IMG/VR virus record: IMGVR_UViG_3300025718_000009
Coordinates: 1-52,871 of that record
Length of the DNA: 52,871 bases
DNA from: a virus
Lineage: Duplodnaviria > Caudoviricetes
Direction: 5' to 3' (one strand)
The notes under the pieces were generated by a model, which was not told the DNA's origin, did not search any database, and worked only from the letters and a program-made list of their open reading frames with translations. Of the stretch, positions 1 to 52,871 are shown piece by piece. Numbering within the stretch: the first letter of the stretch is position 1; each line of letters opens with the position of its first letter. The position numbers and the translations under genes were made by a program.

Positions 1-127
1 AATCAAACAGTTGCGTCAAGGTGAATTTGATCTTTTTGTGAGTACGACGATCTTGGAACGCGGTATCACCTTGCCAGGGATACAAGTGGTGGTTCTAGGG
101 GCAGATCATCCTGTGTTTGATGAGCGT
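1..127 (+). pseudogene. comFA: comFA (DEAD/DEAH competence helicase), upstream part, interrupted by the prophage; begins before the window
   Basis: Frame from nt 2 reads IKQLRQGEFDLFVSTTILERGITLPGIQVVVLGADHPVFDER; TTILERG(I/V)T is the ComFA helicase motif V. Confidence 0.85.
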
Positions 128-1616
128 CATGCTTTGGAGCAAAATCGTTACCGTTATTTACCTTTAAATCAATGCTTATAATTCCGCTCTTATCTATAAT
201 TATGCTAGAGACAACCTTCTTGAGGATGCTGTTTTCTTCTTTAGGGCTTAGTTCTCCGTTTCCGATACTTCTAACCATTCGCAATGATGAAGCTAGGTTT
301 TCGGTATTAATATTCTTAACCTCGGATGACCTTAACTGCTTATTAAACTCATCTTCCCTATTTGACAATGCTTGTAATTCTAAATCTATCTCTTTTTTCT
401 TTTTTAAAAGCTCTTCCTTGGTCCAATCTTCATCCATATACAGATCAAGTATCTTACTTTTTCGATTCAATAACTTTTCACGCATTGCGCTTATTTCAGC
501 AAAATCTTTCGCAGAGGGTAAGATTGTTCTGGGGGTTCCTTTGTGCTCCATTAACTCCTTTATATAATCGGCGTTACCCACCATATCAAGCAGTCCTTTT
601 GTCACCATAGCGTTTACTATGGGTAGCTTGTGCCTAACCCGGCATGCTGGATCGTAGGGCCTGTGAAGATAGGTTAGGTAGACGTGTTCACCGTCCTTAG
701 AATTATAGCGCTTAATTCCTACCCTTAATTTCTTGAAACATTCTCCGCATACCAATAACCCGGTTAATAGATAGTTTACTTCGTGAAAATACTCAGCCTG
801 ACCGCTAGAACGTTGGGTGGAAATGGCTTTCATTTTTTCAAACTGTTCTTGAGTAATATAAGGGCCACTTCCGTCTTCCCAATTTATCTTATGAGTTAAC
901 GTTTCGCCCGCTATGGTCTGTTCGTAATACCCTGTGTGGGATGTATTAAACATAATTCTATAAATGATATTTCCTGAGAATTTACCTTCTCTTCTTGTTT
1001 TATAGCCAAGAGATACTAGCCTTTTTCCTATTGCTGAAAATCCCAAACCATCCAAGTACCAATTAAACATAAGTTTTACCACGGCTGCTTCCTCCGGTAC
1101 CACTCTCCATTTATTCGTTTCACGATTGTAAGCTGTGCCAAAGGGAGCCTCAGATGCAAAATAGGTTCCAGCTCTATGAGCAGCCTTTCTGCCCATAGAT
1201 GTACGCTTCTTGATCTTCTTCATTTCCCTGTTAGCTAATAAATTAAAAAGATCGGCTAAAAAGCGATCTTCTTCATTATCTAAATTTATTTCAGAGGTTG
1301 GTGTAACTAGCTTTATACTCATCTTTGCTAATGAGTTAGCCAGGTATGCCCAATCTAACTGTTCGAGGCGGGAAAGTCTATCTTGCTCAAATAAAAGGAC
1401 TTTCCCAAAATGCCTTTTCTCTGCATCGACTAATAATCTGTCAAGCTCCTCACGATCCGAATCTGCTCCGGATTCTCCAAGGTCAGAATAATAGTCAAAT
1501 ATTTCCCAGCCACGAGAATTGGCATACTCCGTTAAGATGCGCTTCTGCTCTCGCGGGGAATAATTATCTGCCTGCTTCTTTGTTGATACCCTAATATAAA
1601 TTGCAACTGTGTCCAT
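66..1616 (-). CDS. Large serine recombinase (phage integrase); 3' end crosses attL
   Basis: YIRVST catalytic motif, DRLSR, recombinase domain, zinc ribbon LLVCGEC, coiled coil; ATG at 1616 follows AGGGGTG RBS (ORF track starts at 1625). Confidence 0.95.
   Translation of the reverse strand: MDTVAIYIRVSTKKQADNYSPREQKRILTEYANSRGWEIFDYYSDLGESGADSDREELDRLLVDAEKRHFGKVLLFEQDRLSRLEQLDWAYLANSLAKMSIKLVTPTSEINLDNEEDRFLADLFNLLANREMKKIKKRTSMGRKAAHRAGTYFASEAPFGTAYNRETNKWRVVPEEAAVVKLMFNWYLDGLGFSAIGKRLVSLGYKTRREGKFSGNIIYRIMFNTSHTGYYEQTIAGETLTHKINWEDGSGPYITQEQFEKMKAISTQRSSGQAEYFHEVNYLLTGLLVCGECFKKLRVGIKRYNSKDGEHVYLTYLHRPYDPACRVRHKLPIVNAMVTKGLLDMVGNADYIKELMEHKGTPRTILPSAKDFAEISAMREKLLNRKSKILDLYMDEDWTKEELLKKKKEIDLELQALSNREDEFNKQLRSSEVKNINTENLASSLRMVRSIGNGELSPKEENSILKKVVSSIIIDKSGIISIDLKVNNGNDFAPKHDAHQTQDDLPLEPPLVSLAR
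117..127 (+). repeat. attL core TTGATGAGCGT
   Basis: Identical 11-mer at 52745-52755; comFA coding stops matching here. Confidence 0.93.
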
Positions 1617-1636
1617 TATGCTCACCCCTGATAAAT

Positions 1637-1768
1637 TTAACTTATCATCTTCGCCTCCGGATATTCCTCTATGAAATCACTAATGAATCTCACGTCAACA
1701 AACACCTTGTCACCGAGGAATAACCAACGTGCACCAGTATCCTTTAGATCACAGATGATAACTTTCAT
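1637..1768 (-). CDS. Small 43-aa protein upstream of the integrase (candidate antirepressor or directionality factor)
   Basis: MKVIICDLKDTGARWLFLGDKVFVDVRFISDFIEEYPEAKMIS*; GGGAGAG RBS; not in ORF track. Confidence 0.6.
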   Translation of the reverse strand: MKVIICDLKDTGARWLFLGDKVFVDVRFISDFIEEYPEAKMIS

Positions 1769-1815
1769 TTGTTCGCTCTCCCATCCTTCTCAACAGAACC
1801 TATGTTATCATATAT

Positions 1816-1829
1816 CGAACATAAGTTCT
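1816..1829. promoter_or_regulatory. LexA/DinR (Cheo) box CGAACATAAGTTCT
   Basis: Matches Firmicute GAAC-N4-GTTC; next to minus-strand -10 TATGAT (1807-1812). Confidence 0.7.
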
Positions 1830-1906
1830 ATAGAAACTTGCTTATATTACTTCGCGAACAACGAAATTATATCCTCTAAATTATGACAATTTATTCCGAC
1901 AGAATA

Positions 1907-2305
1907 CTACCGTTTACTCGCTTTTCTCGCTTCTTTCTCGTGTAATTCAATTAGATTTTTTAGGAATTCCAATGAGAAAATTTCCTTCTCGTCGACTTCC
2001 TGTATTAACGAGATGTAGGGAAGGCTTTTTTGCTTAGCAACATATTCCTTAATGCTGTCAGGAAGTTCCACTTTATTTAAGTCGGCTAGTTGCTCCAATG
2101 TCATATTGTGCTTATCTAGTAGGTAAGATGAGCTAACGCCTAATGCCTCGGCCACCTTCTCTAATGACTTTATCGACATATTACATTTCCCGTTCTCCGC
2201 ATCTGATAAATAAGAAAGTGATAACCCTGTGATATTGTGTAGATCAGTTAATGAAATGTTTCTTATTCGTTCTCTTACATATTTGATCTTTTGGCCGTAC
2301 TCCAT
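1907..2305 (-). CDS. CI-like XRE HTH repressor (no S24 peptidase domain)
   Basis: HTH LTDLHNITGLSLSYLSDAENGKCNMS; divergent from cro-like gene. Confidence 0.85.
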   Translation of the reverse strand: MEYGQKIKYVRERIRNISLTDLHNITGLSLSYLSDAENGKCNMSIKSLEKVAEALGVSSSYLLDKHNMTLEQLADLNKVELPDSIKEYVAKQKSLPYISLIQEVDEKEIFSLEFLKNLIELHEKEARKASKR

Positions 2306-2414
2306 AATTCACCGTTCCTTTATATACGAACTAGTTTATAGTATATACTTATAAGTACGATATTAACGGATGGAATTCCTTTTTAAAAATATCGAAATAT
2401 CTTTGTTTGATGCC

Positions 2415-2443
2415 TTGACAATTCGATATTATCGAATTATACT
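2415..2443 (+). promoter_or_regulatory. Early rightward sigmaA promoter with palindromic operator as spacer
   Basis: TTGACA-17bp-TATACT; AATTCGATA-T-TATCGAATT palindrome 2420-2438; degenerate copies at 2356-2370 and 2508-2522. Confidence 0.85.
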
Positions 2444-2538
2444 AAGATTAATGAATCACCCGCTAGCAAAAACCGGAACAAAGCGGGAATATTTTTTACC
2501 CTAACAATTCGGTATTATTGAAGAATGGAGTTGAGAAC

Positions 2539-2736
2539 ATGACGGTTGGACACCAAGTTCGTAAATACAGAAATTTAAAAGGATGGAATCTTCGTGAACT
2601 TGGAAAACGCTCAGGATTAGCCATCAGCACATTGTCAGACATTGAAAATGACAAGGCAGCCCCGAGTATTAAAGCACTTAGAAGAGTAGCCGAAGCACTG
2701 GGAGTGGATATTGACTATTTATTTAAACAGGAGTGA
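2539..2736 (+). CDS. Cro-like XRE regulator
   Basis: LRELGKRSGLAISTLSDIENDKAAPS HTH. Confidence 0.85.
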   Translation: MTVGHQVRKYRNLKGWNLRELGKRSGLAISTLSDIENDKAAPSIKALRRVAEALGVDIDYLFKQE

Positions 2737-2742
2737 TTTAAG

Positions 2743-2937
2743 TTGTTGACACTTCAAGAAGAGATTCAATATCACGCAACGATATGGTCCGAGATACCGG
2801 AGCTACTAGCGAGATTAGTTAACACCGGGAAAACGGATGATGCCGTGAAGCTTCTGGTTCAGTGGGGAACACACACTAAAGTGAATACGGAACTTTGGAA
2901 AGAAGCCACTCAATTATTGAAAGGAGAGAGCGCATGA
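2743..2937 (+). CDS. Hypothetical phage protein
   Basis: AGGAG RBS, coupled to neighbours. Confidence 0.6.
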   Translation: MLTLQEEIQYHATIWSEIPELLARLVNTGKTDDAVKLLVQWGTHTKVNTELWKEATQLLKGESA

Positions 2938-3140
2938 GAATACTAATGCCCATCTGCCGGCTGCTACTCAAGTCAGATCGCATTAAGCGAGTAATCTTCG
3001 CTCATGAAGTTCAGCAGAACGACCAACGATACCACGAGCACTGGGCGAAGTTAATGCATAGTGGTTCCACAGTTCGAGAGGACGATAAGCCTGTTGAGCG
3101 TCCAGTGTTCATCGATTCAGTAAATTGGGGAGGAATGTAG
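2934..3140 (+). CDS. Hypothetical phage protein (HEHWAxLxHSG motif)
   Basis: AAGGAG RBS; motif shared with 9453-9722. Confidence 0.6.
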   Translation: MRILMPICRLLLKSDRIKRVIFAHEVQQNDQRYHEHWAKLMHSGSTVREDDKPVERPVFIDSVNWGGM

Positions 3141-3142
3141 TT

Positions 3143-3565
3143 ATGTTAAAGCAAACAACCCGTGAAAAACTCCATGCCCTAGTCCAGCATCCCGACTTTG
3201 CTTATATCTCCGTTGAAATCGGGGACAAGAAAATGTTTCACATCATGGACAAGGGAAACCCTGTTTTTTACACAGATGTCAATATTCACACCGAAGGAGA
3301 ACTATCGCTGGATCGACTTATTAAATTAATGCCGGAGATTTCGATTACTGAACGCGTACCAAACAGGGTGGAGCATTCGGATCACATTAGTTTTGGGGAA
3401 TACGCACGTGGGACGCTGGAAGACGCAAAGTTTAATTATTGGTCTACGTTCTCGACGATGCCAAAAGAAATAGCTCCCGCGCCAACGGAAGCCATAGGAA
3501 AAATTATCTTACCTGATTCTACCACAGAATGGACCACTGAGGAAATCTTAAGGCAGGAGGGCTGA
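3143..3565 (+). CDS. Hypothetical phage protein
   Basis: GGAGG RBS, operon context. Confidence 0.6.
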   Translation: MLKQTTREKLHALVQHPDFAYISVEIGDKKMFHIMDKGNPVFYTDVNIHTEGELSLDRLIKLMPEISITERVPNRVEHSDHISFGEYARGTLEDAKFNYWSTFSTMPKEIAPAPTEAIGKIILPDSTTEWTTEEILRQEG

Positions 3566-3569
3566 GTAG

Positions 3570-4475
3570 GTGGATAACGCTTTAACAATTACGACAGTTA
3601 ATAATTATCCGGCCGAGACGTTTAACCGGCTTTTCCCCGCAACAATGACTGAGATCAGTCCCTTGCACAAAATTATGGTAAATATCGTTCAGATCAATAC
3701 GGATATCACGGCTAAGGAAGTATACAAGCAGAAGAATGGAGAACTCAGCCTCACAAAAATAGCCTGCATGAAATTGATGACAGCGGCTAACGTGGTTATG
3801 GAGGATTCTAAGTCAATTTTACCGCAAGGGTGCCAAAGGTGTATCGAAGTATCACGATCAACACGACTTGCGCCGCAGTGCAACGGATGTCCGACTAAAG
3901 AAGATGTTGCTTATCAAGTATCAATACTTGTTCCAGAACCATCAGGTGGTCACCGTAGATATATTGCCACAAAGGAAGTTACTAAAAAGGATACCCAGGC
4001 TAAGAGTAATCCGCTAGAACACATGGGTGCTAATTGTGAGACCAAGGCATTACTCAGGGCGCTGCGTGCAGGACTAGGACTCAAGGGATCATATACACCG
4101 GCTGAGTTATCAAAGCCTTTTGCGGTCGCGTTAGTGGTATTGAACACAACAGATCCAGACATGAAGGCAGCACTGATTCAGAGATACGCTGCCGGCCAGG
4201 ATGCTCTGTTTGGAGGATCCTCGGAAAGCCATCAATTACCAGCTGGGAATCTCCAGCAACTCCCTGAGGGAACGATCAATGGTGAAGTTAAGGTTGTTGG
4301 TCCGGATCCAGAGGACGACAACGATGATATACCATGGGATCAGGCGAAGTGTGAAGTATGTCAGAAGCCAATTCAGGCCGTTGGTGATTGGACCGTAGCA
4401 ATGATAGTAGATCATCTGAAAGCTAAGTATGGAAAAGTCGTTTGTGAATCATGCAGAATGGGAGGAGCGAAGTAA
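3570..4475 (+). CDS. Putative recombination protein with two CxxC pairs and C-terminal zinc finger
   Basis: CQRC/CNGC, DDDIPW, CEVC...CESC; precedes SbcCD. Confidence 0.5.
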   Translation: MDNALTITTVNNYPAETFNRLFPATMTEISPLHKIMVNIVQINTDITAKEVYKQKNGELSLTKIACMKLMTAANVVMEDSKSILPQGCQRCIEVSRSTRLAPQCNGCPTKEDVAYQVSILVPEPSGGHRRYIATKEVTKKDTQAKSNPLEHMGANCETKALLRALRAGLGLKGSYTPAELSKPFAVALVVLNTTDPDMKAALIQRYAAGQDALFGGSSESHQLPAGNLQQLPEGTINGEVKVVGPDPEDDNDDIPWDQAKCEVCQKPIQAVGDWTVAMIVDHLKAKYGKVVCESCRMGGAK

Positions 4476-7400
4476 TGAGAATTTTACACACTGCCGATTG
4501 GCATATTGGGGAATTATCCGGTCCAGTAATTGAAGGGAAGAATGCACGACTTCAAGATACCTTGAAATGCGTAGACCACCTAGTTGAGTACGCACAAAGA
4601 GAGCAGCCGGATGCGATTCTCATCTCTGGTGATCTCTTCGATAAGTCAAAACTATGGGGAGACAGTATGTTGTCGCTTATCGATCAAGTAGCACAGCGGT
4701 TACGCGCTCTTGCTGGAATTGCTCCCACGGTTTTAATGTTTGGGACTGATAACCACGATAGTATGAAGGCTTTTCAGAATATAAGCGAGATGCGTATAGC
4801 GGATTTACATGTTTTGATGAATCCCGATATTTTCACAATTAATACAGAGTCTGGGCTATTACAGATTGCCTGCGTTCCAGGCTTCGATAAAGGATACTTC
4901 CGAGCAAAGTTCCCTGGCATGGCGCCGGCGGATGAACACATGATGTGCAGCCAATTCCTTGGAGACATGGTCAACGGACTAAGCGCACAACTGGATCCGA
5001 CAGTCCCGAGCGTATTAATGGCTCATTACACGGTCGTTGGATGCGAACTAGACAATGGACAGCACGTATTTACTCAGTCCGAAGTTGTTTTGCCTAAGGA
5101 AGCACTCGCCGGGAGCGCGTTCGACCTAGTGGCATTGGGACATATTCACCGGGCACAGAGAGTCGAAGGAATTGAGAAGCCAGTGTTCTACTCCGGTCCT
5201 GTCAATGGGATCACGTTTAACGAAGAAGGGCAAGACAAGGGATTTTGGATGCACGAGATCGGTACGATCGAAACTGACGAGGAATCAGAGATGCCTAATT
5301 ATGTAGAGTCAGAGTTCATTGTTACGCCGTACAGGAAATTCTTAACGTTAAAGGCTGACTTCACAGAATCGATTAACTTACCTCTTGATCTTAATATGGA
5401 ACTTGTTCATCCCTTATTTCCGAACACAGTCGGGAGGATCGTCCGCCTAGAATATGAATGCACGGAAGAACAGAAGCCCATACTTAATCACAAGGAAATG
5501 GAGTCATTAATTAAGTCCGGTGGAGCATTCCATGTATCAGAAGTTAAGGCTAAACGGATCATCACGGCCCTAGCAAAACAGGATCTAACTGAAACGTCTG
5601 GGCCTCTGGAAAACTTAGCAGCCTGGTTAACTGTCGAAGGGTTCAGCATAGAGGATGCAGTTCCTGTCCTCGAACTATCAAGGCCATTAATAGACACAAT
5701 CTCAGCCAAGATGCCAACCGGCACGCTGAGCGGAGTATTCGAACCACGATCGCTGGAAGTTAAGAACTATCGGTCATATCTTGGAGAAACGTTTAATTTT
5801 AAAGACATCTTCTTTGCCACTGTGAACGGCCCTAATGGAATTGGTAAATCTAGTTTCTTCATGGATGCGATTTCAGATTGTCTTTATGAGGAAACACGCA
5901 CAGGGATAACTGGCAGCTGGATAACAAACGGTCAAACTGATGGAATGATGCAATTCGAGTTTTCAATGGGAGTAACCAATTGGCGAGTGATCCGGACGAG
6001 GAGCATTAAGGGCAGCGGGAAGATTACCCTGGCGTTGCAGGAGCTCTTGTCTGATAAGTGGGAAGATCGATCGGGCACTACAACCAGACAAACTCAGGAA
6101 AAAGTCGAAGCCTTACTGGGTATGGATTGCTCCACGTTCCGTTGCACAGCCTTAATCATGCAAGATGCCTATGGATTATTCATGGAAGCCGATAAGGAAG
6201 CTCGCATGGGAGTCCTGGCTAATCTCCTTGGGTTGAGTATCTACGATCAATTAACTGATTTAGCTAAGGCGAAGGTCACGGAGTTGAATCGGAGTCTTAC
6301 GATATCCAAAGCGAAATTAGAGGATTTGGACGAAAAACTTAAGGCTAAACCGGGAGTTATGGAAGAGGTAAATGTTTACGAATCAGACCTTAATCAAGTC
6401 GCAGCGGATATCACCGCCAAGGAAAGCGAGATAAAGATTGCCGAAGAATTAGTCCGGGTCCTTAAGGGTAAGGCTGAGAAGGTTGAGGAGCTCAGGAAGC
6501 AAGGTAGTGTGCTTAATTATGAGGTAGCAAGCAAGCAAATAGATATCTTGGAGAATCAGAAACAGTCTGAGAGGGCCACTCAGATGTTGGCTAATGAAGA
6601 ACAGATTATTGCTAAGGCTAAAGAGTATGTAACGGTAAAGGATCAGGTCTTGGTGCTGGAAACTAAAAAACCTAAGTGGCTGGAGATTGGAAATAACCGC
6701 GTGAAAATTGCCCGTGACATAACCTTATTGGATCTACAAATAAAAAGACTTGCTCCACAGATAAGTGAACTGGAGAAAGTATTGGCGAGCAAACCTGAAT
6801 TGGACATAGCTGCCGATCGGTATAAGTCAGAGGTCATTAGACTTGAGGTAATGGATGCTCTGTCAGCTAAGGCTGCGGATATGAACCAATTAATCATGAA
6901 TGCAGAGAAGGACACTGATAGGACAGGGGAAGAGATAGACCTTAAGCGAGTCGCCCTTAAGCAAAAGCAATCAAAGCTTGAGGAACTAATTAGAAAGTCC
7001 GCTATGCTGGCAAATGCAAACTGCATTGATCCCGATAACGCTAAGTGTGCTTTTTTGGCTGATGCCCAGAAGGCTAAGGCTCAACTTCCAGTGGCCGAAG
7101 AGGAAATCAAGATTGCTGTGCAAGAAATTACCGACATGCATGAGACCCGTAAGCCGTTTTTACAAATCGTGGTGGACTTAGAAATACAGAACAAGGCTAT
7201 AGGTTACGAGAGAATCCGGGATGGGCAAGCTCATTATGACCTAAGGAATCTAGTAAATACCCTACGTCCCAAGGCAGAACTCGCAGGTCAACTAGACTCC
7301 AAAGCTGAGTTACTCAAGGGACTTCTCGAACAATCGTATGACAGTACACAACGCCAAATTGACTTAGGGTCACAACTTACAGACATAACTTTTCAGTGTG

Positions 7401-8323
7401 TTGCCCTGGACGGTGAACTAAAGGAATTACCAATACTAGTTGAACGTCTCCCCAAACTCCTGCAATGGGTTAGTGCTAAAGAAGAACTCCCAGCAGCACG
7501 CCAACTCATATCTTCTGTTTCTGACATCATCAAGGGCATTGAGTCAGACATAACCGCTAAGCAAGTCCAGATGAAGGCTATCGACGATGAGATAGAGCTG
7601 TGCCGTGCTGAAGCCGCTAAGTTAACAGATGCCACACGAAGCGTCCAGACGTCATACGACTATCTAAAATACCTTCAAGGCAAACAACTCGAATTCCACG
7701 AGAAGATCGGAGCCCTAACCTCTCAACTAAAAACACTCGCCAAGTACGATGCGGATCGGCTGCAGCTCATTTCTGACATGGCACCAACGGCTAAGGATCT
7801 TACCAGTTATCAAACTCTCACCAAAGCCTTTGGTCTCGATGGAATCCCTTTCTCCATCGTTCGCTCGGTAGTGCCGGAATTATCCTACATGTCCAACGAT
7901 ATCTTAGGCCAAATGACTGGCGGGAAGATGGCACTCGAAATGAGCACGGAGCGAGTCCAAAAGAATAAGAAAGAAGTTAACGCCCTGGAGGTGTGGATCA
8001 CAGACTACAGAGGCCGAATCCCTTATGGCGATCGTTCCGGAGGGGAGAAGGTTAAGGCTGCGCTGGCAAATGCGTTTGCTCTCGCTGACCTCAAGGCCCG
8101 GAGAGTTGGAATCCAGCTGGGGATGATGTTTGTGGATGAACCGCCCTTCTTAGATGCAGCCGGTGCTGAAGCTTACTGTGATGCTCTGGAGCAATTAAAT
8201 TATAGGTACCCGAATATGAGGGTTATCGCAATCTCTCACGATCCGGCCATGAAGGCAAGATTCCCGCAACAAATCGACGTGGTGGATATGGGCGACGAGG
8301 GAAGTAAAGTGAGAATCGCGTAA
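4475..8323 (+). CDS. SbcD-SbcC (Mre11-Rad50) fusion nuclease/ATPase
   Basis: HTADWH, GDLFD, NHD, LGHIH phosphoesterase motifs; Walker A GPNGIGKS, coiled coil, SGGE signature, VDEP Walker B, ISH. Confidence 0.92.
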   Translation: MRILHTADWHIGELSGPVIEGKNARLQDTLKCVDHLVEYAQREQPDAILISGDLFDKSKLWGDSMLSLIDQVAQRLRALAGIAPTVLMFGTDNHDSMKAFQNISEMRIADLHVLMNPDIFTINTESGLLQIACVPGFDKGYFRAKFPGMAPADEHMMCSQFLGDMVNGLSAQLDPTVPSVLMAHYTVVGCELDNGQHVFTQSEVVLPKEALAGSAFDLVALGHIHRAQRVEGIEKPVFYSGPVNGITFNEEGQDKGFWMHEIGTIETDEESEMPNYVESEFIVTPYRKFLTLKADFTESINLPLDLNMELVHPLFPNTVGRIVRLEYECTEEQKPILNHKEMESLIKSGGAFHVSEVKAKRIITALAKQDLTETSGPLENLAAWLTVEGFSIEDAVPVLELSRPLIDTISAKMPTGTLSGVFEPRSLEVKNYRSYLGETFNFKDIFFATVNGPNGIGKSSFFMDAISDCLYEETRTGITGSWITNGQTDGMMQFEFSMGVTNWRVIRTRSIKGSGKITLALQELLSDKWEDRSGTTTRQTQEKVEALLGMDCSTFRCTALIMQDAYGLFMEADKEARMGVLANLLGLSIYDQLTDLAKAKVTELNRSLTISKAKLEDLDEKLKAKPGVMEEVNVYESDLNQVAADITAKESEIKIAEELVRVLKGKAEKVEELRKQGSVLNYEVASKQIDILENQKQSERATQMLANEEQIIAKAKEYVTVKDQVLVLETKKPKWLEIGNNRVKIARDITLLDLQIKRLAPQISELEKVLASKPELDIAADRYKSEVIRLEVMDALSAKAADMNQLIMNAEKDTDRTGEEIDLKRVALKQKQSKLEELIRKSAMLANANCIDPDNAKCAFLADAQKAKAQLPVAEEEIKIAVQEITDMHETRKPFLQIVVDLEIQNKAIGYERIRDGQAHYDLRNLVNTLRPKAELAGQLDSKAELLKGLLEQSYDSTQRQIDLGSQLTDITFQCVALDGELKELPILVERLPKLLQWVSAKEELPAARQLISSVSDIIKGIESDITAKQVQMKAIDDEIELCRAEAAKLTDATRSVQTSYDYLKYLQGKQLEFHEKIGALTSQLKTLAKYDADRLQLISDMAPTAKDLTSYQTLTKAFGLDGIPFSIVRSVVPELSYMSNDILGQMTGGKMALEMSTERVQKNKKEVNALEVWITDYRGRIPYGDRSGGEKVKAALANAFALADLKARRVGIQLGMMFVDEPPFLDAAGAEAYCDALEQLNYRYPNMRVIAISHDPAMKARFPQQIDVVDMGDEGSKVRIA

Positions 8324-8372
8324 ATGCGATTCTCGTCACCATTAACTAAAAAGTGCACAAGGAGCTGATCCA

Positions 8373-8552
8373 ATGACTTGTAAGTTCACCAGAGACAAGG
8401 ATGGAGCGCTGATGATCGTCTGCAGTAAGGACGTCGTGGATTATGAGATGGTCGTACTGAGAAAAGCGAACCAGTGCAATAAATGGGAAGTATGTAAGGC
8501 TTGCGAGTCATATAAGAAATGCCAAAAAGTATGGCTGGAAGGAAAGCGCTAA
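8373..8552 (+). CDS. Small Cys-rich hypothetical protein (59 aa)
   Basis: AAGGAG RBS; MTCKFTRDKDG...CKACESYKKC; not in ORF track. Confidence 0.55.
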   Translation: MTCKFTRDKDGALMIVCSKDVVDYEMVVLRKANQCNKWEVCKACESYKKCQKVWLEGKR

Positions 8553-8666
8553 TCTATCTTAACTATATTTTTTTACCACCCGCTAGGACAAGTTATCAAT
8601 CTTCACATCTTATGCGGGCGATTAAGACTTAGAAGCGATTCGTGCAAATAAAGGGAGGGCAACACC

Positions 8667-8921
8667 ATGGGTATTAATTTTAAGGCAACAATCAAGCGAG
8701 GAGATCCAATGCCTAGCCAATGTGAGATATGCGGATCTGTTAAGGCCATCACCAAGAGTGATCGGCGTATAGTCCAAGCCAACGAAGCTCAACTAAACAA
8801 ATGTTATGACGAAAAACCGGAAGATTGGAGATCTAAATACCAACCATTCACTAATTCCAAAAGGACTATTATCCCAACATGCAAAAACTTTTCTCACATG
8901 AGAACTTGCACTTATCGATAG
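8667..8921 (+). CDS. Hypothetical protein
   Basis: GGGAGG RBS; CEIC motif. Confidence 0.5.
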   Translation: MGINFKATIKRGDPMPSQCEICGSVKAITKSDRRIVQANEAQLNKCYDEKPEDWRSKYQPFTNSKRTIIPTCKNFSHMRTCTYR

Positions 8922-8935
8922 AGGAGGGCAACACC

Positions 8936-9187
8936 ATGTTAACTCCAACATGTAAATGCGGCCAAGAAATGCACTTCCCCAAACGTAAAAACAACTCCAT
9001 GTGTACTACCAAGGATTGTGGTATGAGATGGGAGCGTAGGCCAGAAGGGTTTTGGGCGGTTGGGCTTTTTACTCTCTCGTTTACCCCAATACTCACAAGC
9101 GAGAAAGCTTGCTCGGTTAGATCGCGTAAGGATCGGTACTCGAATTACCCTAAGTCGAAGAGGCGCAAGGGGCGAAGAATTCCGTGA
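8936..9187 (+). CDS. Hypothetical zinc-ribbon protein
   Basis: GGAGG RBS; CKCG...CTTKDCG. Confidence 0.55.
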   Translation: MLTPTCKCGQEMHFPKRKNNSMCTTKDCGMRWERRPEGFWAVGLFTLSFTPILTSEKACSVRSRKDRYSNYPKSKRRKGRRIP

Positions 9188-9459
9188 CAAATCATGCGGT
9201 AAAGCTTAATTACTACGCATTATGTATTTGCATTCTATCCGAAAGAATCCCGGAAGAGGCATTTCGGAACATGGATCTCATGGATGGCCCAATGCAATTC
9301 AACAAAACGAGTGTTAATGACATTTGGAAATTCAAAAAGGACCATACATGGAAGCAGGTTGGCAATCGCTATGGTGTCAGCGGAGATGCCATAAGGAGAA
9401 GGGCTATTCGATTCCAGGAACATCAGGAAATTTCAAGAAAGGCGGGATCAAGATGCTGA
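9184..9459 (+). CDS. HTH-containing phage protein
   Basis: TWKQVGNRYGVSGDAIRRR. Confidence 0.6.
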   Translation: MTNHAVKLNYYALCICILSERIPEEAFRNMDLMDGPMQFNKTSVNDIWKFKKDHTWKQVGNRYGVSGDAIRRRAIRFQEHQEISRKAGSRC

Positions 9460-9722
9460 AGAAAATACTCAAGCGTATTCGTCGAGAACTACTCAAGATC
9501 GATTGGGTCAAACGCGAAGTGGAGGCATACCAAACAGAAAAAGAAAAACAGGCTCACCACGAACACTGGGCGAGACTCCTGCACTCAGGCTGCAAAGTTC
9601 GCAATCTTAAACCGGAGAAGCTAGATATCTGTAGCACTCTGACAATTGTTGAGAGTGATGGCATGGTCCAGGAGTATCTCGGGGGGGAAGGTGATAGGTC
9701 AAGGGTTTATCGATTCTGTTAA
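9453..9722 (+). CDS. Hypothetical protein, paralog of 2934-3140
   Basis: HEHWARLLHSGCKVR. Confidence 0.55.
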   Translation: MLKKILKRIRRELLKIDWVKREVEAYQTEKEKQAHHEHWARLLHSGCKVRNLKPEKLDICSTLTIVESDGMVQEYLGGEGDRSRVYRFC

Positions 9723-9836
9723 CTGGGGGGTGGAAAAAGAAATGTCCGCCGGTGCGCTAACACCAACGGACTGCTAAGGAATTTATTCAATTAAAGTATA
9801 CCACAATCGTCCATAAATACGGAAGGTGGAGCAGTC

Positions 9837-10277
9837 ATGATAAAAACCTCTTTCAACGAAACCAAGGCACTTGAACTCTATCATTCCCATAAAACCGACA
9901 CTGAGATAGCCAAGGGGGTCAACGCTCTCACTATTACCATAAAGGGATGGCGCAACCGCAGGGGCCTGGCAAATATATCTCCCGGAGCAAGGAAGCATAC
10001 AAACCATGTAAGTTCTTCCGGAGGAGGTTCCCCAGGAGCAGGGGTGGATTACCGGATGGCCCTTGATCCGGTTCGAGCCAAAGATATGAACCAATTTCTC
10101 CGGTCGTTACTTTGGGCAAGCGATAAGGCCAAGGAGTGTGGAGTACATCCAAATGTTGATATTTTCATGCGCTGCTGGATTGGACTTCCAATAAGCGAGG
10201 ATGGCAAGAAGCGGCAACGTAGAGACAATGCGAGGAGTCGACGCAGCGCTGGAATATCAGAGGTAAGGGGGTTATGA
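9837..10277 (+). CDS. HTH-containing phage protein
   Basis: TDTEIAKGVNALTITIKGWRNRRGL. Confidence 0.6.
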   Translation: MIKTSFNETKALELYHSHKTDTEIAKGVNALTITIKGWRNRRGLANISPGARKHTNHVSSSGGGSPGAGVDYRMALDPVRAKDMNQFLRSLLWASDKAKECGVHPNVDIFMRCWIGLPISEDGKKRQRRDNARSRRSAGISEVRGL

Positions 10278-10495
10278 GTTTTGTAGTAGCGAAGAACAGG
10301 CCCAGAAAGAACTCCAAAACTAGGGCGAAAGCTCCATGTAAGTGCCTAACGTGTGCAAAGTCGAGCAGAGAGACATTCGAGGGTAGCGAGTTATTGATTT
10401 GTAAAGATGAAGCTTGCGATATGAAGTGCGGTAAATGCACAGAAAGACCTAATAATGCTTGCGGATATAAACCGCTAGAGGAGGTATCGGCATGA
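10274..10495 (+). CDS. Cys-rich hypothetical protein
   Basis: Multiple Cys; overlapping start/stop coupling. Confidence 0.55.
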   Translation: MSFVVAKNRPRKNSKTRAKAPCKCLTCAKSSRETFEGSELLICKDEACDMKCGKCTERPNNACGYKPLEEVSA

Positions 10496-11043
10496 GTCAA
10501 ATGAAAATCGCGGGAAAAATCCACGAAGCCATGAAATCAATTCCCATAGGATACACTCACGAAAATATCAACGAATGTTTAATCGCTCAGAAACTTATCA
10601 CTCAGACGGAATTCAAAATAGTGGAGTCGAAGGAGCGAACGTCCCGGAACGGAGTTGTGTGGCAGGTCGTAATAGTTTCGTGTCAGTTAACGATCATCGA
10701 CACTGAATCAGATGAAACCATCATTAACGTCGCGCTTGGTGCGGGTACCGATACAGGAGATAAGGCAGTCGCAAAGGCTCAAATGATGGCGCGAGAATAC
10801 GTGTGGATGGCTGCACTGAATACTACGATTGAAGGTGTACCGTTTCTCGAGGCTGTGAGTGAACCCGAGATCATCGTAGAAACGCCAACGTCCAAACTCA
10901 TGGCCGAAGTTACAGCTCTCTGGAGATGGGATCCTGCTCTATTCCAAGATTACTTTATGAAGCGATTCCAGAGACCTATTGATCAGTTGAATATTACCGA
11001 GCTGAGCGTTGTCAAATCTGAATTTGAGAATTACGGGAGGTAA
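10492..11043 (+). CDS. ERF-family single-strand annealing protein
   Basis: GAGTDTGDKAVAKAQMMAREY resembles the ERF GxGxDxxDKaxxkA motif. Confidence 0.7.
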   Translation: MSQMKIAGKIHEAMKSIPIGYTHENINECLIAQKLITQTEFKIVESKERTSRNGVVWQVVIVSCQLTIIDTESDETIINVALGAGTDTGDKAVAKAQMMAREYVWMAALNTTIEGVPFLEAVSEPEIIVETPTSKLMAEVTALWRWDPALFQDYFMKRFQRPIDQLNITELSVVKSEFENYGR

Positions 11044-11045
11044 TA

Positions 11046-11345
11046 ATGACAGATTTAATGGCGAAGGCCATCACGGAAATGTTCAGCAGCAAGCCAGAGG
11101 ACGCAGTAAAAATATCCGACGGTTGGGATCGAGTCCTCTGTCCACACGTGCCAGAATTAAGCCTAGTCGATGTTTATTTCAACGGGTCGAAGGGGATAGA
11201 AACCCAAGTCACCGAGATCGAATTACGGATGTATGGATTCGCAAACATTCGAGTTGGCCGAATTGGTGAGTGTCCGAGGTGCGGGATTGTCTATTACTCA
11301 GAATTGAAAGGGGAACCAAATGCTTATTACAATCCTGAGCGCTAA
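11046..11345 (+). CDS. Hypothetical protein
   Basis: GGGAGG RBS; CPRC. Confidence 0.55.
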   Translation: MTDLMAKAITEMFSSKPEDAVKISDGWDRVLCPHVPELSLVDVYFNGSKGIETQVTEIELRMYGFANIRVGRIGECPRCGIVYYSELKGEPNAYYNPER

Positions 11346-11646
11346 CAAGGAAATGCAGACGATCCATACGGGAAATGGGAAAACTGAAAACTACTCGCTC
11401 AGCGTAACCTACGAAGCAGAAGTGGTCTTGGAGGATTGCAGGATACGAGGAAATTTCACTTTTTTGGAAAAGGAAATGGAGGATGAAGCAATCACCAAAG
11501 CGAGAATAGCCGCTTTATTTATCGAGATGGAGGACAGTAGTTGCGAGAGTTGCGCCTACAACCCCCAAGAAAAACTAGACCAACTAACGTGCGGATGCTG
11601 CCTAGGCCATAGCCGATGGATTAGAAAAATGAAGGAGGAAGATTAA
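11320..11646 (+). CDS. Hypothetical protein
   Basis: Operon context. Confidence 0.5.
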   Translation: MLITILSANKEMQTIHTGNGKTENYSLSVTYEAEVVLEDCRIRGNFTFLEKEMEDEAITKARIAALFIEMEDSSCESCAYNPQEKLDQLTCGCCLGHSRWIRKMKEED

Positions 11647-11647
11647 A

Positions 11648-12319
11648 TTGTTAAACCGAGTCGTACTTATCGGACGCCTTACGAAGGACCCAGAACTTCG
11701 CTACACTCCAAATGCTATTGCCGTAACAAACTTCACCCTGGCTGTGGAACGTAATTTTAAGAACGCAGCCGGCGAAAAGGAAACAGACTTCTTTCAATGC
11801 TCAGTGTTTAAGCAGCTGGCCGAATTATGCGCAAACTATCTCTCCAAAGGAAAACTCGCTTCGATCGATGGACGAGTCCAGATCAGAACTTACAACGATA
11901 AAGATGGAAAGAAACAATGGGTGACTGAGATCATCGGGGAAAACGTTCAGTTCTTAAGCCCGAAGGACGCTGAGGCTCCTGCACAGACCACGCAGACACA
12001 GCAACAAAATAGTCAACCACCATATAATGCTCCACCGACTGGATCCCCGATGGGAGCGCCACCGTCATATGGACAGCAGCCACAATATGGGCAACCACCC
12101 GCGCAACCAGGTTACCCTGGACAGTTCACTCCTCCGGGATATGCTCCACAACAACAGGGACAATGGCAAGCACCGGGACCTGGTCAGCAACAACAATGGC
12201 AACAACCTAATCCGAACATGCCAAACCCAAATATGCCACCACAACAGGGTACCCCAGGTGCACTCCCTTCCGCACGATTCGGTCACGAAGTAAATCTAGA
12301 TGATGACATCCCGTTCTGA
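11648..12319 (+). CDS. ssb: Single-stranded DNA-binding protein
   Basis: MLNRVVLIGRLTKDPELRYTP OB fold; C-terminal DDDIPF. Confidence 0.95.
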   Translation: MLNRVVLIGRLTKDPELRYTPNAIAVTNFTLAVERNFKNAAGEKETDFFQCSVFKQLAELCANYLSKGKLASIDGRVQIRTYNDKDGKKQWVTEIIGENVQFLSPKDAEAPAQTTQTQQQNSQPPYNAPPTGSPMGAPPSYGQQPQYGQPPAQPGYPGQFTPPGYAPQQQGQWQAPGPGQQQQWQQPNPNMPNPNMPPQQGTPGALPSARFGHEVNLDDDIPF

Positions 12320-12324
12320 TCTGA

Positions 12325-13692
12325 ATGGAACTAAGAGATTATCAAACTGATCTAATCGAGGAGCTCCGGTATCTCATTCTTGCCGGCTCCTCCCGGATTT
12401 GCGCAGTGGCACCCTGTGGGTCTGGGAAAACCGTTCTTTTCAGTTGGATCACAGCGCAAGCAAGATCAAGAAATCAAAAAATACTTATTGTTGTCCATCG
12501 TCAGGAGCTCATCGAGCAGACATCAAAAACCCTGGACAAATTTTATATTCCTCATGAAGTTCTTAATTCGAAGAACATAAATTCGTGCGATATGCATGTC
12601 GCCAGTGTTTACACGTTATCTCGTCGGTTAAACAACTTTGAGAAGCCTCCTGACTTAATCATCCTAGACGAAGCTCAACACTGTGTAGCGAACACTTGGA
12701 GAAAGGTCATTGAGCACTTCCCAAATTCATTAATCATTGGATTCACAGCAACACCGGCGCGGTTATCTGGAGACGGACTAGGTGTAGTATTTCAAGCCCT
12801 GGCATTAGGTCCGAGCGTCAAAGAGTTAGTTAAAATGGGGAATCTTGCACCCTTCGAATACTTTTCCCCGCCGGTTGTCGCGGACTTCGCGGACTTAAAG
12901 GTTAAGTATGGAGATTATCAAGCATCAGACGTTGCTCTGAAGATGGACAAAAGTGAGATTATCGGTGATGTGATCGCGACATATCGAAGATTAGCAGACG
13001 GTAAGAGGGCAATTTGTTATTGCGCGAGCTGTGAACATGCTGAACATGTTGCGAAGGAGTTTAATCTTGCAGGGATCCCAGCTGCTTACATTGATGGGAA
13101 GACTCCGGATGCAATCAGAAAAACGGCAATTGAGCAATTTAGAACTGGGATCGTGAAGATACTGACAAACGTTGACCTGGTAAGTGAGGGATTCGACGTC
13201 CCAGCTATGGAAGCAGTTATTCTACTGAGACCAACTGAGAGTACAGCATTGTTTATCCAGCAAAGCATGAGGGCAATGCGCCCGGATCCTGATAACCCAA
13301 ATAAGGTCGCAATTATCATTGACCACGTTGGAAATGTGTATCGCCATGGTTTACCGGATGAAGATCGAGAGTGGACCTTGGAGGGGAAGCAAAAGAAACG
13401 AGAGCCTGGCGAGATTAAGATCAAGCAATGTCCAAAATGTTATTTCGCACATGTCCCAGCTCCTCAGTGTCCGAAGTGTGGGTTTGTCTATGAGGTGCAA
13501 GAGCAAGCCCCGATAGTGCAGACGAAGGGTGAGTTGTTGCAGATCAAGGACTTGGAGCGCAAGGATGCCAAGAAGGAAATATCGAAGGCGCGGACACGTG
13601 CTGAGCTGGAAAAGATCGCTATAACGCGGGGGTATTCTCTCCGGTGGGTCGATAAGATCCTGAAGGTTAGAAGTGGGCAGAGTTGGAGATGA
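12325..13692 (+). CDS. SF2 DEAD/DEAH helicase
   Basis: APCGSGKT, DEAQH, TATP, EGFDVP, C-terminal zinc finger. Confidence 0.92.
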   Translation: MELRDYQTDLIEELRYLILAGSSRICAVAPCGSGKTVLFSWITAQARSRNQKILIVVHRQELIEQTSKTLDKFYIPHEVLNSKNINSCDMHVASVYTLSRRLNNFEKPPDLIILDEAQHCVANTWRKVIEHFPNSLIIGFTATPARLSGDGLGVVFQALALGPSVKELVKMGNLAPFEYFSPPVVADFADLKVKYGDYQASDVALKMDKSEIIGDVIATYRRLADGKRAICYCASCEHAEHVAKEFNLAGIPAAYIDGKTPDAIRKTAIEQFRTGIVKILTNVDLVSEGFDVPAMEAVILLRPTESTALFIQQSMRAMRPDPDNPNKVAIIIDHVGNVYRHGLPDEDREWTLEGKQKKREPGEIKIKQCPKCYFAHVPAPQCPKCGFVYEVQEQAPIVQTKGELLQIKDLERKDAKKEISKARTRAELEKIAITRGYSLRWVDKILKVRSGQSWR

Positions 13693-13705
13693 GGGATGAG
13701 AGAAG

Positions 13706-15013
13706 ATGATGGATAAAAACCCATATTTACCAGGTACCCCAGAAGAGTACATACAGGCCAATATGGGTTTAGCTCAATTAATCGCTTGGAAGTTTTTCAG
13801 GGCCTCCAAGGATAGAGATATTGATGATCTAGTGGGAATTGCTTATCACGGACTAGTCAAATCGTATCAACGATTTGATCCCACTAATCGTCTCGGCATA
13901 GATGCTAAGCCGATAAAATTCAGTACGTATGCTGGGTCAATGATTAAGGGCTATATTATGACCTATCTTCGTCAAGTTAACCGTCCTATTCATCTTGGAA
14001 GAAGGGGAATAGATTTAATCGCTAAGATCAATATTGCAGGTCTAAACGGCAACGAAACGATTCAGGAAATCGCAATCAAAGCTGGAATTAGCGTGGATGA
14101 TGCCAATGAAGCAGTTATGGCGAGTATAGCCGCGAACCCGGATACTCTAGAACGCAAGATTGCAATGGATGATGGCGGTGGACATGTTACCTTAGCTGAC
14201 ATGATAGGCGAAAAAGTTGAGAGCAATGACGATCAGGAAACAATAAAGGATTTTACAGCTCAATTAACCCCACGGCTTTACGAGGTTTATAAATTGCGAA
14301 TGGTTGAAGAACTGTCACAACTTGAAGCATCTAAGGTTATGGGTTTTACTCAATCTTACTTTTGCCGCCTTGAAGCGAAACTTATGGAAGTAGCCCGACA
14401 GTATGGATCAAAGATGAGGCTGGCTGGCGGAATTAAAAGTATAAATGAGGAGGAAGAAATTATGTCAAGTATTGAACAACGCGAAAACAGTAAAAAATTA
14501 CGCGGAGAGATCACGACTATTGAACAGTTCGAGTCCATTGGATCATATGCTGAGGTTGCTAAAAAGTATCTAGTCAGTGTTGCAACGTCCCATGCGCTCA
14601 AGATGTCCCTGAAGGATAAGAAGGTCAGGGAGGATGATAGTTTTGTTCCTTCTCCAGATCCCTCTATTGAACGTAAGGCGTATGAGGAACCAATCTTGGA
14701 AGAGATCGTCCAGGTACATCCAGAGGTAGAGATTCAGGTAACTCCTGAAGAGGTATCATCTGTGGAAGAAAAATGGTGCTTAAGTCCAGAAGGGATAGAA
14801 GAGGCACGTAATATGTCAAAGGAACTTCTATACGACAAGCGACTAGATGATCCCTTTATCGAGCCAGAGCCACTGCTGGTAAAGAAAGAGCGAACATCTG
14901 AAGAACTATTAAGAAACATTAAGTCTGATATAAGAGAACTTCACAAAATGCATACTTATCGCTCTGAAATGAGATTCCAAGCACAGCTCAGGGGGTTAAT
15001 TGAAGAATGCTAA
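13706..15013 (+). CDS. SigF/SigG/SigB-like sigma-70 factor with C-terminal extension
   Basis: DDLVGIAYHGLVKSYQRFDP, KFSTYAGSMIKGYI, region-4 HTH SQLEASKVMGFTQSYFCRLE. Confidence 0.85.
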   Translation: MMDKNPYLPGTPEEYIQANMGLAQLIAWKFFRASKDRDIDDLVGIAYHGLVKSYQRFDPTNRLGIDAKPIKFSTYAGSMIKGYIMTYLRQVNRPIHLGRRGIDLIAKINIAGLNGNETIQEIAIKAGISVDDANEAVMASIAANPDTLERKIAMDDGGGHVTLADMIGEKVESNDDQETIKDFTAQLTPRLYEVYKLRMVEELSQLEASKVMGFTQSYFCRLEAKLMEVARQYGSKMRLAGGIKSINEEEEIMSSIEQRENSKKLRGEITTIEQFESIGSYAEVAKKYLVSVATSHALKMSLKDKKVREDDSFVPSPDPSIERKAYEEPILEEIVQVHPEVEIQVTPEEVSSVEEKWCLSPEGIEEARNMSKELLYDKRLDDPFIEPEPLLVKKERTSEELLRNIKSDIRELHKMHTYRSEMRFQAQLRGLIEEC

Positions 15014-15034
15014 AGAATTCGAGGGGGATAAGAC

Positions 15035-15523
15035 GTGAACAAGTTTGAACGACTGACTAAGAAGTTTGGAGATAAAACAGTATTGCCGATGTTACCAATG
15101 CCATTAATACAATCCTTTCAAAACCTTGATGATTTCCACATTGTGAGAAGGGAACTCGAAACTGAAATAATTAGGCTTTCGGAATATGAGGATTCAGGCT
15201 TATCTCCTTCTGAAGTTGCCGAATTTGTTCAGGCCAAGGCCGAAGGTAGGCTGATAGTACTGCCTTGTAAAGTTGGGGAATCTTATTACGGGGTATGCCA
15301 AGAAATGCATAACGTAAAAAGTAAATGGAAAATGCAACGATGGGTTGAGACAGGCAAAATACTTAACCTTCATGTTACTGCTGAATTATCAACCACGGAG
15401 GCTGAAGTTAAGCAGCATCAACGAGATATTGACGAACACTCAAGTTATTGGTTTACGGGAGAAAACGCCAAGGCAGAGGCCGAAGCAGCACTAAAGAAGC
15501 TTTGGGACGAGGGTAGCCAATGA
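15035..15523 (+). CDS. Hypothetical phage protein
   Basis: RLSEYEDSGLSP...EGRLIVLPCKVG is a common phage motif. Confidence 0.65.
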   Translation: MNKFERLTKKFGDKTVLPMLPMPLIQSFQNLDDFHIVRRELETEIIRLSEYEDSGLSPSEVAEFVQAKAEGRLIVLPCKVGESYYGVCQEMHNVKSKWKMQRWVETGKILNLHVTAELSTTEAEVKQHQRDIDEHSSYWFTGENAKAEAEAALKKLWDEGSQ

Positions 15524-15882
15524 ACGAACACGATATTCAAAATAAAATCAGAATTGATTTTTCCCGACTCATTCCCGACGGCCTTCTCTTTCGCACTAAT
15601 GTTGGACAGGCTTGGACAGGATCACGAGTCAAACATAACTCAGACCATAGCGTGACAATCTTTGATGCCCGTCCATTCAATACAGGTCTTCCTCCTGGCT
15701 TCTCCGATCTCTTCGGAGTCTTACCGGGAGGCAAAGCACTATTCCTCGAAGTCAAGACTCCGAAGGGTAGACCGACTGATGTGCAGACTAATTTTCTTGT
15801 GCAGGTAAAATGCGCGGGAGCAGCCGCCGGTGTGGCAAGGTCGATCGAGGACGTTATTAAAATTATTGAGGTGAATAAATGA
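15520..15882 (+). CDS. VRR-NUC domain nuclease
   Basis: E..IQ, GFSDL, FLEVK..KGR...Q. Confidence 0.9.
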   Translation: MNEHDIQNKIRIDFSRLIPDGLLFRTNVGQAWTGSRVKHNSDHSVTIFDARPFNTGLPPGFSDLFGVLPGGKALFLEVKTPKGRPTDVQTNFLVQVKCAGAAAGVARSIEDVIKIIEVNK

Positions 15883-16058
15883 ACGCTATGAAATCAATGG
15901 AACTACTTAGGAAATATGCAAAATGCCCAGAGTGTGGGAGCGAAGTTCTTGGAAATGGAAAAGGTACTGTTAATATTACCGACGATACCTTCACTCGCAC
16001 TTGCAAATGCGGATGGAGCGTTAAGCGTAAAGTTCACGAAGCTCCTAAAAAGCTATGA
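15879..16058 (+). CDS. Small zinc-ribbon protein (DUF3797-like)
   Basis: KYAKCPECGSEVLGNGKG...FTRTCKCGW; not in ORF track. Confidence 0.65.
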   Translation: MNAMKSMELLRKYAKCPECGSEVLGNGKGTVNITDDTFTRTCKCGWSVKRKVHEAPKKL

Positions 16059-16099
16059 TCTATTTATTGATTAACGGTGGTTGAGAGAAGGGGTAACCA

Positions 16100-19015
16100 G
16101 TGGCACAAGATACAGGACCGTCCCCAGTAGGACGTTCTTCAGATACAGATAAATTTTTAACAGCATTATTCGGAAACCTCGAATCGGGCAACCTGTATCT
16201 CTGGACCCTGCCCGATCATAAGACATGGTCCTTTCCTGTCGATGATCTCAAAACTATGATCACCGCTGCTCAGGCAATACAAGACGAACGAGATGTGTAT
16301 TATGGGCTAGGTGGGTCCAACAGTAAGATCGCGGACAATGAACGGCCACTTGCTAATAACGTGGCCTTCATCCCGGCCTTGTGGATGGACATCGACATCC
16401 TTGGACCAGCGCATAAACAAACCGACTTACCCGCCACAGTTGAAGAGGCCGTGAGCATTTTACCAGAGTTCTTAAAACCAAGCATTACAGTCTCATCAGG
16501 TCATGGCCTGCACATGTATTGGCTGCTTAAGGAAGCGTGGGTCTTCGATACGCAGGATGAGAACCTTCGCGCTTCAAATCTCATGATTCGGTTACAGGCA
16601 TATATCAAAGGTCTAGCCCAGGAGCGTGGATGGAAATTCGATTCGACGGCAGATCTCTCCCGTGTTCTTCGGGTACCGGGCACGCTAAACCATAAACTCG
16701 GACAGAAACAGCCGGTTGTCATTACGCAATTCAACGAAGAGATACGCTACGATCCTTCCGAACTCGAAGACTTAATTCCGGATATCGACTTCAGATCTGA
16801 GATAACAAATCACGGATCATTCGAACGACGACCCACAGATGCTGGCTCCGATCTCATGATAGCTAATTGCCAATTCTTGCAATATTGCTCACTTAATGCG
16901 TCATCCATTAACTACGGCGAATGGCTGTCAATGCTCACCAACGTTGCAAGGGGCACGGACGGAATCGATAAGTGTCACGAACTATCCTCTTCAGATAAAG
17001 GGAGATATACACCGAAGAGCACTGACTTCCGGATATCTGAGGCCCTTAAGATGAATCCGCATACCTGTGATTATATCAAAGCCACACACTCGTTTTCCTG
17101 TCCGGAGCATGGATGTGGGGTTAAGTCTCCTTGCTCCTTCTCCTTGGGTAAGATTGACCAGGCTCGTGCAAAGATTAATATGATCGGGATACCCAGCGCA
17201 GAGAAGATCTTTAACCCAGATATGCTAAATGCATTATCAATTATTAAATCCAAGGATGCAGCACTCTATGCCAAGACGAAGGACAAACTCAAGGGAACGA
17301 TCAATCTCCGAGACCTAGAAAAAGCAATCAAGCAATATACGCAGGATTTCACGAACTCCGAAGTGGCAGAGATTCCGACTGAAGAGGTTATCAATGTGCC
17401 GGCTAACAATGTCCAGGATATTATGTTTCCACCAGGCTACAGGGTAACTGATTCAGGCGTGAACTATGTCAGGCATACGGAAAATGGTCCGCAATATATC
17501 CGTGCCTGTGGTTGTCCTGCAATTATATCAGCACGATTATTTAATGCTGATACGGAAACTGAGAGTATCAAGATCTCCTATAAGTACATGGGCCATTGGC
17601 GGGACATCGTTATTCCTCGATCGATGGGAGTCGATGCAAGAAAAGTCATAGGCCTAGCTGATAAAGGAATCAGTGTCAGCTCAGAGGGTGCCAAATACTT
17701 AGCGAAATACTTTGATGATTATCTTTACGCTAACCCTACTATCCCTGTTCAAAAGGCCGTTTCCCGCTTTGGCTGGAGGGGGCAGGAGTTTGTTTTCCCT
17801 GGACTTTGCCCAGAGATCGAGATCGATGTGGATGATGTTGGAAGTAAGCACGCATTGAAAGGTTTCTCTCCAGTTGGTGATCTATCCGAATGGTGTAAGG
17901 CTGCTAGTATGGTCCGTAATTCTTCTGCTAATGCAAGGTTTATTTTATCCGCTGCGTTCGCAACACCACTCTTGAAACCACTGTCGCAGCGTAATTTTAT
18001 CATTCACAATCACGGGGATTCTCAAGGTGGTAAAACAGCAATGCTTTGGTTGGCTATGTCGATCTGGGGAGATCCCGATGTGATCATCTGTAGTTTCGAC
18101 GGTACGTCAACAGCTCTAGAGAGACGAGCAAGTTTATTCTCGGATCTTCCATTAGGAATCAATGAACGAGAAGTCTTATCACAGCTCAAGAAGCAAGATA
18201 TTTCAGCGACTCTATATATGCTGGCTGAGGGTAAGGGCAGAGGCCGGGGCGGTAAAGTTGGACTGCAAGAGCTGAACCGGTGGAGGACGATCGTCATGAC
18301 AACGGGTGAGGGACCTTTGACCTCAGCAAGTTCAATGGATGGCCTCATGACACGGACGATCGAGCTTGAAGGTGGGCCACTTGCAGACAATAAAGACCTT
18401 GCTCGTTATCTCTATGGATTTCTCCCTTACTGTCATGGTAGTGCAGGGATTGCGTTTTTGCAGACGCTAATGGCAGCGCCAAGAGGTGAAATAGTTGATT
18501 ACTACCGCCAGGCTCAAGTATGGCTCAGGCAATATTACAGCGATCGCATCGACAGTCATTTAGATGCGCTAGCCACAGTTATGACAGCTGATTATTACTC
18601 AAGTGTTTGGGTATTCGGTCTGGACGCAGTCACAGCACATACTGAATCCATTGCCATGGGTACGGAAATCGCTAATAAGTTAATCAAGCGAGTTGATGCC
18701 AGTGAATCAGAGCGCGCTTGGCTGGAGTTTCAGGACTGGGTAGGAGAACACCATGAGCAACTAGGAACTGCTTATTCAAATACAAAGATTGGATCCAAGG
18801 ACGCGGGTAATATTTACGTAATCCGGCGCGTGGTGAATGAGTTTTTGGAGAAGTATTCATCAGCAGAAAAAATTATTCATGCCTGGGCGGATCAAGGGAA
18901 GATTCTAACGAGTAATGATGCCACGGGTAAGCTAAGATTCGATATCAGAAAAAGGCTTGGTGGAGCACAAGTGAGGTGCATAGGATTCCCCGAGAAGGTG
19001 GATGGTCTGTTCTAA
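16100..19015 (+). CDS. Primase-helicase (RepB-like AEP primase + DUF927/Cch-like helicase)
   Basis: LWMDID, SSGHGLHMYW, RVLRVPGTLN; GDSQGGKT Walker A; TTGE. Confidence 0.88.
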   Translation: MAQDTGPSPVGRSSDTDKFLTALFGNLESGNLYLWTLPDHKTWSFPVDDLKTMITAAQAIQDERDVYYGLGGSNSKIADNERPLANNVAFIPALWMDIDILGPAHKQTDLPATVEEAVSILPEFLKPSITVSSGHGLHMYWLLKEAWVFDTQDENLRASNLMIRLQAYIKGLAQERGWKFDSTADLSRVLRVPGTLNHKLGQKQPVVITQFNEEIRYDPSELEDLIPDIDFRSEITNHGSFERRPTDAGSDLMIANCQFLQYCSLNASSINYGEWLSMLTNVARGTDGIDKCHELSSSDKGRYTPKSTDFRISEALKMNPHTCDYIKATHSFSCPEHGCGVKSPCSFSLGKIDQARAKINMIGIPSAEKIFNPDMLNALSIIKSKDAALYAKTKDKLKGTINLRDLEKAIKQYTQDFTNSEVAEIPTEEVINVPANNVQDIMFPPGYRVTDSGVNYVRHTENGPQYIRACGCPAIISARLFNADTETESIKISYKYMGHWRDIVIPRSMGVDARKVIGLADKGISVSSEGAKYLAKYFDDYLYANPTIPVQKAVSRFGWRGQEFVFPGLCPEIEIDVDDVGSKHALKGFSPVGDLSEWCKAASMVRNSSANARFILSAAFATPLLKPLSQRNFIIHNHGDSQGGKTAMLWLAMSIWGDPDVIICSFDGTSTALERRASLFSDLPLGINEREVLSQLKKQDISATLYMLAEGKGRGRGGKVGLQELNRWRTIVMTTGEGPLTSASSMDGLMTRTIELEGGPLADNKDLARYLYGFLPYCHGSAGIAFLQTLMAAPRGEIVDYYRQAQVWLRQYYSDRIDSHLDALATVMTADYYSSVWVFGLDAVTAHTESIAMGTEIANKLIKRVDASESERAWLEFQDWVGEHHEQLGTAYSNTKIGSKDAGNIYVIRRVVNEFLEKYSSAEKIIHAWADQGKILTSNDATGKLRFDIRKRLGGAQVRCIGFPEKVDGLF

Positions 19016-19045
19016 TGTTGAGAGTTAGAGAATTTATTCACAACT

Positions 19046-19325
19046 GTGGTCTCAGAGTGGTCTCACCAGTGGTCTCACTAAAAAGCTCTAGAACCCTTGA
19101 TATGACTATGTTTTATATACTGAGACCACTAAGACCACTGAGACCACTACATTCTCTATATAAAAAAAGTGTTTAAAGAGTAATTGATAACCTTTCCCAT
19201 TTATCTTAAGTCAAATATATATAGTGACCCTGTTTATTTTGAGTGGTCTCACCCCAAAAAACGCCCTAAACCATTGGGAGAGTAAGGACAAGCCTGAGAC
19301 CACTCATATTGACTCAGTGGTCTCA
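19046..19325. repeat. GTGGTCTCA/TGAGACCAC iteron cluster, putative replication origin
   Basis: Copies at 19046, 19057, 19069, 19243, 19317 (+) and 19121, 19131 (partial), 19139, 19295 (-), with AT-rich spacers. Confidence 0.8.
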
Positions 19326-19338
19326 CTAAGGAGGTTTT

Positions 19339-19725
19339 ATGATGATGAAAGAAATTAAGATCCTTTTAGCTCGTAAAGCGACTGCCGATGCTCAAACAGA
19401 GTCCGTCCGTAAGCAGTATGCCGATTATTATAATCTTATCGTCTCTAAGATCGCCAGACTGTATTTAGATTACCTCATGCAAGACAAATTACATTTCGTT
19501 GATATCCCGGATGCCTATCCATTAGTTTGGGATTATGATATCAACTCAGAGATACTATCGATCACGCTTAAGTCTATGGCAGTGAAGTATGAGGACAAAA
19601 AAGCCTACATTGAGTGGATGTGCAAGACCTTGATTCCAGAGGTAGATATCAGTTTTAAAAATAAAGACCAAACACGATTCGGTAAGTGCATCCAGATGGC
19701 AATGCAACAGATCGTAAAGGTTTAG
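19339..19725 (+). CDS. Hypothetical protein
   Basis: AAGGAGG RBS. Confidence 0.65.
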   Translation: MMMKEIKILLARKATADAQTESVRKQYADYYNLIVSKIARLYLDYLMQDKLHFVDIPDAYPLVWDYDINSEILSITLKSMAVKYEDKKAYIEWMCKTLIPEVDISFKNKDQTRFGKCIQMAMQQIVKV

Positions 19726-19737
19726 GAGGAATGAACG

Positions 19738-19845
19738 GTGACTGAACATAGTTTAAAAACAAATGTAGAGTGTTTCCAAGCAATTAAGTGCGGAGATAAA
19801 ACATTTGAGTTGAGAATAAACGACCGGAACTATGACCTTGGCTAA
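19738..19845 (+). pseudogene. Truncated DUF3850/ASCH-like gene
   Basis: MTEHSLKTNVECFQAIKCGDKTFELRINDRNYDLG*; AGGAGG RBS; only 35 aa. Confidence 0.6.
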
Positions 19846-20644
19846 TTGGTCAGAGTCTGAACTAGATTATCTCGAGGAGAAATGGGGAAACATCTCAATC
19901 CCAACGATTGCTAATCATCTCGGTAAATCATTAAACGCTATAATCCTCAAAGCCAGGCGTCTTGGACTCGGAAGACACATTCACGGTGGTGAGTACATCA
20001 CATTCAACCAGTTAGTAATTGCACTTGGTAAGGATTTCGGCCAGATCAAGAATCGCTTTATACCGAGGGGTTTACCGATTAAACATAAGAAATCCGTCAC
20101 CAAATCCTTCCGGATAATCTATATCAATGACTTTTGGGAATGGGCAGAGCAGCATAAAGACCTCTTGGAGTTCTCAACGTTCGAAGTCAATGCGTTAGGT
20201 GAGGAGCCGGAGTGGGTTAAGGAAAAACGCAAAGCCGACTTCTACGCCAGTAAATACATTACGACTCCTTGGACTGAGAAGGATGACGCCAGGCTTATCT
20301 ACATGCTAAATGCTTATCGATACGGGTACCGTGAAATATCTGTGGATTTACGTAGGACCGAGGGAGCAGTTAAACGCCGGCTGCATGATCTTAATCTAAT
20401 GCAAAGACCGATCAAGGCAGAAAACCATATTAAATGGACGTCTCCTGAAATTAAACTCCTGGTGGATCTACGAGCTAAGGGATATGGATATGAGATCATC
20501 GCGGAAAAGCTGGGTACCCGATCAGCCTTAGCGGTTAGGGGAAAAGTTGAGAGATTGGAATTAGATAAGGTCAAATTGAAGGAGACGAGGATGAAGATTA
20601 TGTACGAGGCGTTTGATACGAAGAGGGAGAGTGTGGCGAGATGA
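19832..20644 (+). CDS. Phage protein with three W(S/T)xxE/D Myb/HTH-like repeats
   Basis: WSESELDYL, WTEKDDARL, WTSPEIKLL each followed by HTH-like segment. Confidence 0.7.
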   Translation: MTLANWSESELDYLEEKWGNISIPTIANHLGKSLNAIILKARRLGLGRHIHGGEYITFNQLVIALGKDFGQIKNRFIPRGLPIKHKKSVTKSFRIIYINDFWEWAEQHKDLLEFSTFEVNALGEEPEWVKEKRKADFYASKYITTPWTEKDDARLIYMLNAYRYGYREISVDLRRTEGAVKRRLHDLNLMQRPIKAENHIKWTSPEIKLLVDLRAKGYGYEIIAEKLGTRSALAVRGKVERLELDKVKLKETRMKIMYEAFDTKRESVAR

Positions 20645-20799
20645 GAAGTTCCACGATACATTCCCCAAGCCTAATTAAAGTCGGCGTGACTCGGTGCGGA
20701 GTCAATAGATACCACGTTAAGAATTCTCCTAATTTAGCCAGGGTTACTTGTAAGAAGTGCCTTGCTCTTATTCAGAAGGAAAAGGGGGCAGCAGATTGA
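20641..20799 (+). CDS. Small hypothetical protein (VTCKKC)
   Basis: 52 aa, overlaps both neighbours by 4 nt. Confidence 0.45.
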   Translation: MRSSTIHSPSLIKVGVTRCGVNRYHVKNSPNLARVTCKKCLALIQKEKGAAD

Positions 20800-21161
20800 G
20801 TATAAATGATATGGTATGCCCTTACGGATGGATTAGCTGTATTCGTTGCAGAAATCAAAGTATCTGTTCTGCTAGAAAGTATGTTCCGGAGGTAGAGACT
20901 GATGTTGATGCACTTATCAAGGCGGCAGCGATTGCTGAAGTAAGTACGCAGGCTGAAGCCGTTGAAGGTGCTAAGCGGTTAAAAGGGGAGAGTGGCGACT
21001 TCTGGGAAGAGTGGGGCAAGTATTCGACTCCTGATCTTCATTCAAAAGAGCCAATGCCGGCCGGACAGGGTGCACCGGGTGGTGGAGGTTCGAGTGGGAA
21101 AGTGAAGAAGGATAATAAGGGGAATAAGAAGCCTGTTTATATGTGGGGCAGTACCGATTAA
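20796..21161 (+). CDS. Hypothetical protein with N-terminal Cys cluster
   Basis: CPYGWISCIRCRNQSIC; TTG start after AAGGGGG. Confidence 0.55.
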   Translation: MSINDMVCPYGWISCIRCRNQSICSARKYVPEVETDVDALIKAAAIAEVSTQAEAVEGAKRLKGESGDFWEEWGKYSTPDLHSKEPMPAGQGAPGGGGSSGKVKKDNKGNKKPVYMWGSTD

Positions 21162-21165
21162 GTCG

Positions 21166-21195
21166 TTGACAGTTATTGACAAGCCGTGATATAAT
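21166..21195 (+). promoter_or_regulatory. Late sigmaA-type promoter
   Basis: TTGACA-18bp-TATAAT with extended TG; second TTGACA at 21176. Confidence 0.7.
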
Positions 21196-21231
21196 TCCTA
21201 ATAGGGCATGCCCTGGACCAAATTGTCAAAT

Positions 21232-21260
21232 CAGACGTTCCGCGAGGAGCGTCTTTCTTT
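21232..21260 (+). terminator. Intrinsic terminator just after late promoter
   Basis: AGACGTTCC-GCGA-GGAGCGTCT then TTCTTT. Confidence 0.65.
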
Positions 21261-21281
21261 ATGCCCAATAGGAGGGGGAAC

Positions 21282-21416
21282 ATGGCTAAGGTAAAGAATT
21301 CCAAGCGAAAACAACCGGTTAAGCCCTCTCCAAAGATTAAGTACGAGGATACGCTAAAATTTATAGCGTTTGATCATATGATGCGGAGTAATAGAGGTAT
21401 TTGGGTGGATCAATAA
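21282..21416 (+). CDS. Small basic hypothetical protein (44 aa)
   Basis: AGGAGGGG RBS; MAKVKNSKRKQP... Confidence 0.45.
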   Translation: MAKVKNSKRKQPVKPSPKIKYEDTLKFIAFDHMMRSNRGIWVDQ

Positions 21417-21423
21417 GTAGGGG

Positions 21424-21948
21424 GTGTCAGTGGTGGCGGATAAGTTAACTGTTAAACAAGAAAAGTTTGTGCAAGGCTTGTTTGCCGGACTGACACAAAG
21501 AGTAGCCTATAAAAAGGCTTTTAATTGTGCCAAGATGAAAGATAAGAGCATTGACGAAAGATCCTGTGTACTGACAAATACAATCAAGATACAGTCAAGG
21601 CTTGCAGATCTGACAAATGAGTTCAAAGAGCGCAATATGGTCACTGTTGAGAGGATTGTTGCCCAGCTTGCCAAGATAGGTTTTGCTGACATCAAAGACG
21701 TTGTTACTTGGCAGTCCAATAAGATAGAGATACGAGACAGTTATGAGGTAGATGGAACGATTCTCTCGGAAGTATCAGAGAGCTTAACTGATGCAGGAAG
21801 AACCCTTAAGGTCAAACTGAATGACCGCATGAGGGCCTTGGAGATGATGGGTAAACATCTTGGTATGTTCAAGGATGGCAATGTCAATATATCCATTGGC
21901 GTACAAATAGTAGATGACATCGGAGTTGATCCCGATGAATCAGATTAA
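21424..21948 (+). CDS. Terminase small subunit
   Basis: LTVKQEKFV...AYKKAF; ALEMMGKHLGMF. Confidence 0.9.
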   Translation: MSVVADKLTVKQEKFVQGLFAGLTQRVAYKKAFNCAKMKDKSIDERSCVLTNTIKIQSRLADLTNEFKERNMVTVERIVAQLAKIGFADIKDVVTWQSNKIEIRDSYEVDGTILSEVSESLTDAGRTLKVKLNDRMRALEMMGKHLGMFKDGNVNISIGVQIVDDIGVDPDESD

Positions 21949-23188
21949 AATATCCGACAAGATCCTCCCGGTCTTCTACGACTTCTGGCGCGACTGCAAC
22001 GGGCGCAAGCATCTTTACAAAGTTCTTAAGGGCGGCCGTAACTCTTCCAAGTCCACAACGATCGGCGACCGGATAATCTTTGATATGATGCGCCTGCCGG
22101 TTAACGCCTTATGTATCCGTAAGGTCGGTAACACGTTGGAAACTTCGGTCTATGAGCAGCTAAAGTGGGCAATCGAAGACCTGGGCGTTGGTGCCTATTG
22201 GAATATAAACAAAAGCCCACTCAAACTGACGTACATCCCTCGAGGTAACTCAATCATTTTCAGGGGAGCGGATAAGCCGGAGAAGATCAAGTCGATCAAG
22301 ACCAGCAAGTTCCCCATCGCTATTCTTTGGGTTGAAGAGCTGCCAGAGTTTAAGACCGAAGAAGAGATATCAACGATCGTCAATTCTGTGGTGCGGGCAG
22401 AGCTCCCAGAAGGTTTGCATTATGATATCTATTACTCCTACAATCCGCCAAAGAGAAAGCAGTCCTGGGTTAACAAAAAGTTCGAGAGCAACTTCCTTCC
22501 TGATAATTGTTATGTACACCATAGCACTTACTTGGATAACAAATATGTATCGAAGGCATTCATCGAGGAAGCCGAAGAGGTAAAAAAGAAAAATAGCTTC
22601 AAATATCGGTATGAGTATCTAGGGGAACCCATCGGGAGCGGTGTGGTTCCTTTTGCTAATCTAACCTTTAGAAAAATAACTGATGCCGAGTATAAGGAAG
22701 CAGACAATATAAGACAAGGATGTGACTGGGGTTATGCCGCGGATCCTTTCGCTTTTGTTCGTGTCCACTATGATAAGACGCGAAGAAAGCTGTACTTCTT
22801 GGATGAGATATATGATATCAAGCTAAGCAATAGAGACGCAGCCGCAAGGATGAAAGCCCTGGGTGTTGATCATAGCTTAACTGTCGCTGACTCAAGCGAG
22901 CCAAAGTCAGTCAGTGAAATGAAGGGCTATGGCATTAGAATGAAGGGCGCCAAGAAAGGGCCCGGCAGTGTTGAGTACGGAGAGAAGTGGCTAGATGATC
23001 TTGATGAAATCATTATAGATCCGGCACGAACGCCTCATGTTGCTGCAGAGTTTGAAGCAATCGACTATGCCACTGGTATTGATGGTGAGATTAAGAACCG
23101 GCTTGTCGATAAGGACAATCACACGATTGATGCTGTGAGGTATGCAATGGAAGATGACATGAAGAAGGCGGCGAGTATATCGTGGTAA
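21935..23188 (+). CDS. Terminase large subunit, PBSX family
   Basis: KGGRNSSKS, WVEE, YNPP, DWGY..DP, DNHTIDAVRY. Confidence 0.93.
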   Translation: MNQIKISDKILPVFYDFWRDCNGRKHLYKVLKGGRNSSKSTTIGDRIIFDMMRLPVNALCIRKVGNTLETSVYEQLKWAIEDLGVGAYWNINKSPLKLTYIPRGNSIIFRGADKPEKIKSIKTSKFPIAILWVEELPEFKTEEEISTIVNSVVRAELPEGLHYDIYYSYNPPKRKQSWVNKKFESNFLPDNCYVHHSTYLDNKYVSKAFIEEAEEVKKKNSFKYRYEYLGEPIGSGVVPFANLTFRKITDAEYKEADNIRQGCDWGYAADPFAFVRVHYDKTRRKLYFLDEIYDIKLSNRDAAARMKALGVDHSLTVADSSEPKSVSEMKGYGIRMKGAKKGPGSVEYGEKWLDDLDEIIIDPARTPHVAAEFEAIDYATGIDGEIKNRLVDKDNHTIDAVRYAMEDDMKKAASISW

Positions 23189-23418
23189 ATAGTATAGAGC
23201 ATGAGCTCAGGCAGTGGATAGATTATCCGATGTTAGACGGTAGCTTACATCTTGTTAAGTTTAGGAATAATCCTAGAATCAGAGCAGTCTATATCAGGAT
23301 CAGGCGAGAGCGTGAGCTCAAAGAAAGCCAGAAGTTCAAGCATAGCTGGTTTGTATTCAATGTCTTATGCGGTGTCGCTGGCGGATTAATAGGTTGGTAT
23401 ATTGGAGGAGTATTGTAA
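23182..23418 (+). CDS. Hypothetical membrane protein
   Basis: C-terminal hydrophobic helix. Confidence 0.45.
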   Translation: MVNSIEHELRQWIDYPMLDGSLHLVKFRNNPRIRAVYIRIRRERELKESQKFKHSWFVFNVLCGVAGGLIGWYIGGVL

Positions 23419-23690
23419 TGGGTAAAATGACTACGGCGAACCTAGAACGGTGTTTTTACGAGGCAGAGCGAGAAGGCGAAGCGTTTGTTGGCGTATTGAT
23501 AAAGATGGAAGGATTTCCGGAGCCTGAAGTAATCATAAACAAGAGAGCTAACTTCGAGACCAAGCTGGCCTATTACAAGAAGGCCTACGACGGCAACCTG
23601 GTACTAAGGTCATTCTCTGGTATCAAAATTATAGGATTCACCCATGGAGATACCTTTAGCGATATTGAGCTGGACCTGTTGGGTGAATAG
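23418..23690 (+). CDS. Hypothetical phage protein
   Basis: GGAGG RBS; EVIIN...KLAYYKKAYD.NL. Confidence 0.65.
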   Translation: MGKMTTANLERCFYEAEREGEAFVGVLIKMEGFPEPEVIINKRANFETKLAYYKKAYDGNLVLRSFSGIKIIGFTHGDTFSDIELDLLGE

Positions 23691-23719
23691 TATCTATATC
23701 ATGGGGGAGGTGATCAAGA

Positions 23720-25831
23720 TTGGGATTCTTCAGTAAGGCAAAGAAACAAGCAATCAAAGCAGTCCAGAAGAAGTTCGGCGGGTATTACTCGCAAGTGATA
23801 CACATCCCTCCGGCCATGAATACGGCCGACTACCTTCGCAGCTATGGCGAGATAGGATGGCTTTTTGCGTGCGTGAGTAAGATCTCCCAGAATGTTGGGG
23901 CTTCCGAATGGAAGGCGTACAAGGGCGAGAAGGCCGTCGAGAGCAGCAGGGCACTAGATCTCTTTAAACATCCTTCTCCGTACATGAGCCAGAACGAAAT
24001 GCTAGTAAGAATAAGCGGGTTCTTAAATCTGACTGGCAAGGCTTTTTTGTATATAGCCAAGGACGGTTTAGGACGGCCAAAGGAAATATGGGTAATTAAC
24101 CCCATGGACATGTGGGTCGTCCCGGACAAGGAAGAGTTTATCAAGGGGTATATTTATCGCGCTGGTATCGAGCAAATGCCATTAGATAAAGATGAGGTAA
24201 TCTTCTTCAGTCTGCCTGACTTCTTGAATCCCTATAACGGTATCGGTCCTGCTCAAGCCGCAGCGACTGCCTTGGAATCTGATAAATACTCTAGCCAATG
24301 GAACCGCAATTTCTTCTACAACAATGCGGAACCTCAGGGTATTTTGACTATGCCGGACGTTTCAGATGACGACTTTGACCGACTCAAGGCAGAATGGAAC
24401 GATAAGCATAAGGGCGTGGACAATGCGAAGCGGACAGCCATGGTCCGTGGTGAGGGCGTAACTTATACGGCCATTCAGATTTCCCAGAAAGATATGGACT
24501 TTTTTAATTTACGGAATCAAAGCCGGGACGAAATTCTAGGAATCTTTGGCGTGCATAAATCCATCCTTGGCCTGACCGACGATGTATCGCGGGCTAATGC
24601 CGAAACGGCAGAATATGTTTTCCAGGCGCACGTGATCAAGCCTAGCCTGGGGATGATCGCAGATAAGCTAAATAATGGCTTTGTTCAGATGTTCGGAGAA
24701 GATATAGAACTTCGACCGACTGACAACGTCCCTGAGAATAAAGATTTCATTAAGGGCGTGCTAGATACCCAAGTCAATAAAACGATTACCGTGAACGAAG
24801 GGAGGGACATTGTTAATAAACTCCTGGGATTACAACTGGCTCACTTGGCAGAAGGCGATGTGATTTACCAGGCAGTTATGTTGCAACCGATGGGTGCCGT
24901 TCCGCCTATGTCTCCTCCTGCCGTTGCTCCTGCTACTGGGGGCGACCTTATCGAGGGAAAGCCTAAAGCCTTAGAACCGGCAGCAGAATTGCTCTTATTG
25001 GAATCTAAGGCCTTAGACAAAGCCACCAGGAAGAAGATAGCTAAGGCGGTTGTAAAGAATAACTCGACCCGGCACGATGACTTCATGAAATTAAGCGCGC
25101 CGTTGATCGCTGAATTCGAGACTGTCATAAATAAATTCTTTGCTGCTCAATTCAAAGCCATTACGCCGAAGGTTATCGCCGGCAACAAGGACCCAATTAG
25201 TGTGTCGGAATGGAACGCTAAATTGCAGAAGTTAGTAGCTCCGCTTTATGATAAGGCTTTTCAAACCGGTGGACGTGCGGTCGTTAATGAATTTAAGGGC
25301 ATAGGGAACTACATCCATAAAGATACCGGAATACGCTTTGACTTCAAAGACGCCGGCGTTCGCCAAATGATTAAAGACAAGGTAAACAAAATCGTGGACA
25401 TTAACGAGTTCACTCGGGACTGGGTAAAGGACACCATCGGCGAGGCATACGATTCTGAGGAATACAACGATGGCCGAACCTTCACGATTCCTGACGTAAC
25501 TAATATGCTCGGGAATGTATTCAGCCCCACGCGGGCCCGGACGATAGCTCAGACTGAATGCCTGACTTCCTTAAACCAAGCGACCAGCGAAACTTACAAG
25601 CAAAACGCGGATATCTTAGACGGCAAATATTGGATGGACTCTTCGATTGGAGTCCCGCGTGAAACCCACATAAAAGCGGGCCAAGACTACAACGAAGAGA
25701 ACGCGATCCCCGTGAATGAGTCGTTTGTTGTTGCTGGGTATGAATGCGATTGTCCTGGTGATTCGTCGTTACCGGCTGAAGAAGTTGTAAATTGCCATTG
25801 CTGTATGGCGCCGAAGGTTAATCTGGATTAG
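23720..25831 (+). CDS. HK97-family portal fused to MuF/SPP1 gp7-like minor head domain
   Basis: Portal motifs GKAFLYI, FFYNNAEPQGIL, TVNEGR; C-terminal RARTIAQTE...R.TH...VNCHC. Confidence 0.88.
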   Translation: MGFFSKAKKQAIKAVQKKFGGYYSQVIHIPPAMNTADYLRSYGEIGWLFACVSKISQNVGASEWKAYKGEKAVESSRALDLFKHPSPYMSQNEMLVRISGFLNLTGKAFLYIAKDGLGRPKEIWVINPMDMWVVPDKEEFIKGYIYRAGIEQMPLDKDEVIFFSLPDFLNPYNGIGPAQAAATALESDKYSSQWNRNFFYNNAEPQGILTMPDVSDDDFDRLKAEWNDKHKGVDNAKRTAMVRGEGVTYTAIQISQKDMDFFNLRNQSRDEILGIFGVHKSILGLTDDVSRANAETAEYVFQAHVIKPSLGMIADKLNNGFVQMFGEDIELRPTDNVPENKDFIKGVLDTQVNKTITVNEGRDIVNKLLGLQLAHLAEGDVIYQAVMLQPMGAVPPMSPPAVAPATGGDLIEGKPKALEPAAELLLLESKALDKATRKKIAKAVVKNNSTRHDDFMKLSAPLIAEFETVINKFFAAQFKAITPKVIAGNKDPISVSEWNAKLQKLVAPLYDKAFQTGGRAVVNEFKGIGNYIHKDTGIRFDFKDAGVRQMIKDKVNKIVDINEFTRDWVKDTIGEAYDSEEYNDGRTFTIPDVTNMLGNVFSPTRARTIAQTECLTSLNQATSETYKQNADILDGKYWMDSSIGVPRETHIKAGQDYNEENAIPVNESFVVAGYECDCPGDSSLPAEEVVNCHCCMAPKVNLD

Positions 25832-25846
25832 AAGGAGGATATAGTC

Positions 25847-26032
25847 ATGAATGATCAAGATCAGGTCAAGTTAGTACCCCTTGGATTAATGCCTGCTAAA
25901 CTCTGGGTAGAGTTGAGAGTCACATCAATCAAAGAAGCAATGGCTAGATATATTGCTGCCGACAAACCGATTCCCCAAGAGTGGCTTGATGAGTATCTCA
26001 TGCGCACGAATAGCTCTGCTTGGAGGGGGTAG
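25847..26032 (+). CDS. Hypothetical protein
   Basis: PLGLMP...IPQEWLDEY; AGGAGG RBS. Confidence 0.6.
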   Translation: MNDQDQVKLVPLGLMPAKLWVELRVTSIKEAMARYIAADKPIPQEWLDEYLMRTNSSAWRG

Positions 26033-26035
26033 GAT

Positions 26036-26422
26036 ATGAAATTTTCTGATATCAAAATTAATGTTGTACTCAATGGCTATGGATTAAAACAACTTCAGGC
26101 AGTGAGGGCCGCAATTGATCTTGCAACGGATACGTTGACGGACTTAGAAAAGCATAACTGTCGCGAATGTGGCGGACTGTTAATTGAGCGCAAGGGAACG
26201 CCTGAGCACTTGCTGGAGGACAATAGGAAATCTGTTGTCAGAGTGTGCAGGGATTGCGGGAATGAAGGATTCATGGTGATTCAAGGGGAGGAAGAACTGA
26301 ATGACCCCAAAGAATTAACATTAAAAATTGATAAGTTTACGAGCGACAGAACTCAGGACGTTCAGGAGTTGGCTGAAGAGTTGGAATCATTCAGGAGAAA
26401 AAGTAAGGGGTGTCACGATTGA
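26036..26422 (+). CDS. Hypothetical zinc-ribbon protein
   Basis: CRECG...CRDCG. Confidence 0.55.
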   Translation: MKFSDIKINVVLNGYGLKQLQAVRAAIDLATDTLTDLEKHNCRECGGLLIERKGTPEHLLEDNRKSVVRVCRDCGNEGFMVIQGEEELNDPKELTLKIDKFTSDRTQDVQELAEELESFRRKSKGCHD

Positions 26423-26880
26423 GTAATAAGTATATCGGATTCAAGATGATTCAAGCGGAACGTGCAACAAGGATGAACCTTAGTAAAACTGTGTATCCGC
26501 ATAGCAGGCCAATGCCCGATATGGTTAAGAACAACTCAGAAGAAGGTTATCAAGTTACTTATCCTGACGGGTATATAAGCTTTTCACCCAAAGACGTCTT
26601 CGAGAAAGCATACATGCAAGTCGGGGATAACAATACGATTACCCAGGAGTTAGTTGATAACTTCATTAAGGACTATGACGTATTCACAAAGCAGGGCAAG
26701 ATCACTGTCGTGATTGCTACACTGAAGAACGGATTCACTATCGTAGAGTCTTCAGCTTGCGTCGATCCTAAAAATTACAATGAGGAAATGGGCTCAGGCA
26801 TTTGCAAGGCTAGGATCAACAACCAAGTGTGGAACCATTTAGGGTTCTTACTTCAGACGGCCAAAGACGGAATCATCTAA
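26419..26880 (+). CDS. Phage Gp49-family protein with N-terminal YISxSPKDVFEKAY domain
   Basis: LKNGFTIVESSACVDPKNYNEEMG..IC...W..LGFLLQ. Confidence 0.75.
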   Translation: MSNKYIGFKMIQAERATRMNLSKTVYPHSRPMPDMVKNNSEEGYQVTYPDGYISFSPKDVFEKAYMQVGDNNTITQELVDNFIKDYDVFTKQGKITVVIATLKNGFTIVESSACVDPKNYNEEMGSGICKARINNQVWNHLGFLLQTAKDGII

Positions 26881-27033
26881 AGGCGGTGATCTCAGTGCAT
26901 AGAGTATATGACTGCGAAGGTTGCTCGAATAAAGATACTAGGCAATGCGACTCAAGTTGTTCAAGGTATACCTTAAGACCTTCTTGGTCTGAGAAGAAAC
27001 CGCCGCATTGGCTAAATAAAGCAATCCAGAAGT

Positions 27034-27054
27034 AAGGCCGCGAGGGCCTTTTTA
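27034..27054 (+). terminator. Weak intrinsic terminator
   Basis: AAGGCC-GCGAG-GGCCTT-TTT. Confidence 0.5.
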
Positions 27055-27070
27055 TTATGCCATTTAGGAG

Positions 27071-27952
27071 GTGGGAACTTTGGATCCAATAGAAAAACAA
27101 CTGTCTTGGGCTGTCAAGATAATCGATAAACCCAACCGAATCATTGAGATGATCGGGAGCACAGAGGACGCGGATCGGGCCGGAGACCGGATGTTTGTCA
27201 TGGGTGCCAAGTTGGAGAATTACCTCAAGAATCCCATAATCTTGGCAAACCACAATCATGGAGACAGTGAGGTTCCAACAGTTATTGGCCGTGCTCTAGC
27301 CGTCACCATACAAGCCAAGCAGCTTGTGTTTAAAATACAGTTCGCGGAAACAGTGAACGCGAAAGAGTGGTTTTATCTTTATTCAGAAGGCTACATGAAA
27401 GCCTCAAGTATTGGGTTCATTCCGATCACAAGAACTCCAAACGACAAGGGTGGGTACGACTTCACAAGTTGGGAGCTCTTAGAGCTTTCATTGGTGACGG
27501 TACCGTGTAATCCTAACGCGGTTGCGAGGGCTTTTGAAACAGGATTAATCAGTAAAAGTCTGTTCGATCAAATGAAAACGGAAAGTGGGGAAACAAAAGT
27601 GAACGAAGAACAAATCCAAGCCTTGATTGCTACCGCAATTAAAGGTATCGCGGCACCCAAAGATTACAGCGTGGAACTAAAAACCGCGACTGATAAAATC
27701 ACAGAACTCGAAATCGCATTGAAGGCGATCCCCGTGGTAGAGGAAAAAGGCGGCGCAACATTCAGCGCTAAAAACGCCGGACTCATTAAAGCCGTATGCG
27801 ATTCAATGACCGAGCATGTGAAGACCTTAACCTCCATGTTTGGTAAGGCTGAAGGCGAGCCAGACGGCGACGAAGGCAAAGAATACACGGACGAGCAAAT
27901 CCAAAAGGCCGTCGAGGAAAAACTCGCGGAATTAATGAAGGGGGTAGAATAA
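27071..27952 (+). CDS. HK97-family prohead protease with scaffold-like tail
   Basis: NPIILANHNH, SIGF, LLELSLVTVPCNPNA. Confidence 0.9.
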   Translation: MGTLDPIEKQLSWAVKIIDKPNRIIEMIGSTEDADRAGDRMFVMGAKLENYLKNPIILANHNHGDSEVPTVIGRALAVTIQAKQLVFKIQFAETVNAKEWFYLYSEGYMKASSIGFIPITRTPNDKGGYDFTSWELLELSLVTVPCNPNAVARAFETGLISKSLFDQMKTESGETKVNEEQIQALIATAIKGIAAPKDYSVELKTATDKITELEIALKAIPVVEEKGGATFSAKNAGLIKAVCDSMTEHVKTLTSMFGKAEGEPDGDEGKEYTDEQIQKAVEEKLAELMKGVE

Positions 27953-27953
27953 T

Positions 27954-29078
27954 ATGGCACGTTTCACAGATGAAGAATTCAAATCCGTAACTGATAAAAT
28001 GGTCGAGGCCATGTTGAAGGCCCAGGGCCTTACTAAGGCTATTCGTAAGATCAAGTTCTCCGAGAAAAAAATCGAGGACATGACCAAGGAAGAAAAAACC
28101 ATGCGCTACTTCAAGGCCAAAATGGAGAACAACCTTGGCGAAGTCGAAAAGTATTGTGGCGGTATTGCCAAGGATCTTACTGGTCAGACTGCAGGCAGCG
28201 GCCTTGAATTACTCCCTACTGAATTCCACGCTGATATCATCGACCGAATCAAACAGGACCTCACAGCACTCCGTAATATGTGTACTGTTGTGCCGGTTCC
28301 TTTCCGTGGTGGTACCTGGCCTGTTGGCGCTACCGGCGTCACGTTAACTTGGGAAGTCAACGACACCAATCCATTGACACCAACTGCGCCTACGTTCACC
28401 TCTCTCCCATATTCCGTGAATCGTCTCGATGGTTACACTGCAATCGCTCGCGACCTCTTGGCCGATACTCCTGTTAACCTCTACGCTTTCCTCTTGGCTC
28501 AATATTCCAAAGCGTTTGTTATCGCAGAGAATCAAGCCATCATGGTGGGCTCTGGAACTAACCAACCTAAAGGTATTGCGTCAACTGTTGGTATCAACAT
28601 TGTTCCAATCGGCCTGGCTGCAACCACGAACTTGTTGATTGCCGATGACCTTGTTTCCCTCCCTTATTCCATTAGCACGAACTGGAGAGCAGGCGGTTGC
28701 TACTGCATGAATACCTCAGCTGTTCGCCAAGCTCGCTTACTGAAAGATGGTCAAGGCCGTTTCTTATGGGTGGATAACCAAGACTCAGGCGTCATGAACG
28801 GTGCTCCTTCCAAGTTCAACGGATACCCTGTTTGCGAATTCGACAGCCTGTTCCCTGAAAACTTGACGGTCAATGCCAAGGCGACGACCTCTGAGATCGT
28901 TTTCGGAAATATGAAGAACTATTACTTGTTCGACAAGAACGAGATGGGTTCCGAGATCAATACCCAATCCGACCAAGCCTTCAAAAATCACGAAGCACTC
29001 GTTAAGATGTGGGAACGCATCGACGGAAAAGCCGCCATTCCTGCAGCGTTCTCCTTGCTCACTGGCTTCTTGAAGTAA
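27954..29078 (+). CDS. Major capsid protein (HK97 fold)
   Basis: LLPTEF, GSGTNQPKGI, LKDGQGRFLW, ERIDG. Confidence 0.92.
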   Translation: MARFTDEEFKSVTDKMVEAMLKAQGLTKAIRKIKFSEKKIEDMTKEEKTMRYFKAKMENNLGEVEKYCGGIAKDLTGQTAGSGLELLPTEFHADIIDRIKQDLTALRNMCTVVPVPFRGGTWPVGATGVTLTWEVNDTNPLTPTAPTFTSLPYSVNRLDGYTAIARDLLADTPVNLYAFLLAQYSKAFVIAENQAIMVGSGTNQPKGIASTVGINIVPIGLAATTNLLIADDLVSLPYSISTNWRAGGCYCMNTSAVRQARLLKDGQGRFLWVDNQDSGVMNGAPSKFNGYPVCEFDSLFPENLTVNAKATTSEIVFGNMKNYYLFDKNEMGSEINTQSDQAFKNHEALVKMWERIDGKAAIPAAFSLLTGFLK

Positions 29079-29132
29079 TAACTAATTAAGGACGAGGGGG
29101 TTCGCTCCCTCGATCCTTTGGAGGAGGACCCT

Positions 29133-29423
29133 ATGCGAGTAAAGATAGTAGACCATATAAGTAAAGACAAATCTGGAATGCTGAGCGACTTAAAGCCGGG
29201 AACATTTCTAGCTTGCGATGAGGCAACGGCAGCCATGCTCGTTGACTCCGGCAGGGCTGAGTATGATTTCTCTCACCTCGTAAATATCAATGCTCCTGCG
29301 GTCAAAGTGGAGGCTCCTGCTGCAATCGAACTGGCAAAGCCCGAAGTAGTTATCCCGGAAATCGCCGATGTCCAACCTGAAGCGGAAGTACCGCAAATTG
29401 AGGAGGTAATTATCAATGGCTAA
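29133..29423 (+). CDS. Head-associated small protein
   Basis: GGAGG RBS; AAMLVDSGRAE. Confidence 0.55.
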   Translation: MRVKIVDHISKDKSGMLSDLKPGTFLACDEATAAMLVDSGRAEYDFSHLVNINAPAVKVEAPAAIELAKPEVVIPEIADVQPEAEVPQIEEVIING

Positions 29424-29574
29424 TTTAGTCGTAGTGAAATTCAACCAACCTATGAGTCCTTATCGTGAAGGAGACTGCGCATCGTTTGATGCAAAGATGG
29501 CCGGTAAGATTGTTGATGCCGGCTTTGCTGACGAGATCGCTCTTGCAGATACAAAGATTACTAAAGAGAAGTAG
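29416..29574 (+). CDS. Head-associated small protein (52 aa)
   Basis: AGGAGG RBS; YREGD.A.FD...A.KIVDAGFA; not in ORF track. Confidence 0.6.
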   Translation: MANLVVVKFNQPMSPYREGDCASFDAKMAGKIVDAGFADEIALADTKITKEK

Positions 29575-29582
29575 GTGGGATT

Positions 29583-30176
29583 ATGTCCCTCATAACTTTT
29601 GATCAACTCAAAAAGTACCTACAAATCGAAGGGACGGACGACGACTTTTTAATTGACATCCTAGTGTCAAGCGTCCAATCGACCGTAGAAAATTATTGTC
29701 ATCGGATCTTCGATATTACAACTTACGTCGGAGAGCAGCATGCGTTGAATCACAAATTATTCCCTCGTAATTATCCGATTATCTCGGTTGAAAGACTGGC
29801 ACGCTATGACGGTGTCGTAGGGGTTTCTCCTAACACTAACGGCGACGGAATTATAAGCGGGTACCGGATTTATCCGAGTTATATCGATATGCTCGATGTG
29901 ATGTATGTAACGATGGGCCGGAAACTTAAGTATAGCTACACCGAAGAAAGTTATGCGGTGATTGATTATACGGCGGGCTTTGCTGTCACTCCTGGTGACC
30001 TTCTTCTTGCAACGCTAAAACTGGCCGCGCTCGAATGGCTTGAAGCCAGGGAAGGCCGGCTGGGGGTTGACGTTGAAAGGCAGGGTCAAGTTCAAACTAC
30101 CTTCACGAAGCGGGAATCGGAAATTCCAGTAGCGATTGCGAAGGTTCTCGATCGCTATAAAAAGGTGGGATTCTAG
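29583..30176 (+). CDS. Head-tail connector (gp6-like)
   Basis: LKKYLQIE..DDD, YTAGF, LDRYKK. Confidence 0.85.
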   Translation: MSLITFDQLKKYLQIEGTDDDFLIDILVSSVQSTVENYCHRIFDITTYVGEQHALNHKLFPRNYPIISVERLARYDGVVGVSPNTNGDGIISGYRIYPSYIDMLDVMYVTMGRKLKYSYTEESYAVIDYTAGFAVTPGDLLLATLKLAALEWLEAREGRLGVDVERQGQVQTTFTKRESEIPVAIAKVLDRYKKVGF

Positions 30177-30177
30177 C

Positions 30178-30480
30178 ATGAGAATGAGGGATTCTATTGT
30201 CGTGCTGGTTATCACAAATACGGAGATCGACGCAAAAGGAAGGACCGTGAATACCTTCGAAGTGTCCCGGACGATTAAGGGGGATTTACAATCAGTCAAA
30301 ACTCCTTATAAATTCGAGGGCTCGGGAGTGACTGACGCAAGCGACCATATTTTGTTCTGCAAGGATTTCTCGTTGACGGCCTTAGATCGTTTGTCGTTCG
30401 AAAATGTAACTTACCGAATCACGGACATTGTCCCTTATCGCGGGCACCATGTAGAGGTATCAGTGGAGCGGGTGACCTAA
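30178..30480 (+). CDS. Head closure protein
   Basis: Position; YRITDI motif. Confidence 0.65.
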   Translation: MRMRDSIVVLVITNTEIDAKGRTVNTFEVSRTIKGDLQSVKTPYKFEGSGVTDASDHILFCKDFSLTALDRLSFENVTYRITDIVPYRGHHVEVSVERVT

Positions 30481-30899
30481 TGGCTAACGATGGAATTCAA
30501 GCAGCGCTTGAGGATTGGAACCGACGCATAACAGCGAAGGCCCACGCTGTTGTTCTGGCAGCTGACAGGGGAAATATGAAGGCTGCCTTCTATTGCGAGA
30601 ATGAAGCTAAAAAGAACGCAGTGCGGGAAATCTACAGTATCCCCATTAAGAAGAGCCCGAAGACAGGGAAGGACTTATGGAAAAGGACCGCGCTTTATAA
30701 AGCGGGAATTGGCTCGGGTGTTCATCCTTCCCTGGCGCATACGGCCATGATTTATGCGAGCGTTCCTTACGCTAAATGGTTAGAGTACGGAACGAGCAAG
30801 AACCCGAAAGCTCTCTATATCCTGACCAATGCCGTGATGAAAAACAGGGCAGCAATTAACCGGCTTATAGCTCAAGCTATCGGGGGTGTAACTGGGTGA
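30480..30899 (+). CDS. HK97 gp10-like neck protein
   Basis: VPYAKWLEYGTSK. Confidence 0.8.
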   Translation: MANDGIQAALEDWNRRITAKAHAVVLAADRGNMKAAFYCENEAKKNAVREIYSIPIKKSPKTGKDLWKRTALYKAGIGSGVHPSLAHTAMIYASVPYAKWLEYGTSKNPKALYILTNAVMKNRAAINRLIAQAIGGVTG

Positions 30900-31258
30900 T
30901 AGATAATACGGCATTAGTTAAATCCACACTGGACCCAGTCGGGGTTCTTTTTTCTTGTCCAGTAATAGAGAGCTCTCCTGAATCGATTACTATTTTTCCT
31001 TGCGTTACCTTTCTAGATAGTGGTCATGACGACTCGGACTTTGCTGATGGGAAAGCCCAGGCAGACCTTGTGACAGTGATCGTCGATATCTGGGAAAAAG
31101 CGGATAAGGAAACGGGAATCAGGAAGGAAGTCCACCAATCGGTAGATGCAGCCATGCTGAAGGCTGACTGGTATAAATCCGGATTCGCTCACTTACACGA
31201 GCCATCGACGGATGTCCATCATTACGTTCAAAAATATTCTAAAGTCGAAGCACAATAA
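30896..31258 (+). CDS. Tail terminator/completion protein
   Basis: FPCVTF, VDIW; position. Confidence 0.7.
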   Translation: MIDNTALVKSTLDPVGVLFSCPVIESSPESITIFPCVTFLDSGHDDSDFADGKAQADLVTVIVDIWEKADKETGIRKEVHQSVDAAMLKADWYKSGFAHLHEPSTDVHHYVQKYSKVEAQ

Positions 31259-31270
31259 AGGAGGAAAATA

Positions 31271-32152
31271 ATGAGCAATTTCATCAATGTCGATATGTTC
31301 GGTTATGCAAAAATGCTCACTGATACTATTCTCGGGACAACTTATGGAGCCATTGTCATGGTTCCTGGCTCCGTGAAGATCAATGTGGATCCTACGACTG
31401 GTCGCGCGGCTTTTTACTCCGATGGTGTCCTTGAAGAGTACGGTCAAGCACTCGGTGAGGTTAAGATTGCGCTGGGCCTTAGTACCGTTCCACTAGCAGT
31501 CCAGGCTGACCTCTTAGGTCATACTCTCGACGGTGTGGGAGGAATGGATTCGAAGGCTGCAGACCAAGCTCCATACTTCGGTTTCTTCTACCGTCGAAAA
31601 AAGGCAAACGGAAAATTCCGTTATGTACGAATTTGGAAAGCGCTTCTGGGCGAGTCGAAGGACGATTCAGAAACTGCGGATTCTAATCCTAAATTCCAAA
31701 ACGATAACTTTGAAGGTGTGGCGCTCCCTCGCCGGTCTGATGGAAAATGGCGTAAGTTTACGGACGAAGAAGAACCTGGCTATGTGGACGTTTCCGGAAC
31801 CTGGTCAACTGCCATGGAAGGAATCGCTGATCTTGTGGCTCCAACGATTGCTAGTTCTGTACCTACTACCGGCGCGGCTGCAGTAGCTGTCGGATCTCTG
31901 TATACCTGGACCTTTAGCAAGGCCTTGAATGTAGCGACCGTTACAACCAATAACTTCCAACTGATCAATGATACGACTGGCGCCATTGTTCCTGGTACGG
32001 TTGTTTACAATGCCGGTGCTAAGACGGTAGCGTTCACTCCTACGGCTGCACTAACTGCTGCGACCAAGTACCTAGCCTCTGCTGATGCGGACGTTATGGA
32101 CCTTGCCGGCAATCATTTAGTCCCAACTTATCGAATCTTCACTACGGCTTAA
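31271..32152 (+). CDS. Major tail protein (phi13 family) with C-terminal Ig-like (Big_5) domain
   Basis: FYSDG, ADLLGH, KANGKFRYV; APTI...TFSKALN...FTPTAAL...DLAGN. Confidence 0.88.
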   Translation: MSNFINVDMFGYAKMLTDTILGTTYGAIVMVPGSVKINVDPTTGRAAFYSDGVLEEYGQALGEVKIALGLSTVPLAVQADLLGHTLDGVGGMDSKAADQAPYFGFFYRRKKANGKFRYVRIWKALLGESKDDSETADSNPKFQNDNFEGVALPRRSDGKWRKFTDEEEPGYVDVSGTWSTAMEGIADLVAPTIASSVPTTGAAAVAVGSLYTWTFSKALNVATVTTNNFQLINDTTGAIVPGTVVYNAGAKTVAFTPTAALTAATKYLASADADVMDLAGNHLVPTYRIFTTA

Positions 32153-32180
32153 AACTGAAAGAAGAGGGAGTCAAAAAACT

Positions 32181-32501
32181 ATGAATATTGTTCTCGTAAT
32201 TGGGGGAGAAAGCAAAACTTTCTCCCCTCCCTTTATAAGCGGTCGGATGCTCAAAGAAACTATTTCCATGTCAAACTCTGAACAAATCAAGGTTGTCGAC
32301 GGAACTTTAATCGACACCATGGCTGAGTATATCGTCAAAATCTATGGCCATAAATTCACAGAGGACGAACTCCTTGATGGAATCGCGTCATCTGCTCTTA
32401 TCCCAACGTTCCAGGCCACTATCGAAGGTGTTACTGGAAAGCTTAATGGAAAGCTTGAGAAGTTACAGGACCCAAACGTCAAACGGGGGAACAGGAAGTA
32501 A
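32181..32501 (+). CDS. Tail assembly chaperone G
   Basis: Between tail tube and tape measure; KFTEDELLDG. Confidence 0.8.
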   Translation: MNIVLVIGGESKTFSPPFISGRMLKETISMSNSEQIKVVDGTLIDTMAEYIVKIYGHKFTEDELLDGIASSALIPTFQATIEGVTGKLNGKLEKLQDPNVKRGNRK

Positions 32502-32668
32502 CCCCGTTTGATTTTATATGCGGCGTCTATTCGGGGTTGATGGAAAACGGTCAAAGTATGCCGTCGATAGATGAAATGGACATTATGTATTATTTCGATA
32601 TTTTAGTCTTTCGACGTGAAGAAGATGACCGTAAAACAGCCGAGAAATACGACCGGATGGGGGTGTAG
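32471..32668 (+). other. Programmed -1 frameshift site and gpGT extension
   Basis: C CCA AAC at 32471-32477, then stem AAACGGGG/CCCCGTTT; -1 frame open to TAG 32668 (...IDEMDIMYYFD...). Confidence 0.8.
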
Positions 32669-32671
32669 AAA

Positions 32672-35251
32672 TTGTCGTCTGAAGATATAGGATTAGTAGT
32701 TCCCATAACAGCTGATGCTGCCGGGTTCAATTCCGCGATCGCGGGAATTCAATCAAGCACAAAGACAAGCATGGACGGCGTAAAGACTGCGGTCATCGGT
32801 GCGTTCGCTGCGGTGGGCGCTGCCGTCGCCGGTGTTGCTATCGCTGGTGTTGCTATGTCCGATAATTTAAAGGGGTCCATGAATCAATTACAAACTGAAA
32901 CGGGCGCGTCAGATCAAGCTATGGCTGGTCTCAAAGACTCGGTTGAAGCCATTTATAATAATAACTATGGAGCTGACTTCGCGGACATCGCTGCATCTAT
33001 GGCGTCGGTAGGAAAAGCGACAGGAATTACTGGCAAGGAGTTAGAAGGACTATCACAAACGGCGCTAATGATGCGTGATTCCTTCGGCATGGAAGTCGGA
33101 GATTCGATCAAGAGCGTCGATAAAATGATGAAATCCTTCGGAGTGACTGGGACTGAAGCGTATAACTTAATTGCGCAAGGTGCTCAGAACGGACTGGACA
33201 AGAATGGTGACCTACTCGATACGCTGAACGAATACAGCGGCACTTTCGCGGCACAGGGCTTCTCTGCAACGGAAATGTTCAATATGATTTCAAACGCCAC
33301 AAAGGCTGGCGTAAAAGATACAGATTTAGCCGCAGATGCAATTAAAGAATTTGGAATTAGAAGTAAGGATGGATCCAAGACCTCCGCTGATGGGTTCGCT
33401 GCGTTAGGATTAAGCGCGACTGCAATGACGAAAGACTTTGCGACTGGCGGGGATAAATCAAAGGCTGCCTTCGAAAAAACGACAAAGGCCCTATTGGCAA
33501 TGAAGGACCCTGTCGCGCAAAATGCCGCGGGCATCGCGCTGTTCGGTACCCAGTTCGAGGATATGGGAATCAAGGGAGTCAGGGCCTTACTCAATACGAA
33601 GGGCGAAATAAACCAGACGAAGGACGCGCTCGGTAAGATTGGAGAACTCAACGGGGCTACCCTTGGTGCAACTGTCGAAGGAATAAGGAGAACTTTAGTA
33701 ACGGGGCTCCTGGTACCTATAGGTGATGAACTCATTCCTAAATTCCAAGATTTTGGAAAAGAGTTAAAAGATGAGTTGCCGGGCGCCATGGCTACGGTAA
33801 AGCCCATCGTGATGGGTATTATTGACGTATTCGCACTGCTGGTAAATAACTTGAATCTAGTCATCCCACTAATTGCGGGAGTTGTTGCTGGGTTCGCTGC
33901 TTACAAAGTAGTGGCTATAGCAACAGGGATTATGGAGGCTTACAAGAAATCACAAGAAGGACTAACCGTCGTGCAATGGGCGCTAAATGCAGCTATGGAC
34001 GCGAATCCAATCGGAGGAATTGTCCTGTTGGTTACGGCACTTGTAGCTGCCGGTGTTCTTCTCTGGATGAACTGGGATAAGGTCAAAGCCAAATGTATTG
34101 AGGTATTTGGTGCTATATCCACGAAGATCAATGAAGTCATGAGCTCCGTTTCCTTGGTAATATCAGAAACATGGACTTCTATTACAACATTCTTATCTTC
34201 GGTATGGGATGGAATAACCTCGACGGTGTCTGCTGCATGGAATGGAATCAAACAGATATTCACTAACGTTGTGGATGCTATCGTTCAATTTGTGACGACT
34301 AAATTCTCGAAGCAAATCCAAGACATAACGGTAATCTTCAATGATCTTAAAAGAATATTTATCGCCGTGTGGGAAATTTATAAGAATATTTTCCTTGGGG
34401 CAATCCTGCTGATCATTGATTTAGTAACGGGAAATTTCACCAAATTAAAATCCGATGCTATGAATATTTTTGACAACCTAAAAACCTACATCGGAGATAT
34501 TTGGGATAACTTAGTCTCTATATTTTCACATGCACTAAGTATAATCACGACTACTCTCTCCGGAGCGTGGTCCTCTATCAAGGCAACAATAATTTCCGTA
34601 TGGAATGGGATCCTCGCTTGGCTCAGACAACTACCAAGTCAACTGTCAACCATTGGATCAAATATGTTCACGTCAATGAAGAATGGCGTGACGGGTACTA
34701 TTTCCGGGGTTAAGTCAGCAATCACAAGCGGAATCAATAGCGCCATGGACTGGTTAAGCGGAATGCCTGGGAAGATGCGCGGCTATGGAATTGATATGAT
34801 TCAGGGGTTGATCGGTGGGATCAAGGCCATGATCGGTAAAATTGGCGATGCAGTGACTGGTGTAGCGGATAAGATTCGCAGTATCCTTCATTTCTCGGTA
34901 CCTGATGAAGGACCATTAACCGACTATGAATCGTGGATGCCTGACTTCATGGGCGGACTAGCACGAGGAATCGCAGACAATAAGAACAAAGTGACCGAAG
35001 CTGTGAAAGGTCTCGCAATGGATATGTCCTTAATGCCTGCACTAAAGACGAATGTTAAATTAACCGGTGGGTATGCTGGCGACGTCAAAAGCAAAAGCAA
35101 TCAAGATATCACAAAGAAGAAAGACTCCTCCGGAGGACTTTCTGTCCTGGTTGATAAATTCATAAATAACCGCGCGCAGGACGTGCAAGGGTTCGCGGAG
35201 GAATTAGAGTTCTTCAGACGTCAAACAAGCGCGGCAAGGGGTGGAGTCTGA
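32672..35251 (+). CDS. Tape measure protein
   Basis: DLLDTLNEY, ADAIKEF, ANPIG, periodic W/F repeats. Confidence 0.92.
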   Translation: MSSEDIGLVVPITADAAGFNSAIAGIQSSTKTSMDGVKTAVIGAFAAVGAAVAGVAIAGVAMSDNLKGSMNQLQTETGASDQAMAGLKDSVEAIYNNNYGADFADIAASMASVGKATGITGKELEGLSQTALMMRDSFGMEVGDSIKSVDKMMKSFGVTGTEAYNLIAQGAQNGLDKNGDLLDTLNEYSGTFAAQGFSATEMFNMISNATKAGVKDTDLAADAIKEFGIRSKDGSKTSADGFAALGLSATAMTKDFATGGDKSKAAFEKTTKALLAMKDPVAQNAAGIALFGTQFEDMGIKGVRALLNTKGEINQTKDALGKIGELNGATLGATVEGIRRTLVTGLLVPIGDELIPKFQDFGKELKDELPGAMATVKPIVMGIIDVFALLVNNLNLVIPLIAGVVAGFAAYKVVAIATGIMEAYKKSQEGLTVVQWALNAAMDANPIGGIVLLVTALVAAGVLLWMNWDKVKAKCIEVFGAISTKINEVMSSVSLVISETWTSITTFLSSVWDGITSTVSAAWNGIKQIFTNVVDAIVQFVTTKFSKQIQDITVIFNDLKRIFIAVWEIYKNIFLGAILLIIDLVTGNFTKLKSDAMNIFDNLKTYIGDIWDNLVSIFSHALSIITTTLSGAWSSIKATIISVWNGILAWLRQLPSQLSTIGSNMFTSMKNGVTGTISGVKSAITSGINSAMDWLSGMPGKMRGYGIDMIQGLIGGIKAMIGKIGDAVTGVADKIRSILHFSVPDEGPLTDYESWMPDFMGGLARGIADNKNKVTEAVKGLAMDMSLMPALKTNVKLTGGYAGDVKSKSNQDITKKKDSSGGLSVLVDKFINNRAQDVQGFAEELEFFRRQTSAARGGV

Positions 35252-35934
35252 TGGAGGTCTATTTTATTTGGAATAATATATCTAGTTTAGATATGGATAT
35301 TATAGTGAACGAACTCCCTCCAATTATCAAAGCGGCCCGCGACATCAAAAAAGTTGTTATACCAGGTCGCGATGGGTTCCTAACGGAAGACCTAAAGGCG
35401 TACAACGGGACAGTGAAGCCAGTCGAATGTACCATTAGAGACTTATCCAGAATTGATGAAATCTTGGAGTGGCTTGACGGTTCCGGACCTGTGATATTTT
35501 CAAATCAAGACGATCGAGAATATCAAGCGACGATCATCAATCAAATTCCATTCATTCGGGTGATCGAAAAGTGGAGAACCTTTGTTGTAATTTTTGATTG
35601 TCAGCCCTTCGCGTTGATGCTGAATAATCCGCTTATCACTCTTGTGGCACCTGGCAGCATTACTAATACCGGGACCCACGAGAGCAAGCCCGTTATCAAG
35701 ATTTATGGCAATGGGACAATCGATCTTACCGTCAACGGTAACGCGATCCATCTTACGAACATTGTGGGTGATGTGACGATCGACAGTCCGATGATGGACG
35801 CGTATAAAGGGACCCAGCTGATGAATCAAAATATGCTGGGCGACTTTCCGCGATTAGCTGTTGGCGCAAACGGCATTAGCTGGACAGGGACAGTAACGAA
35901 AGTAGAAATAACACCGAATTGGGTGATGCTATGA
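35251..35934 (+). CDS. Distal tail protein (Dit)
   Basis: IPGRDG, F.CQPF, N.GT.ESKP, G.N.I.WTG. Confidence 0.88.
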   Translation: MEVYFIWNNISSLDMDIIVNELPPIIKAARDIKKVVIPGRDGFLTEDLKAYNGTVKPVECTIRDLSRIDEILEWLDGSGPVIFSNQDDREYQATIINQIPFIRVIEKWRTFVVIFDCQPFALMLNNPLITLVAPGSITNTGTHESKPVIKIYGNGTIDLTVNGNAIHLTNIVGDVTIDSPMMDAYKGTQLMNQNMLGDFPRLAVGANGISWTGTVTKVEITPNWVML

Positions 35935-38900
35935 TTAAGCTATACGATTCTAAATGTATCGACTTCAACAACAACGGACTTGTGGTCTTAGCGGACTGCC
36001 TGTCTTTTTTTACGACCGAAAAGCTCAATGATTTATACGAAGTAGAATTCGAGTATCCCTTGGACGCTGGGGGCAAGTGGCAATATATCGTGGAAGGAAA
36101 CATTGTCAAAAACAGCGATGGACAATTATTCCGTATTTATCGCAAGGTGAAAACTCTTGACGGAATTAAAGCCAATGCAAGGCACATCTTTTATGATCTC
36201 TTGGATAATTTCCTTGAAGATGTAAGACCAATCGGACAAACGGGTGTAGGCGCCTTGGACTGGATACTAACCCACACCCAATACCCGCATAGCTTTATAA
36301 GTATGGGAGACGTTCTTGGTAATAACACAAAGTATTTCGTTAAGAAAGACCCAGTTGATGCAATCATGGGCGCCGATGGAATCATTGCTAACTGGGGAGG
36401 GGAACTGGTAAGAGATAACTTCACCATTAAGCTCATGCAGGCGCGAGGCCTTGATCGTGGCGTGTTGGTATCCTATGGCAAGAACATAATCGGCATTGAG
36501 GAAACAGCGAGCTTAGATGGCGTTATCACACGAATATATCCAACGGGTAAAGATGGCCTGACAATCGCTGAAAAGTACGTGGATAGTCAATACATCGGCA
36601 ACTATTCTAACCCCAAGATCAAAGAGGTATCATTTCCGGATATCGAGATTGAAGCGGATTTGAGAACAGCTGCTCAGGGTTATTTTGCATCGTCGAAGTG
36701 TGATATTCCTCTAATTAACTTCAAAGTGGATTTCCAAGAACTTAGCAAGACAGAGAAGTATAAAAACTACTCAGTACTGGAAACTGTTTATGAGGGCGAC
36801 ACAGTTACGGTGAAGCACTCACGGCTGAACATTGATCTTAAATGCAAGGTAATATCCATCAAGAAAAATGACTTAACTGGCAGAACTGAAAAGATTGAAC
36901 TAGGGAGCTTTAAACCCAATATTGCCACAGGCATTAATGAGGCTATCCGAGGTGTAAAGCAGGAAATAGTTCAGGTCACCTCAGATTATCAAAAGGCCAT
37001 AGATAACGCCACGGCGCTTATAACGGGTTCAAATGGCGGTAATGTAGTAATACGCCAAGATGGGGGTGGAAAGCCCTACGAGATACTCATAATGGATACT
37101 GTGGACGTAATGACAGCGGTTAATGTCTGGAGATGGAACCTCGGAGGTTTAGGGCACAGTTCGACTGGCATAAATGGGCCATACGACACGGCGATAACAT
37201 CTGATGGTCATATCGTTGCAAGTATGATCTCGGGTATGCTTGGTCAGTTCGTACAGGTTCGTGCTAATCAAATTATTGTAGGAGATTCCGGAGAGCAAAT
37301 ACCTGATGAATTAGTGGCAGGATCAGAGGGCTGGAATAGTGCCGAGCAAAATGCTAAGGCTTATGCCGATGCTTTAGGCCAAGCGTTGCAACTCCAAATC
37401 GATGGAAGTATTACAACATGGTTCTATGGATATGTTCCAAGTCTCGCGAATGCACCGGCAAATACATGGACCACGACCGACGACAAGAACAAGCACCTTG
37501 GGGACTTATTCTATGATACTTCCACGGGATATGCCTATCGGTTCGCCTTGATTGGAACTTATCAATGGACTGTCATAACGGATACCGATGTCACAAAAGC
37601 TTTGTCAGACGCGGCTAAAGCACAAGACACGGCTGACGGAAAGCGGCGAATATTTGATGTGGTCCCATTTTCACCGTATGACAAGGGCGATCTATATGCT
37701 CAAGGCGGCGGAGGTGATCTCCTTAAATGTATTACCCCGAAACTCGTTGGTCAAGCATACGTCTCTGGCGATTGGGATTTGGCATCCAAATACACCGACG
37801 ACACCGCTGTGAAGAACCTCCAAATTGGGGGGAGAAACTTATTCCCCTACGAAACCCATACCTTGGGGTATTTTCCAAATGATGTTGGGTTAGGTAATGC
37901 CGTCTTAATGGAGGACAGTACAGGATCGTTTATTAGGCATACTCCCGATGTCGGGAAATGCGTCTCACTTTATAGACTTATGGGGGTAGTACCCGAATCT
38001 ATGGTGGCGGGTTCTCCGTATTCGTTCTCTCTGTCGGTAAGAACAACCGGGGATACTAACCTAGCAGTTTATGTAAGAAACGGGGACAATACTGCACAAC
38101 TTTCACCCACCAGCTCTTTTGAACAACTACCCGGGGTCTGGCATAGGGTTAAGATCGAGGGATTCCTATGCGACATCGCTACCCAAAATGCCAATGAGGT
38201 ATTCAGTTATATAATCAGTGATCTGGCCACCCTAGCAGTTGACGTCAAGGATATTAATATAGAATCTGGAAATAGGTGCTCTGATTGGAAGCAATCACCT
38301 GAGCAATTAGCCTACGTTTCAGCAACTGCCCAAGCACAGGCTGATCGCGGTGTAGCCGACGCAGCCACAGCAAACGGGAAATTGACCGATATCGCCTCAG
38401 ATTCAAAGCTGACCGCAGTAGAAAAGCAGGCAGTACAAAAAGAGAGGGATATTATATATTCGGAGAATTACCCCAACGAAATACAAGCGGATAGTTTCGG
38501 AGTCCCGCGGGTGGTTTATGATACCGCATGGACCAATTTAATGGGATACCTCGCGCCTTTGATAGCAGACCTCACGACTACAAGCGATATTAATGGGGAA
38601 GTATTCCGAGGGTATTTTAAAGTTTATTACGACACCCGGACAGCATTATTGAATGCCATTGCAACCAAGGCCAAGGCGCTCGCAGATGCCGCGCAATGGA
38701 CTGTGGACCATTTGGAAATCGGAGGAACAAATCTAATACCGGACAGCAAAATAGCAACAACCTCGAGTGCTTATGGATTTGGGGCAAGACAAGTATATCT
38801 GACCGCTGGAAGGCAATACACCTATTCAGTGAGCGGCAGAATTGATGCACAGGCTCAAGCAGATGGGCATAGCATGTTATGCTCTTTACACAATGATACC

Positions 38901-39800
38901 TGGGTAGTATTTAGTAATGGATTTAATATATCTTCGCTCGGAAATATAGTCGAAAAAGTAACATTCGTTGCCACATACACTGGATGGTATTATATGGAGT
39001 TTTACCTATATGACAGCACAGGCGGGAGAACAGGGACAGTAACTTGCAACTGGTGTAAAATGGAGATAGGGAACAAGAACACAGATTGGACACCAGCACC
39101 GGAGGACAACGCGACAAAGAAGGAACTCGCGGCGGGACAGGTTGACTTCCTGATTTCACAAACCAACAAAATATCCGTCAATTCAACTTTCTACTGGGAT
39201 GCTACAGGGCTGTACTGTGTAAATGGCCAAAACGTGGTCAAACTGACATCGGGGGGAATCGGGGTTGGAACGGCAGGTGTCGGCGGGGCTTTCAGTACAG
39301 CCATCACAGGGGCGGGTATTATTGCTATAAGGGTGGAAACATCCGGGGATAATAAGATCCAGATGGAGGCCGGAGCGCTGAAGTTCTACACTGCTGGGTC
39401 TAGCCCATACCAGCAAACTTATCTTGATTATATGACAAAGCTTTATAAACAAAACTTCCTTGTGGAATCGGGGCTTATTGATTCAGATTTCAACGGGAGA
39501 AAAGGTAATCAATGTTATGGTAAAATATGGACACAAATTATTGATTTATCTGTACCTGCTTCCACTGTATTACTCCAACAACAAAATTTTTATGTAGCTA
39601 TTCCTGATCCTACAGATCCAGATTTTACAGCAGTTGCATCGGCATATCTTAATTGTATGGCATCTGAATATACAGGACAAGTTGTAAGTCTTGTATGGAG
39701 TTATGGTACTTTAATAGGTGTTAATATAAGGTTGCGATCCTATGGTGCAGTTAGTGCTATGACTGCACGAGTTATGCTTACTATCATTGGAACTCACTAA
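35931..39800 (+). CDS. Tail spike/Tal-receptor-binding protein with two carbohydrate-binding-like modules
   Basis: Prophage-tail N-terminus; repeated IGG(R/T)NL...E.GN...DW...PE modules. Confidence 0.88.
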   Translation: MIKLYDSKCIDFNNNGLVVLADCLSFFTTEKLNDLYEVEFEYPLDAGGKWQYIVEGNIVKNSDGQLFRIYRKVKTLDGIKANARHIFYDLLDNFLEDVRPIGQTGVGALDWILTHTQYPHSFISMGDVLGNNTKYFVKKDPVDAIMGADGIIANWGGELVRDNFTIKLMQARGLDRGVLVSYGKNIIGIEETASLDGVITRIYPTGKDGLTIAEKYVDSQYIGNYSNPKIKEVSFPDIEIEADLRTAAQGYFASSKCDIPLINFKVDFQELSKTEKYKNYSVLETVYEGDTVTVKHSRLNIDLKCKVISIKKNDLTGRTEKIELGSFKPNIATGINEAIRGVKQEIVQVTSDYQKAIDNATALITGSNGGNVVIRQDGGGKPYEILIMDTVDVMTAVNVWRWNLGGLGHSSTGINGPYDTAITSDGHIVASMISGMLGQFVQVRANQIIVGDSGEQIPDELVAGSEGWNSAEQNAKAYADALGQALQLQIDGSITTWFYGYVPSLANAPANTWTTTDDKNKHLGDLFYDTSTGYAYRFALIGTYQWTVITDTDVTKALSDAAKAQDTADGKRRIFDVVPFSPYDKGDLYAQGGGGDLLKCITPKLVGQAYVSGDWDLASKYTDDTAVKNLQIGGRNLFPYETHTLGYFPNDVGLGNAVLMEDSTGSFIRHTPDVGKCVSLYRLMGVVPESMVAGSPYSFSLSVRTTGDTNLAVYVRNGDNTAQLSPTSSFEQLPGVWHRVKIEGFLCDIATQNANEVFSYIISDLATLAVDVKDINIESGNRCSDWKQSPEQLAYVSATAQAQADRGVADAATANGKLTDIASDSKLTAVEKQAVQKERDIIYSENYPNEIQADSFGVPRVVYDTAWTNLMGYLAPLIADLTTTSDINGEVFRGYFKVYYDTRTALLNAIATKAKALADAAQWTVDHLEIGGTNLIPDSKIATTSSAYGFGARQVYLTAGRQYTYSVSGRIDAQAQADGHSMLCSLHNDTWVVFSNGFNISSLGNIVEKVTFVATYTGWYYMEFYLYDSTGGRTGTVTCNWCKMEIGNKNTDWTPAPEDNATKKELAAGQVDFLISQTNKISVNSTFYWDATGLYCVNGQNVVKLTSGGIGVGTAGVGGAFSTAITGAGIIAIRVETSGDNKIQMEAGALKFYTAGSSPYQQTYLDYMTKLYKQNFLVESGLIDSDFNGRKGNQCYGKIWTQIIDLSVPASTVLLQQQNFYVAIPDPTDPDFTAVASAYLNCMASEYTGQVVSLVWSYGTLIGVNIRLRSYGAVSAMTARVMLTIIGTH

Positions 39801-39921
39801 ATACCTAAAAGTCTGGCGGGCTTATTTTTTATGGCTCTTTGTGCCAAATTGGCAAGCTGTTGCGATTATCAAATCGGGGCGTTTCCTTTATGCCCAAAAA
39901 TCTCGAGGGGAGGTGATAGCC

Positions 39922-39981
39922 ATGTTGTATTGGTGGATGTTTATCTCTGGAAACGGTTGGTGGGTTCAAATCTGGGCATAG
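39922..39981 (+). CDS. 19-aa Trp-rich peptide
   Basis: MLYWWMFISGNGWWVQIWA*; RBS GGGGAGGTGA. Confidence 0.45.
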   Translation: MLYWWMFISGNGWWVQIWA

Positions 39982-39996
39982 GAGATGGGGGAGGTT

Positions 39997-40023
39997 GACA
40001 CCGTATTTATGCGGTGTCTTTTT
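39997..40023 (+). terminator. Intrinsic terminator
   Basis: GACACCGTA-TTTA-TGCGGTGTC-TTTTT. Confidence 0.65.
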
Positions 40024-40059
40024 CATGGGTATCAACGAGAGGGGAAAGAGGGCTGTGAA

Positions 40060-40413
40060 ATGGCAGAGGCGGTAGATCTAGAGGTAAAGATGGCCGTAAT
40101 GGAAGTGCGTATATCCGAGATTGTTAATCCTCTAGCAACTAAGATTGATAAGCTAACTGACAGCGTAAACAGCATGAATATTGCCTTCTCCGATATGAAA
40201 AATAATTTTGTGGGTAAGGAAGAGTTTAAGACAACATGCACTGACTACGACAAGCAATTTGAGGTAGCCAAGATCCAAAACGATAAAGAGCTTGAAAAAG
40301 TAAAATCTGGCCAGAAAAGCGTAATTCGTTCGGCAGTTACAGCAACCGTCGCGCTGGTCGTTTTTTTACTTCAGCAACTTTTTAATATTCACATTAAGGT
40401 AGGAGGAGGATGA
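40060..40413 (+). CDS. XhlA-like/holin-accessory coiled-coil protein with C-terminal TM helix
   Basis: Coiled coil + TM; precedes endolysin. Confidence 0.6.
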   Translation: MAEAVDLEVKMAVMEVRISEIVNPLATKIDKLTDSVNSMNIAFSDMKNNFVGKEEFKTTCTDYDKQFEVAKIQNDKELEKVKSGQKSVIRSAVTATVALVVFLLQQLFNIHIKVGGG

Positions 40414-41273
40414 TTATGAAAGCAGTAGTTAATTTCGGGCATGGTCCAAAGAATGTTGGATTCGATCCGGGGGCCGTGGGATCTGACGGATACCAAGAAG
40501 CCACTGTAACTCGCAATGTCGGGAGCAAGGTCGTCACAAAGCTAAAGGCGAACGGATGGAACGTTCTCGCCATTCAAGACGGGGATCTCCCAGACGTAAC
40601 CAACCAAGCAAACGCCTTTAAGCCAGACTACTTTGTTTCTATTCACGCTGACTCGTTCGCTACCCCGGATGCACACGGCATTACTACTTTCGCATTATCC
40701 CCAGGGGGCAAAGGGCAAAACATAGCACAGGCAATTCAAAATGATTTAGTTGCTGCAACGGGCCTGACCGATCGAGGAGTTAAGTTTGAGGGCTTATGGG
40801 TTCTAAGAAAAACCGATTGCCCCGCCGTACTCGTTGAGATTGGGTTTATTTCGAATCCTGCCGAAGAAGCTCTCATGAAACAGGATGCCTGGGATGATAA
40901 GGTGGCCAACGCGATCGCCAAGGGATTCAGTCGGGCTGTGGGTGCTGCTTATTCAGGATCTATTCCAGCCGCCGTGGTCGCTCCGGTTCCAGTTACTTCA
41001 ATAAAGAAAGAGGATGATTTTGTGTTAGAAACCGCGATTGTTGTTTATGGACCCGATGATCTTGTTTCGGCTCGCCGTGTTGCTGTAGTTAAAGGCGGAT
41101 GTGCTATATTTATCCGTTCAGCGGACGGGAAAGCTCCTTTAGACGTGTTTAAAGCAAAGCAACTCATAATCATCGGTGGCGCGACAGTCGGGCATCCGAA
41201 CGAAGTCCTAGTGACCGGAGACTCGTGGTTTAATACGGTGGCATCTGTAAATAAATTTTTAGGAGGAAAATAA
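40410..41273 (+). CDS. N-acetylmuramoyl-L-alanine amidase endolysin (Amidase_3)
   Basis: GHG..DPGA, FVSIHAD, PAVLVEIGFISN. Confidence 0.93.
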   Translation: MIMKAVVNFGHGPKNVGFDPGAVGSDGYQEATVTRNVGSKVVTKLKANGWNVLAIQDGDLPDVTNQANAFKPDYFVSIHADSFATPDAHGITTFALSPGGKGQNIAQAIQNDLVAATGLTDRGVKFEGLWVLRKTDCPAVLVEIGFISNPAEEALMKQDAWDDKVANAIAKGFSRAVGAAYSGSIPAAVVAPVPVTSIKKEDDFVLETAIVVYGPDDLVSARRVAVVKGGCAIFIRSADGKAPLDVFKAKQLIIIGGATVGHPNEVLVTGDSWFNTVASVNKFLGGK

Positions 41274-41274
41274 A

Positions 41275-41757
41275 ATGTTTGAAAAACTCAAATCTCGTAA
41301 ACTTTTAGTCTTCGTATTTACAGTCCTGGTCATTATCGCGAATTACGTGTTCGCCCTTGCAATGCCAGTGGAGAGTTTGATGTCGCTCGTTATCGCGTCC
41401 GCCTCCTATATCCTCGCCCAAGCCTATGTCGATGGTAAGACCCAACCAGTTGGAGATATCGCCACGGCGATCACGGATATTGTACATTCTCAAATCATTA
41501 AGACGCCTGTTGGAAAAACCTTACCTCTCGATGAATTAACAATTATGTTTGAAAAGATTTTAGAAGATAGATTGAGTAAATTAAATGTTTTGACGCTAGT
41601 GACTCCCGCGCCAGTTGTTTCTGACCCTGTTGATCCTGCAGCTACAATTTACATAAAAAAAGCCGCCTTTGCATTTGCAGGGCGGCTTTTTTGCGTTATT
41701 GACCTTAACATATTCTTCATACAAAGTTCATGGAACGGTAACAAACATAGATTATGA
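41275..41757 (+). CDS. Holin
   Basis: KLKSRKL, two TM helices, YILAQAYVD. Confidence 0.8.
   Translation: MFEKLKSRKLLVFVFTVLVIIANYVFALAMPVESLMSLVIASASYILAQAYVDGKTQPVGDIATAITDIVHSQIIKTPVGKTLPLDELTIMFEKILEDRLSKLNVLTLVTPAPVVSDPVDPAATIYIKKAAFAFAGRLFCVIDLNIFFIQSSWNGNKHRL
41655..41692. terminator. Bidirectional intrinsic terminator inside holin 3' end
   Basis: AAAAAAGCCGCCTTTGCA-TT-TGCAGGGCGGCTTTTTT. Confidence 0.75.
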
Positions 41758-41887
41758 TAAAATACAGATGGTTGAAATATAGACCTTCTTAGTATTCTCC
41801 TCTCCACTACCCCTCCTTGCGAGGGGACTTTTTTGATTATTTATAGAGGGAGGCCTGTGTGATTAAATGAATAATTTGACAACGCGA

Positions 41888-41914
41888 AAAGGATATTAGC
41901 GATTTATAGCGAAT
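41888..41914 (+). promoter_or_regulatory. Putative sigmaH promoter
   Basis: AGGA-17bp-GAAT (AAAGGATATT...GCGAAT). Confidence 0.5.
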
Positions 41915-41971
41915 AAATAAACGTTAATCTCTTACCCTTAATCTAATAATAGCAATCGAGGAGGAAATATT

Positions 41972-43639
41972 GTGGCTATCTCTGTATCTCCACTTAACCT
42001 TATTCTAGATGACCAAAATCCACGATTTGTTACCTTGGCTCAACGCGATCAGGCCGCTATAAGAAAATATATGAGTACTTACGAGGATGTCTGCGCGCTT
42101 GCCCAGGGGATAAATATAGGGAATGGACTTCTTCTTGGTGAGAGAATAGTTGTGATTCGAGAAAACGATGAGTATGTTGTAATGGAAGGAAATCGTAGAA
42201 CTTGTGCATTGCAATTCTTACTTGATACCAACCTTATACCCGATGCTTTTCAACATAAAATAGCCACGGCAGAAGAAGAAACTCTGACTAATATAGTTGA
42301 TATAGAAGTAGATGTGGCTCCTGACCGAAACTATGCGTTAATGCTTATGGCTAAAAGACATATCGGCGGGGTTAAGGATTGGAAACCTCTTGCCAAAAAG
42401 CAGTTTTTTGCAGGAATGTTTTTGAATGGATCAACGATTAAGGAACTTAGTGAGCGAACAGGAATTACGACGAGTAGTATTCAGACATATATAAAGGATT
42501 ATAAGTTTTTACTACTTGCTTCAAATGAATACAAGAGGTCGAATTCAGAATTTGACGAAGACCTAATTACTTATAAAATTGATACTTTTTTACGAATTTT
42601 TTCGGGCAAACAAGAGGTTGGCCCCGGCGTATATAAAGCTCCAAAGGACATCCTGAAAATAAAATACAATAATGAGCTAAATACAGAAAGCGACTTGCCT
42701 GGTGACATATTTAAGCAGATTGTTCAGCTGGTTTTTAAGGCAACGATAGTTGATAAGATAATTGGGACACGGCAAAGCTTGTTTAATGTTGCAGGTGTCA
42801 AGTTGTTATTAGATACTTTACCAACCGAAGGTGGAGGACCAACCGATGGTGGAGGACCAACCGAAGGTGAAGGACCAACCGAAAGTGGAGGACCAACCGA
42901 AGGTGAAGGACCAACCGAAGGTGAAGGACCAACCGAAGGTGGAGGACCAACCGAAGGTGGAGGACCAACCGATGGTGGAGGACCAACCGAAGGTGAAGGA
43001 CCAACCGAAGGTGAAGGACCAACCGAAGGTGAAGGACCAACCGAAGGTGGAGGACCAACCGAAGGTGGAGGACCAACCGAAAGTGGAGGACCAACCGAAG
43101 GTGAAGGACCAACTCCCGGTGGGCCCACAGGAGGGACTGGTGGTGCTTCAACAACCTTTTTTGAACATATTTCGTGGGGTGATAGGCTAATTCCTGGCAA
43201 TAGAGATCATAATGGTCTCATAGTGGCCTTAAATGAGCTGTATCTAATGTCGAGAAATAATACGAGAAAAGATAATAGAACACTTAAAGTATATGAAGCA
43301 TATCCTATTGCAGCGGGGATGTTACTGAGAACAGTATATGAACAAGCTCTGATTCTACAAATAAAGAAAAGCCAGCCACAATTATGGCAAGATTTAAAAA
43401 TAGAGTTCACGTTTCCTATGTTAAGTCACATAGAATACAAGATTGCTGCAAATATAGGGGTAGTAATGACTGATAGGGATATGTCGAGGGCATTTACTTT
43501 TATAAAGAATTCTCGTTCACGAGACTTTTTAAATGCGAATATCCATAATCCAGGGTTAATTCGGGCAACATCAGCTTCTTTGGAAGCAATGGCAAATAGC
43601 GGAATGTCGTCGCTAATCCAGCTAATAATCAACGCCTAA
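41972..43639 (+). CDS. ParB/Srx-like N-terminal domain + PTEG(G/E)G repeat linker + HEPN-like C-terminal domain
   Basis: LDDQNPRF, VVMEGNRRTCAL; AAGMLLRTVYE...RDFLNANIHNP. Confidence 0.7.
   Translation: MAISVSPLNLILDDQNPRFVTLAQRDQAAIRKYMSTYEDVCALAQGINIGNGLLLGERIVVIRENDEYVVMEGNRRTCALQFLLDTNLIPDAFQHKIATAEEETLTNIVDIEVDVAPDRNYALMLMAKRHIGGVKDWKPLAKKQFFAGMFLNGSTIKELSERTGITTSSIQTYIKDYKFLLLASNEYKRSNSEFDEDLITYKIDTFLRIFSGKQEVGPGVYKAPKDILKIKYNNELNTESDLPGDIFKQIVQLVFKATIVDKIIGTRQSLFNVAGVKLLLDTLPTEGGGPTDGGGPTEGEGPTESGGPTEGEGPTEGEGPTEGGGPTEGGGPTDGGGPTEGEGPTEGEGPTEGEGPTEGGGPTEGGGPTESGGPTEGEGPTPGGPTGGTGGASTTFFEHISWGDRLIPGNRDHNGLIVALNELYLMSRNNTRKDNRTLKVYEAYPIAAGMLLRTVYEQALILQIKKSQPQLWQDLKIEFTFPMLSHIEYKIAANIGVVMTDRDMSRAFTFIKNSRSRDFLNANIHNPGLIRATSASLEAMANSGMSSLIQLIINA
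42821..43108 (+). repeat. 16 x 18-bp coding tandem repeat CCAACCGA(A/T)(G/A)GTG(G/A)AGGA
   Basis: Directly visible; encodes PT(E/D)(G/S)(G/E)G. Confidence 0.97.
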
Positions 43640-43708
43640 AAGGCATGGCCAACTAGAAGGAATTATGATATAATTACCGATGACTTCTTGAGAAAGGGTG
43701 ATCGTTAA

Positions 43709-44593
43709 ATGCCGAAAACAACTAATCCGCTACGATACCCTGGGGCAAAAAGGCAATTAGTTCCGTATATTGAAGACCTGTTGAAATGTAACAACTTAGT
43801 TGGATGTTCATTCTACGAACCATATGCTGGTAGTGCGGCGGTGGGCTTAGACCTTTTACAAAGGGGTATAATAAGCAAGTTAGTGATTGTTGAGAAGGAT
43901 GTCTTAATATATTCTCTCTGGAAGTGTGTTTTTAATTGCTTTGATGATTTATGTAAACGTATAGAAGATACTCCAATTAGTATGGATACTTGGATTTCTC
44001 TCACTCCTTTACGCGCAGTTAACTCACCATATGACGCTGACTTATTGGATTTAGGTTTTGCTGGACTTTTCTTTAATCGTACTAATTTTTCTGGTATTAT
44101 TACTGCAAATCCCATAGGAGGGATGCAACAATCATCAGCATATAGCATCGATTGTAGATTTAATAAAGTGGTGTTAATCGATTTAATCCAGAAATTGTCC
44201 CGTTTTAGAAGCCAAGTAGAAGTACATTGGGATGATGCTTTGAATCATATGAAATCCGAGATAAAGAATCTGACCAAAGAGACAAGCTTCGTCTATTTCG
44301 ATCCACCCTATTATGAAAAAGGTAAACAAATGTATCGTCACTACTATACGAATACAGACCATAAGGCTCTTGCCGCATTTGTCAAAGAGAAAAAACAATT
44401 TGATTGGCTAATCAGTTATGATGATGCACCTTATATTTGTGGGCTTTATAGTGGCTCGGGTGCAAAGTATCAGCCCTTTTATTTAGACTATTCCGTTGCA
44501 AGGGAAACACGTTCGCGTGGAAAGGAATTATTAATATCAAACTTACCCCTACCACCACTTTCTTTGCTAGGTGCAAGTGATTTGAATTCATGA
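43709..44593 (+). CDS. DNA adenine methyltransferase, D12/Dam class
   Basis: PLRYPGAK, EPYAGSAAV, FFNRTNFSG, DPPYY. Confidence 0.93.
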   Translation: MPKTTNPLRYPGAKRQLVPYIEDLLKCNNLVGCSFYEPYAGSAAVGLDLLQRGIISKLVIVEKDVLIYSLWKCVFNCFDDLCKRIEDTPISMDTWISLTPLRAVNSPYDADLLDLGFAGLFFNRTNFSGIITANPIGGMQQSSAYSIDCRFNKVVLIDLIQKLSRFRSQVEVHWDDALNHMKSEIKNLTKETSFVYFDPPYYEKGKQMYRHYYTNTDHKALAAFVKEKKQFDWLISYDDAPYICGLYSGSGAKYQPFYLDYSVARETRSRGKELLISNLPLPPLSLLGASDLNS

Positions 44594-44627
44594 AAACCCT
44601 AATGACTCCAATAGAAGTCCTTGCTCG
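44590..44627 (+). pseudogene. 5' remnant of a homolog of 45605-45850
   Basis: MKTLMTPIEVLA vs MKTKMTPIEVLA. Confidence 0.7.
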
Positions 44628-44729
44628 CATTTGGCTCTCACCTGAAACGGTGGGGGTCTTTTTATTTTGGTAGTTGACAGATCATGTCCAAACCAGTAAA
44701 TTAGTTCCAAAGCAATAAATCGCTAGATA

Positions 44730-44966
44730 TTGAAACCGAGAGGAACGATCGCATTGCTCATACCCAAAGAAACCCTCGGCAAGCGAATAGCCCACTTTAG
44801 AAAAGAGCGTAAGTTAACCCAAGCAAAGTTAGCTACCATTACTGGGCTATATCCCAAGTACCTCAGTGATATAGAAACTGGGCGAAAGATTCCACGATTT
44901 GATACGATTTCGCGGTTAGCGGAGGGGCTCAGGGTGACGATCGGTGAGTTGGTTGGAATACGTTAG
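44730..44966 (+). CDS. XRE-family HTH regulator
   Basis: LTQAKLATITGLYPKYLSDIETGRKIP. Confidence 0.85.
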   Translation: MKPRGTIALLIPKETLGKRIAHFRKERKLTQAKLATITGLYPKYLSDIETGRKIPRFDTISRLAEGLRVTIGELVGIR

Positions 44967-44967
44967 G

Positions 44968-44998
44968 GTCCTCGGCAATGCCGGGGCTGTTTTTTTTT
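44968..44998 (+). terminator. Intrinsic terminator
   Basis: CCTCGGCA-A-TGCCGGGG then T-run. Confidence 0.6.
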
Positions 44999-45080
44999 GT
45001 TTCATGGGACAGGTTTCCCCTAACTTCGCAAGGATGTTATGAGATGATTAAGACCATCTTGAAAAGAAGGAGAGAATGAT

Positions 45081-45575
45081 GTGAACGACTTTGAAAAAAA
45101 CAGAATTTTTTTTACGGTAGCATTAATTGCTTCAAGTTTAGCCATATATTCGATTTTAAAAGATCTAGGAATGTCAATCTATGAACCCATAGTAACAATA
45201 AAATACTTTTACTGGATATTTATTGTAATATTAGGAACAGCCATCTATCTTTATGCAGTATCTTTTATTGGAGAAAATACTAGTCTAAGAAGAACTAAAA
45301 AAGTCGCTGACGGGCTATATAAAGTTGCCATTATATTACCAATACTGTATTTCTTATATTATATTGTTTGTTTTCTGATGAATTACTATTTAATTCACAA
45401 CCTGACGGATTATGGTCTTAGCTCTGTTGCTGTCACTACCGATGATTATTTATTTAATTTCCTAACGATTTTGCCACTTGCAATTTTTATGTTTATTATT
45501 GGAGTAATAGGCTTTGACATCTTAGAGGATTTTGATAAAAAAATCAAAATTAATGAAAAGAGTAAAGAAGTATAG
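45081..45575 (+). CDS. Low-GC 4-TM membrane protein (moron)
   Basis: Four hydrophobic segments; AGGAG RBS. Confidence 0.7.
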   Translation: MNDFEKNRIFFTVALIASSLAIYSILKDLGMSIYEPIVTIKYFYWIFIVILGTAIYLYAVSFIGENTSLRRTKKVADGLYKVAIILPILYFLYYIVCFLMNYYLIHNLTDYGLSSVAVTTDDYLFNFLTILPLAIFMFIIGVIGFDILEDFDKKIKINEKSKEV

Positions 45576-45604
45576 AATACTTATTAGCAAAGGAGCAAAA
45601 CACC

Positions 45605-45850
45605 ATGAAAACCAAAATGACCCCCATCGAAGTCCTAGCGCACTTCGAGAACGGAAACCCTCACCCGATCCGGTTTAAGCTCACCGATAAGGAGATCAAG
45701 ATCGAGCGGGTAGTATCGGTAACCGAAGAGAAGCTGGCGGGCAATAAGATGTTGTGCTTCAGGTGCCAGAGTGAGATCAAGGGAGAGCTGAGACCGTTTG
45801 AGATTAAGTTTGAGTTAGGGACGTGCAAGTGGTTTCTGTGGAAGATGTAG
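45605..45850 (+). CDS. Conserved hypothetical protein
   Basis: AAGGAG RBS; PIEVLAHF...PIRF...EEKLAGN...KW.L. Confidence 0.75.
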   Translation: MKTKMTPIEVLAHFENGNPHPIRFKLTDKEIKIERVVSVTEEKLAGNKMLCFRCQSEIKGELRPFEIKFELGTCKWFLWKM

Positions 45851-45882
45851 AAAAGGACCAGCGTTCATTGCTGGCCCTTTTC
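45850..45882. terminator. Bidirectional terminator
   Basis: GAAAAGGACCAGC...GCTGGCCCTTTTC between convergent genes. Confidence 0.6.
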
Positions 45883-45898
45883 CTAGTATTAAGAGTTC

Positions 45899-46090
45899 TT
45901 AGAAGATCAATCCTAAAGCAATAAGAATCAAAATAGCAACCGCAATAACTGCTACACCGACGCCGTGACCAACAACTGGCGCGACAGGGGGGCAACATAC
46001 AGGGCGACAACACGCTTGATTCATTCCACCATAACCCATTCCACCTTGACCAAATCCGCCTAAATTCATTCCTTGACCCATTCCGAACAT
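45899..46090 (-). CDS. YjcZ/SscA-like small sporulation protein
   Basis: Gly/Cys-rich N-terminus + AVIAVAILILIALG TM; GAAGGAGG RBS. Confidence 0.65.
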   Translation of the reverse strand: MFGMGQGMNLGGFGQGGMGYGGMNQACCRPVCCPPVAPVVGHGVGVAVIAVAILILIALGLIF

Positions 46091-46109
46091 AAAAATTCCC
46101 TCCTTCAAT

Positions 46110-46232
46110 TTAGAATACGATTCCCATTGCGATGAGAAGAAGAATTATAACTACAACTGCTGCGATTCCTGCACCAATGCCACGTCTTTCTTCACACCCA
46201 CAATTTTCTCTACCTTCAACGCCAAATGCCAT
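46110..46232 (-). CDS. YjcZ/SscA-like small sporulation protein
   Basis: MAFGVEGRENCGCEERRGIGAGIAAVVVIILLLIAMGIVF; AGGAGG RBS. Confidence 0.7.
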   Translation of the reverse strand: MAFGVEGRENCGCEERRGIGAGIAAVVVIILLLIAMGIVF

Positions 46233-46373
46233 TTGTTTTTCCTCCTTTGTTACGAGATAGTGCATAATATGCATAGGTTGGGATATGTGGAACAATATGG
46301 TAATAAGACAACTCCTGAGAATTTTATTGCAAATAAGATAGTCCTCAGCTTTTGTGCTAAGGACTATCTTTGG

Positions 46374-46556
46374 TTATTCTTTCTTCAGTTCGCTTACAGC
46401 TTTCTCAATTTCCCTCACGGACTCGATCAGACCCGAGTTTGCCTGCCGTACTCCATTTCTGACGGCCACCTTTATAATGTAGTAAAAGAGCGCTAGGGAT
46501 AGAAACCAGAAGGAGAGGAAGAGGAGCGTATTGGGGAGGAGGAATGTATCTCGCAT
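46374..46556 (-). CDS. Small membrane protein (DUF6019-like)
   Basis: LFYYIIKVAVRNGV; AAAGGA RBS. Confidence 0.55.
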   Translation of the reverse strand: MRDTFLLPNTLLFLSFWFLSLALFYYIIKVAVRNGVRQANSGLIESVREIEKAVSELKKE

Positions 46557-46624
46557 AAAGATCAATCCTTTCTTAGCGAAAGGCCTCGGCCCGAATGGTC
46601 GGGGGGCTTTTTGCGTACTAAGTA

Positions 46625-46822
46625 TTATATTACCTTTACCAAAACATAAGAAACACCCACTAATAAAACTGGAAAAAGAAATACAATACAACAACCCATG
46701 GAAGCGCCAGCCTTACGCTGCCTGCCTGATCTAGTTAGCGGGATACCTATTTTTCTGGAAATACGCGATTTAGCGGCAGAGATACCGAGTAATCTATTCC
46801 AAGAGAATCCGCCTTTGTTCAT
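46625..46822 (-). CDS. Small basic protein with C-terminal TM
   Basis: FSWNRLLGISAAKSRISRKIGIPLTRSGRQRK; AAGGAG RBS. Confidence 0.7.
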   Translation of the reverse strand: MNKGGFSWNRLLGISAAKSRISRKIGIPLTRSGRQRKAGASMGCCIVFLFPVLLVGVSYVLVKVI

Positions 46823-46844
46823 GAGATCTCTCCTTTGATTTTAC

Positions 46845-47303
46845 TTACTGTGGTGGATTACAGACGCTACATGGTTCGTATCCACTCTTCGCATCCGATA
46901 AGCTAATTGGGATTTTGCTCTTCGATAAGTACCGGCAACCGTCTCGGTGATACTTTGATCCGGTATTAGTTACGAATACCGCTACCCCTTGATTAGTTTG
47001 TTTGGGGGCTGGCGAAGGGGTTGCAACAGGGGGTTTGGCAGGAGATGGGGCTACAACAGCGGGCTTAGGAGTTGGGGTAGGTGCGGCAGTAACCGCAGGA
47101 GCTGGGGGTGGTGTGGGCGATGGACTAACGGTAGGAGTAGGCGTAGGAGTAGGTGCAGGGGTGCTGGCGGCTTGTGTTTGGTCTACCGCTTTTACAGGGC
47201 TTGTTGCTGGGACTGCGTTGCTAGAGCATCCGCTAACCGCCAATAATAGAGCAAGGGATATGACTGAGAATTTCATTTTCCGAAAGGCATTCAAAAGATT
47301 CAC
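46845..47303 (-). CDS. Lipoprotein with Pro/Thr stalk and C-terminal Ada-metal-binding-like domain
   Basis: Lipobox AVSGC; TGSKYHRDGCRYL...GYEPCSVC. Confidence 0.8.
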   Translation of the reverse strand: MNLLNAFRKMKFSVISLALLLAVSGCSSNAVPATSPVKAVDQTQAASTPAPTPTPTPTVSPSPTPPPAPAVTAAPTPTPKPAVVAPSPAKPPVATPSPAPKQTNQGVAVFVTNTGSKYHRDGCRYLSKSKIPISLSDAKSGYEPCSVCNPPQ

Positions 47304-47329
47304 CCCTTTTCTTTGATTTCCTCACTCAA

Positions 47330-47356
47330 ATTCAACGTGATGTATCAATTTCCTGC
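47330..47356 (-). promoter_or_regulatory. Putative sigmaH promoter
   Basis: Minus strand GCAGGAAAT...GTTGAAT, AGGA-17bp-GAAT. Confidence 0.55.
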
Positions 47357-47405
47357 CATCCGACATTATTAATGGTTTTTCGCGACAATTATGCAAGAAT
47401 TAGGT

Positions 47406-47437
47406 AATGCCTCAGCATTAATTTGCTGAGGCATTTT
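47406..47437. terminator. Hairpin terminator
   Basis: AATGCCTCAGCA-TTAATT-TGCTGAGGCATT. Confidence 0.65.
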
Positions 47438-47452
47438 TGCGTTATAGGAATC

Positions 47453-47959
47453 TTAGTTGGCTGTTATCTTATTAAAGGCAGCTTCGTATTCTTTGGCCTG
47501 TGTTGGAGTTAATGCTCCATCTATGCGTAGAAGTACATTTCCCTTAAGGTACAGATATTGTGTGAACATTGATGAGCTCTTTGATATTCCATCTACATAT
47601 GTCTCCCTAGTTTTAGCATCTTGTGGATTGGCGAAGACCTCTACTGATCCGCCAGTTGGGTAATCCTTGCTGAGTTGTTCTGTTCTCGTGTCAGCGAAGC
47701 TAACCTTGCTAGTATATTGGTTAGGTCTTCCAAGCAATTTATTTGTGTCAGTGTCTTCCGTGTAAACGACTACGCCACTCATTGTAGGTATATTGGCCTT
47801 AATGCTATTACCTATTCCCTCTGCAGTAATGACTTTAGCCGGTTGAACGGCCTCCTTGGCTGGCGCAGACGTCGAGGGAGTCGCGACTGTAGAAGAGGAT
47901 CCGCATCCCAATAACGAGATCATTAACCCGATGGATAATAAATACATAATTTTTTTCAT
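47453..47959 (-). CDS. Phage lipoprotein
   Basis: Lipobox LLGC; EDTDTNKLLGRPNQYTSK. Confidence 0.8.
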   Translation of the reverse strand: MKKIMYLLSIGLMISLLGCGSSSTVATPSTSAPAKEAVQPAKVITAEGIGNSIKANIPTMSGVVVYTEDTDTNKLLGRPNQYTSKVSFADTRTEQLSKDYPTGGSVEVFANPQDAKTRETYVDGISKSSSMFTQYLYLKGNVLLRIDGALTPTQAKEYEAAFNKITAN

Positions 47960-47962
47960 TCC

Positions 47963-48232
47963 TCATACCTCTTTCTTGATTTTACTAAGTTCCCTGATAT
48001 TGTTCTTGCCGGATGGAACCGGCGGATCACGTGACGGTTGAGAGGCTAGCCAGCGGATGTAATATTCGGCGGTAGTATCAGGAGCTGAGCATTTTTCAGC
48101 GATCCAGTTAATCAATTTATCTAGTTTCTTTTGGCTCTTGGCGGTAACAACCGGATTGTCAACGATCTTCTGGGCCATCGCTATTAGTGCCTCAAGCTCT
48201 GTGGCGTAAGTGTCATTTTCCAGACTTATCAC
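47963..48232 (-). CDS. Hypothetical protein
   Basis: Co-oriented, 3 nt upstream of lipoprotein gene. Confidence 0.5.
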   Translation of the reverse strand: MISLENDTYATELEALIAMAQKIVDNPVVTAKSQKKLDKLINWIAEKCSAPDTTAEYYIRWLASQPSRDPPVPSGKNNIRELSKIKKEV

Positions 48233-48478
48233 CTCTGACGTAGTTTACCATATTTTGAGTTATTAAATGTGGAAATTTAGGATATGACTCGCTTTTTCAG
48301 TTTTCAATAGTTTGCATTATACGTTGATTAGAACGTTTAATAGTACGTTTGCGGCCTAGTTGCTCGTCTTCAACGGTAGACAAGTTATAAAACAGCTAAA
48401 TTCAAAGGTTTTGTAATGCGAAGAAGGAGTTTAGAGGAAAACATGTAAATGTTTGACGAGTAATTTCCAGAAAAAGAT

Positions 48479-49156
48479 TTACAACAATAAAACCGGAATC
48501 AAAATCTTAAACATCAAGGCCAATCCCCCAATTAGAGCCACATTCCCAATAAGTGCTTTACTTTCATCATCTAGGGAAGGGGGTACCGGAATCTCCAATG
48601 GTGCTACCTCTGGCTTTCGATCTGGCAGCTCCTTCTTATCAGTCAAGTTCTTCTTAATAGTTTCGAGGTATTTTTCAAAGGTGTCATTATTTTTAAGATG
48701 CTCACCGACTTCAACCTTAATCTTTTCCTCAATTCCATCTGCTGTGATCTTTCGTTCATAAGTGATGCTGTCTTTTGGTATGGGTGCTGGTCTGCCAACA
48801 TCTACTAGCTTGCTGCCGTTCTTTAGCTTATTGCCGATCTTAGCTGTGAGCCAATTACCTAGTGCATCCCCTCGCATCTCAGCAATTTCATATCCCTTTG
48901 GTAGACCAACGACTAACTGACTACCGGGCGCAATCTTTGACCACATTCCTAGGCTATATGCGCCCATTGCTGGATCTTCCTCTGACCAGAACAGTGATGT
49001 CTGAAGAGGGTTATTAGATGGGTAAGGGTAGAGGTAGTATAGATTGCTTGACGCTGCCGCTTTAAAGGGATTAGAGAGGTTTAATCCGATGAGGATGAGG
49101 ATTACGGCAAGGGCTAGTGTACGCTTGACTGAGGATTTACGTAAAACTATAAACAT
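48479..49156 (-). CDS. Exported protein with signal peptide and C-terminal membrane anchor
   Basis: LALAVILILIGL...KAAA; C-terminal GNVALIGGLALMFKILIPVLLL. Confidence 0.7.
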   Translation of the reverse strand: MFIVLRKSSVKRTLALAVILILIGLNLSNPFKAAASSNLYYLYPYPSNNPLQTSLFWSEEDPAMGAYSLGMWSKIAPGSQLVVGLPKGYEIAEMRGDALGNWLTAKIGNKLKNGSKLVDVGRPAPIPKDSITYERKITADGIEEKIKVEVGEHLKNNDTFEKYLETIKKNLTDKKELPDRKPEVAPLEIPVPPSLDDESKALIGNVALIGGLALMFKILIPVLLL

Positions 49157-49167
49157 AATTTTCCCCC

Positions 49168-49881
49168 CTATTTCATCCAAACTTTAGGATCAATCGTCTT
49201 TCCACCAACTCTGATTTCAAAATGTAAGTGCGGGCCAGTTGAGTTACCGGTTGAACCGGATAACCCAACCACATTATCATTACCCCATAGTTTCTTACCT
49301 GGTGTGGCAGTTACCTTGCTGAGATGAGCATAAAGGGTTACCCATCCCCCGCCATGATCGACCATTACATAATTACCATAAATATCATCTTTGTTAATAG
49401 CAATAACCTTTCCTTCTCTGGACACCTTTACCGTTGTTCCGTCTTTGACAGCAAAATCAATTCCGTGGTGATCTGCTCCTTTGTATTCCTGGGTAATTGT
49501 TCCTACTGCCGGAAGATCAAAGCGTATTGAGCTTGGTCTAAGTTTTTCCATAATCGTTAGTCCGGGAGGATACTTCGATGCACCGGTTCCAATTAGCGGA
49601 ATGTTTTCCTTAGCTTCAGGCCAAGAGGTAACTGCATTAACTCCGTTTGTGGCAGTCTCTACGCCCTCCTTTACCTTTGTGTAAGTAATGCTGGCGTTAT
49701 GAACATCGTCGAGCACCTGGGTTAATCTAGGTCCTACAACACCTAATATTGTTAAGGCAAACCCCGCATAAAAGAGATACTTAACGACTTGTTTTGCGCC
49801 AGGAAAAGCTATCTCGACGAATATCCGAGTAATGACATACATGGCGCCCAACCTCATAATTCCTGCAATCATTGTGGCCAC
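49168..49881 (-). CDS. Membrane-anchored M23 (LytM) peptidase
   Basis: HHGID, YAHL, GNSTGPHLHFE; two N-terminal TM helices. Confidence 0.92.
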   Translation of the reverse strand: MATMIAGIMRLGAMYVITRIFVEIAFPGAKQVVKYLFYAGFALTILGVVGPRLTQVLDDVHNASITYTKVKEGVETATNGVNAVTSWPEAKENIPLIGTGASKYPPGLTIMEKLRPSSIRFDLPAVGTITQEYKGADHHGIDFAVKDGTTVKVSREGKVIAINKDDIYGNYVMVDHGGGWVTLYAHLSKVTATPGKKLWGNDNVVGLSGSTGNSTGPHLHFEIRVGGKTIDPKVWMK

Positions 49882-50099
49882 GCTCCCCCTGAGCTGATGG
49901 TTGCAGCGACATTCATGAGTTTCCCCACTGTACTAACCATCATTAAGGCGATTGATCCGTAGGCGAGCATCTCCAAGAACTGAGCGTAACGGCTATATCC
50001 CAATACATTTAGGATCATTTTGAGTAAGAATAATCCTCCGGCAATTTTGACAATAAGGAACATATTAGCTAAGACAATGTTGATAGCGGCATCACCCAT
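49869..50099 (-). CDS. SpoIIIAC/AD-like two-TM protein (76 aa)
   Basis: KIAG...ILNVLGYSRYAQFLEMLAY resembles SpoIIIAC as I recall it (QIAG...ILDQMGKKEYAQWVTLLGF); AAGGAG RBS. Confidence 0.6.
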   Translation of the reverse strand: MGDAAINIVLANMFLIVKIAGGLFLLKMILNVLGYSRYAQFLEMLAYGSIALMMVSTVGKLMNVAATISSGGAWPQ

Positions 50100-50802
50100 G
50101 ACTAGCCAACTCCTTTTGCTTACTAATTTCTCTTGCTCTGAGTGCGATTCTCCAACATAGGCCCCTGAGTTCATCCAGTGTGTAAAAAGCTGTGGTGACA
50201 TTCTTCATGCCTGATAGTTCATTGAGAACCTGGCGTTTGATGGCATCGTAGGATTCAGCGGTGACTACTATTAAGGTTAACTGCTGGTCATTCGCAAAGG
50301 ATCCAAATAAGGCTTTGTAGTTTTTATCCCAATCACTGACAGAACTGCTGACTTGGAATTCTCCGAAGTAATGGTTAATTCCCCATTTTGCATGGATAGT
50401 TTTACAGTAAGCATCAGGTCTAATCTTAAATATTGACTCGAACTTTGTTTCCTCATCTTTATAATAGATGAGTTTTTCTTCACTCCCTGGCATTGTCCGG
50501 ATATTGAGGGAAGTGTAAAGCCACGATTTACCCAGCCGGTGTTGAATTTGATCTGGACGCTTCTCATCATAATTGTGGAACCAATCTGGCGTATCTGACC
50601 ATGTCATCCTTACTCTGCGGATCAAATGATTTTCCTCAAGTCTTTGAGTGCAGCGGTGTGACATTTCGGTGCTGACATTTCCAAACTCAAGTAAATGGAT
50701 TTGCTCCTGAGATAAGACGTTTAATGCTTTGAGATGCGCCAGCACTCTCTGATCTCGTTTGCGACCTTGGACGTGGGTAGTTGGTTTCTGGTTCATAGTC
50801 AT
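50092..50802 (-). CDS. Replication-relaxation (Replic_Relax) family protein
   Basis: RDQRVL..L..LNVLSQEQI wHTH, IQHRL, IRPDAY...F.E; follows FtsK. Confidence 0.75.
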   Translation of the reverse strand: MTMNQKPTTHVQGRKRDQRVLAHLKALNVLSQEQIHLLEFGNVSTEMSHRCTQRLEENHLIRRVRMTWSDTPDWFHNYDEKRPDQIQHRLGKSWLYTSLNIRTMPGSEEKLIYYKDEETKFESIFKIRPDAYCKTIHAKWGINHYFGEFQVSSSVSDWDKNYKALFGSFANDQQLTLIVVTAESYDAIKRQVLNELSGMKNVTTAFYTLDELRGLCWRIALRAREISKQKELASHG

Positions 50803-52057
50803 GTACCTCCCCTTGAATGTCTTGATATGGCATGGCTAACTTTGGCAATTTATCCATGAGCTGATGGAAGAGTTTGGGGTCCTTTGCCTTTGAGGGGAAG
50901 TAAGGGACCTGAATCTCTGTTTCCTCGCTAAACTTGTAGATGGCACGACCTGGTATCTTGGGGAGGTAGGCGGCTTTATCTGAATCAAGAATAATTTGGC
51001 TGTTCACAGGATCCGCCGTTCTAAAACATATCCTTGATTCAAATTGACTCTTGAATTCGCTGAATTCGTTTGAGCTTCCCCATGCTTTAGCTGATGGCCT
51101 TTGGGTAGCTGCCCATACATAGATTCCTTGGGAACGATATTTGCGAACTGCTTTAATCATTAGCTTCCTGCAATTCTTATCCTCTCCGAGATCAGTAACC
51201 TCATCAGCGACTACAACAACGAATGGAAGTTGTTTACCTAGTGCATGGTATTCGATGATGTTGTTTGCCTTGCCGCCGATTAAATCCTGTCGTCTTTCAT
51301 TTTCCTCGTCCAGCATTTCTAATAATTGAAGTATTTCATCCATATCATGTACCCATATCGCTCCATAATCCTCAAAGTATTTGAACTCCTTGATCTTAGG
51401 GTCGATGATGCAGACGATAACCCTAGGATTAAGTAAATCTGTGTTAAGGCTTAGAAGACTGTATATAGCTCCGTGGAAGAGAACTGACTTACCACTTCCT
51501 CTAAGCCCCCCAGTAAGGATTGTTACGAGTTCTGCCATGTCTACAATAATGGGTCCACTTGCGCTATAACCGAGTAGGATAGGCAGCTCCATTTTCTTTA
51601 AGTAAGGTAGAGACTCGAAAGTGAAGGGATATGATCGGTCGAGTAATATGTTTGAGATAGTCATAATGACCGACAGTCCATTCTTTTCAATCTCACAGGA
51701 TCCGTTCCCAATTGCTGTGGCAAAATGCTTTTCCTTACTCTTAAACTCAGAGTAATCGCACCCGGCCGGCAAGTGGATAATTAGGCACCATGTTTGTTTT
51801 TTCTTTGGCTTGACCGTTATCCAGTACATAATCTCCTGGGTACTAAACTTCTTAGGAAGACTTAAGTGCTGTTTGGTTGATTCCTTGGGAGAACTTAATG
51901 TCTTGCGAAAGATAAAAGGTTTCATGGGAGCTGATTTGTAGAGGATTTGGATTGTGTCATAAACTGAGCTTGGTATCTCATCTTCAGGTCCGCGATAGAG
52001 CGATCTCATGACAGCTTCTTTTAGGTTCTGCCCGAGGTTATCATCCTTCTTGGACAT
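50687..52057 (-). CDS. FtsK/SpoIIIE-family ATPase
   Basis: GGLRGSGKS, IIDPK, VVVADE, ATQRP, IPGRAI. Confidence 0.93.
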   Translation of the reverse strand: MSKKDDNLGQNLKEAVMRSLYRGPEDEIPSSVYDTIQILYKSAPMKPFIFRKTLSSPKESTKQHLSLPKKFSTQEIMYWITVKPKKKQTWCLIIHLPAGCDYSEFKSKEKHFATAIGNGSCEIEKNGLSVIMTISNILLDRSYPFTFESLPYLKKMELPILLGYSASGPIIVDMAELVTILTGGLRGSGKSVLFHGAIYSLLSLNTDLLNPRVIVCIIDPKIKEFKYFEDYGAIWVHDMDEILQLLEMLDEENERRQDLIGGKANNIIEYHALGKQLPFVVVVADEVTDLGEDKNCRKLMIKAVRKYRSQGIYVWAATQRPSAKAWGSSNEFSEFKSQFESRICFRTADPVNSQIILDSDKAAYLPKIPGRAIYKFSEETEIQVPYFPSKAKDPKLFHQLMDKLPKLAMPYQDIQGEVHDYEPETNYPRPRSQTRSESAGASQSIKRLISGANPFT

Positions 52058-52071
52058 TATCTTTTCACTCC

Positions 52072-52206
52072 TTACTTTGTGAGAAACATCAATGCTCCAT
52101 GGATGATCTGCTGTACGGCAACGTAAGCAGCGTCAACGGTTTCACGTCTGATGACTAATGGGTAGATCTTACTTGCAGTAATGGCTGTGATCATGAAAAA
52201 CGGCAT
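52072..52206 (-). CDS. Small hydrophobic protein (44 aa)
   Basis: MPFFMITAITASKIYP...; start overlaps upstream stop. Confidence 0.5.
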   Translation of the reverse strand: MPFFMITAITASKIYPLVIRRETVDAAYVAVQQIIHGALMFLTK

Positions 52207-52391
52207 TAACCATCCACCCCCAACTTCGCAACTAATCCCTCTAAGGCAATCAGCATTTCCTCGCATTGTTCCTTACTTGGCGGTGCAACCTTCAACAAGA
52301 ATGGGAAAATAAAAAGCAATGCCCTTAACCTCATGTAGAATATGTGGCCGTGCATCTTATTCCTAATAACTCCCGCAACCGGTTTATTCAT
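52206..52391 (-). CDS. Small protein with hydrophobic segment (61 aa)
   Basis: AAGGAG RBS; coupled ORF. Confidence 0.55.
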   Translation of the reverse strand: MNKPVAGVIRNKMHGHIFYMRLRALLFIFPFLLKVAPPSKEQCEEMLIALEGLVAKLGVDG

Positions 52392-52587
52392 CGTCGTCTC
52401 CACTCCTTTCAAAACACTTCATATCATCGACCGTTCCAATTAGGCCCCTCTTAATTAGAAGTAACATTACGGCTTCGCGAACAATATCTGAGGGCAATTC
52501 GCCCTCTTTCAGTTCCAAACGTCCTACGCCTAGTCTTATGTCCCTGTCGTTGCGCCTGATCTTTGCCCTTAACTCCGCTACCTTCAC
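52384..52587 (-). CDS. Small putative ribbon-helix-helix regulator
   Basis: ELRAKIR...SDIVREAV; GGAGGTGA RBS before GTG. Confidence 0.55.
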   Translation of the reverse strand: MKVAELRAKIRRNDRDIRLGVGRLELKEGELPSDIVREAVMLLLIKRGLIGTVDDMKCFERSGDDDE

Positions 52588-52642
52588 CGCGTCACCTCCA
52601 TGTTGCGTTTGCGCCATGCTTTAGTGTACTTTTCGATATAAT

Positions 52643-52674
52643 AAAAAAGAACTACCCTAAAAATAGAGAAGTTC
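52643..52674 (-). terminator. Intrinsic terminator serving the integrase in the excised (attP) form
   Basis: Minus strand GAACTTCTCTA-TTTT-TAGGGTAGTTC-TTTTTT. Confidence 0.6.
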
Positions 52675-52744
52675 AAATATAACGTATATATGGAAAATAA
52701 TTGATAGCGACATATTTTATTTAAAGCAAAGTAACGCGTACATC

Positions 52745-52755
52745 TTGATGAGCGT
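52745..52755 (+). repeat. attR core TTGATGAGCGT
   Basis: Identical to 117-127. Confidence 0.93.
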
Positions 52756-52871
52756 GCGCTCGTGCAAATGGCGGGAAGGGTGGGTCGAACGAAAGAAAGT
52801 CCAGAGGGAAGCGTTGTATTTATATCTAGGCAGAGAACAACCGCGATGAAGACGGCTATTCTTTGGATCGA
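52745..52871 (+). pseudogene. comFA: comFA downstream part; continues beyond the window
   Basis: DERALVQMAGRVGRTKESPEGSVVFISRQRTTAMKTAILWI; QxAGRVGR is helicase motif VI. Confidence 0.85.

Follow-up and report, generated by a model that had tools for sequence, protein, structure and literature searches.

The arrangement in which an attachment site lies within the gene of its own recombinase is already in print for DsiB, a serine recombinase of Dehalococcoides (2011), and for the Int of Mx8. DsiB is the large serine recombinase of the Dehalococcoides ssrA-specific genomic islands. McMurdie et al. (2011, PMC3146451) describe DsiB alignments that diverge in length and sequence over the overlapping part, and write that the gene might be fully functional on the circular form only. 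For IntP/IntX of the Myxococcus phage Mx8 (Tojo 1996; Magrini 1999), a review places attP within int (PMC6070905). The mycobacteriophages BPs, Brujita and Charlie carry attP inside their repressor gene, and a demonstrated degradation tag is lost on integration (PMC3694055); the first-pass annotation of the present DNA had described the BPs precedent correctly. The archaeal 'suicidal' SSV-type integrases are described as having att inside int, in a compact int-att module (PMC8371274). Among phages that target competence genes, the pneumococcal Int2b phages interrupt comGC, and blocking transformation has been proposed as a way for an element to escape deletion (PMC7600539).

The window (the whole stretch of 52,871 bp that we analysed, identical in extent to the viral record) holds a 52.6-kb siphovirus-like tailed-phage prophage whose attP overlaps the gene of a large serine integrase. 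DsiB belongs, as described, to non-phage islands at the tmRNA gene that carry a second small recombinase, whereas the present element looks like a complete tailed prophage and sits in a protein-coding target; compared with DsiB, the documentation here extends to both isoforms, a relative's free-form genome, the empty site and DNA-level conservation of the tail. As in Mx8, where integration is said to give a recombinant int gene with a new 3' end, the int gene is rebuilt at its end by integration. However, Mx8 Int is a tyrosine recombinase whose specificity is reportedly modified (PMC6070905), while the enzyme here is a serine integrase that exchanges just 7 residues of a predicted disordered tail. 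The BPs type shares with this locus a recombination event in a coding region that sets a C-terminus, and rep and int genes on one strand. It differs, by its published description, in having attP in the repressor gene, a tyrosine integrase and no RDF; here attP lies in int, 1.8 kb from a repressor-like gene. That repressor candidate, an HTH_3 (cI-like) protein, is encoded at 1907..2305 (minus strand), upstream of int on the same strand, and attP does not lie within it. In the SSV type, described as tyrosine recombinases, integration splits the integrase gene and inactivates it, whereas here the catalytic and DNA-binding domains stay intact. The Int2b phages, as reported, are likewise serine-integrase prophages that disrupt a late competence gene (ComFA-like here, by annotation), with comGC as target and a pneumococcal host in place of a ComFA-like helicase gene and Desulfosporosinus; their integrases are distant relatives at ~26% identity. 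Phrase searches of the literature found nothing on this integrase clade, and nothing was found on comFA together with prophage, integrase and attB.

The prophage body spans 128..52744. A PHROG scan of 63 ORFs identified SbcCD-like, SSB, helicase, primase and small and large terminase genes, together with portal, major head, tape measure, Dit and endolysin genes; the right arm consists of minus-strand genes, an FtsK/SpoIIIE-like gene among them. The borders are marked by an 11-bp repeat, TTGATGAGCGT, which occurs exactly twice in the window, as the attL core (117..127) and the attR core (52745..52755). The number of copies expected by chance was 0.01, and none of 100 shuffles contained at least two. 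The repeat is short and was absent from the 20 largest repeat families shown by a repeat search of the window, so it carries weight by its context and not by its length.

The context is an interrupted host gene. Its 5' part lies at 1..116 (plus strand) and encodes a helicase C-terminal domain of a ComFA-like SF2 helicase (Pfam Helicase_C, 8.2e-06); its 3' part lies at 52756..52871 (plus strand) and begins in a Q..GR.GR stretch, which we take to be motif VI. In the lysogen the left helicase frame continues into phage DNA and reaches a stop at 179-181. When the 116-base flanks outside the two repeats were joined in silico, they gave a single open helicase frame reading ..GADHPVFDERALVQMAGRVGR.., so that precise excision would repair the gene, as is expected of a regulatory-switch ('active lysogeny') prophage. 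An intact homolog of 567 aa (P0023) was 100% identical to the left fragment, differed at 1 of 42 residues from the right fragment, and ran uninterrupted through the junction position. With the 42-residue left fragment as query, 89 of 94 candidates were longer proteins of ~565-590 aa, nearly all from Desulfosporosinus. Several sources annotate these homologs as ComFA or 'helicase required for DNA uptake', and others as DEAD/DEAH helicases only. No ComFA-specific model matched the fragments (searched against Pfam, NCBIfam, PDB and ESM Atlas) or P0023 (NCBIfam, Pfam and PDB). Since these family and structure searches returned generic SF2 helicase domains only, the name 'comFA' depends on the source annotation.

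The empty attB exists in nature, since Logan contigs from three peat-metagenome runs (X1, X2 and X3) cross from the left flank into the right flank, with positions 98-127 joined directly to the right flank. The intact allele is thus present in the same samples. X1 is possibly the window's own source, and the X3 contig spans the empty site with one base changed. Contig depth was 64.2 for intact attB vs 8.76 for the attL branch in X1, and 45.9 vs 6.8 in X2, which is ~7x in favour of attB in both. By this crude contig-depth measure, lysogens make up roughly one-seventh of the peat Desulfosporosinus population. The X1 and X2 contigs had no attP branch; contigs lose rare variants, and the missing branch therefore says nothing about excision.

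The integrase ORF spans 66..1625 on the minus strand (519 aa from the GTG at 1625). Homologs start at the position equivalent to the ATG at 1616, which gives a 516-aa integrated (attL) form at 66..1616 (P0021). Pfam matched PF00239 Resolvase (1e-27, residues 7-154) and PF07508 Recombinase (2.7e-12), and a PHROG integrase family matched residues 4-492 at 3.9e-83. The match to PF13408 Zn_ribbon_recom (0.0067, 17.2 bits) was under the 25.3 cut-off; the predicted model has strands at 291-320 and long helices at 372-434, and C293, C296, C328 and H321 are invariant. The serine of ..YIRVST.., presumably the catalytic nucleophile, was invariant in 22/22 sequences.

The crossover lies inside the int frame, and the integrated and free forms encode different C-termini. 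In the integrated form, KHDAHQ is followed by a host-derived end (66..116, minus strand) of 16 codons and a stop at 66-68, read antisense to the helicase gene, and the protein terminates in ...KHDAHQTQDDLPLEPPLVSLAR. In the rebuilt attP the frame continues through 52744-52721, and KHDAHQ is followed by the 7 phage residues DVRVTLL, giving ...KHDAHQDVRVTLL before the stop. This free form is on record as a 507-aa protein (P0001), 100% identical, from an independent 52,414-bp contig; P0001 and P0021 fall in a common 90% cluster and come from different assemblies. A repeat of only 11 bp should not confuse a k-mer assembler, and reads spanning attP must therefore presumably have existed. These results bear out the structural part of the first-pass annotation in all but one detail. 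It had placed the att site inside the integrase gene, which agrees with TTGATGAGCGT lying within the int frame and with both rebuilt reading frames. It had read the prophage gene through attL into helicase antisense, and its predicted attP-form end is identical to the recorded P0001. Its statement that the two DNA states make different proteins with different 3' contexts also holds, both protein forms being recorded. It had further described the prophage tail as nonpolar-ending, which was wrong since the last residue is Arg.

We located the centre of attP from its symmetry. In 3/3 free-form sequences the best ungapped dyad had its centre at the AA just 3' of ACGCTCATC on the int strand, with arm symmetry at 12, 14 and 15 of 22 positions in the three attP forms. 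On the plus strand of the window this centre is the TT at 117-118; in the relative L003 it is AC. In the window's rebuilt attP the ungapped dyad of 12/22 is a value reached by 149 of 52,825 window positions. The symmetry was clearer in the relatives L001 and L006, or with a 2-nt shift noticed by eye. Also by eye, CAGATCAT was present in both attB sites at -15 to -8 from the centre. From the dyad centre and the attB comparison, the putative crossover dinucleotide (TT at 117-118; AA on the int strand) would fall in the Gln503 codon. The P arm (128..149, minus strand) lies inside int, carries CAAAG and CATC-side motifs and encodes ..APKHDAH.., in which the arm gives P-K-H-D-A-H. The P' arm (52721..52744, minus strand) provides the last 7 int codons and the stop in the free phage and gives D-V-R-V-T-L. 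The int stop lies where the P' arm ends on its outer side, 24 nt past the dyad centre, and attP occupies ~46 bp on the last codons of int. The conserved residues K..H-Q and D-V..T-L correspond to the two mirror halves of the DNA dyad.

The same organization was found in relatives. L001 (int 73% identity), located centrally in a 65-kb viral contig, has its free-form genome in one contiguous piece, with an unbroken attP. Its int terminates in ..HAHQDVWVTLPQIAAR, also given as ..KYHAHQDVWVTLPQIAAR, and is followed on one strand by a U-run hairpin and then by a small gene and one for an FtsK-like protein, which is the order of the window's right arm read inward from attR. The int of L006 (76% identity) ends in ..HQHVRVTLR. 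L003 (genome G001, 71% identity) is a ~61.7-kb prophage that lies in a gene for a PAS-domain protein and not in the helicase gene; both borders are on one contig and share a 6-bp core, CACAAT, and rebuilding attB restored an open frame of 203 residues. Its rebuilt free form shows the clade pattern x-V-R-V-T-L-x with the stop at the same position, and its integrated form ends in 7 unrelated host-antisense residues. The int-attP overlap is thus genuine and is inherited within this integrase clade. Further out, L004 (48% identity) has a candidate dyad of 14/22 (as high at 6 of 7436 positions) that differs from the clade's dyad and is followed by a hairpin. This candidate lies at the identical distance of 24 nt from the stop, which suggests that the layout predates the close clade. 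In L009 (49% identity) the best dyad was unconvincing (11/22). Among phage records, 930 matched the integrase, all below 60% identity, and the listed matches reached at most ~28%. Contig scans of genomes gave no relative of the integrase and no cultured-genome example. Of the 80 metagenome loci kept, five were followed up; the other 75 were at ≤33% identity bar one 80-residue fragment at 46%.

We consider the exchange of C-termini to be a by-product of a compact int-attP cassette in a temperate Desulfosporosinus phage that leaves the action of the recombinase unchanged, and we assign this reading a probability of about 70%. The large serine integrase would have inserted the phage into the conserved Q..GR.GR-coding stretch of the ComFA-like helicase gene. 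In this clade the ~46-bp attP takes up the last int codons, with the P arm, the crossover at Gln503 and then the P' arm with the stop. Given a crossover in the Gln503 codon and a P' arm that encodes the rest, the 7-residue tail must be replaced on integration. Integration thus swaps the last 7 residues for host-antisense residues (16 here) and parts int from its likely terminator. The exchanged piece would be a disordered appendix that is not conserved and takes its sequence from the needs of the DNA site. If the state of the genome has any effect, the altered 3' end of the transcript would be a likelier source of it than the peptide.

At the 3' end, a hairpin with a U-run (52643..52674, minus strand) is the likely int terminator of the free phage. 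The first-pass annotation had put a terminator about 47 bp past the free-form stop, and a terminator-like hairpin does begin there, 46 nt past the stop (52674-52643). However, its fold in the window was weak (z -1.6; 12 of 200 shuffles as good), and a consensus terminator scan did not flag it. Equivalent structures 3' of int scored z -3.4 in L001 (0/200) and z -2.3 in L004 (3/200). Integration places the hairpin 52 kb from int. A scan of 1-2600, where just 65 nt of host DNA follow the int stop, found no terminator-like site, and a consensus scan found no leftward promoter for the repressor-int strand. The repressor-like gene, a conserved 43-aa ORF (1637..1768, minus strand) and int are arranged head to tail on a single strand. 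This small ORF is 65% identical to an L001 ORF in the equivalent position, and family searches with it gave no match. Given the removal of the hairpin and this gene order, lysogen int may be expressed from a transcript that is not terminated and continues, in antisense, into the truncated helicase gene; int is probably co-transcribed with the repressor-like gene.

These observations bear on a switch at the level of RNA or DNA, in which int without its terminator would give mutual antisense int and helicase transcripts, or integrase bound at att would act as a roadblock. The hairpin and U-run 3' of int in three free forms, the lack of a terminator-like site in 1-2600 and the single-strand gene order all speak for it, and autoregulation of KplE1 IntS through att-overlapping DNA is reportedly a known logic of this kind (PMC2951348). 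However, the window includes only 65 nt of host DNA past the stop and a host terminator may sit just beyond, and the window's own hairpin is weak. We regard such a switch as unlikely to be the explanation of the layout, although it can coexist with the by-product reading.

The first-pass annotation had suggested that the swap could change the stability or directionality of the integrase, and we looked at the exchanged peptide in four ways. In an AlphaFold model built with 22 sequences (mean pLDDT 72.8, pTM 0.35, which is moderate), the last predicted strand is at 483-487 and residues 491-519, including the host-derived end, have pLDDT <50; low confidence of this kind is not proof of disorder. 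The swap after Q503 takes place 16 residues beyond the last predicted strand. One homolog of 487 aa (P0006) ends directly after that strand. Among 22 homologs (44-80% identity), conservation was lost after about residue 490. Tails in this alignment ranged from 4 to 33 residues and showed no relationship to one another beyond the 62-80% clade, and a group at 51-53% identity ends four residues short of the position equivalent to the crossover.

Codon evolution in the close clade gave a different picture for the DNA and for the peptide. Synonymous divergence was 0.69-0.87 in the gene body vs 0-0.27 in the att-overlapping codons, while non-synonymous divergence in the att codons (0.09-0.23) was equal to or above that of the body (0.08-0.18). 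Three phages agreed at the third position in 11 of 14 att codons, whereas the maximum among 479 other windows of 14 codons was 9, so that none of them reached 11. This comparison covers 3-4 sequences and 7-14 att codons, with relatives at ≤49% identity left out and L007 and L008 omitted as duplicates of L001 and L003. The close-clade tail is therefore probably conserved as a DNA site and not as a peptide. The ends of the tails also vary: eight free forms end in L (one), P (three), R (three) and K (one), and two integrated forms end in R and Q. No non-polar degron-like end was shared among these ten forms. The ssrA tag ends in Ala-Ala, and none of the ten tails has such an end. Structure, conservation, codon evolution and end residues together indicate that the exchanged peptide probably does not matter.

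A switch at the protein level would have the free or the host-derived tail alter integrase stability, RDF dependence or synapsis, so that the enzyme senses its integration. Both isoforms exist, and all 8 free forms of the 62-80% clade keep the tail pattern x-V-x-V-T-L-x. Published precedent points the same way in part, since Mx8 int gains a new 3' end and its specificity is reportedly altered (PMC6070905), and the possibility was raised for DsiB by McMurdie et al. (PMC3146451). Against this stand a tail that is predicted to be disordered and lies outside the conserved fold, conservation that resides at synonymous sites and mirrors the DNA dyad, and variable end residues (L, P, R, K). The integrated tails, moreover, are arbitrary host antisense, 16 aa here and 7 aa in L003. 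Equivalent tails in other enzymes are described as dispensable or disordered: in phiC31 integrase, 21 residues after the last strand are reported to be non-essential and C-terminal RDF fusions to be active (PMC5737554), and 28 C-terminal residues of SPbeta integrase are reported as disordered in cryo-EM maps (PMC11722253). A stop position that varies randomly among homologs had been named as evidence against the proposed switch. That is what the integrated forms show, their stop being determined by the adjoining host DNA, but the free-form stop is not random: it comes after +7 codons in 6/8 and +12 in 2/8 of the close clade. The open frame across the P' arm, with an immediate stop in 6/8, could mean that the peptide has been under selection in addition to the site. 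Taken together, the evidence favours a by-product over a protein-level switch, which we judge distinctly unlikely, and an RNA-level effect is possible. The stability or directionality switch originally proposed is unsupported, given a swap beyond the last strand at pLDDT <50, conservation that ends at ~490, a tail that is conserved at the nucleotide level and mirrors the attP dyad, and end residues that vary.

It is also conceivable, if quite improbable, that the overlap is kept so that the integrase reports its own genomic state, with x-V-x-V-T-L-x and a terminated mRNA made in the free phage only. The candidate dyad of L004 suggests an old, maintained layout and leaves room for a function. 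If the overlap did serve such reporting, the prophage would make a host-tailed enzyme from an unterminated transcript antisense to the helicase gene, which would tune integrase level or RDF responsiveness, and the integrase would be tied to the transcription of a competence gene. An artefact, with a wrong att assignment or a read-through ORF caused by a chance repeat or an assembly chimera, could be suspected from a core of just 11 bp outside the 20 repeat families shown, but is almost certainly not the explanation, as the helicase frame is restored exactly with the intact gene on record, contigs of three runs cross the empty site, the free-form protein comes from an independent assembly and both junction types are confirmed in relatives.

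The locus is a clean, fully documented example of a layout that has been noted but never tested for serine recombinases; each of the four att states is recorded, either itself or through its product. The locus also shows a way to separate site-driven from peptide-driven conservation in overlaps of this type. For gene calling, it means that the C-termini of prophage serine integrases can be part host, and that the true phage end may be at the other border. For integrase mining, the int stop codon can point straight to attP in this clade. For the ecology of the host, it means that about one-seventh of peat Desulfosporosinus genomes, by contig depth, carry a prophage in a putative DNA-uptake helicase gene.

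The integrase gene is preceded by a 43-aa ORF on the minus strand (window 1637-1768), which lies between the integrase gene and the repressor-like gene. This ORF showed 65% identity to an ORF in the equivalent position in L001, a relative genome in free form, gave no family match and could encode either a small regulatory protein or a directionality factor. At the other end of the window, a block of minus-strand genes makes up the right arm (46110-52617). The block includes an FtsK/SpoIIIE-like gene (50687-52057, minus), an overlapping 236-aa ORF without a family match (50092-50802, minus), an M23-type peptidase gene (49168-49881, minus) and small membrane-like ORFs, also on the minus strand. 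The free phage has this block directly downstream of the integrase gene and on the same strand. The gene order in L001 (small gene, FtsK-like gene, 246-aa ORF) matches that of the window's right arm.

Three further phage ORFs of the window gave PHROG matches. The early region carries a 1290-aa ORF (4451-8323) with PHROG matches that are SbcD-like in the N-terminal part and SbcC-like, and the product looks like a fused SbcCD-type nuclease. A 435-aa ORF (13706-15013) matched PHROGs of phage RNA polymerase sigma factors (6.9e-38 for phrog_351). Downstream of the endolysin, a 555-aa protein (ORF 41972-43639) is matched in its N-terminal part by PHROGs of unknown function and contains an 18-nt tandem repeat (42766-43179) whose translation gives the hexapeptide P-T-E-G-x-G about 18 times.

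In two runs, the host flank had about sevenfold the contig depth of the attL branch (window 1-200), and the prophage appears to be absent from most cells of this population.

Among the integrase relatives, P0006 (487 aa, 79% identical) stops directly past the last conserved strand (..IDLKAR) and has no att-overlapping tail; it may represent either a further, third type of junction or truncation of the gene. The gene of the 48%-identical integrase in the relative L004 carries a candidate dyad (L004 4477-4524) with 14 of 22 symmetric arm positions and a sequence unrelated to that of the close clade. Its TT centre lies exactly 24 nt ahead of the end of the stop codon, an arrangement shared with the close clade.

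The 71%-identical integrase of a second prophage, L003, targets a gene for a PAS-domain protein, which differs from the window's target. Its junction regions lie at L003 4490-4530 and L087 60-100 (record G001), and the identity common to both borders is only 6 bp. The central dinucleotide is AC, versus AA in the window. The L003 attB also contains CAGATCAT, at the same spacing from the centre as in the window's attB. The difference between L003 and the window looks like natural target switching inside one integrase clade.

What the first reader, a model, noticed from the sequence alone, without database searches (positions are those of the whole stretch)
48479..52587. 8-gene FtsK + Replic_Relax + SpoIIIAC-like + M23 operon: candidate phage DNA-translocation system built from sporulation-channel-like parts
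Seen: eight tightly packed or overlapping minus-strand genes. They encode an RHH-like regulator, two small hydrophobic ORFs, an FtsK/SpoIIIE ATPase with no obvious TM or gamma domain, a Replic_Relax wHTH/nuclease-like protein, a 76-aa two-TM protein, a two-TM M23 peptidase and an exported, C-terminally anchored protein. Known: FtsK + Replic_Relax pairs recur in Bacillus temperate phages and, to my knowledge, have no demonstrated function. SpoIIIA proteins plus the M23-fold SpoIIQ form the mother cell-forespore channel, and SpoIIIE pumps DNA into the forespore. Inference: the 76-aa protein resembles SpoIIIAC (IAG...IL..xG...YAQ), and the M23 N-terminus (VEIAFPGAKQVVKY) loosely resembles SpoIIIAF. 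The operon may move excised phage DNA across a membrane and wall without virions, either into the forespore or cell-to-cell like Streptomyces TraB. No VirB4/T4SS genes are present. The phage has a separate holin and amidase, so the M23 is unlikely to be for lysis.
Basis: partly seen in the sequence, partly recalled or inferred. Interest (0 to 1): 0.88.

Follow-up and report, generated by a model that had tools for sequence, protein, structure and literature searches.

The report
Phage FtsK–nuclease–wall-peptidase gene cassette
A small gene cassette that recurs in otherwise unrelated phages of spore-forming soil bacteria joins a DNA-pumping motor and a site-specific nuclease to a membrane-anchored cell-wall-cutting enzyme, which suggests an unstudied way of moving phage DNA, though it shows no kinship to the sporulation channel proteins.

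Summary
The eight packed minus-strand ORFs are real. The window is an 83 %-complete temperate tailed phage. Confirmed: an FtsK motor without TM or gamma domain, and an M23 peptidase with intact catalytic residues behind two TM helices. Also confirmed: a 76-aa two-TM protein and an exported protein anchored at both ends. The 236-aa protein misses Pfam Replic_Relax directly (E 0.22). It belongs transitively: 15 of 21 distant relatives hit PF13814, and hhalign gives 98.4 %. PF13814 is the MOBC relaxase class.

The SpoIIIAC and SpoIIIAF resemblances fail every profile test.

Co-conservation is strong. FtsK-RR-2TM-M23-g8 is intact in 13 of 13 related loci. It lies in two complete phages that share almost nothing else with the window. 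A second lineage keeps RHH-FtsK-RR-2TM-M23, and a third copy lies in an integrated prophage. The two host genomes seen carry Spo0A.

Function is untested. Best reading (0.35): a T4SS-independent, conjugation-like DNA processing and export module. Rivals: forespore capture, plasmid-prophage maintenance plus an envelope moron, or defence.

The parts
52384..52587 (-). g1, 67 aa from the GTG behind GGAGGTG (the ORF is open up to the ATG at 52617). Small basic protein, probably ribbon-helix-helix: a candidate regulator or relaxosome accessory factor.
   Evidence: Homologues lie directly upstream of FtsK in L017 and in 10 of 11 group-B loci. The PDB profile search puts two CopG/Arc/MetJ antitoxins on top at E 0.015 and 0.027. 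No Pfam hit.
52206..52391 (-). g2, 61 aa small protein, not a convincing membrane protein. An accessory, movable member of the cassette.
   Evidence: A tblastn match at 1.7e-5 to an ORF lying between M23 and g8 in L015. A similar-looking ORF sits in the same place in G009; this likeness was judged by eye only.
52072..52206 (-). g3, 44-aa ORF overlapping the g2 stop. Doubtful gene.
   Evidence: No homologue found; no family hit.
50687..52057 (-). g4, 456-aa FtsK/SpoIIIE-type alpha-beta motor ATPase. Has Walker A GSGKS. No TM and no gamma domain. Its tail overlaps g5 by 116 nt.
   Evidence: PF01580 2.8e-11; phrog_1358 3.4e-46. Best solved relative is TcpA of pCW3-type plasmids, 6o1z E 2.6e-17, then FtsK 2iuu 1.8e-13. 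The N-terminal 150 residues resemble the FtsK_alpha fold, TM 0.47-0.58, a lead only. No TM-grade stretch.
50092..50802 (-). g5, 236-aa wHTH plus PD-(D/E)xK nuclease-fold protein. A divergent Replic_Relax (PF13814 / MOBC-class) member with conserved H88, E117, D130, E148, K160, Y162.
   Evidence: AF2 C-domain blocks have pLDDT 66-93, mostly above 85. Fold hits are nearly all PD-(D/E)xK nucleases; the top one is nickase N.BspD6I, Z 8.5, rmsd 4.3, 135 aligned.
49869..50099 (-). g6, 76-aa two-TM protein with a conserved C-terminal S-x-G-x-W-P tail. Overlaps g5 and g7.
   Evidence: HMM hit in 13 of 13 group-A loci. No SpoIIIAC similarity.
49168..49881 (-). g7, 237-aa M23 (LytM) metallo-endopeptidase behind a strongly conserved double-TM N-terminus. 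Catalytic residues are intact.
48479..49156 (-). g8, 225 aa (233 from the TTG at 49180). Has an N-terminal signal-anchor, a conserved extracytoplasmic domain of about 150 aa, a Pro-rich linker and a C-terminal TM anchor. No known family.
   Evidence: (AF2 pLDDT 50.6, unusable).

Best explanation
The locus is a mobile phage-borne cassette whose conserved core is (RHH)-FtsK-Replic_Relax-2TM-M23, with g8 added in two of the three lineages. I read it as a T4SS-independent, conjugation-type module that processes DNA and exports it.

Proposed steps:
1. The RHH protein and the wHTH/PD-(D/E)xK protein (MOBC-class) recognise and nick or cut a specific site on phage or prophage DNA.
2. The soluble FtsK alpha-beta hexameric motor, whose closest solved relative is the conjugative coupling protein TcpA, takes that DNA and pumps it.
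3. The three membrane proteins form the envelope part. These are the 2-TM protein, the membrane-tethered active M23 endopeptidase and, where present, the doubly anchored surface protein. They open the peptidoglycan locally and provide or dock a passage.

The result would be virion-free movement of phage DNA to another cell. It could act alone, as Streptomyces TraB or Thermus TdtA do, or by feeding a helper element's mating pore, as IMEs do.

Shown: gene order, family assignments, intact catalytic residues, membrane topology features, co-conservation across unrelated phages, and orientation antisense to the lytic genes. Inferred: every biochemical step, the DNA substrate, and the destination of the DNA.
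For: (1) Co-conservation. All five core genes are found in order in 13 of 13 group-A loci by HMM. By tblastn, four genes are found in 13 of 13 and g6 in 9 of 13.

(2) The complete phages G001 (66.5 kb) and G002 (67.2 kb, 127-bp terminal repeat; portal, TerL and DnaB by PHROGs) share with the window only the cassette and a few small genes.

(3) A second lineage (FtsK 30-39 % identical) keeps RHH in 10 of 11 loci, RR in 10 of 11 and M23 in 9 of 11. A 78-82-aa two-TM ORF lies between RR and M23 in 4 of 4 loci inspected. A third divergent full copy lies in prophage-like DNA of genome G009.

(4) Translational coupling: overlaps of 8-116 nt.

(5) g5 is a PF13814 relative. CONJscan equates PF13814 with MOBC relaxases (passages of PMC5357655). 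MOBC relaxases are PD-(D/E)xK enzymes with site-specific activity shown for pAD1 TraX (passages of PMC6499999 and PMC12857230). The g5 model is nuclease-fold, with a site-specific nickase as top match.

(6) g4's best solved relative is TcpA. FtsK-like coupling proteins placed upstream of non-canonical relaxases are the usual IME/ICE mobilisation module.

(7) Most relaxosome auxiliary proteins are RHH proteins (passage of PMC12857230).

(8) Peptidoglycan hydrolases accompany Gram-positive transfer systems. For example, an M23 protein sits next to the VirB4-like gene of pGS18.

(9) Precedent for transfer driven by an FtsK/HerA-type ATPase plus nucleases without a T4SS: Thermus TdtA (abstract of PMC5365140).
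Against: No transfer, nicking or ATPase assay exists for any member.

- g4 lacks the N-terminal TM domain that anchors TcpA. None of the three membrane proteins resembles VirB6, VirB8 or any known channel.
- g5 itself is below Pfam's threshold.
- No conserved non-coding site (oriT- or clt-like) was found beside the cassette. The window ends about 250 nt upstream of g1.
- Of the 789 plasmid records that match g4, MOB-suite (as given by PLSDB) types 433 as non-mobilizable, 300 as mobilizable and 56 as conjugative. Among the FtsK-RR carriers inspected, the Priestia plasmid and pMU3262 are typed non-mobilizable.
- FtsK genes, with an RR-like or nuclease-like neighbour in the case of Bfsp1, also occur in virulent and phi29-like Bacillus phages, where conjugation makes little sense.
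- In some relatives the cassette lies beside ParM or ParA partition genes, which fits maintenance as well.
- g8 is absent from group B, and L037 has lost the M23 catalytic domain.
- Many counted loci are near-duplicates (L008=L014, L030=L031, L032-34, L035=L036), and nearly all come from a few related metagenomes. Independent observations are therefore fewer than the counts suggest.
Confidence: 0.35

Rival explanations
1. Forespore or daughter-cell capture. The RR adaptor marks phage DNA (an episome or excised prophage) and the FtsK motor drives it across the sporulation or division septum. The M23 enzyme thins septal peptidoglycan, so the phage genome ends up in the spore.
For: Both host genomes seen carry full-length Spo0A: G004 (by binning) and G009 (by integration). 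G004 also has spoIIIAC/AD.

4 of 6 cassette-bearing phage records encode a stand-alone Spo0A_C protein above Pfam's cut-off, so these phages probably interfere with sporulation.

Relatives of g4 in phage records are mostly from Bacillus (194 of 289). The literature repeatedly speculates on a sporulation role (passages of PMC4113786 and PMC3853050).

One plasmid, pMU3262, has a genuine SpoIIIAC/AD-family gene and a Spo0E gene flanking an FtsK-RR pair.
Against: No component is related to SpoIIIA proteins, and the M23 has no special likeness to SpoIIQ.

The motor has no membrane anchor. An integrated prophage, as in G009, reaches the forespore with the chromosome anyway.

The window and G001 lack the Spo0A_C gene. 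FtsK hits also occur in phages of non-sporulating Staphylococcus, Listeria and Mycobacterium.

Host evidence rests on two genomes.
Confidence: 0.2
2. Two functions that merely travel together. FtsK-RR would serve replication, dimer resolution or partition of an extrachromosomal prophage inside the cell. The 2TM-M23-g8 part would be an envelope moron, for example superinfection exclusion, wall remodelling or an auxiliary holin/endolysin-like pair.
For: The FtsK-RR pair occurs without any M23 in Bacillus phages and phage-plasmids. RR sits by CopG and ParM in pGS18. ParM or ParA lie upstream in L038 and L007.

Variable small genes are inserted between M23 and g8. 2 of 10 g6 members give weak Phage_holin_Dp1 hits, best E 0.012.

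The position, between the lysis and lysogeny modules and antisense to the lytic genes, is typical for morons.
Against: RR-2TM-M23 keep overlapping or nearly abutting reading frames (overlaps of 8 and 13 nt in the window). They keep the same order in three lineages whose FtsK proteins are only 30-39 % identical, and across unrelated phage backbones.

The window has its own replication module and an integrase.
Confidence: 0.2
3. A prophage-encoded anti-phage or anti-plasmid defence or abortive-infection system: an ATPase, a nuclease and membrane effectors.
For: FtsK/HerA-type ATPases paired with nucleases occur in defence systems. g4's ATPase domain hits SspH (8.4e-17) and mad8 (1.5e-15) models in PADLOC. 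The cassette sits in a moron-like position on the strand of the repressor and integrase genes.
Against: Only the generic ATPase domain matches. None of the other seven proteins hits any of the 5027 PADLOC models at E<=0.01. An active wall endopeptidase is not a usual defence component. The RHH and MOBC-like context points to self-DNA processing.
Confidence: 0.1

Closest known systems
Small-ORF / FtsK-SpoIIIE / Replic_Relax triad of Bacillus-type temperate phages and phage-plasmids (BtCS33, PK2, Bfsp1, Priestia pG5MAi6_3, RBClin15)
   Same: A TM-less FtsK motor of about 380-460 aa is followed by an overlapping wHTH+nuclease protein of about 200 aa. The triad lies between the lysis and lysogeny modules. 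The E-x-Q variant of the nuclease motif is shared, as read from alignments A1 and A2. hhalign gives 98.4 %.
   Different: FtsK identity is below 30 %. g5 has no tblastn match at E<=0.01 in 50,697 phage or 72,556 plasmid records. None of the known triads inspected carries the 2TM-M23-g8 extension. Their function is also untested (passages of PMC11526630, PMC3853050 and PMC4113786).
TcpA coupling protein with non-canonical relaxase: mobilisation modules of Firmicute IMEs/ICEs and pCW3
   Same: An FtsK-like ATPase gene sits directly upstream of a non-HUH relaxase-class gene. TcpA is g4's best solved relative. An RHH-type accessory protein is typical.
   Different: TcpA has N-terminal TM helices and works with a VirB4-containing MPF_FA T4SS. 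Here there is no TM and no VirB4. In streptococcal IMEs, MOBC relaxases were paired with VirD4 and never with TcpA.
MOBC relaxases (pAD1 TraX, CloDF13 MobC) / Pfam Replic_Relax PF13814
   Same: N-terminal wHTH plus PD-(D/E)xK fold. Transitive profile membership.
   Different: g5 scores below the Pfam threshold itself. No nicking site is known.
Streptomyces TraB/Spd and Thermus ICETh1 TdtA transfer systems
   Same: T4SS-independent DNA donation driven by an FtsK/HerA-type hexamer, with small membrane proteins (Spd; recalled) or nucleases (TdtA operon; abstract of PMC5365140).
   Different: The NCBIfam plasmid_TraB score is 23.5 bits against a cut-off of 800. TraB carries its own TM and wHTH domains (recalled). 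No M23 partner is described for either system (recalled; not searched).
SpoIIIE with the SpoIIIA-SpoIIQ sporulation channel
   Same: An FtsK-family motor and a LytM/M23-domain membrane protein in a spore-former context.
   Different: No SpoIIIAC, AD or AF similarity. The M23 is catalytically intact and not SpoIIQ-like. The motor lacks the SpoIIIE membrane domain.

Membership tests
FtsK/SpoIIIE motor family (PF01580) | P-loop beta (motor) domain above the Pfam gathering score | tested here: met
   43.8 bits against a cut-off of 24; phrog_1358 3.4e-46.
Chromosomal FtsK/SpoIIIE translocases | N-terminal polytopic membrane domain | tested here: not met
   Maximum 19-residue Kyte-Doolittle mean is 1.39, and no window reaches 1.6.
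Chromosomal FtsK/SpoIIIE translocases | C-terminal gamma (wHTH, KOPS/SRS-reading) domain | tested here: not met
   No FtsK_gamma hit at E<=0.1. The tail after residue ~415 is low-complexity and overlaps g5.
TcpA-type conjugative coupling proteins | FtsK-like soluble domain closest to TcpA | tested here: met
   6o1z E 2.6e-17 over residues 111-388, ahead of FtsK at 1.8e-13. Identity of the chain was checked with a pCW3-type tcpA gene, 5.9e-170. The margin over FtsK is small.
TcpA-type conjugative coupling proteins | N-terminal TM domain, and a VirB4-containing T4SS in the same element | tested here: not met
   No TM. PF12846 gives no match at E<=0.01 in the window, G001 or G002, the last two being 100 % complete.
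Replic_Relax PF13814 / MOBC relaxases | Match to the Pfam model above the gathering score | tested here: not met
   E 0.22, 12.1 bits against a cut-off of 25.3, residues 21-65 only.
Replic_Relax PF13814 / MOBC relaxases | Homology by profile (transitive) | tested here: met
   A profile of the g5 family finds 25 representatives among 1.84e9 proteins. 15 of 21 aligned members hit PF13814, best 4.6e-12. hhalign against Bacillus-phage RR proteins gives 98.4 %, E 4.5e-15 over 165 columns. The narrower alignment A1 gave only 46.8 %.
Replic_Relax PF13814 / MOBC relaxases | PD-(D/E)xK fold with conserved acidic residues | tested here: met
   Invariant D130 and E148. By VIA, nearly all of the top 30 rows are PD-(D/E)xK nucleases, best Z 8.5. 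Foldseek gave no hit at E<=0.001.
Replic_Relax PF13814 / MOBC relaxases | Site-specific nicking at an oriT | not testable with these tools
   No conserved flanking site found.
SpoIIIAC/SpoIIIAD (PF06686) | Profile match of the 76-aa protein | tested here: not met
   No match in the window at E<=10, with B. subtilis as positive control. 0 of 10 family members match. hhalign to a true member gives 0.1 %.
SpoIIIAF (PF09581) | Profile match of the M23 N-terminus | tested here: not met
   No match at E<=10, with B. subtilis as positive control.
SpoIIQ | NCBIfam equivalog score | tested here: not met
   57.5 bits against a cut-off of 250; MepM scores 84.3 bits. SpoIIQ chains rank 18-19 in the PDB profile search.
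Peptidase_M23 (active LytM endopeptidases) | Domain match and the HxxxD / H / HxH zinc and catalytic residues | tested here: met
   96.3 bits. H139, D142, H186, H218 and H220 are invariant in 10 of 10.
Ribbon-helix-helix (CopG/Arc/MetJ) proteins | Profile match of g1 | tested here: inconclusive
   No Pfam hit at E<=0.1. The top two PDB profile hits are CopG/Arc/MetJ antitoxins at E 0.015 and 0.027.
Streptomyces TraB | NCBIfam plasmid_TraB equivalog | tested here: not met
   23.5 bits against a cut-off of 800.
Known anti-phage defence systems (PADLOC 2.0) | Hits for more than the generic ATPase domain | tested here: not met
   Only g4 hits (SspH, mad8). The other nine proteins scanned give none at E<=0.01.

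The most novel reading that the evidence does not exclude
Temperate phages of endospore-forming Bacillota carry a self-contained, T4SS-independent DNA export machine. It consists of a relaxosome-like RHH and MOBC-type nuclease, a soluble FtsK/TcpA-type dsDNA motor, and a private membrane and wall-breaching unit (2-TM protein, tethered M23 endopeptidase, doubly anchored surface protein). This would give a phage a second, virion-free route: cell to cell or into the forespore. It would also give a function to the widespread but unexplained FtsK-Replic_Relax pairs of Bacillus phages.
Probability: 0.2. Interest if true: 0.9.

Novelty: new variant of a known kind. Interest (0 to 1): 0.62.

Why it matters
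FtsK/SpoIIIE-Replic_Relax pairs are annotated in many Bacillus-group phages and phage-plasmids. In the papers seen here their role is only guessed at.

This cassette ties such a pair by gene overlap, and by conservation across unrelated phage backbones, to an active membrane-tethered wall hydrolase and two further membrane proteins. That argues the pair works at the envelope rather than only inside the cytoplasm.

If it moves DNA, it would be a minimal Gram-positive DNA-transfer apparatus without VirB4. It would also blur the line between phages and mobilisable or conjugative elements.

If instead it loads phage DNA into spores, it would explain how non-integrated phages persist in spore-formers. 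Either outcome is directly testable once a cultivable carrier is found. G009-type prophages are the lead.

Tried and rejected
SpoIIIAC, AD and AF likeness: rejected.

Special SpoIIQ affinity of the M23: rejected.

Known defence system: rejected at the level of PADLOC 2.0.

Nucleotide similarity of the cassette to 50,697 phage records: none by blastn.

g5 and g8 by tblastn: no match in phages or plasmids (g5) or in plasmids (g8). The distant RR relative P0051 had no phage match and 6 plasmid records.

g6 word-based homologue search: found only itself.

g8: the AF2 model was too poor to search (pLDDT 50.6). The protein atlas gave no usable hit. The PDB profile search gave nothing below E 0.1.

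Foldseek of the g5 model gave no hit at E<=0.001. VIA-wide was used instead.

Repeats, promoters and terminators around the cassette: nothing above shuffled expectation worth naming. Conserved non-coding elements next to the cassette: one marginal 80-nt match to the end of G001 (E 2e-4), and none upstream.

Complex prediction of FtsK with RR: no verdict (scores 0.00, 0.42, 0.00). It counts neither for nor against binding.

Expression: no RNA holder listed. Two DNA runs labelled peat metagenome hold the stretch, and one may be the source.

Literature: searches turned up no paper describing an FtsK-Replic_Relax-M23 cassette in phages. That is a statement about those searches only. Supplements were closed and not seen; Coluzzi et al.'s supplementary family tables could bear on TcpA and MOBC classification. 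Francia 2013 and Traore 2023 were seen only as citations inside other papers' passages.

Full report
**What the window is**

The window is a complete IMG/VR virus record of 52,871 bp, classed linear, with a CheckV completeness estimate of 83 %.

Pfam places the following on it:
- a large serine recombinase (66-1625, minus strand) and an HTH repressor-type gene (1907-2305, minus strand) at the left end;
- a plus-strand block with an SbcCD-like fusion, a helicase, a sigma-like protein, a DUF927 primase-helicase, TerL, portal, prohead protease, capsid, tape measure, tail endopeptidase, Amidase_3 (40410-41273) and a Dam-type methylase.

From about 46.4 kb to the right end the genes run on the minus strand. 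The finding therefore lies where temperate Bacillus-type phages keep accessory genes: between the lysis and lysogeny modules, antisense to the lytic genes.

**The observation**

Eight consecutive minus-strand ORFs occupy 48479-52617. Using the starts that have a Shine-Dalgarno-like sequence, the junctions are -8, -1, +14, -116, -8, -13 and +11 nt. A 246-nt gap then separates g8 from the next gene.

- g4 is an FtsK/SpoIIIE ATPase: PF01580 2.8e-11, phrog_1358 3.4e-46. It has no TM-grade segment and no gamma-domain hit. Its first 150 residues look like the FtsK alpha domain in the atlas structure search (TM 0.47-0.58, a lead only).
- g7 is a Peptidase_M23 protein (1.3e-27) behind two hydrophobic helices. 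In ten family members the zinc and catalytic residues (HxxxD, H186, HxH) are invariant. The double-TM N-terminus is among the best-conserved parts.
- g6 is a 73-76-aa two-helix membrane protein with a conserved C-terminal tail.
- g8 has a basic N-terminus with a signal-anchor, a conserved external domain of about 150 residues, a proline-rich linker and a C-terminal TM helix.
- g1 is a small basic protein. Its family gives CopG/Arc/MetJ antitoxins as the two best PDB profile hits, at a weak E of 0.015 and 0.027, and it has no Pfam hit.
- g2 is real but not convincingly hydrophobic. A homologue sits between M23 and g8 in L015.
- g3 (44 aa) has no support beyond an open frame.

**The 236-aa protein**

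Directly, it fails Pfam Replic_Relax (E 0.22). It has no tblastn match in the phage or plasmid collections.

Its close family consists of 41 metagenomic proteins without Pfam domains. A profile of that family, searched against 1.84 billion representatives, finds only 25 proteins.

Of the 21 aligned distant members, 15 hit PF13814, best 4.6e-12. The widened alignment matches bona fide Replic_Relax proteins of phages BtCS33, PK2 and Bfsp1 at 98.4 % probability, E 4.5e-15, over 165 columns. The narrow alignment had given only 46.8 %.

The AlphaFold model has a confident C-terminal domain. Its structural neighbours are almost all PD-(D/E)xK nucleases, led by the site-specific nickase N.BspD6I (Z 8.5, rmsd 4.3 A, 135 residues). 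Foldseek alone stayed above E 0.001.

Invariant H88, E117, D130, E148, K160 and Y162 fit an active enzyme.

It is a PD-(D/E)xK family (passages of PMC3424549). Site-specific activity was shown for pAD1 TraX, as cited in passages of PMC6499999 and PMC12857230.

**The motor**

Among solved structures the best sequence match of g4 is the 'DNA translocase coupling protein' 6o1w-z (E 2.6e-17, residues 111-388). It comes ahead of Pseudomonas FtsK at 1.8e-13.

I confirmed that this chain is TcpA by querying with the FtsK-like gene that follows tcpM on a pCW3-type plasmid (5.9e-170).

TcpA-type proteins placed upstream of non-canonical relaxases are the usual mobilisation module of Firmicute IMEs and ICEs. 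The margin over FtsK is small, and TcpA itself is FtsK-like (passage of PMC12857230). This is a pointer, not a classification.

**The sporulation-channel idea**

- PF06686 (SpoIIIAC/AD) finds nothing in the six-frame window at E<=10, while B. subtilis passes as control.
- None of 10 g6-family members hits it at E<=10.
- hhalign of the family against a genuine PF06686 protein gives 0.1 %.
- PF09581 (SpoIIIAF) finds nothing either.
- The M23 domain scores 57.5 bits to the SpoIIQ equivalog (cut-off 250), below MepM and ShyA.

So the 'built from sporulation-channel-like parts' reading is not supported.

One observation goes the other way. On Thermoanaerobacterium plasmid pMU3262 a true PF06686 protein (3.9e-13) lies two genes upstream of an FtsK-Replic_Relax pair, and a Spo0E-family gene lies just downstream. 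It is a single case and unrelated to g6.

**Co-conservation**

Group A comprises 13 loci: 11 viral contigs and 2 MAG contigs. RR is 58-61 % identical and FtsK 53-79 %. HMMs of FtsK, RR, the 2-TM protein, M23 and g8 hit in that order in 13 of 13. By tblastn, four genes are found in 13 of 13 and g6 in 9 of 13. g1 is found in 1 of 13.

Two of these records are complete phages: G001 (66.5 kb) and G002 (67.2 kb, with a 127-bp terminal repeat; portal, a different TerL family, DnaB and SbcC by PHROGs). Searches cover these. Besides the cassette they share with the window only a repressor-like gene and a few small ORFs. They share almost no DNA with each other. In both, the cassette is antisense to most large ORFs.

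Group B comprises 11 loci reached through a 377-aa FtsK that is 30-39 % identical to g4. It keeps the g1-like RHH in 10 of 11, RR in 10 of 11 and the TM-anchored M23 in 9 of 11. One locus is cut by its contig end, and L037 retains only the TM stub. A 78-82-aa two-TM ORF lies between RR and M23 in the 4 loci I read. g8 is absent.

A sample of 401 genomes of the phylum of MAG G004 gave RR-family matches in 2. One is G009, where a third, divergent full copy lies on a 375-kb contig: FtsK-RR-2TM-M23-small ORF-g8. It sits about 27 kb from a Phage_portal hit, the same spacing as in the window.

Many loci are near-duplicates and come from few habitats, so the number of independent observations is perhaps six to eight. 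Even so, three lineages and at least three unrelated backbones keep RR-2TM-M23 in overlapping or nearly abutting frames.

**Hosts**

All close homologues are metagenomic. The only organism label is 'Bacillota bacterium'.

G004 (by binning) and G009 (by integration) each have two full-length Spo0A genes, and G004 also has spoIIIAC/AD.

Unexpectedly, 4 of 6 cassette-bearing phage records encode a stand-alone Spo0A C-terminal domain protein above Pfam's cut-off. The window and G001 do not.

**Comparison with known systems**

Known Bacillus-type phages and phage-plasmids carry a small ORF, FtsK and an overlapping Replic_Relax gene at the same genomic position, but no M23 extension. The papers seen offer only guesses about their role.

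The window and both complete relatives lack a VirB4-like ATPase. No PADLOC system matches beyond the generic ATPase domain.

**Mechanism**

The parts list reads like the DNA-processing half of a Gram-positive transfer system joined to a wall-breaching membrane unit. The parts are an RHH-type protein, a MOBC-class nuclease, a TcpA/FtsK-type motor, an active tethered peptidoglycan endopeptidase and small membrane proteins.

I therefore put a T4SS-independent or helper-dependent, conjugation-like export of phage DNA first, at 0.35. Streptomyces TraB (recalled) and Thermus TdtA (abstract of PMC5365140) are precedents for such minimal systems.

Against this reading:
- the motor has no membrane anchor;
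- no channel-type protein is recognisable;
- no cis site was found;
- the FtsK-RR carriers inspected are typed non-mobilizable;
- FtsK genes occur in virulent phages.

Forespore capture (0.2) gains from the Spo0A context but loses its proposed structural basis. A maintenance module riding with an envelope moron (0.2) fits the ParM/ParA neighbours but not the tight coupling across lineages. Defence gets 0.1. About 0.15 remains for something else.

**Verdict**

The sporulation-channel interpretation is wrong in its specifics. The cassette itself is a robust, apparently undescribed extension of a known but unexplained phage gene pair. I rate it a new variant of a known kind, interest 0.62.

Noticed in passing
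L020:7212-9549 (pMU3262, Thermoanaerobacterium plasmid): A genuine SpoIIIAC/AD-family protein (PF06686, 3.9e-13) lies two genes upstream of an FtsK-Replic_Relax pair. A Spo0E-family gene lies just downstream. The plasmid also carries phage-like genes (Gam, SSB, dUTPase) and ParM. It is a single case.
   Followed up: partly
G002:C1:32252-32533; G003:C5:4837-5121; G004:C1:38035-38328; G005:C1:9830-10024: Four of six cassette-bearing phage records encode a short (121-146 aa) stand-alone Spo0A C-terminal DNA-binding domain protein above Pfam's cut-off. The window and G001 have none. This suggests these phages tamper with the sporulation master regulator.
   Followed up: partly
L053:7232-11359 (G009:C4, about 281-285 kb): A third, divergent full copy of the cassette lies on a 375-kb contig, about 27 kb from a Phage_portal hit. 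That genome has two full-length Spo0A genes. It is a possible route to a cultivable or at least genome-resolved host.
   Followed up: partly
L038:4648-5460 and L007:2582-3376: ParM-like (L038) and ParA-like (L007) partition genes lie directly upstream of the cassette. This hints that some carriers are plasmid-prophages. Both were recognised by eye from their N-terminal motifs, not by a family search.
   Followed up: no
L024:393-1514 (G002): A transposase (phrog_506, 1.2e-45) sits immediately upstream of FtsK in G002, where other relatives have the RHH gene or regulators.
   Followed up: no
L037:2466-2654; L036:7131-7819: Decay or variation within group B. L037 keeps only the 62-aa TM stub of the M23 gene. 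L035 and L036 have an insertion of about 690 bp between FtsK and RR.
   Followed up: no
window 47453-47959 and 46845-47303 (minus strand): Two lipobox-bearing small proteins lie downstream of the cassette, probably in a separate transcription unit. The first matches phrog_8870, of unknown function (2.3e-9). The second has a Pro/Thr-rich linker and a Cys/His-rich C-terminus. They are candidate surface or exclusion proteins.
   Followed up: no
window 13706-15013 and 4451-8323 (plus strand): A 435-aa protein has a weak Sigma70_r2 match (4e-5) and a long acidic C-terminal extension. A 1290-aa protein fuses a Metallophos (SbcD-like) domain to an SMC_N (SbcC-like) domain.
   Followed up: no
L005-L017, downstream of g8: Most group-A and group-B relatives carry a conserved 85-105-aa signal-peptide protein just after the cassette. 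The window lacks it.
   Followed up: no
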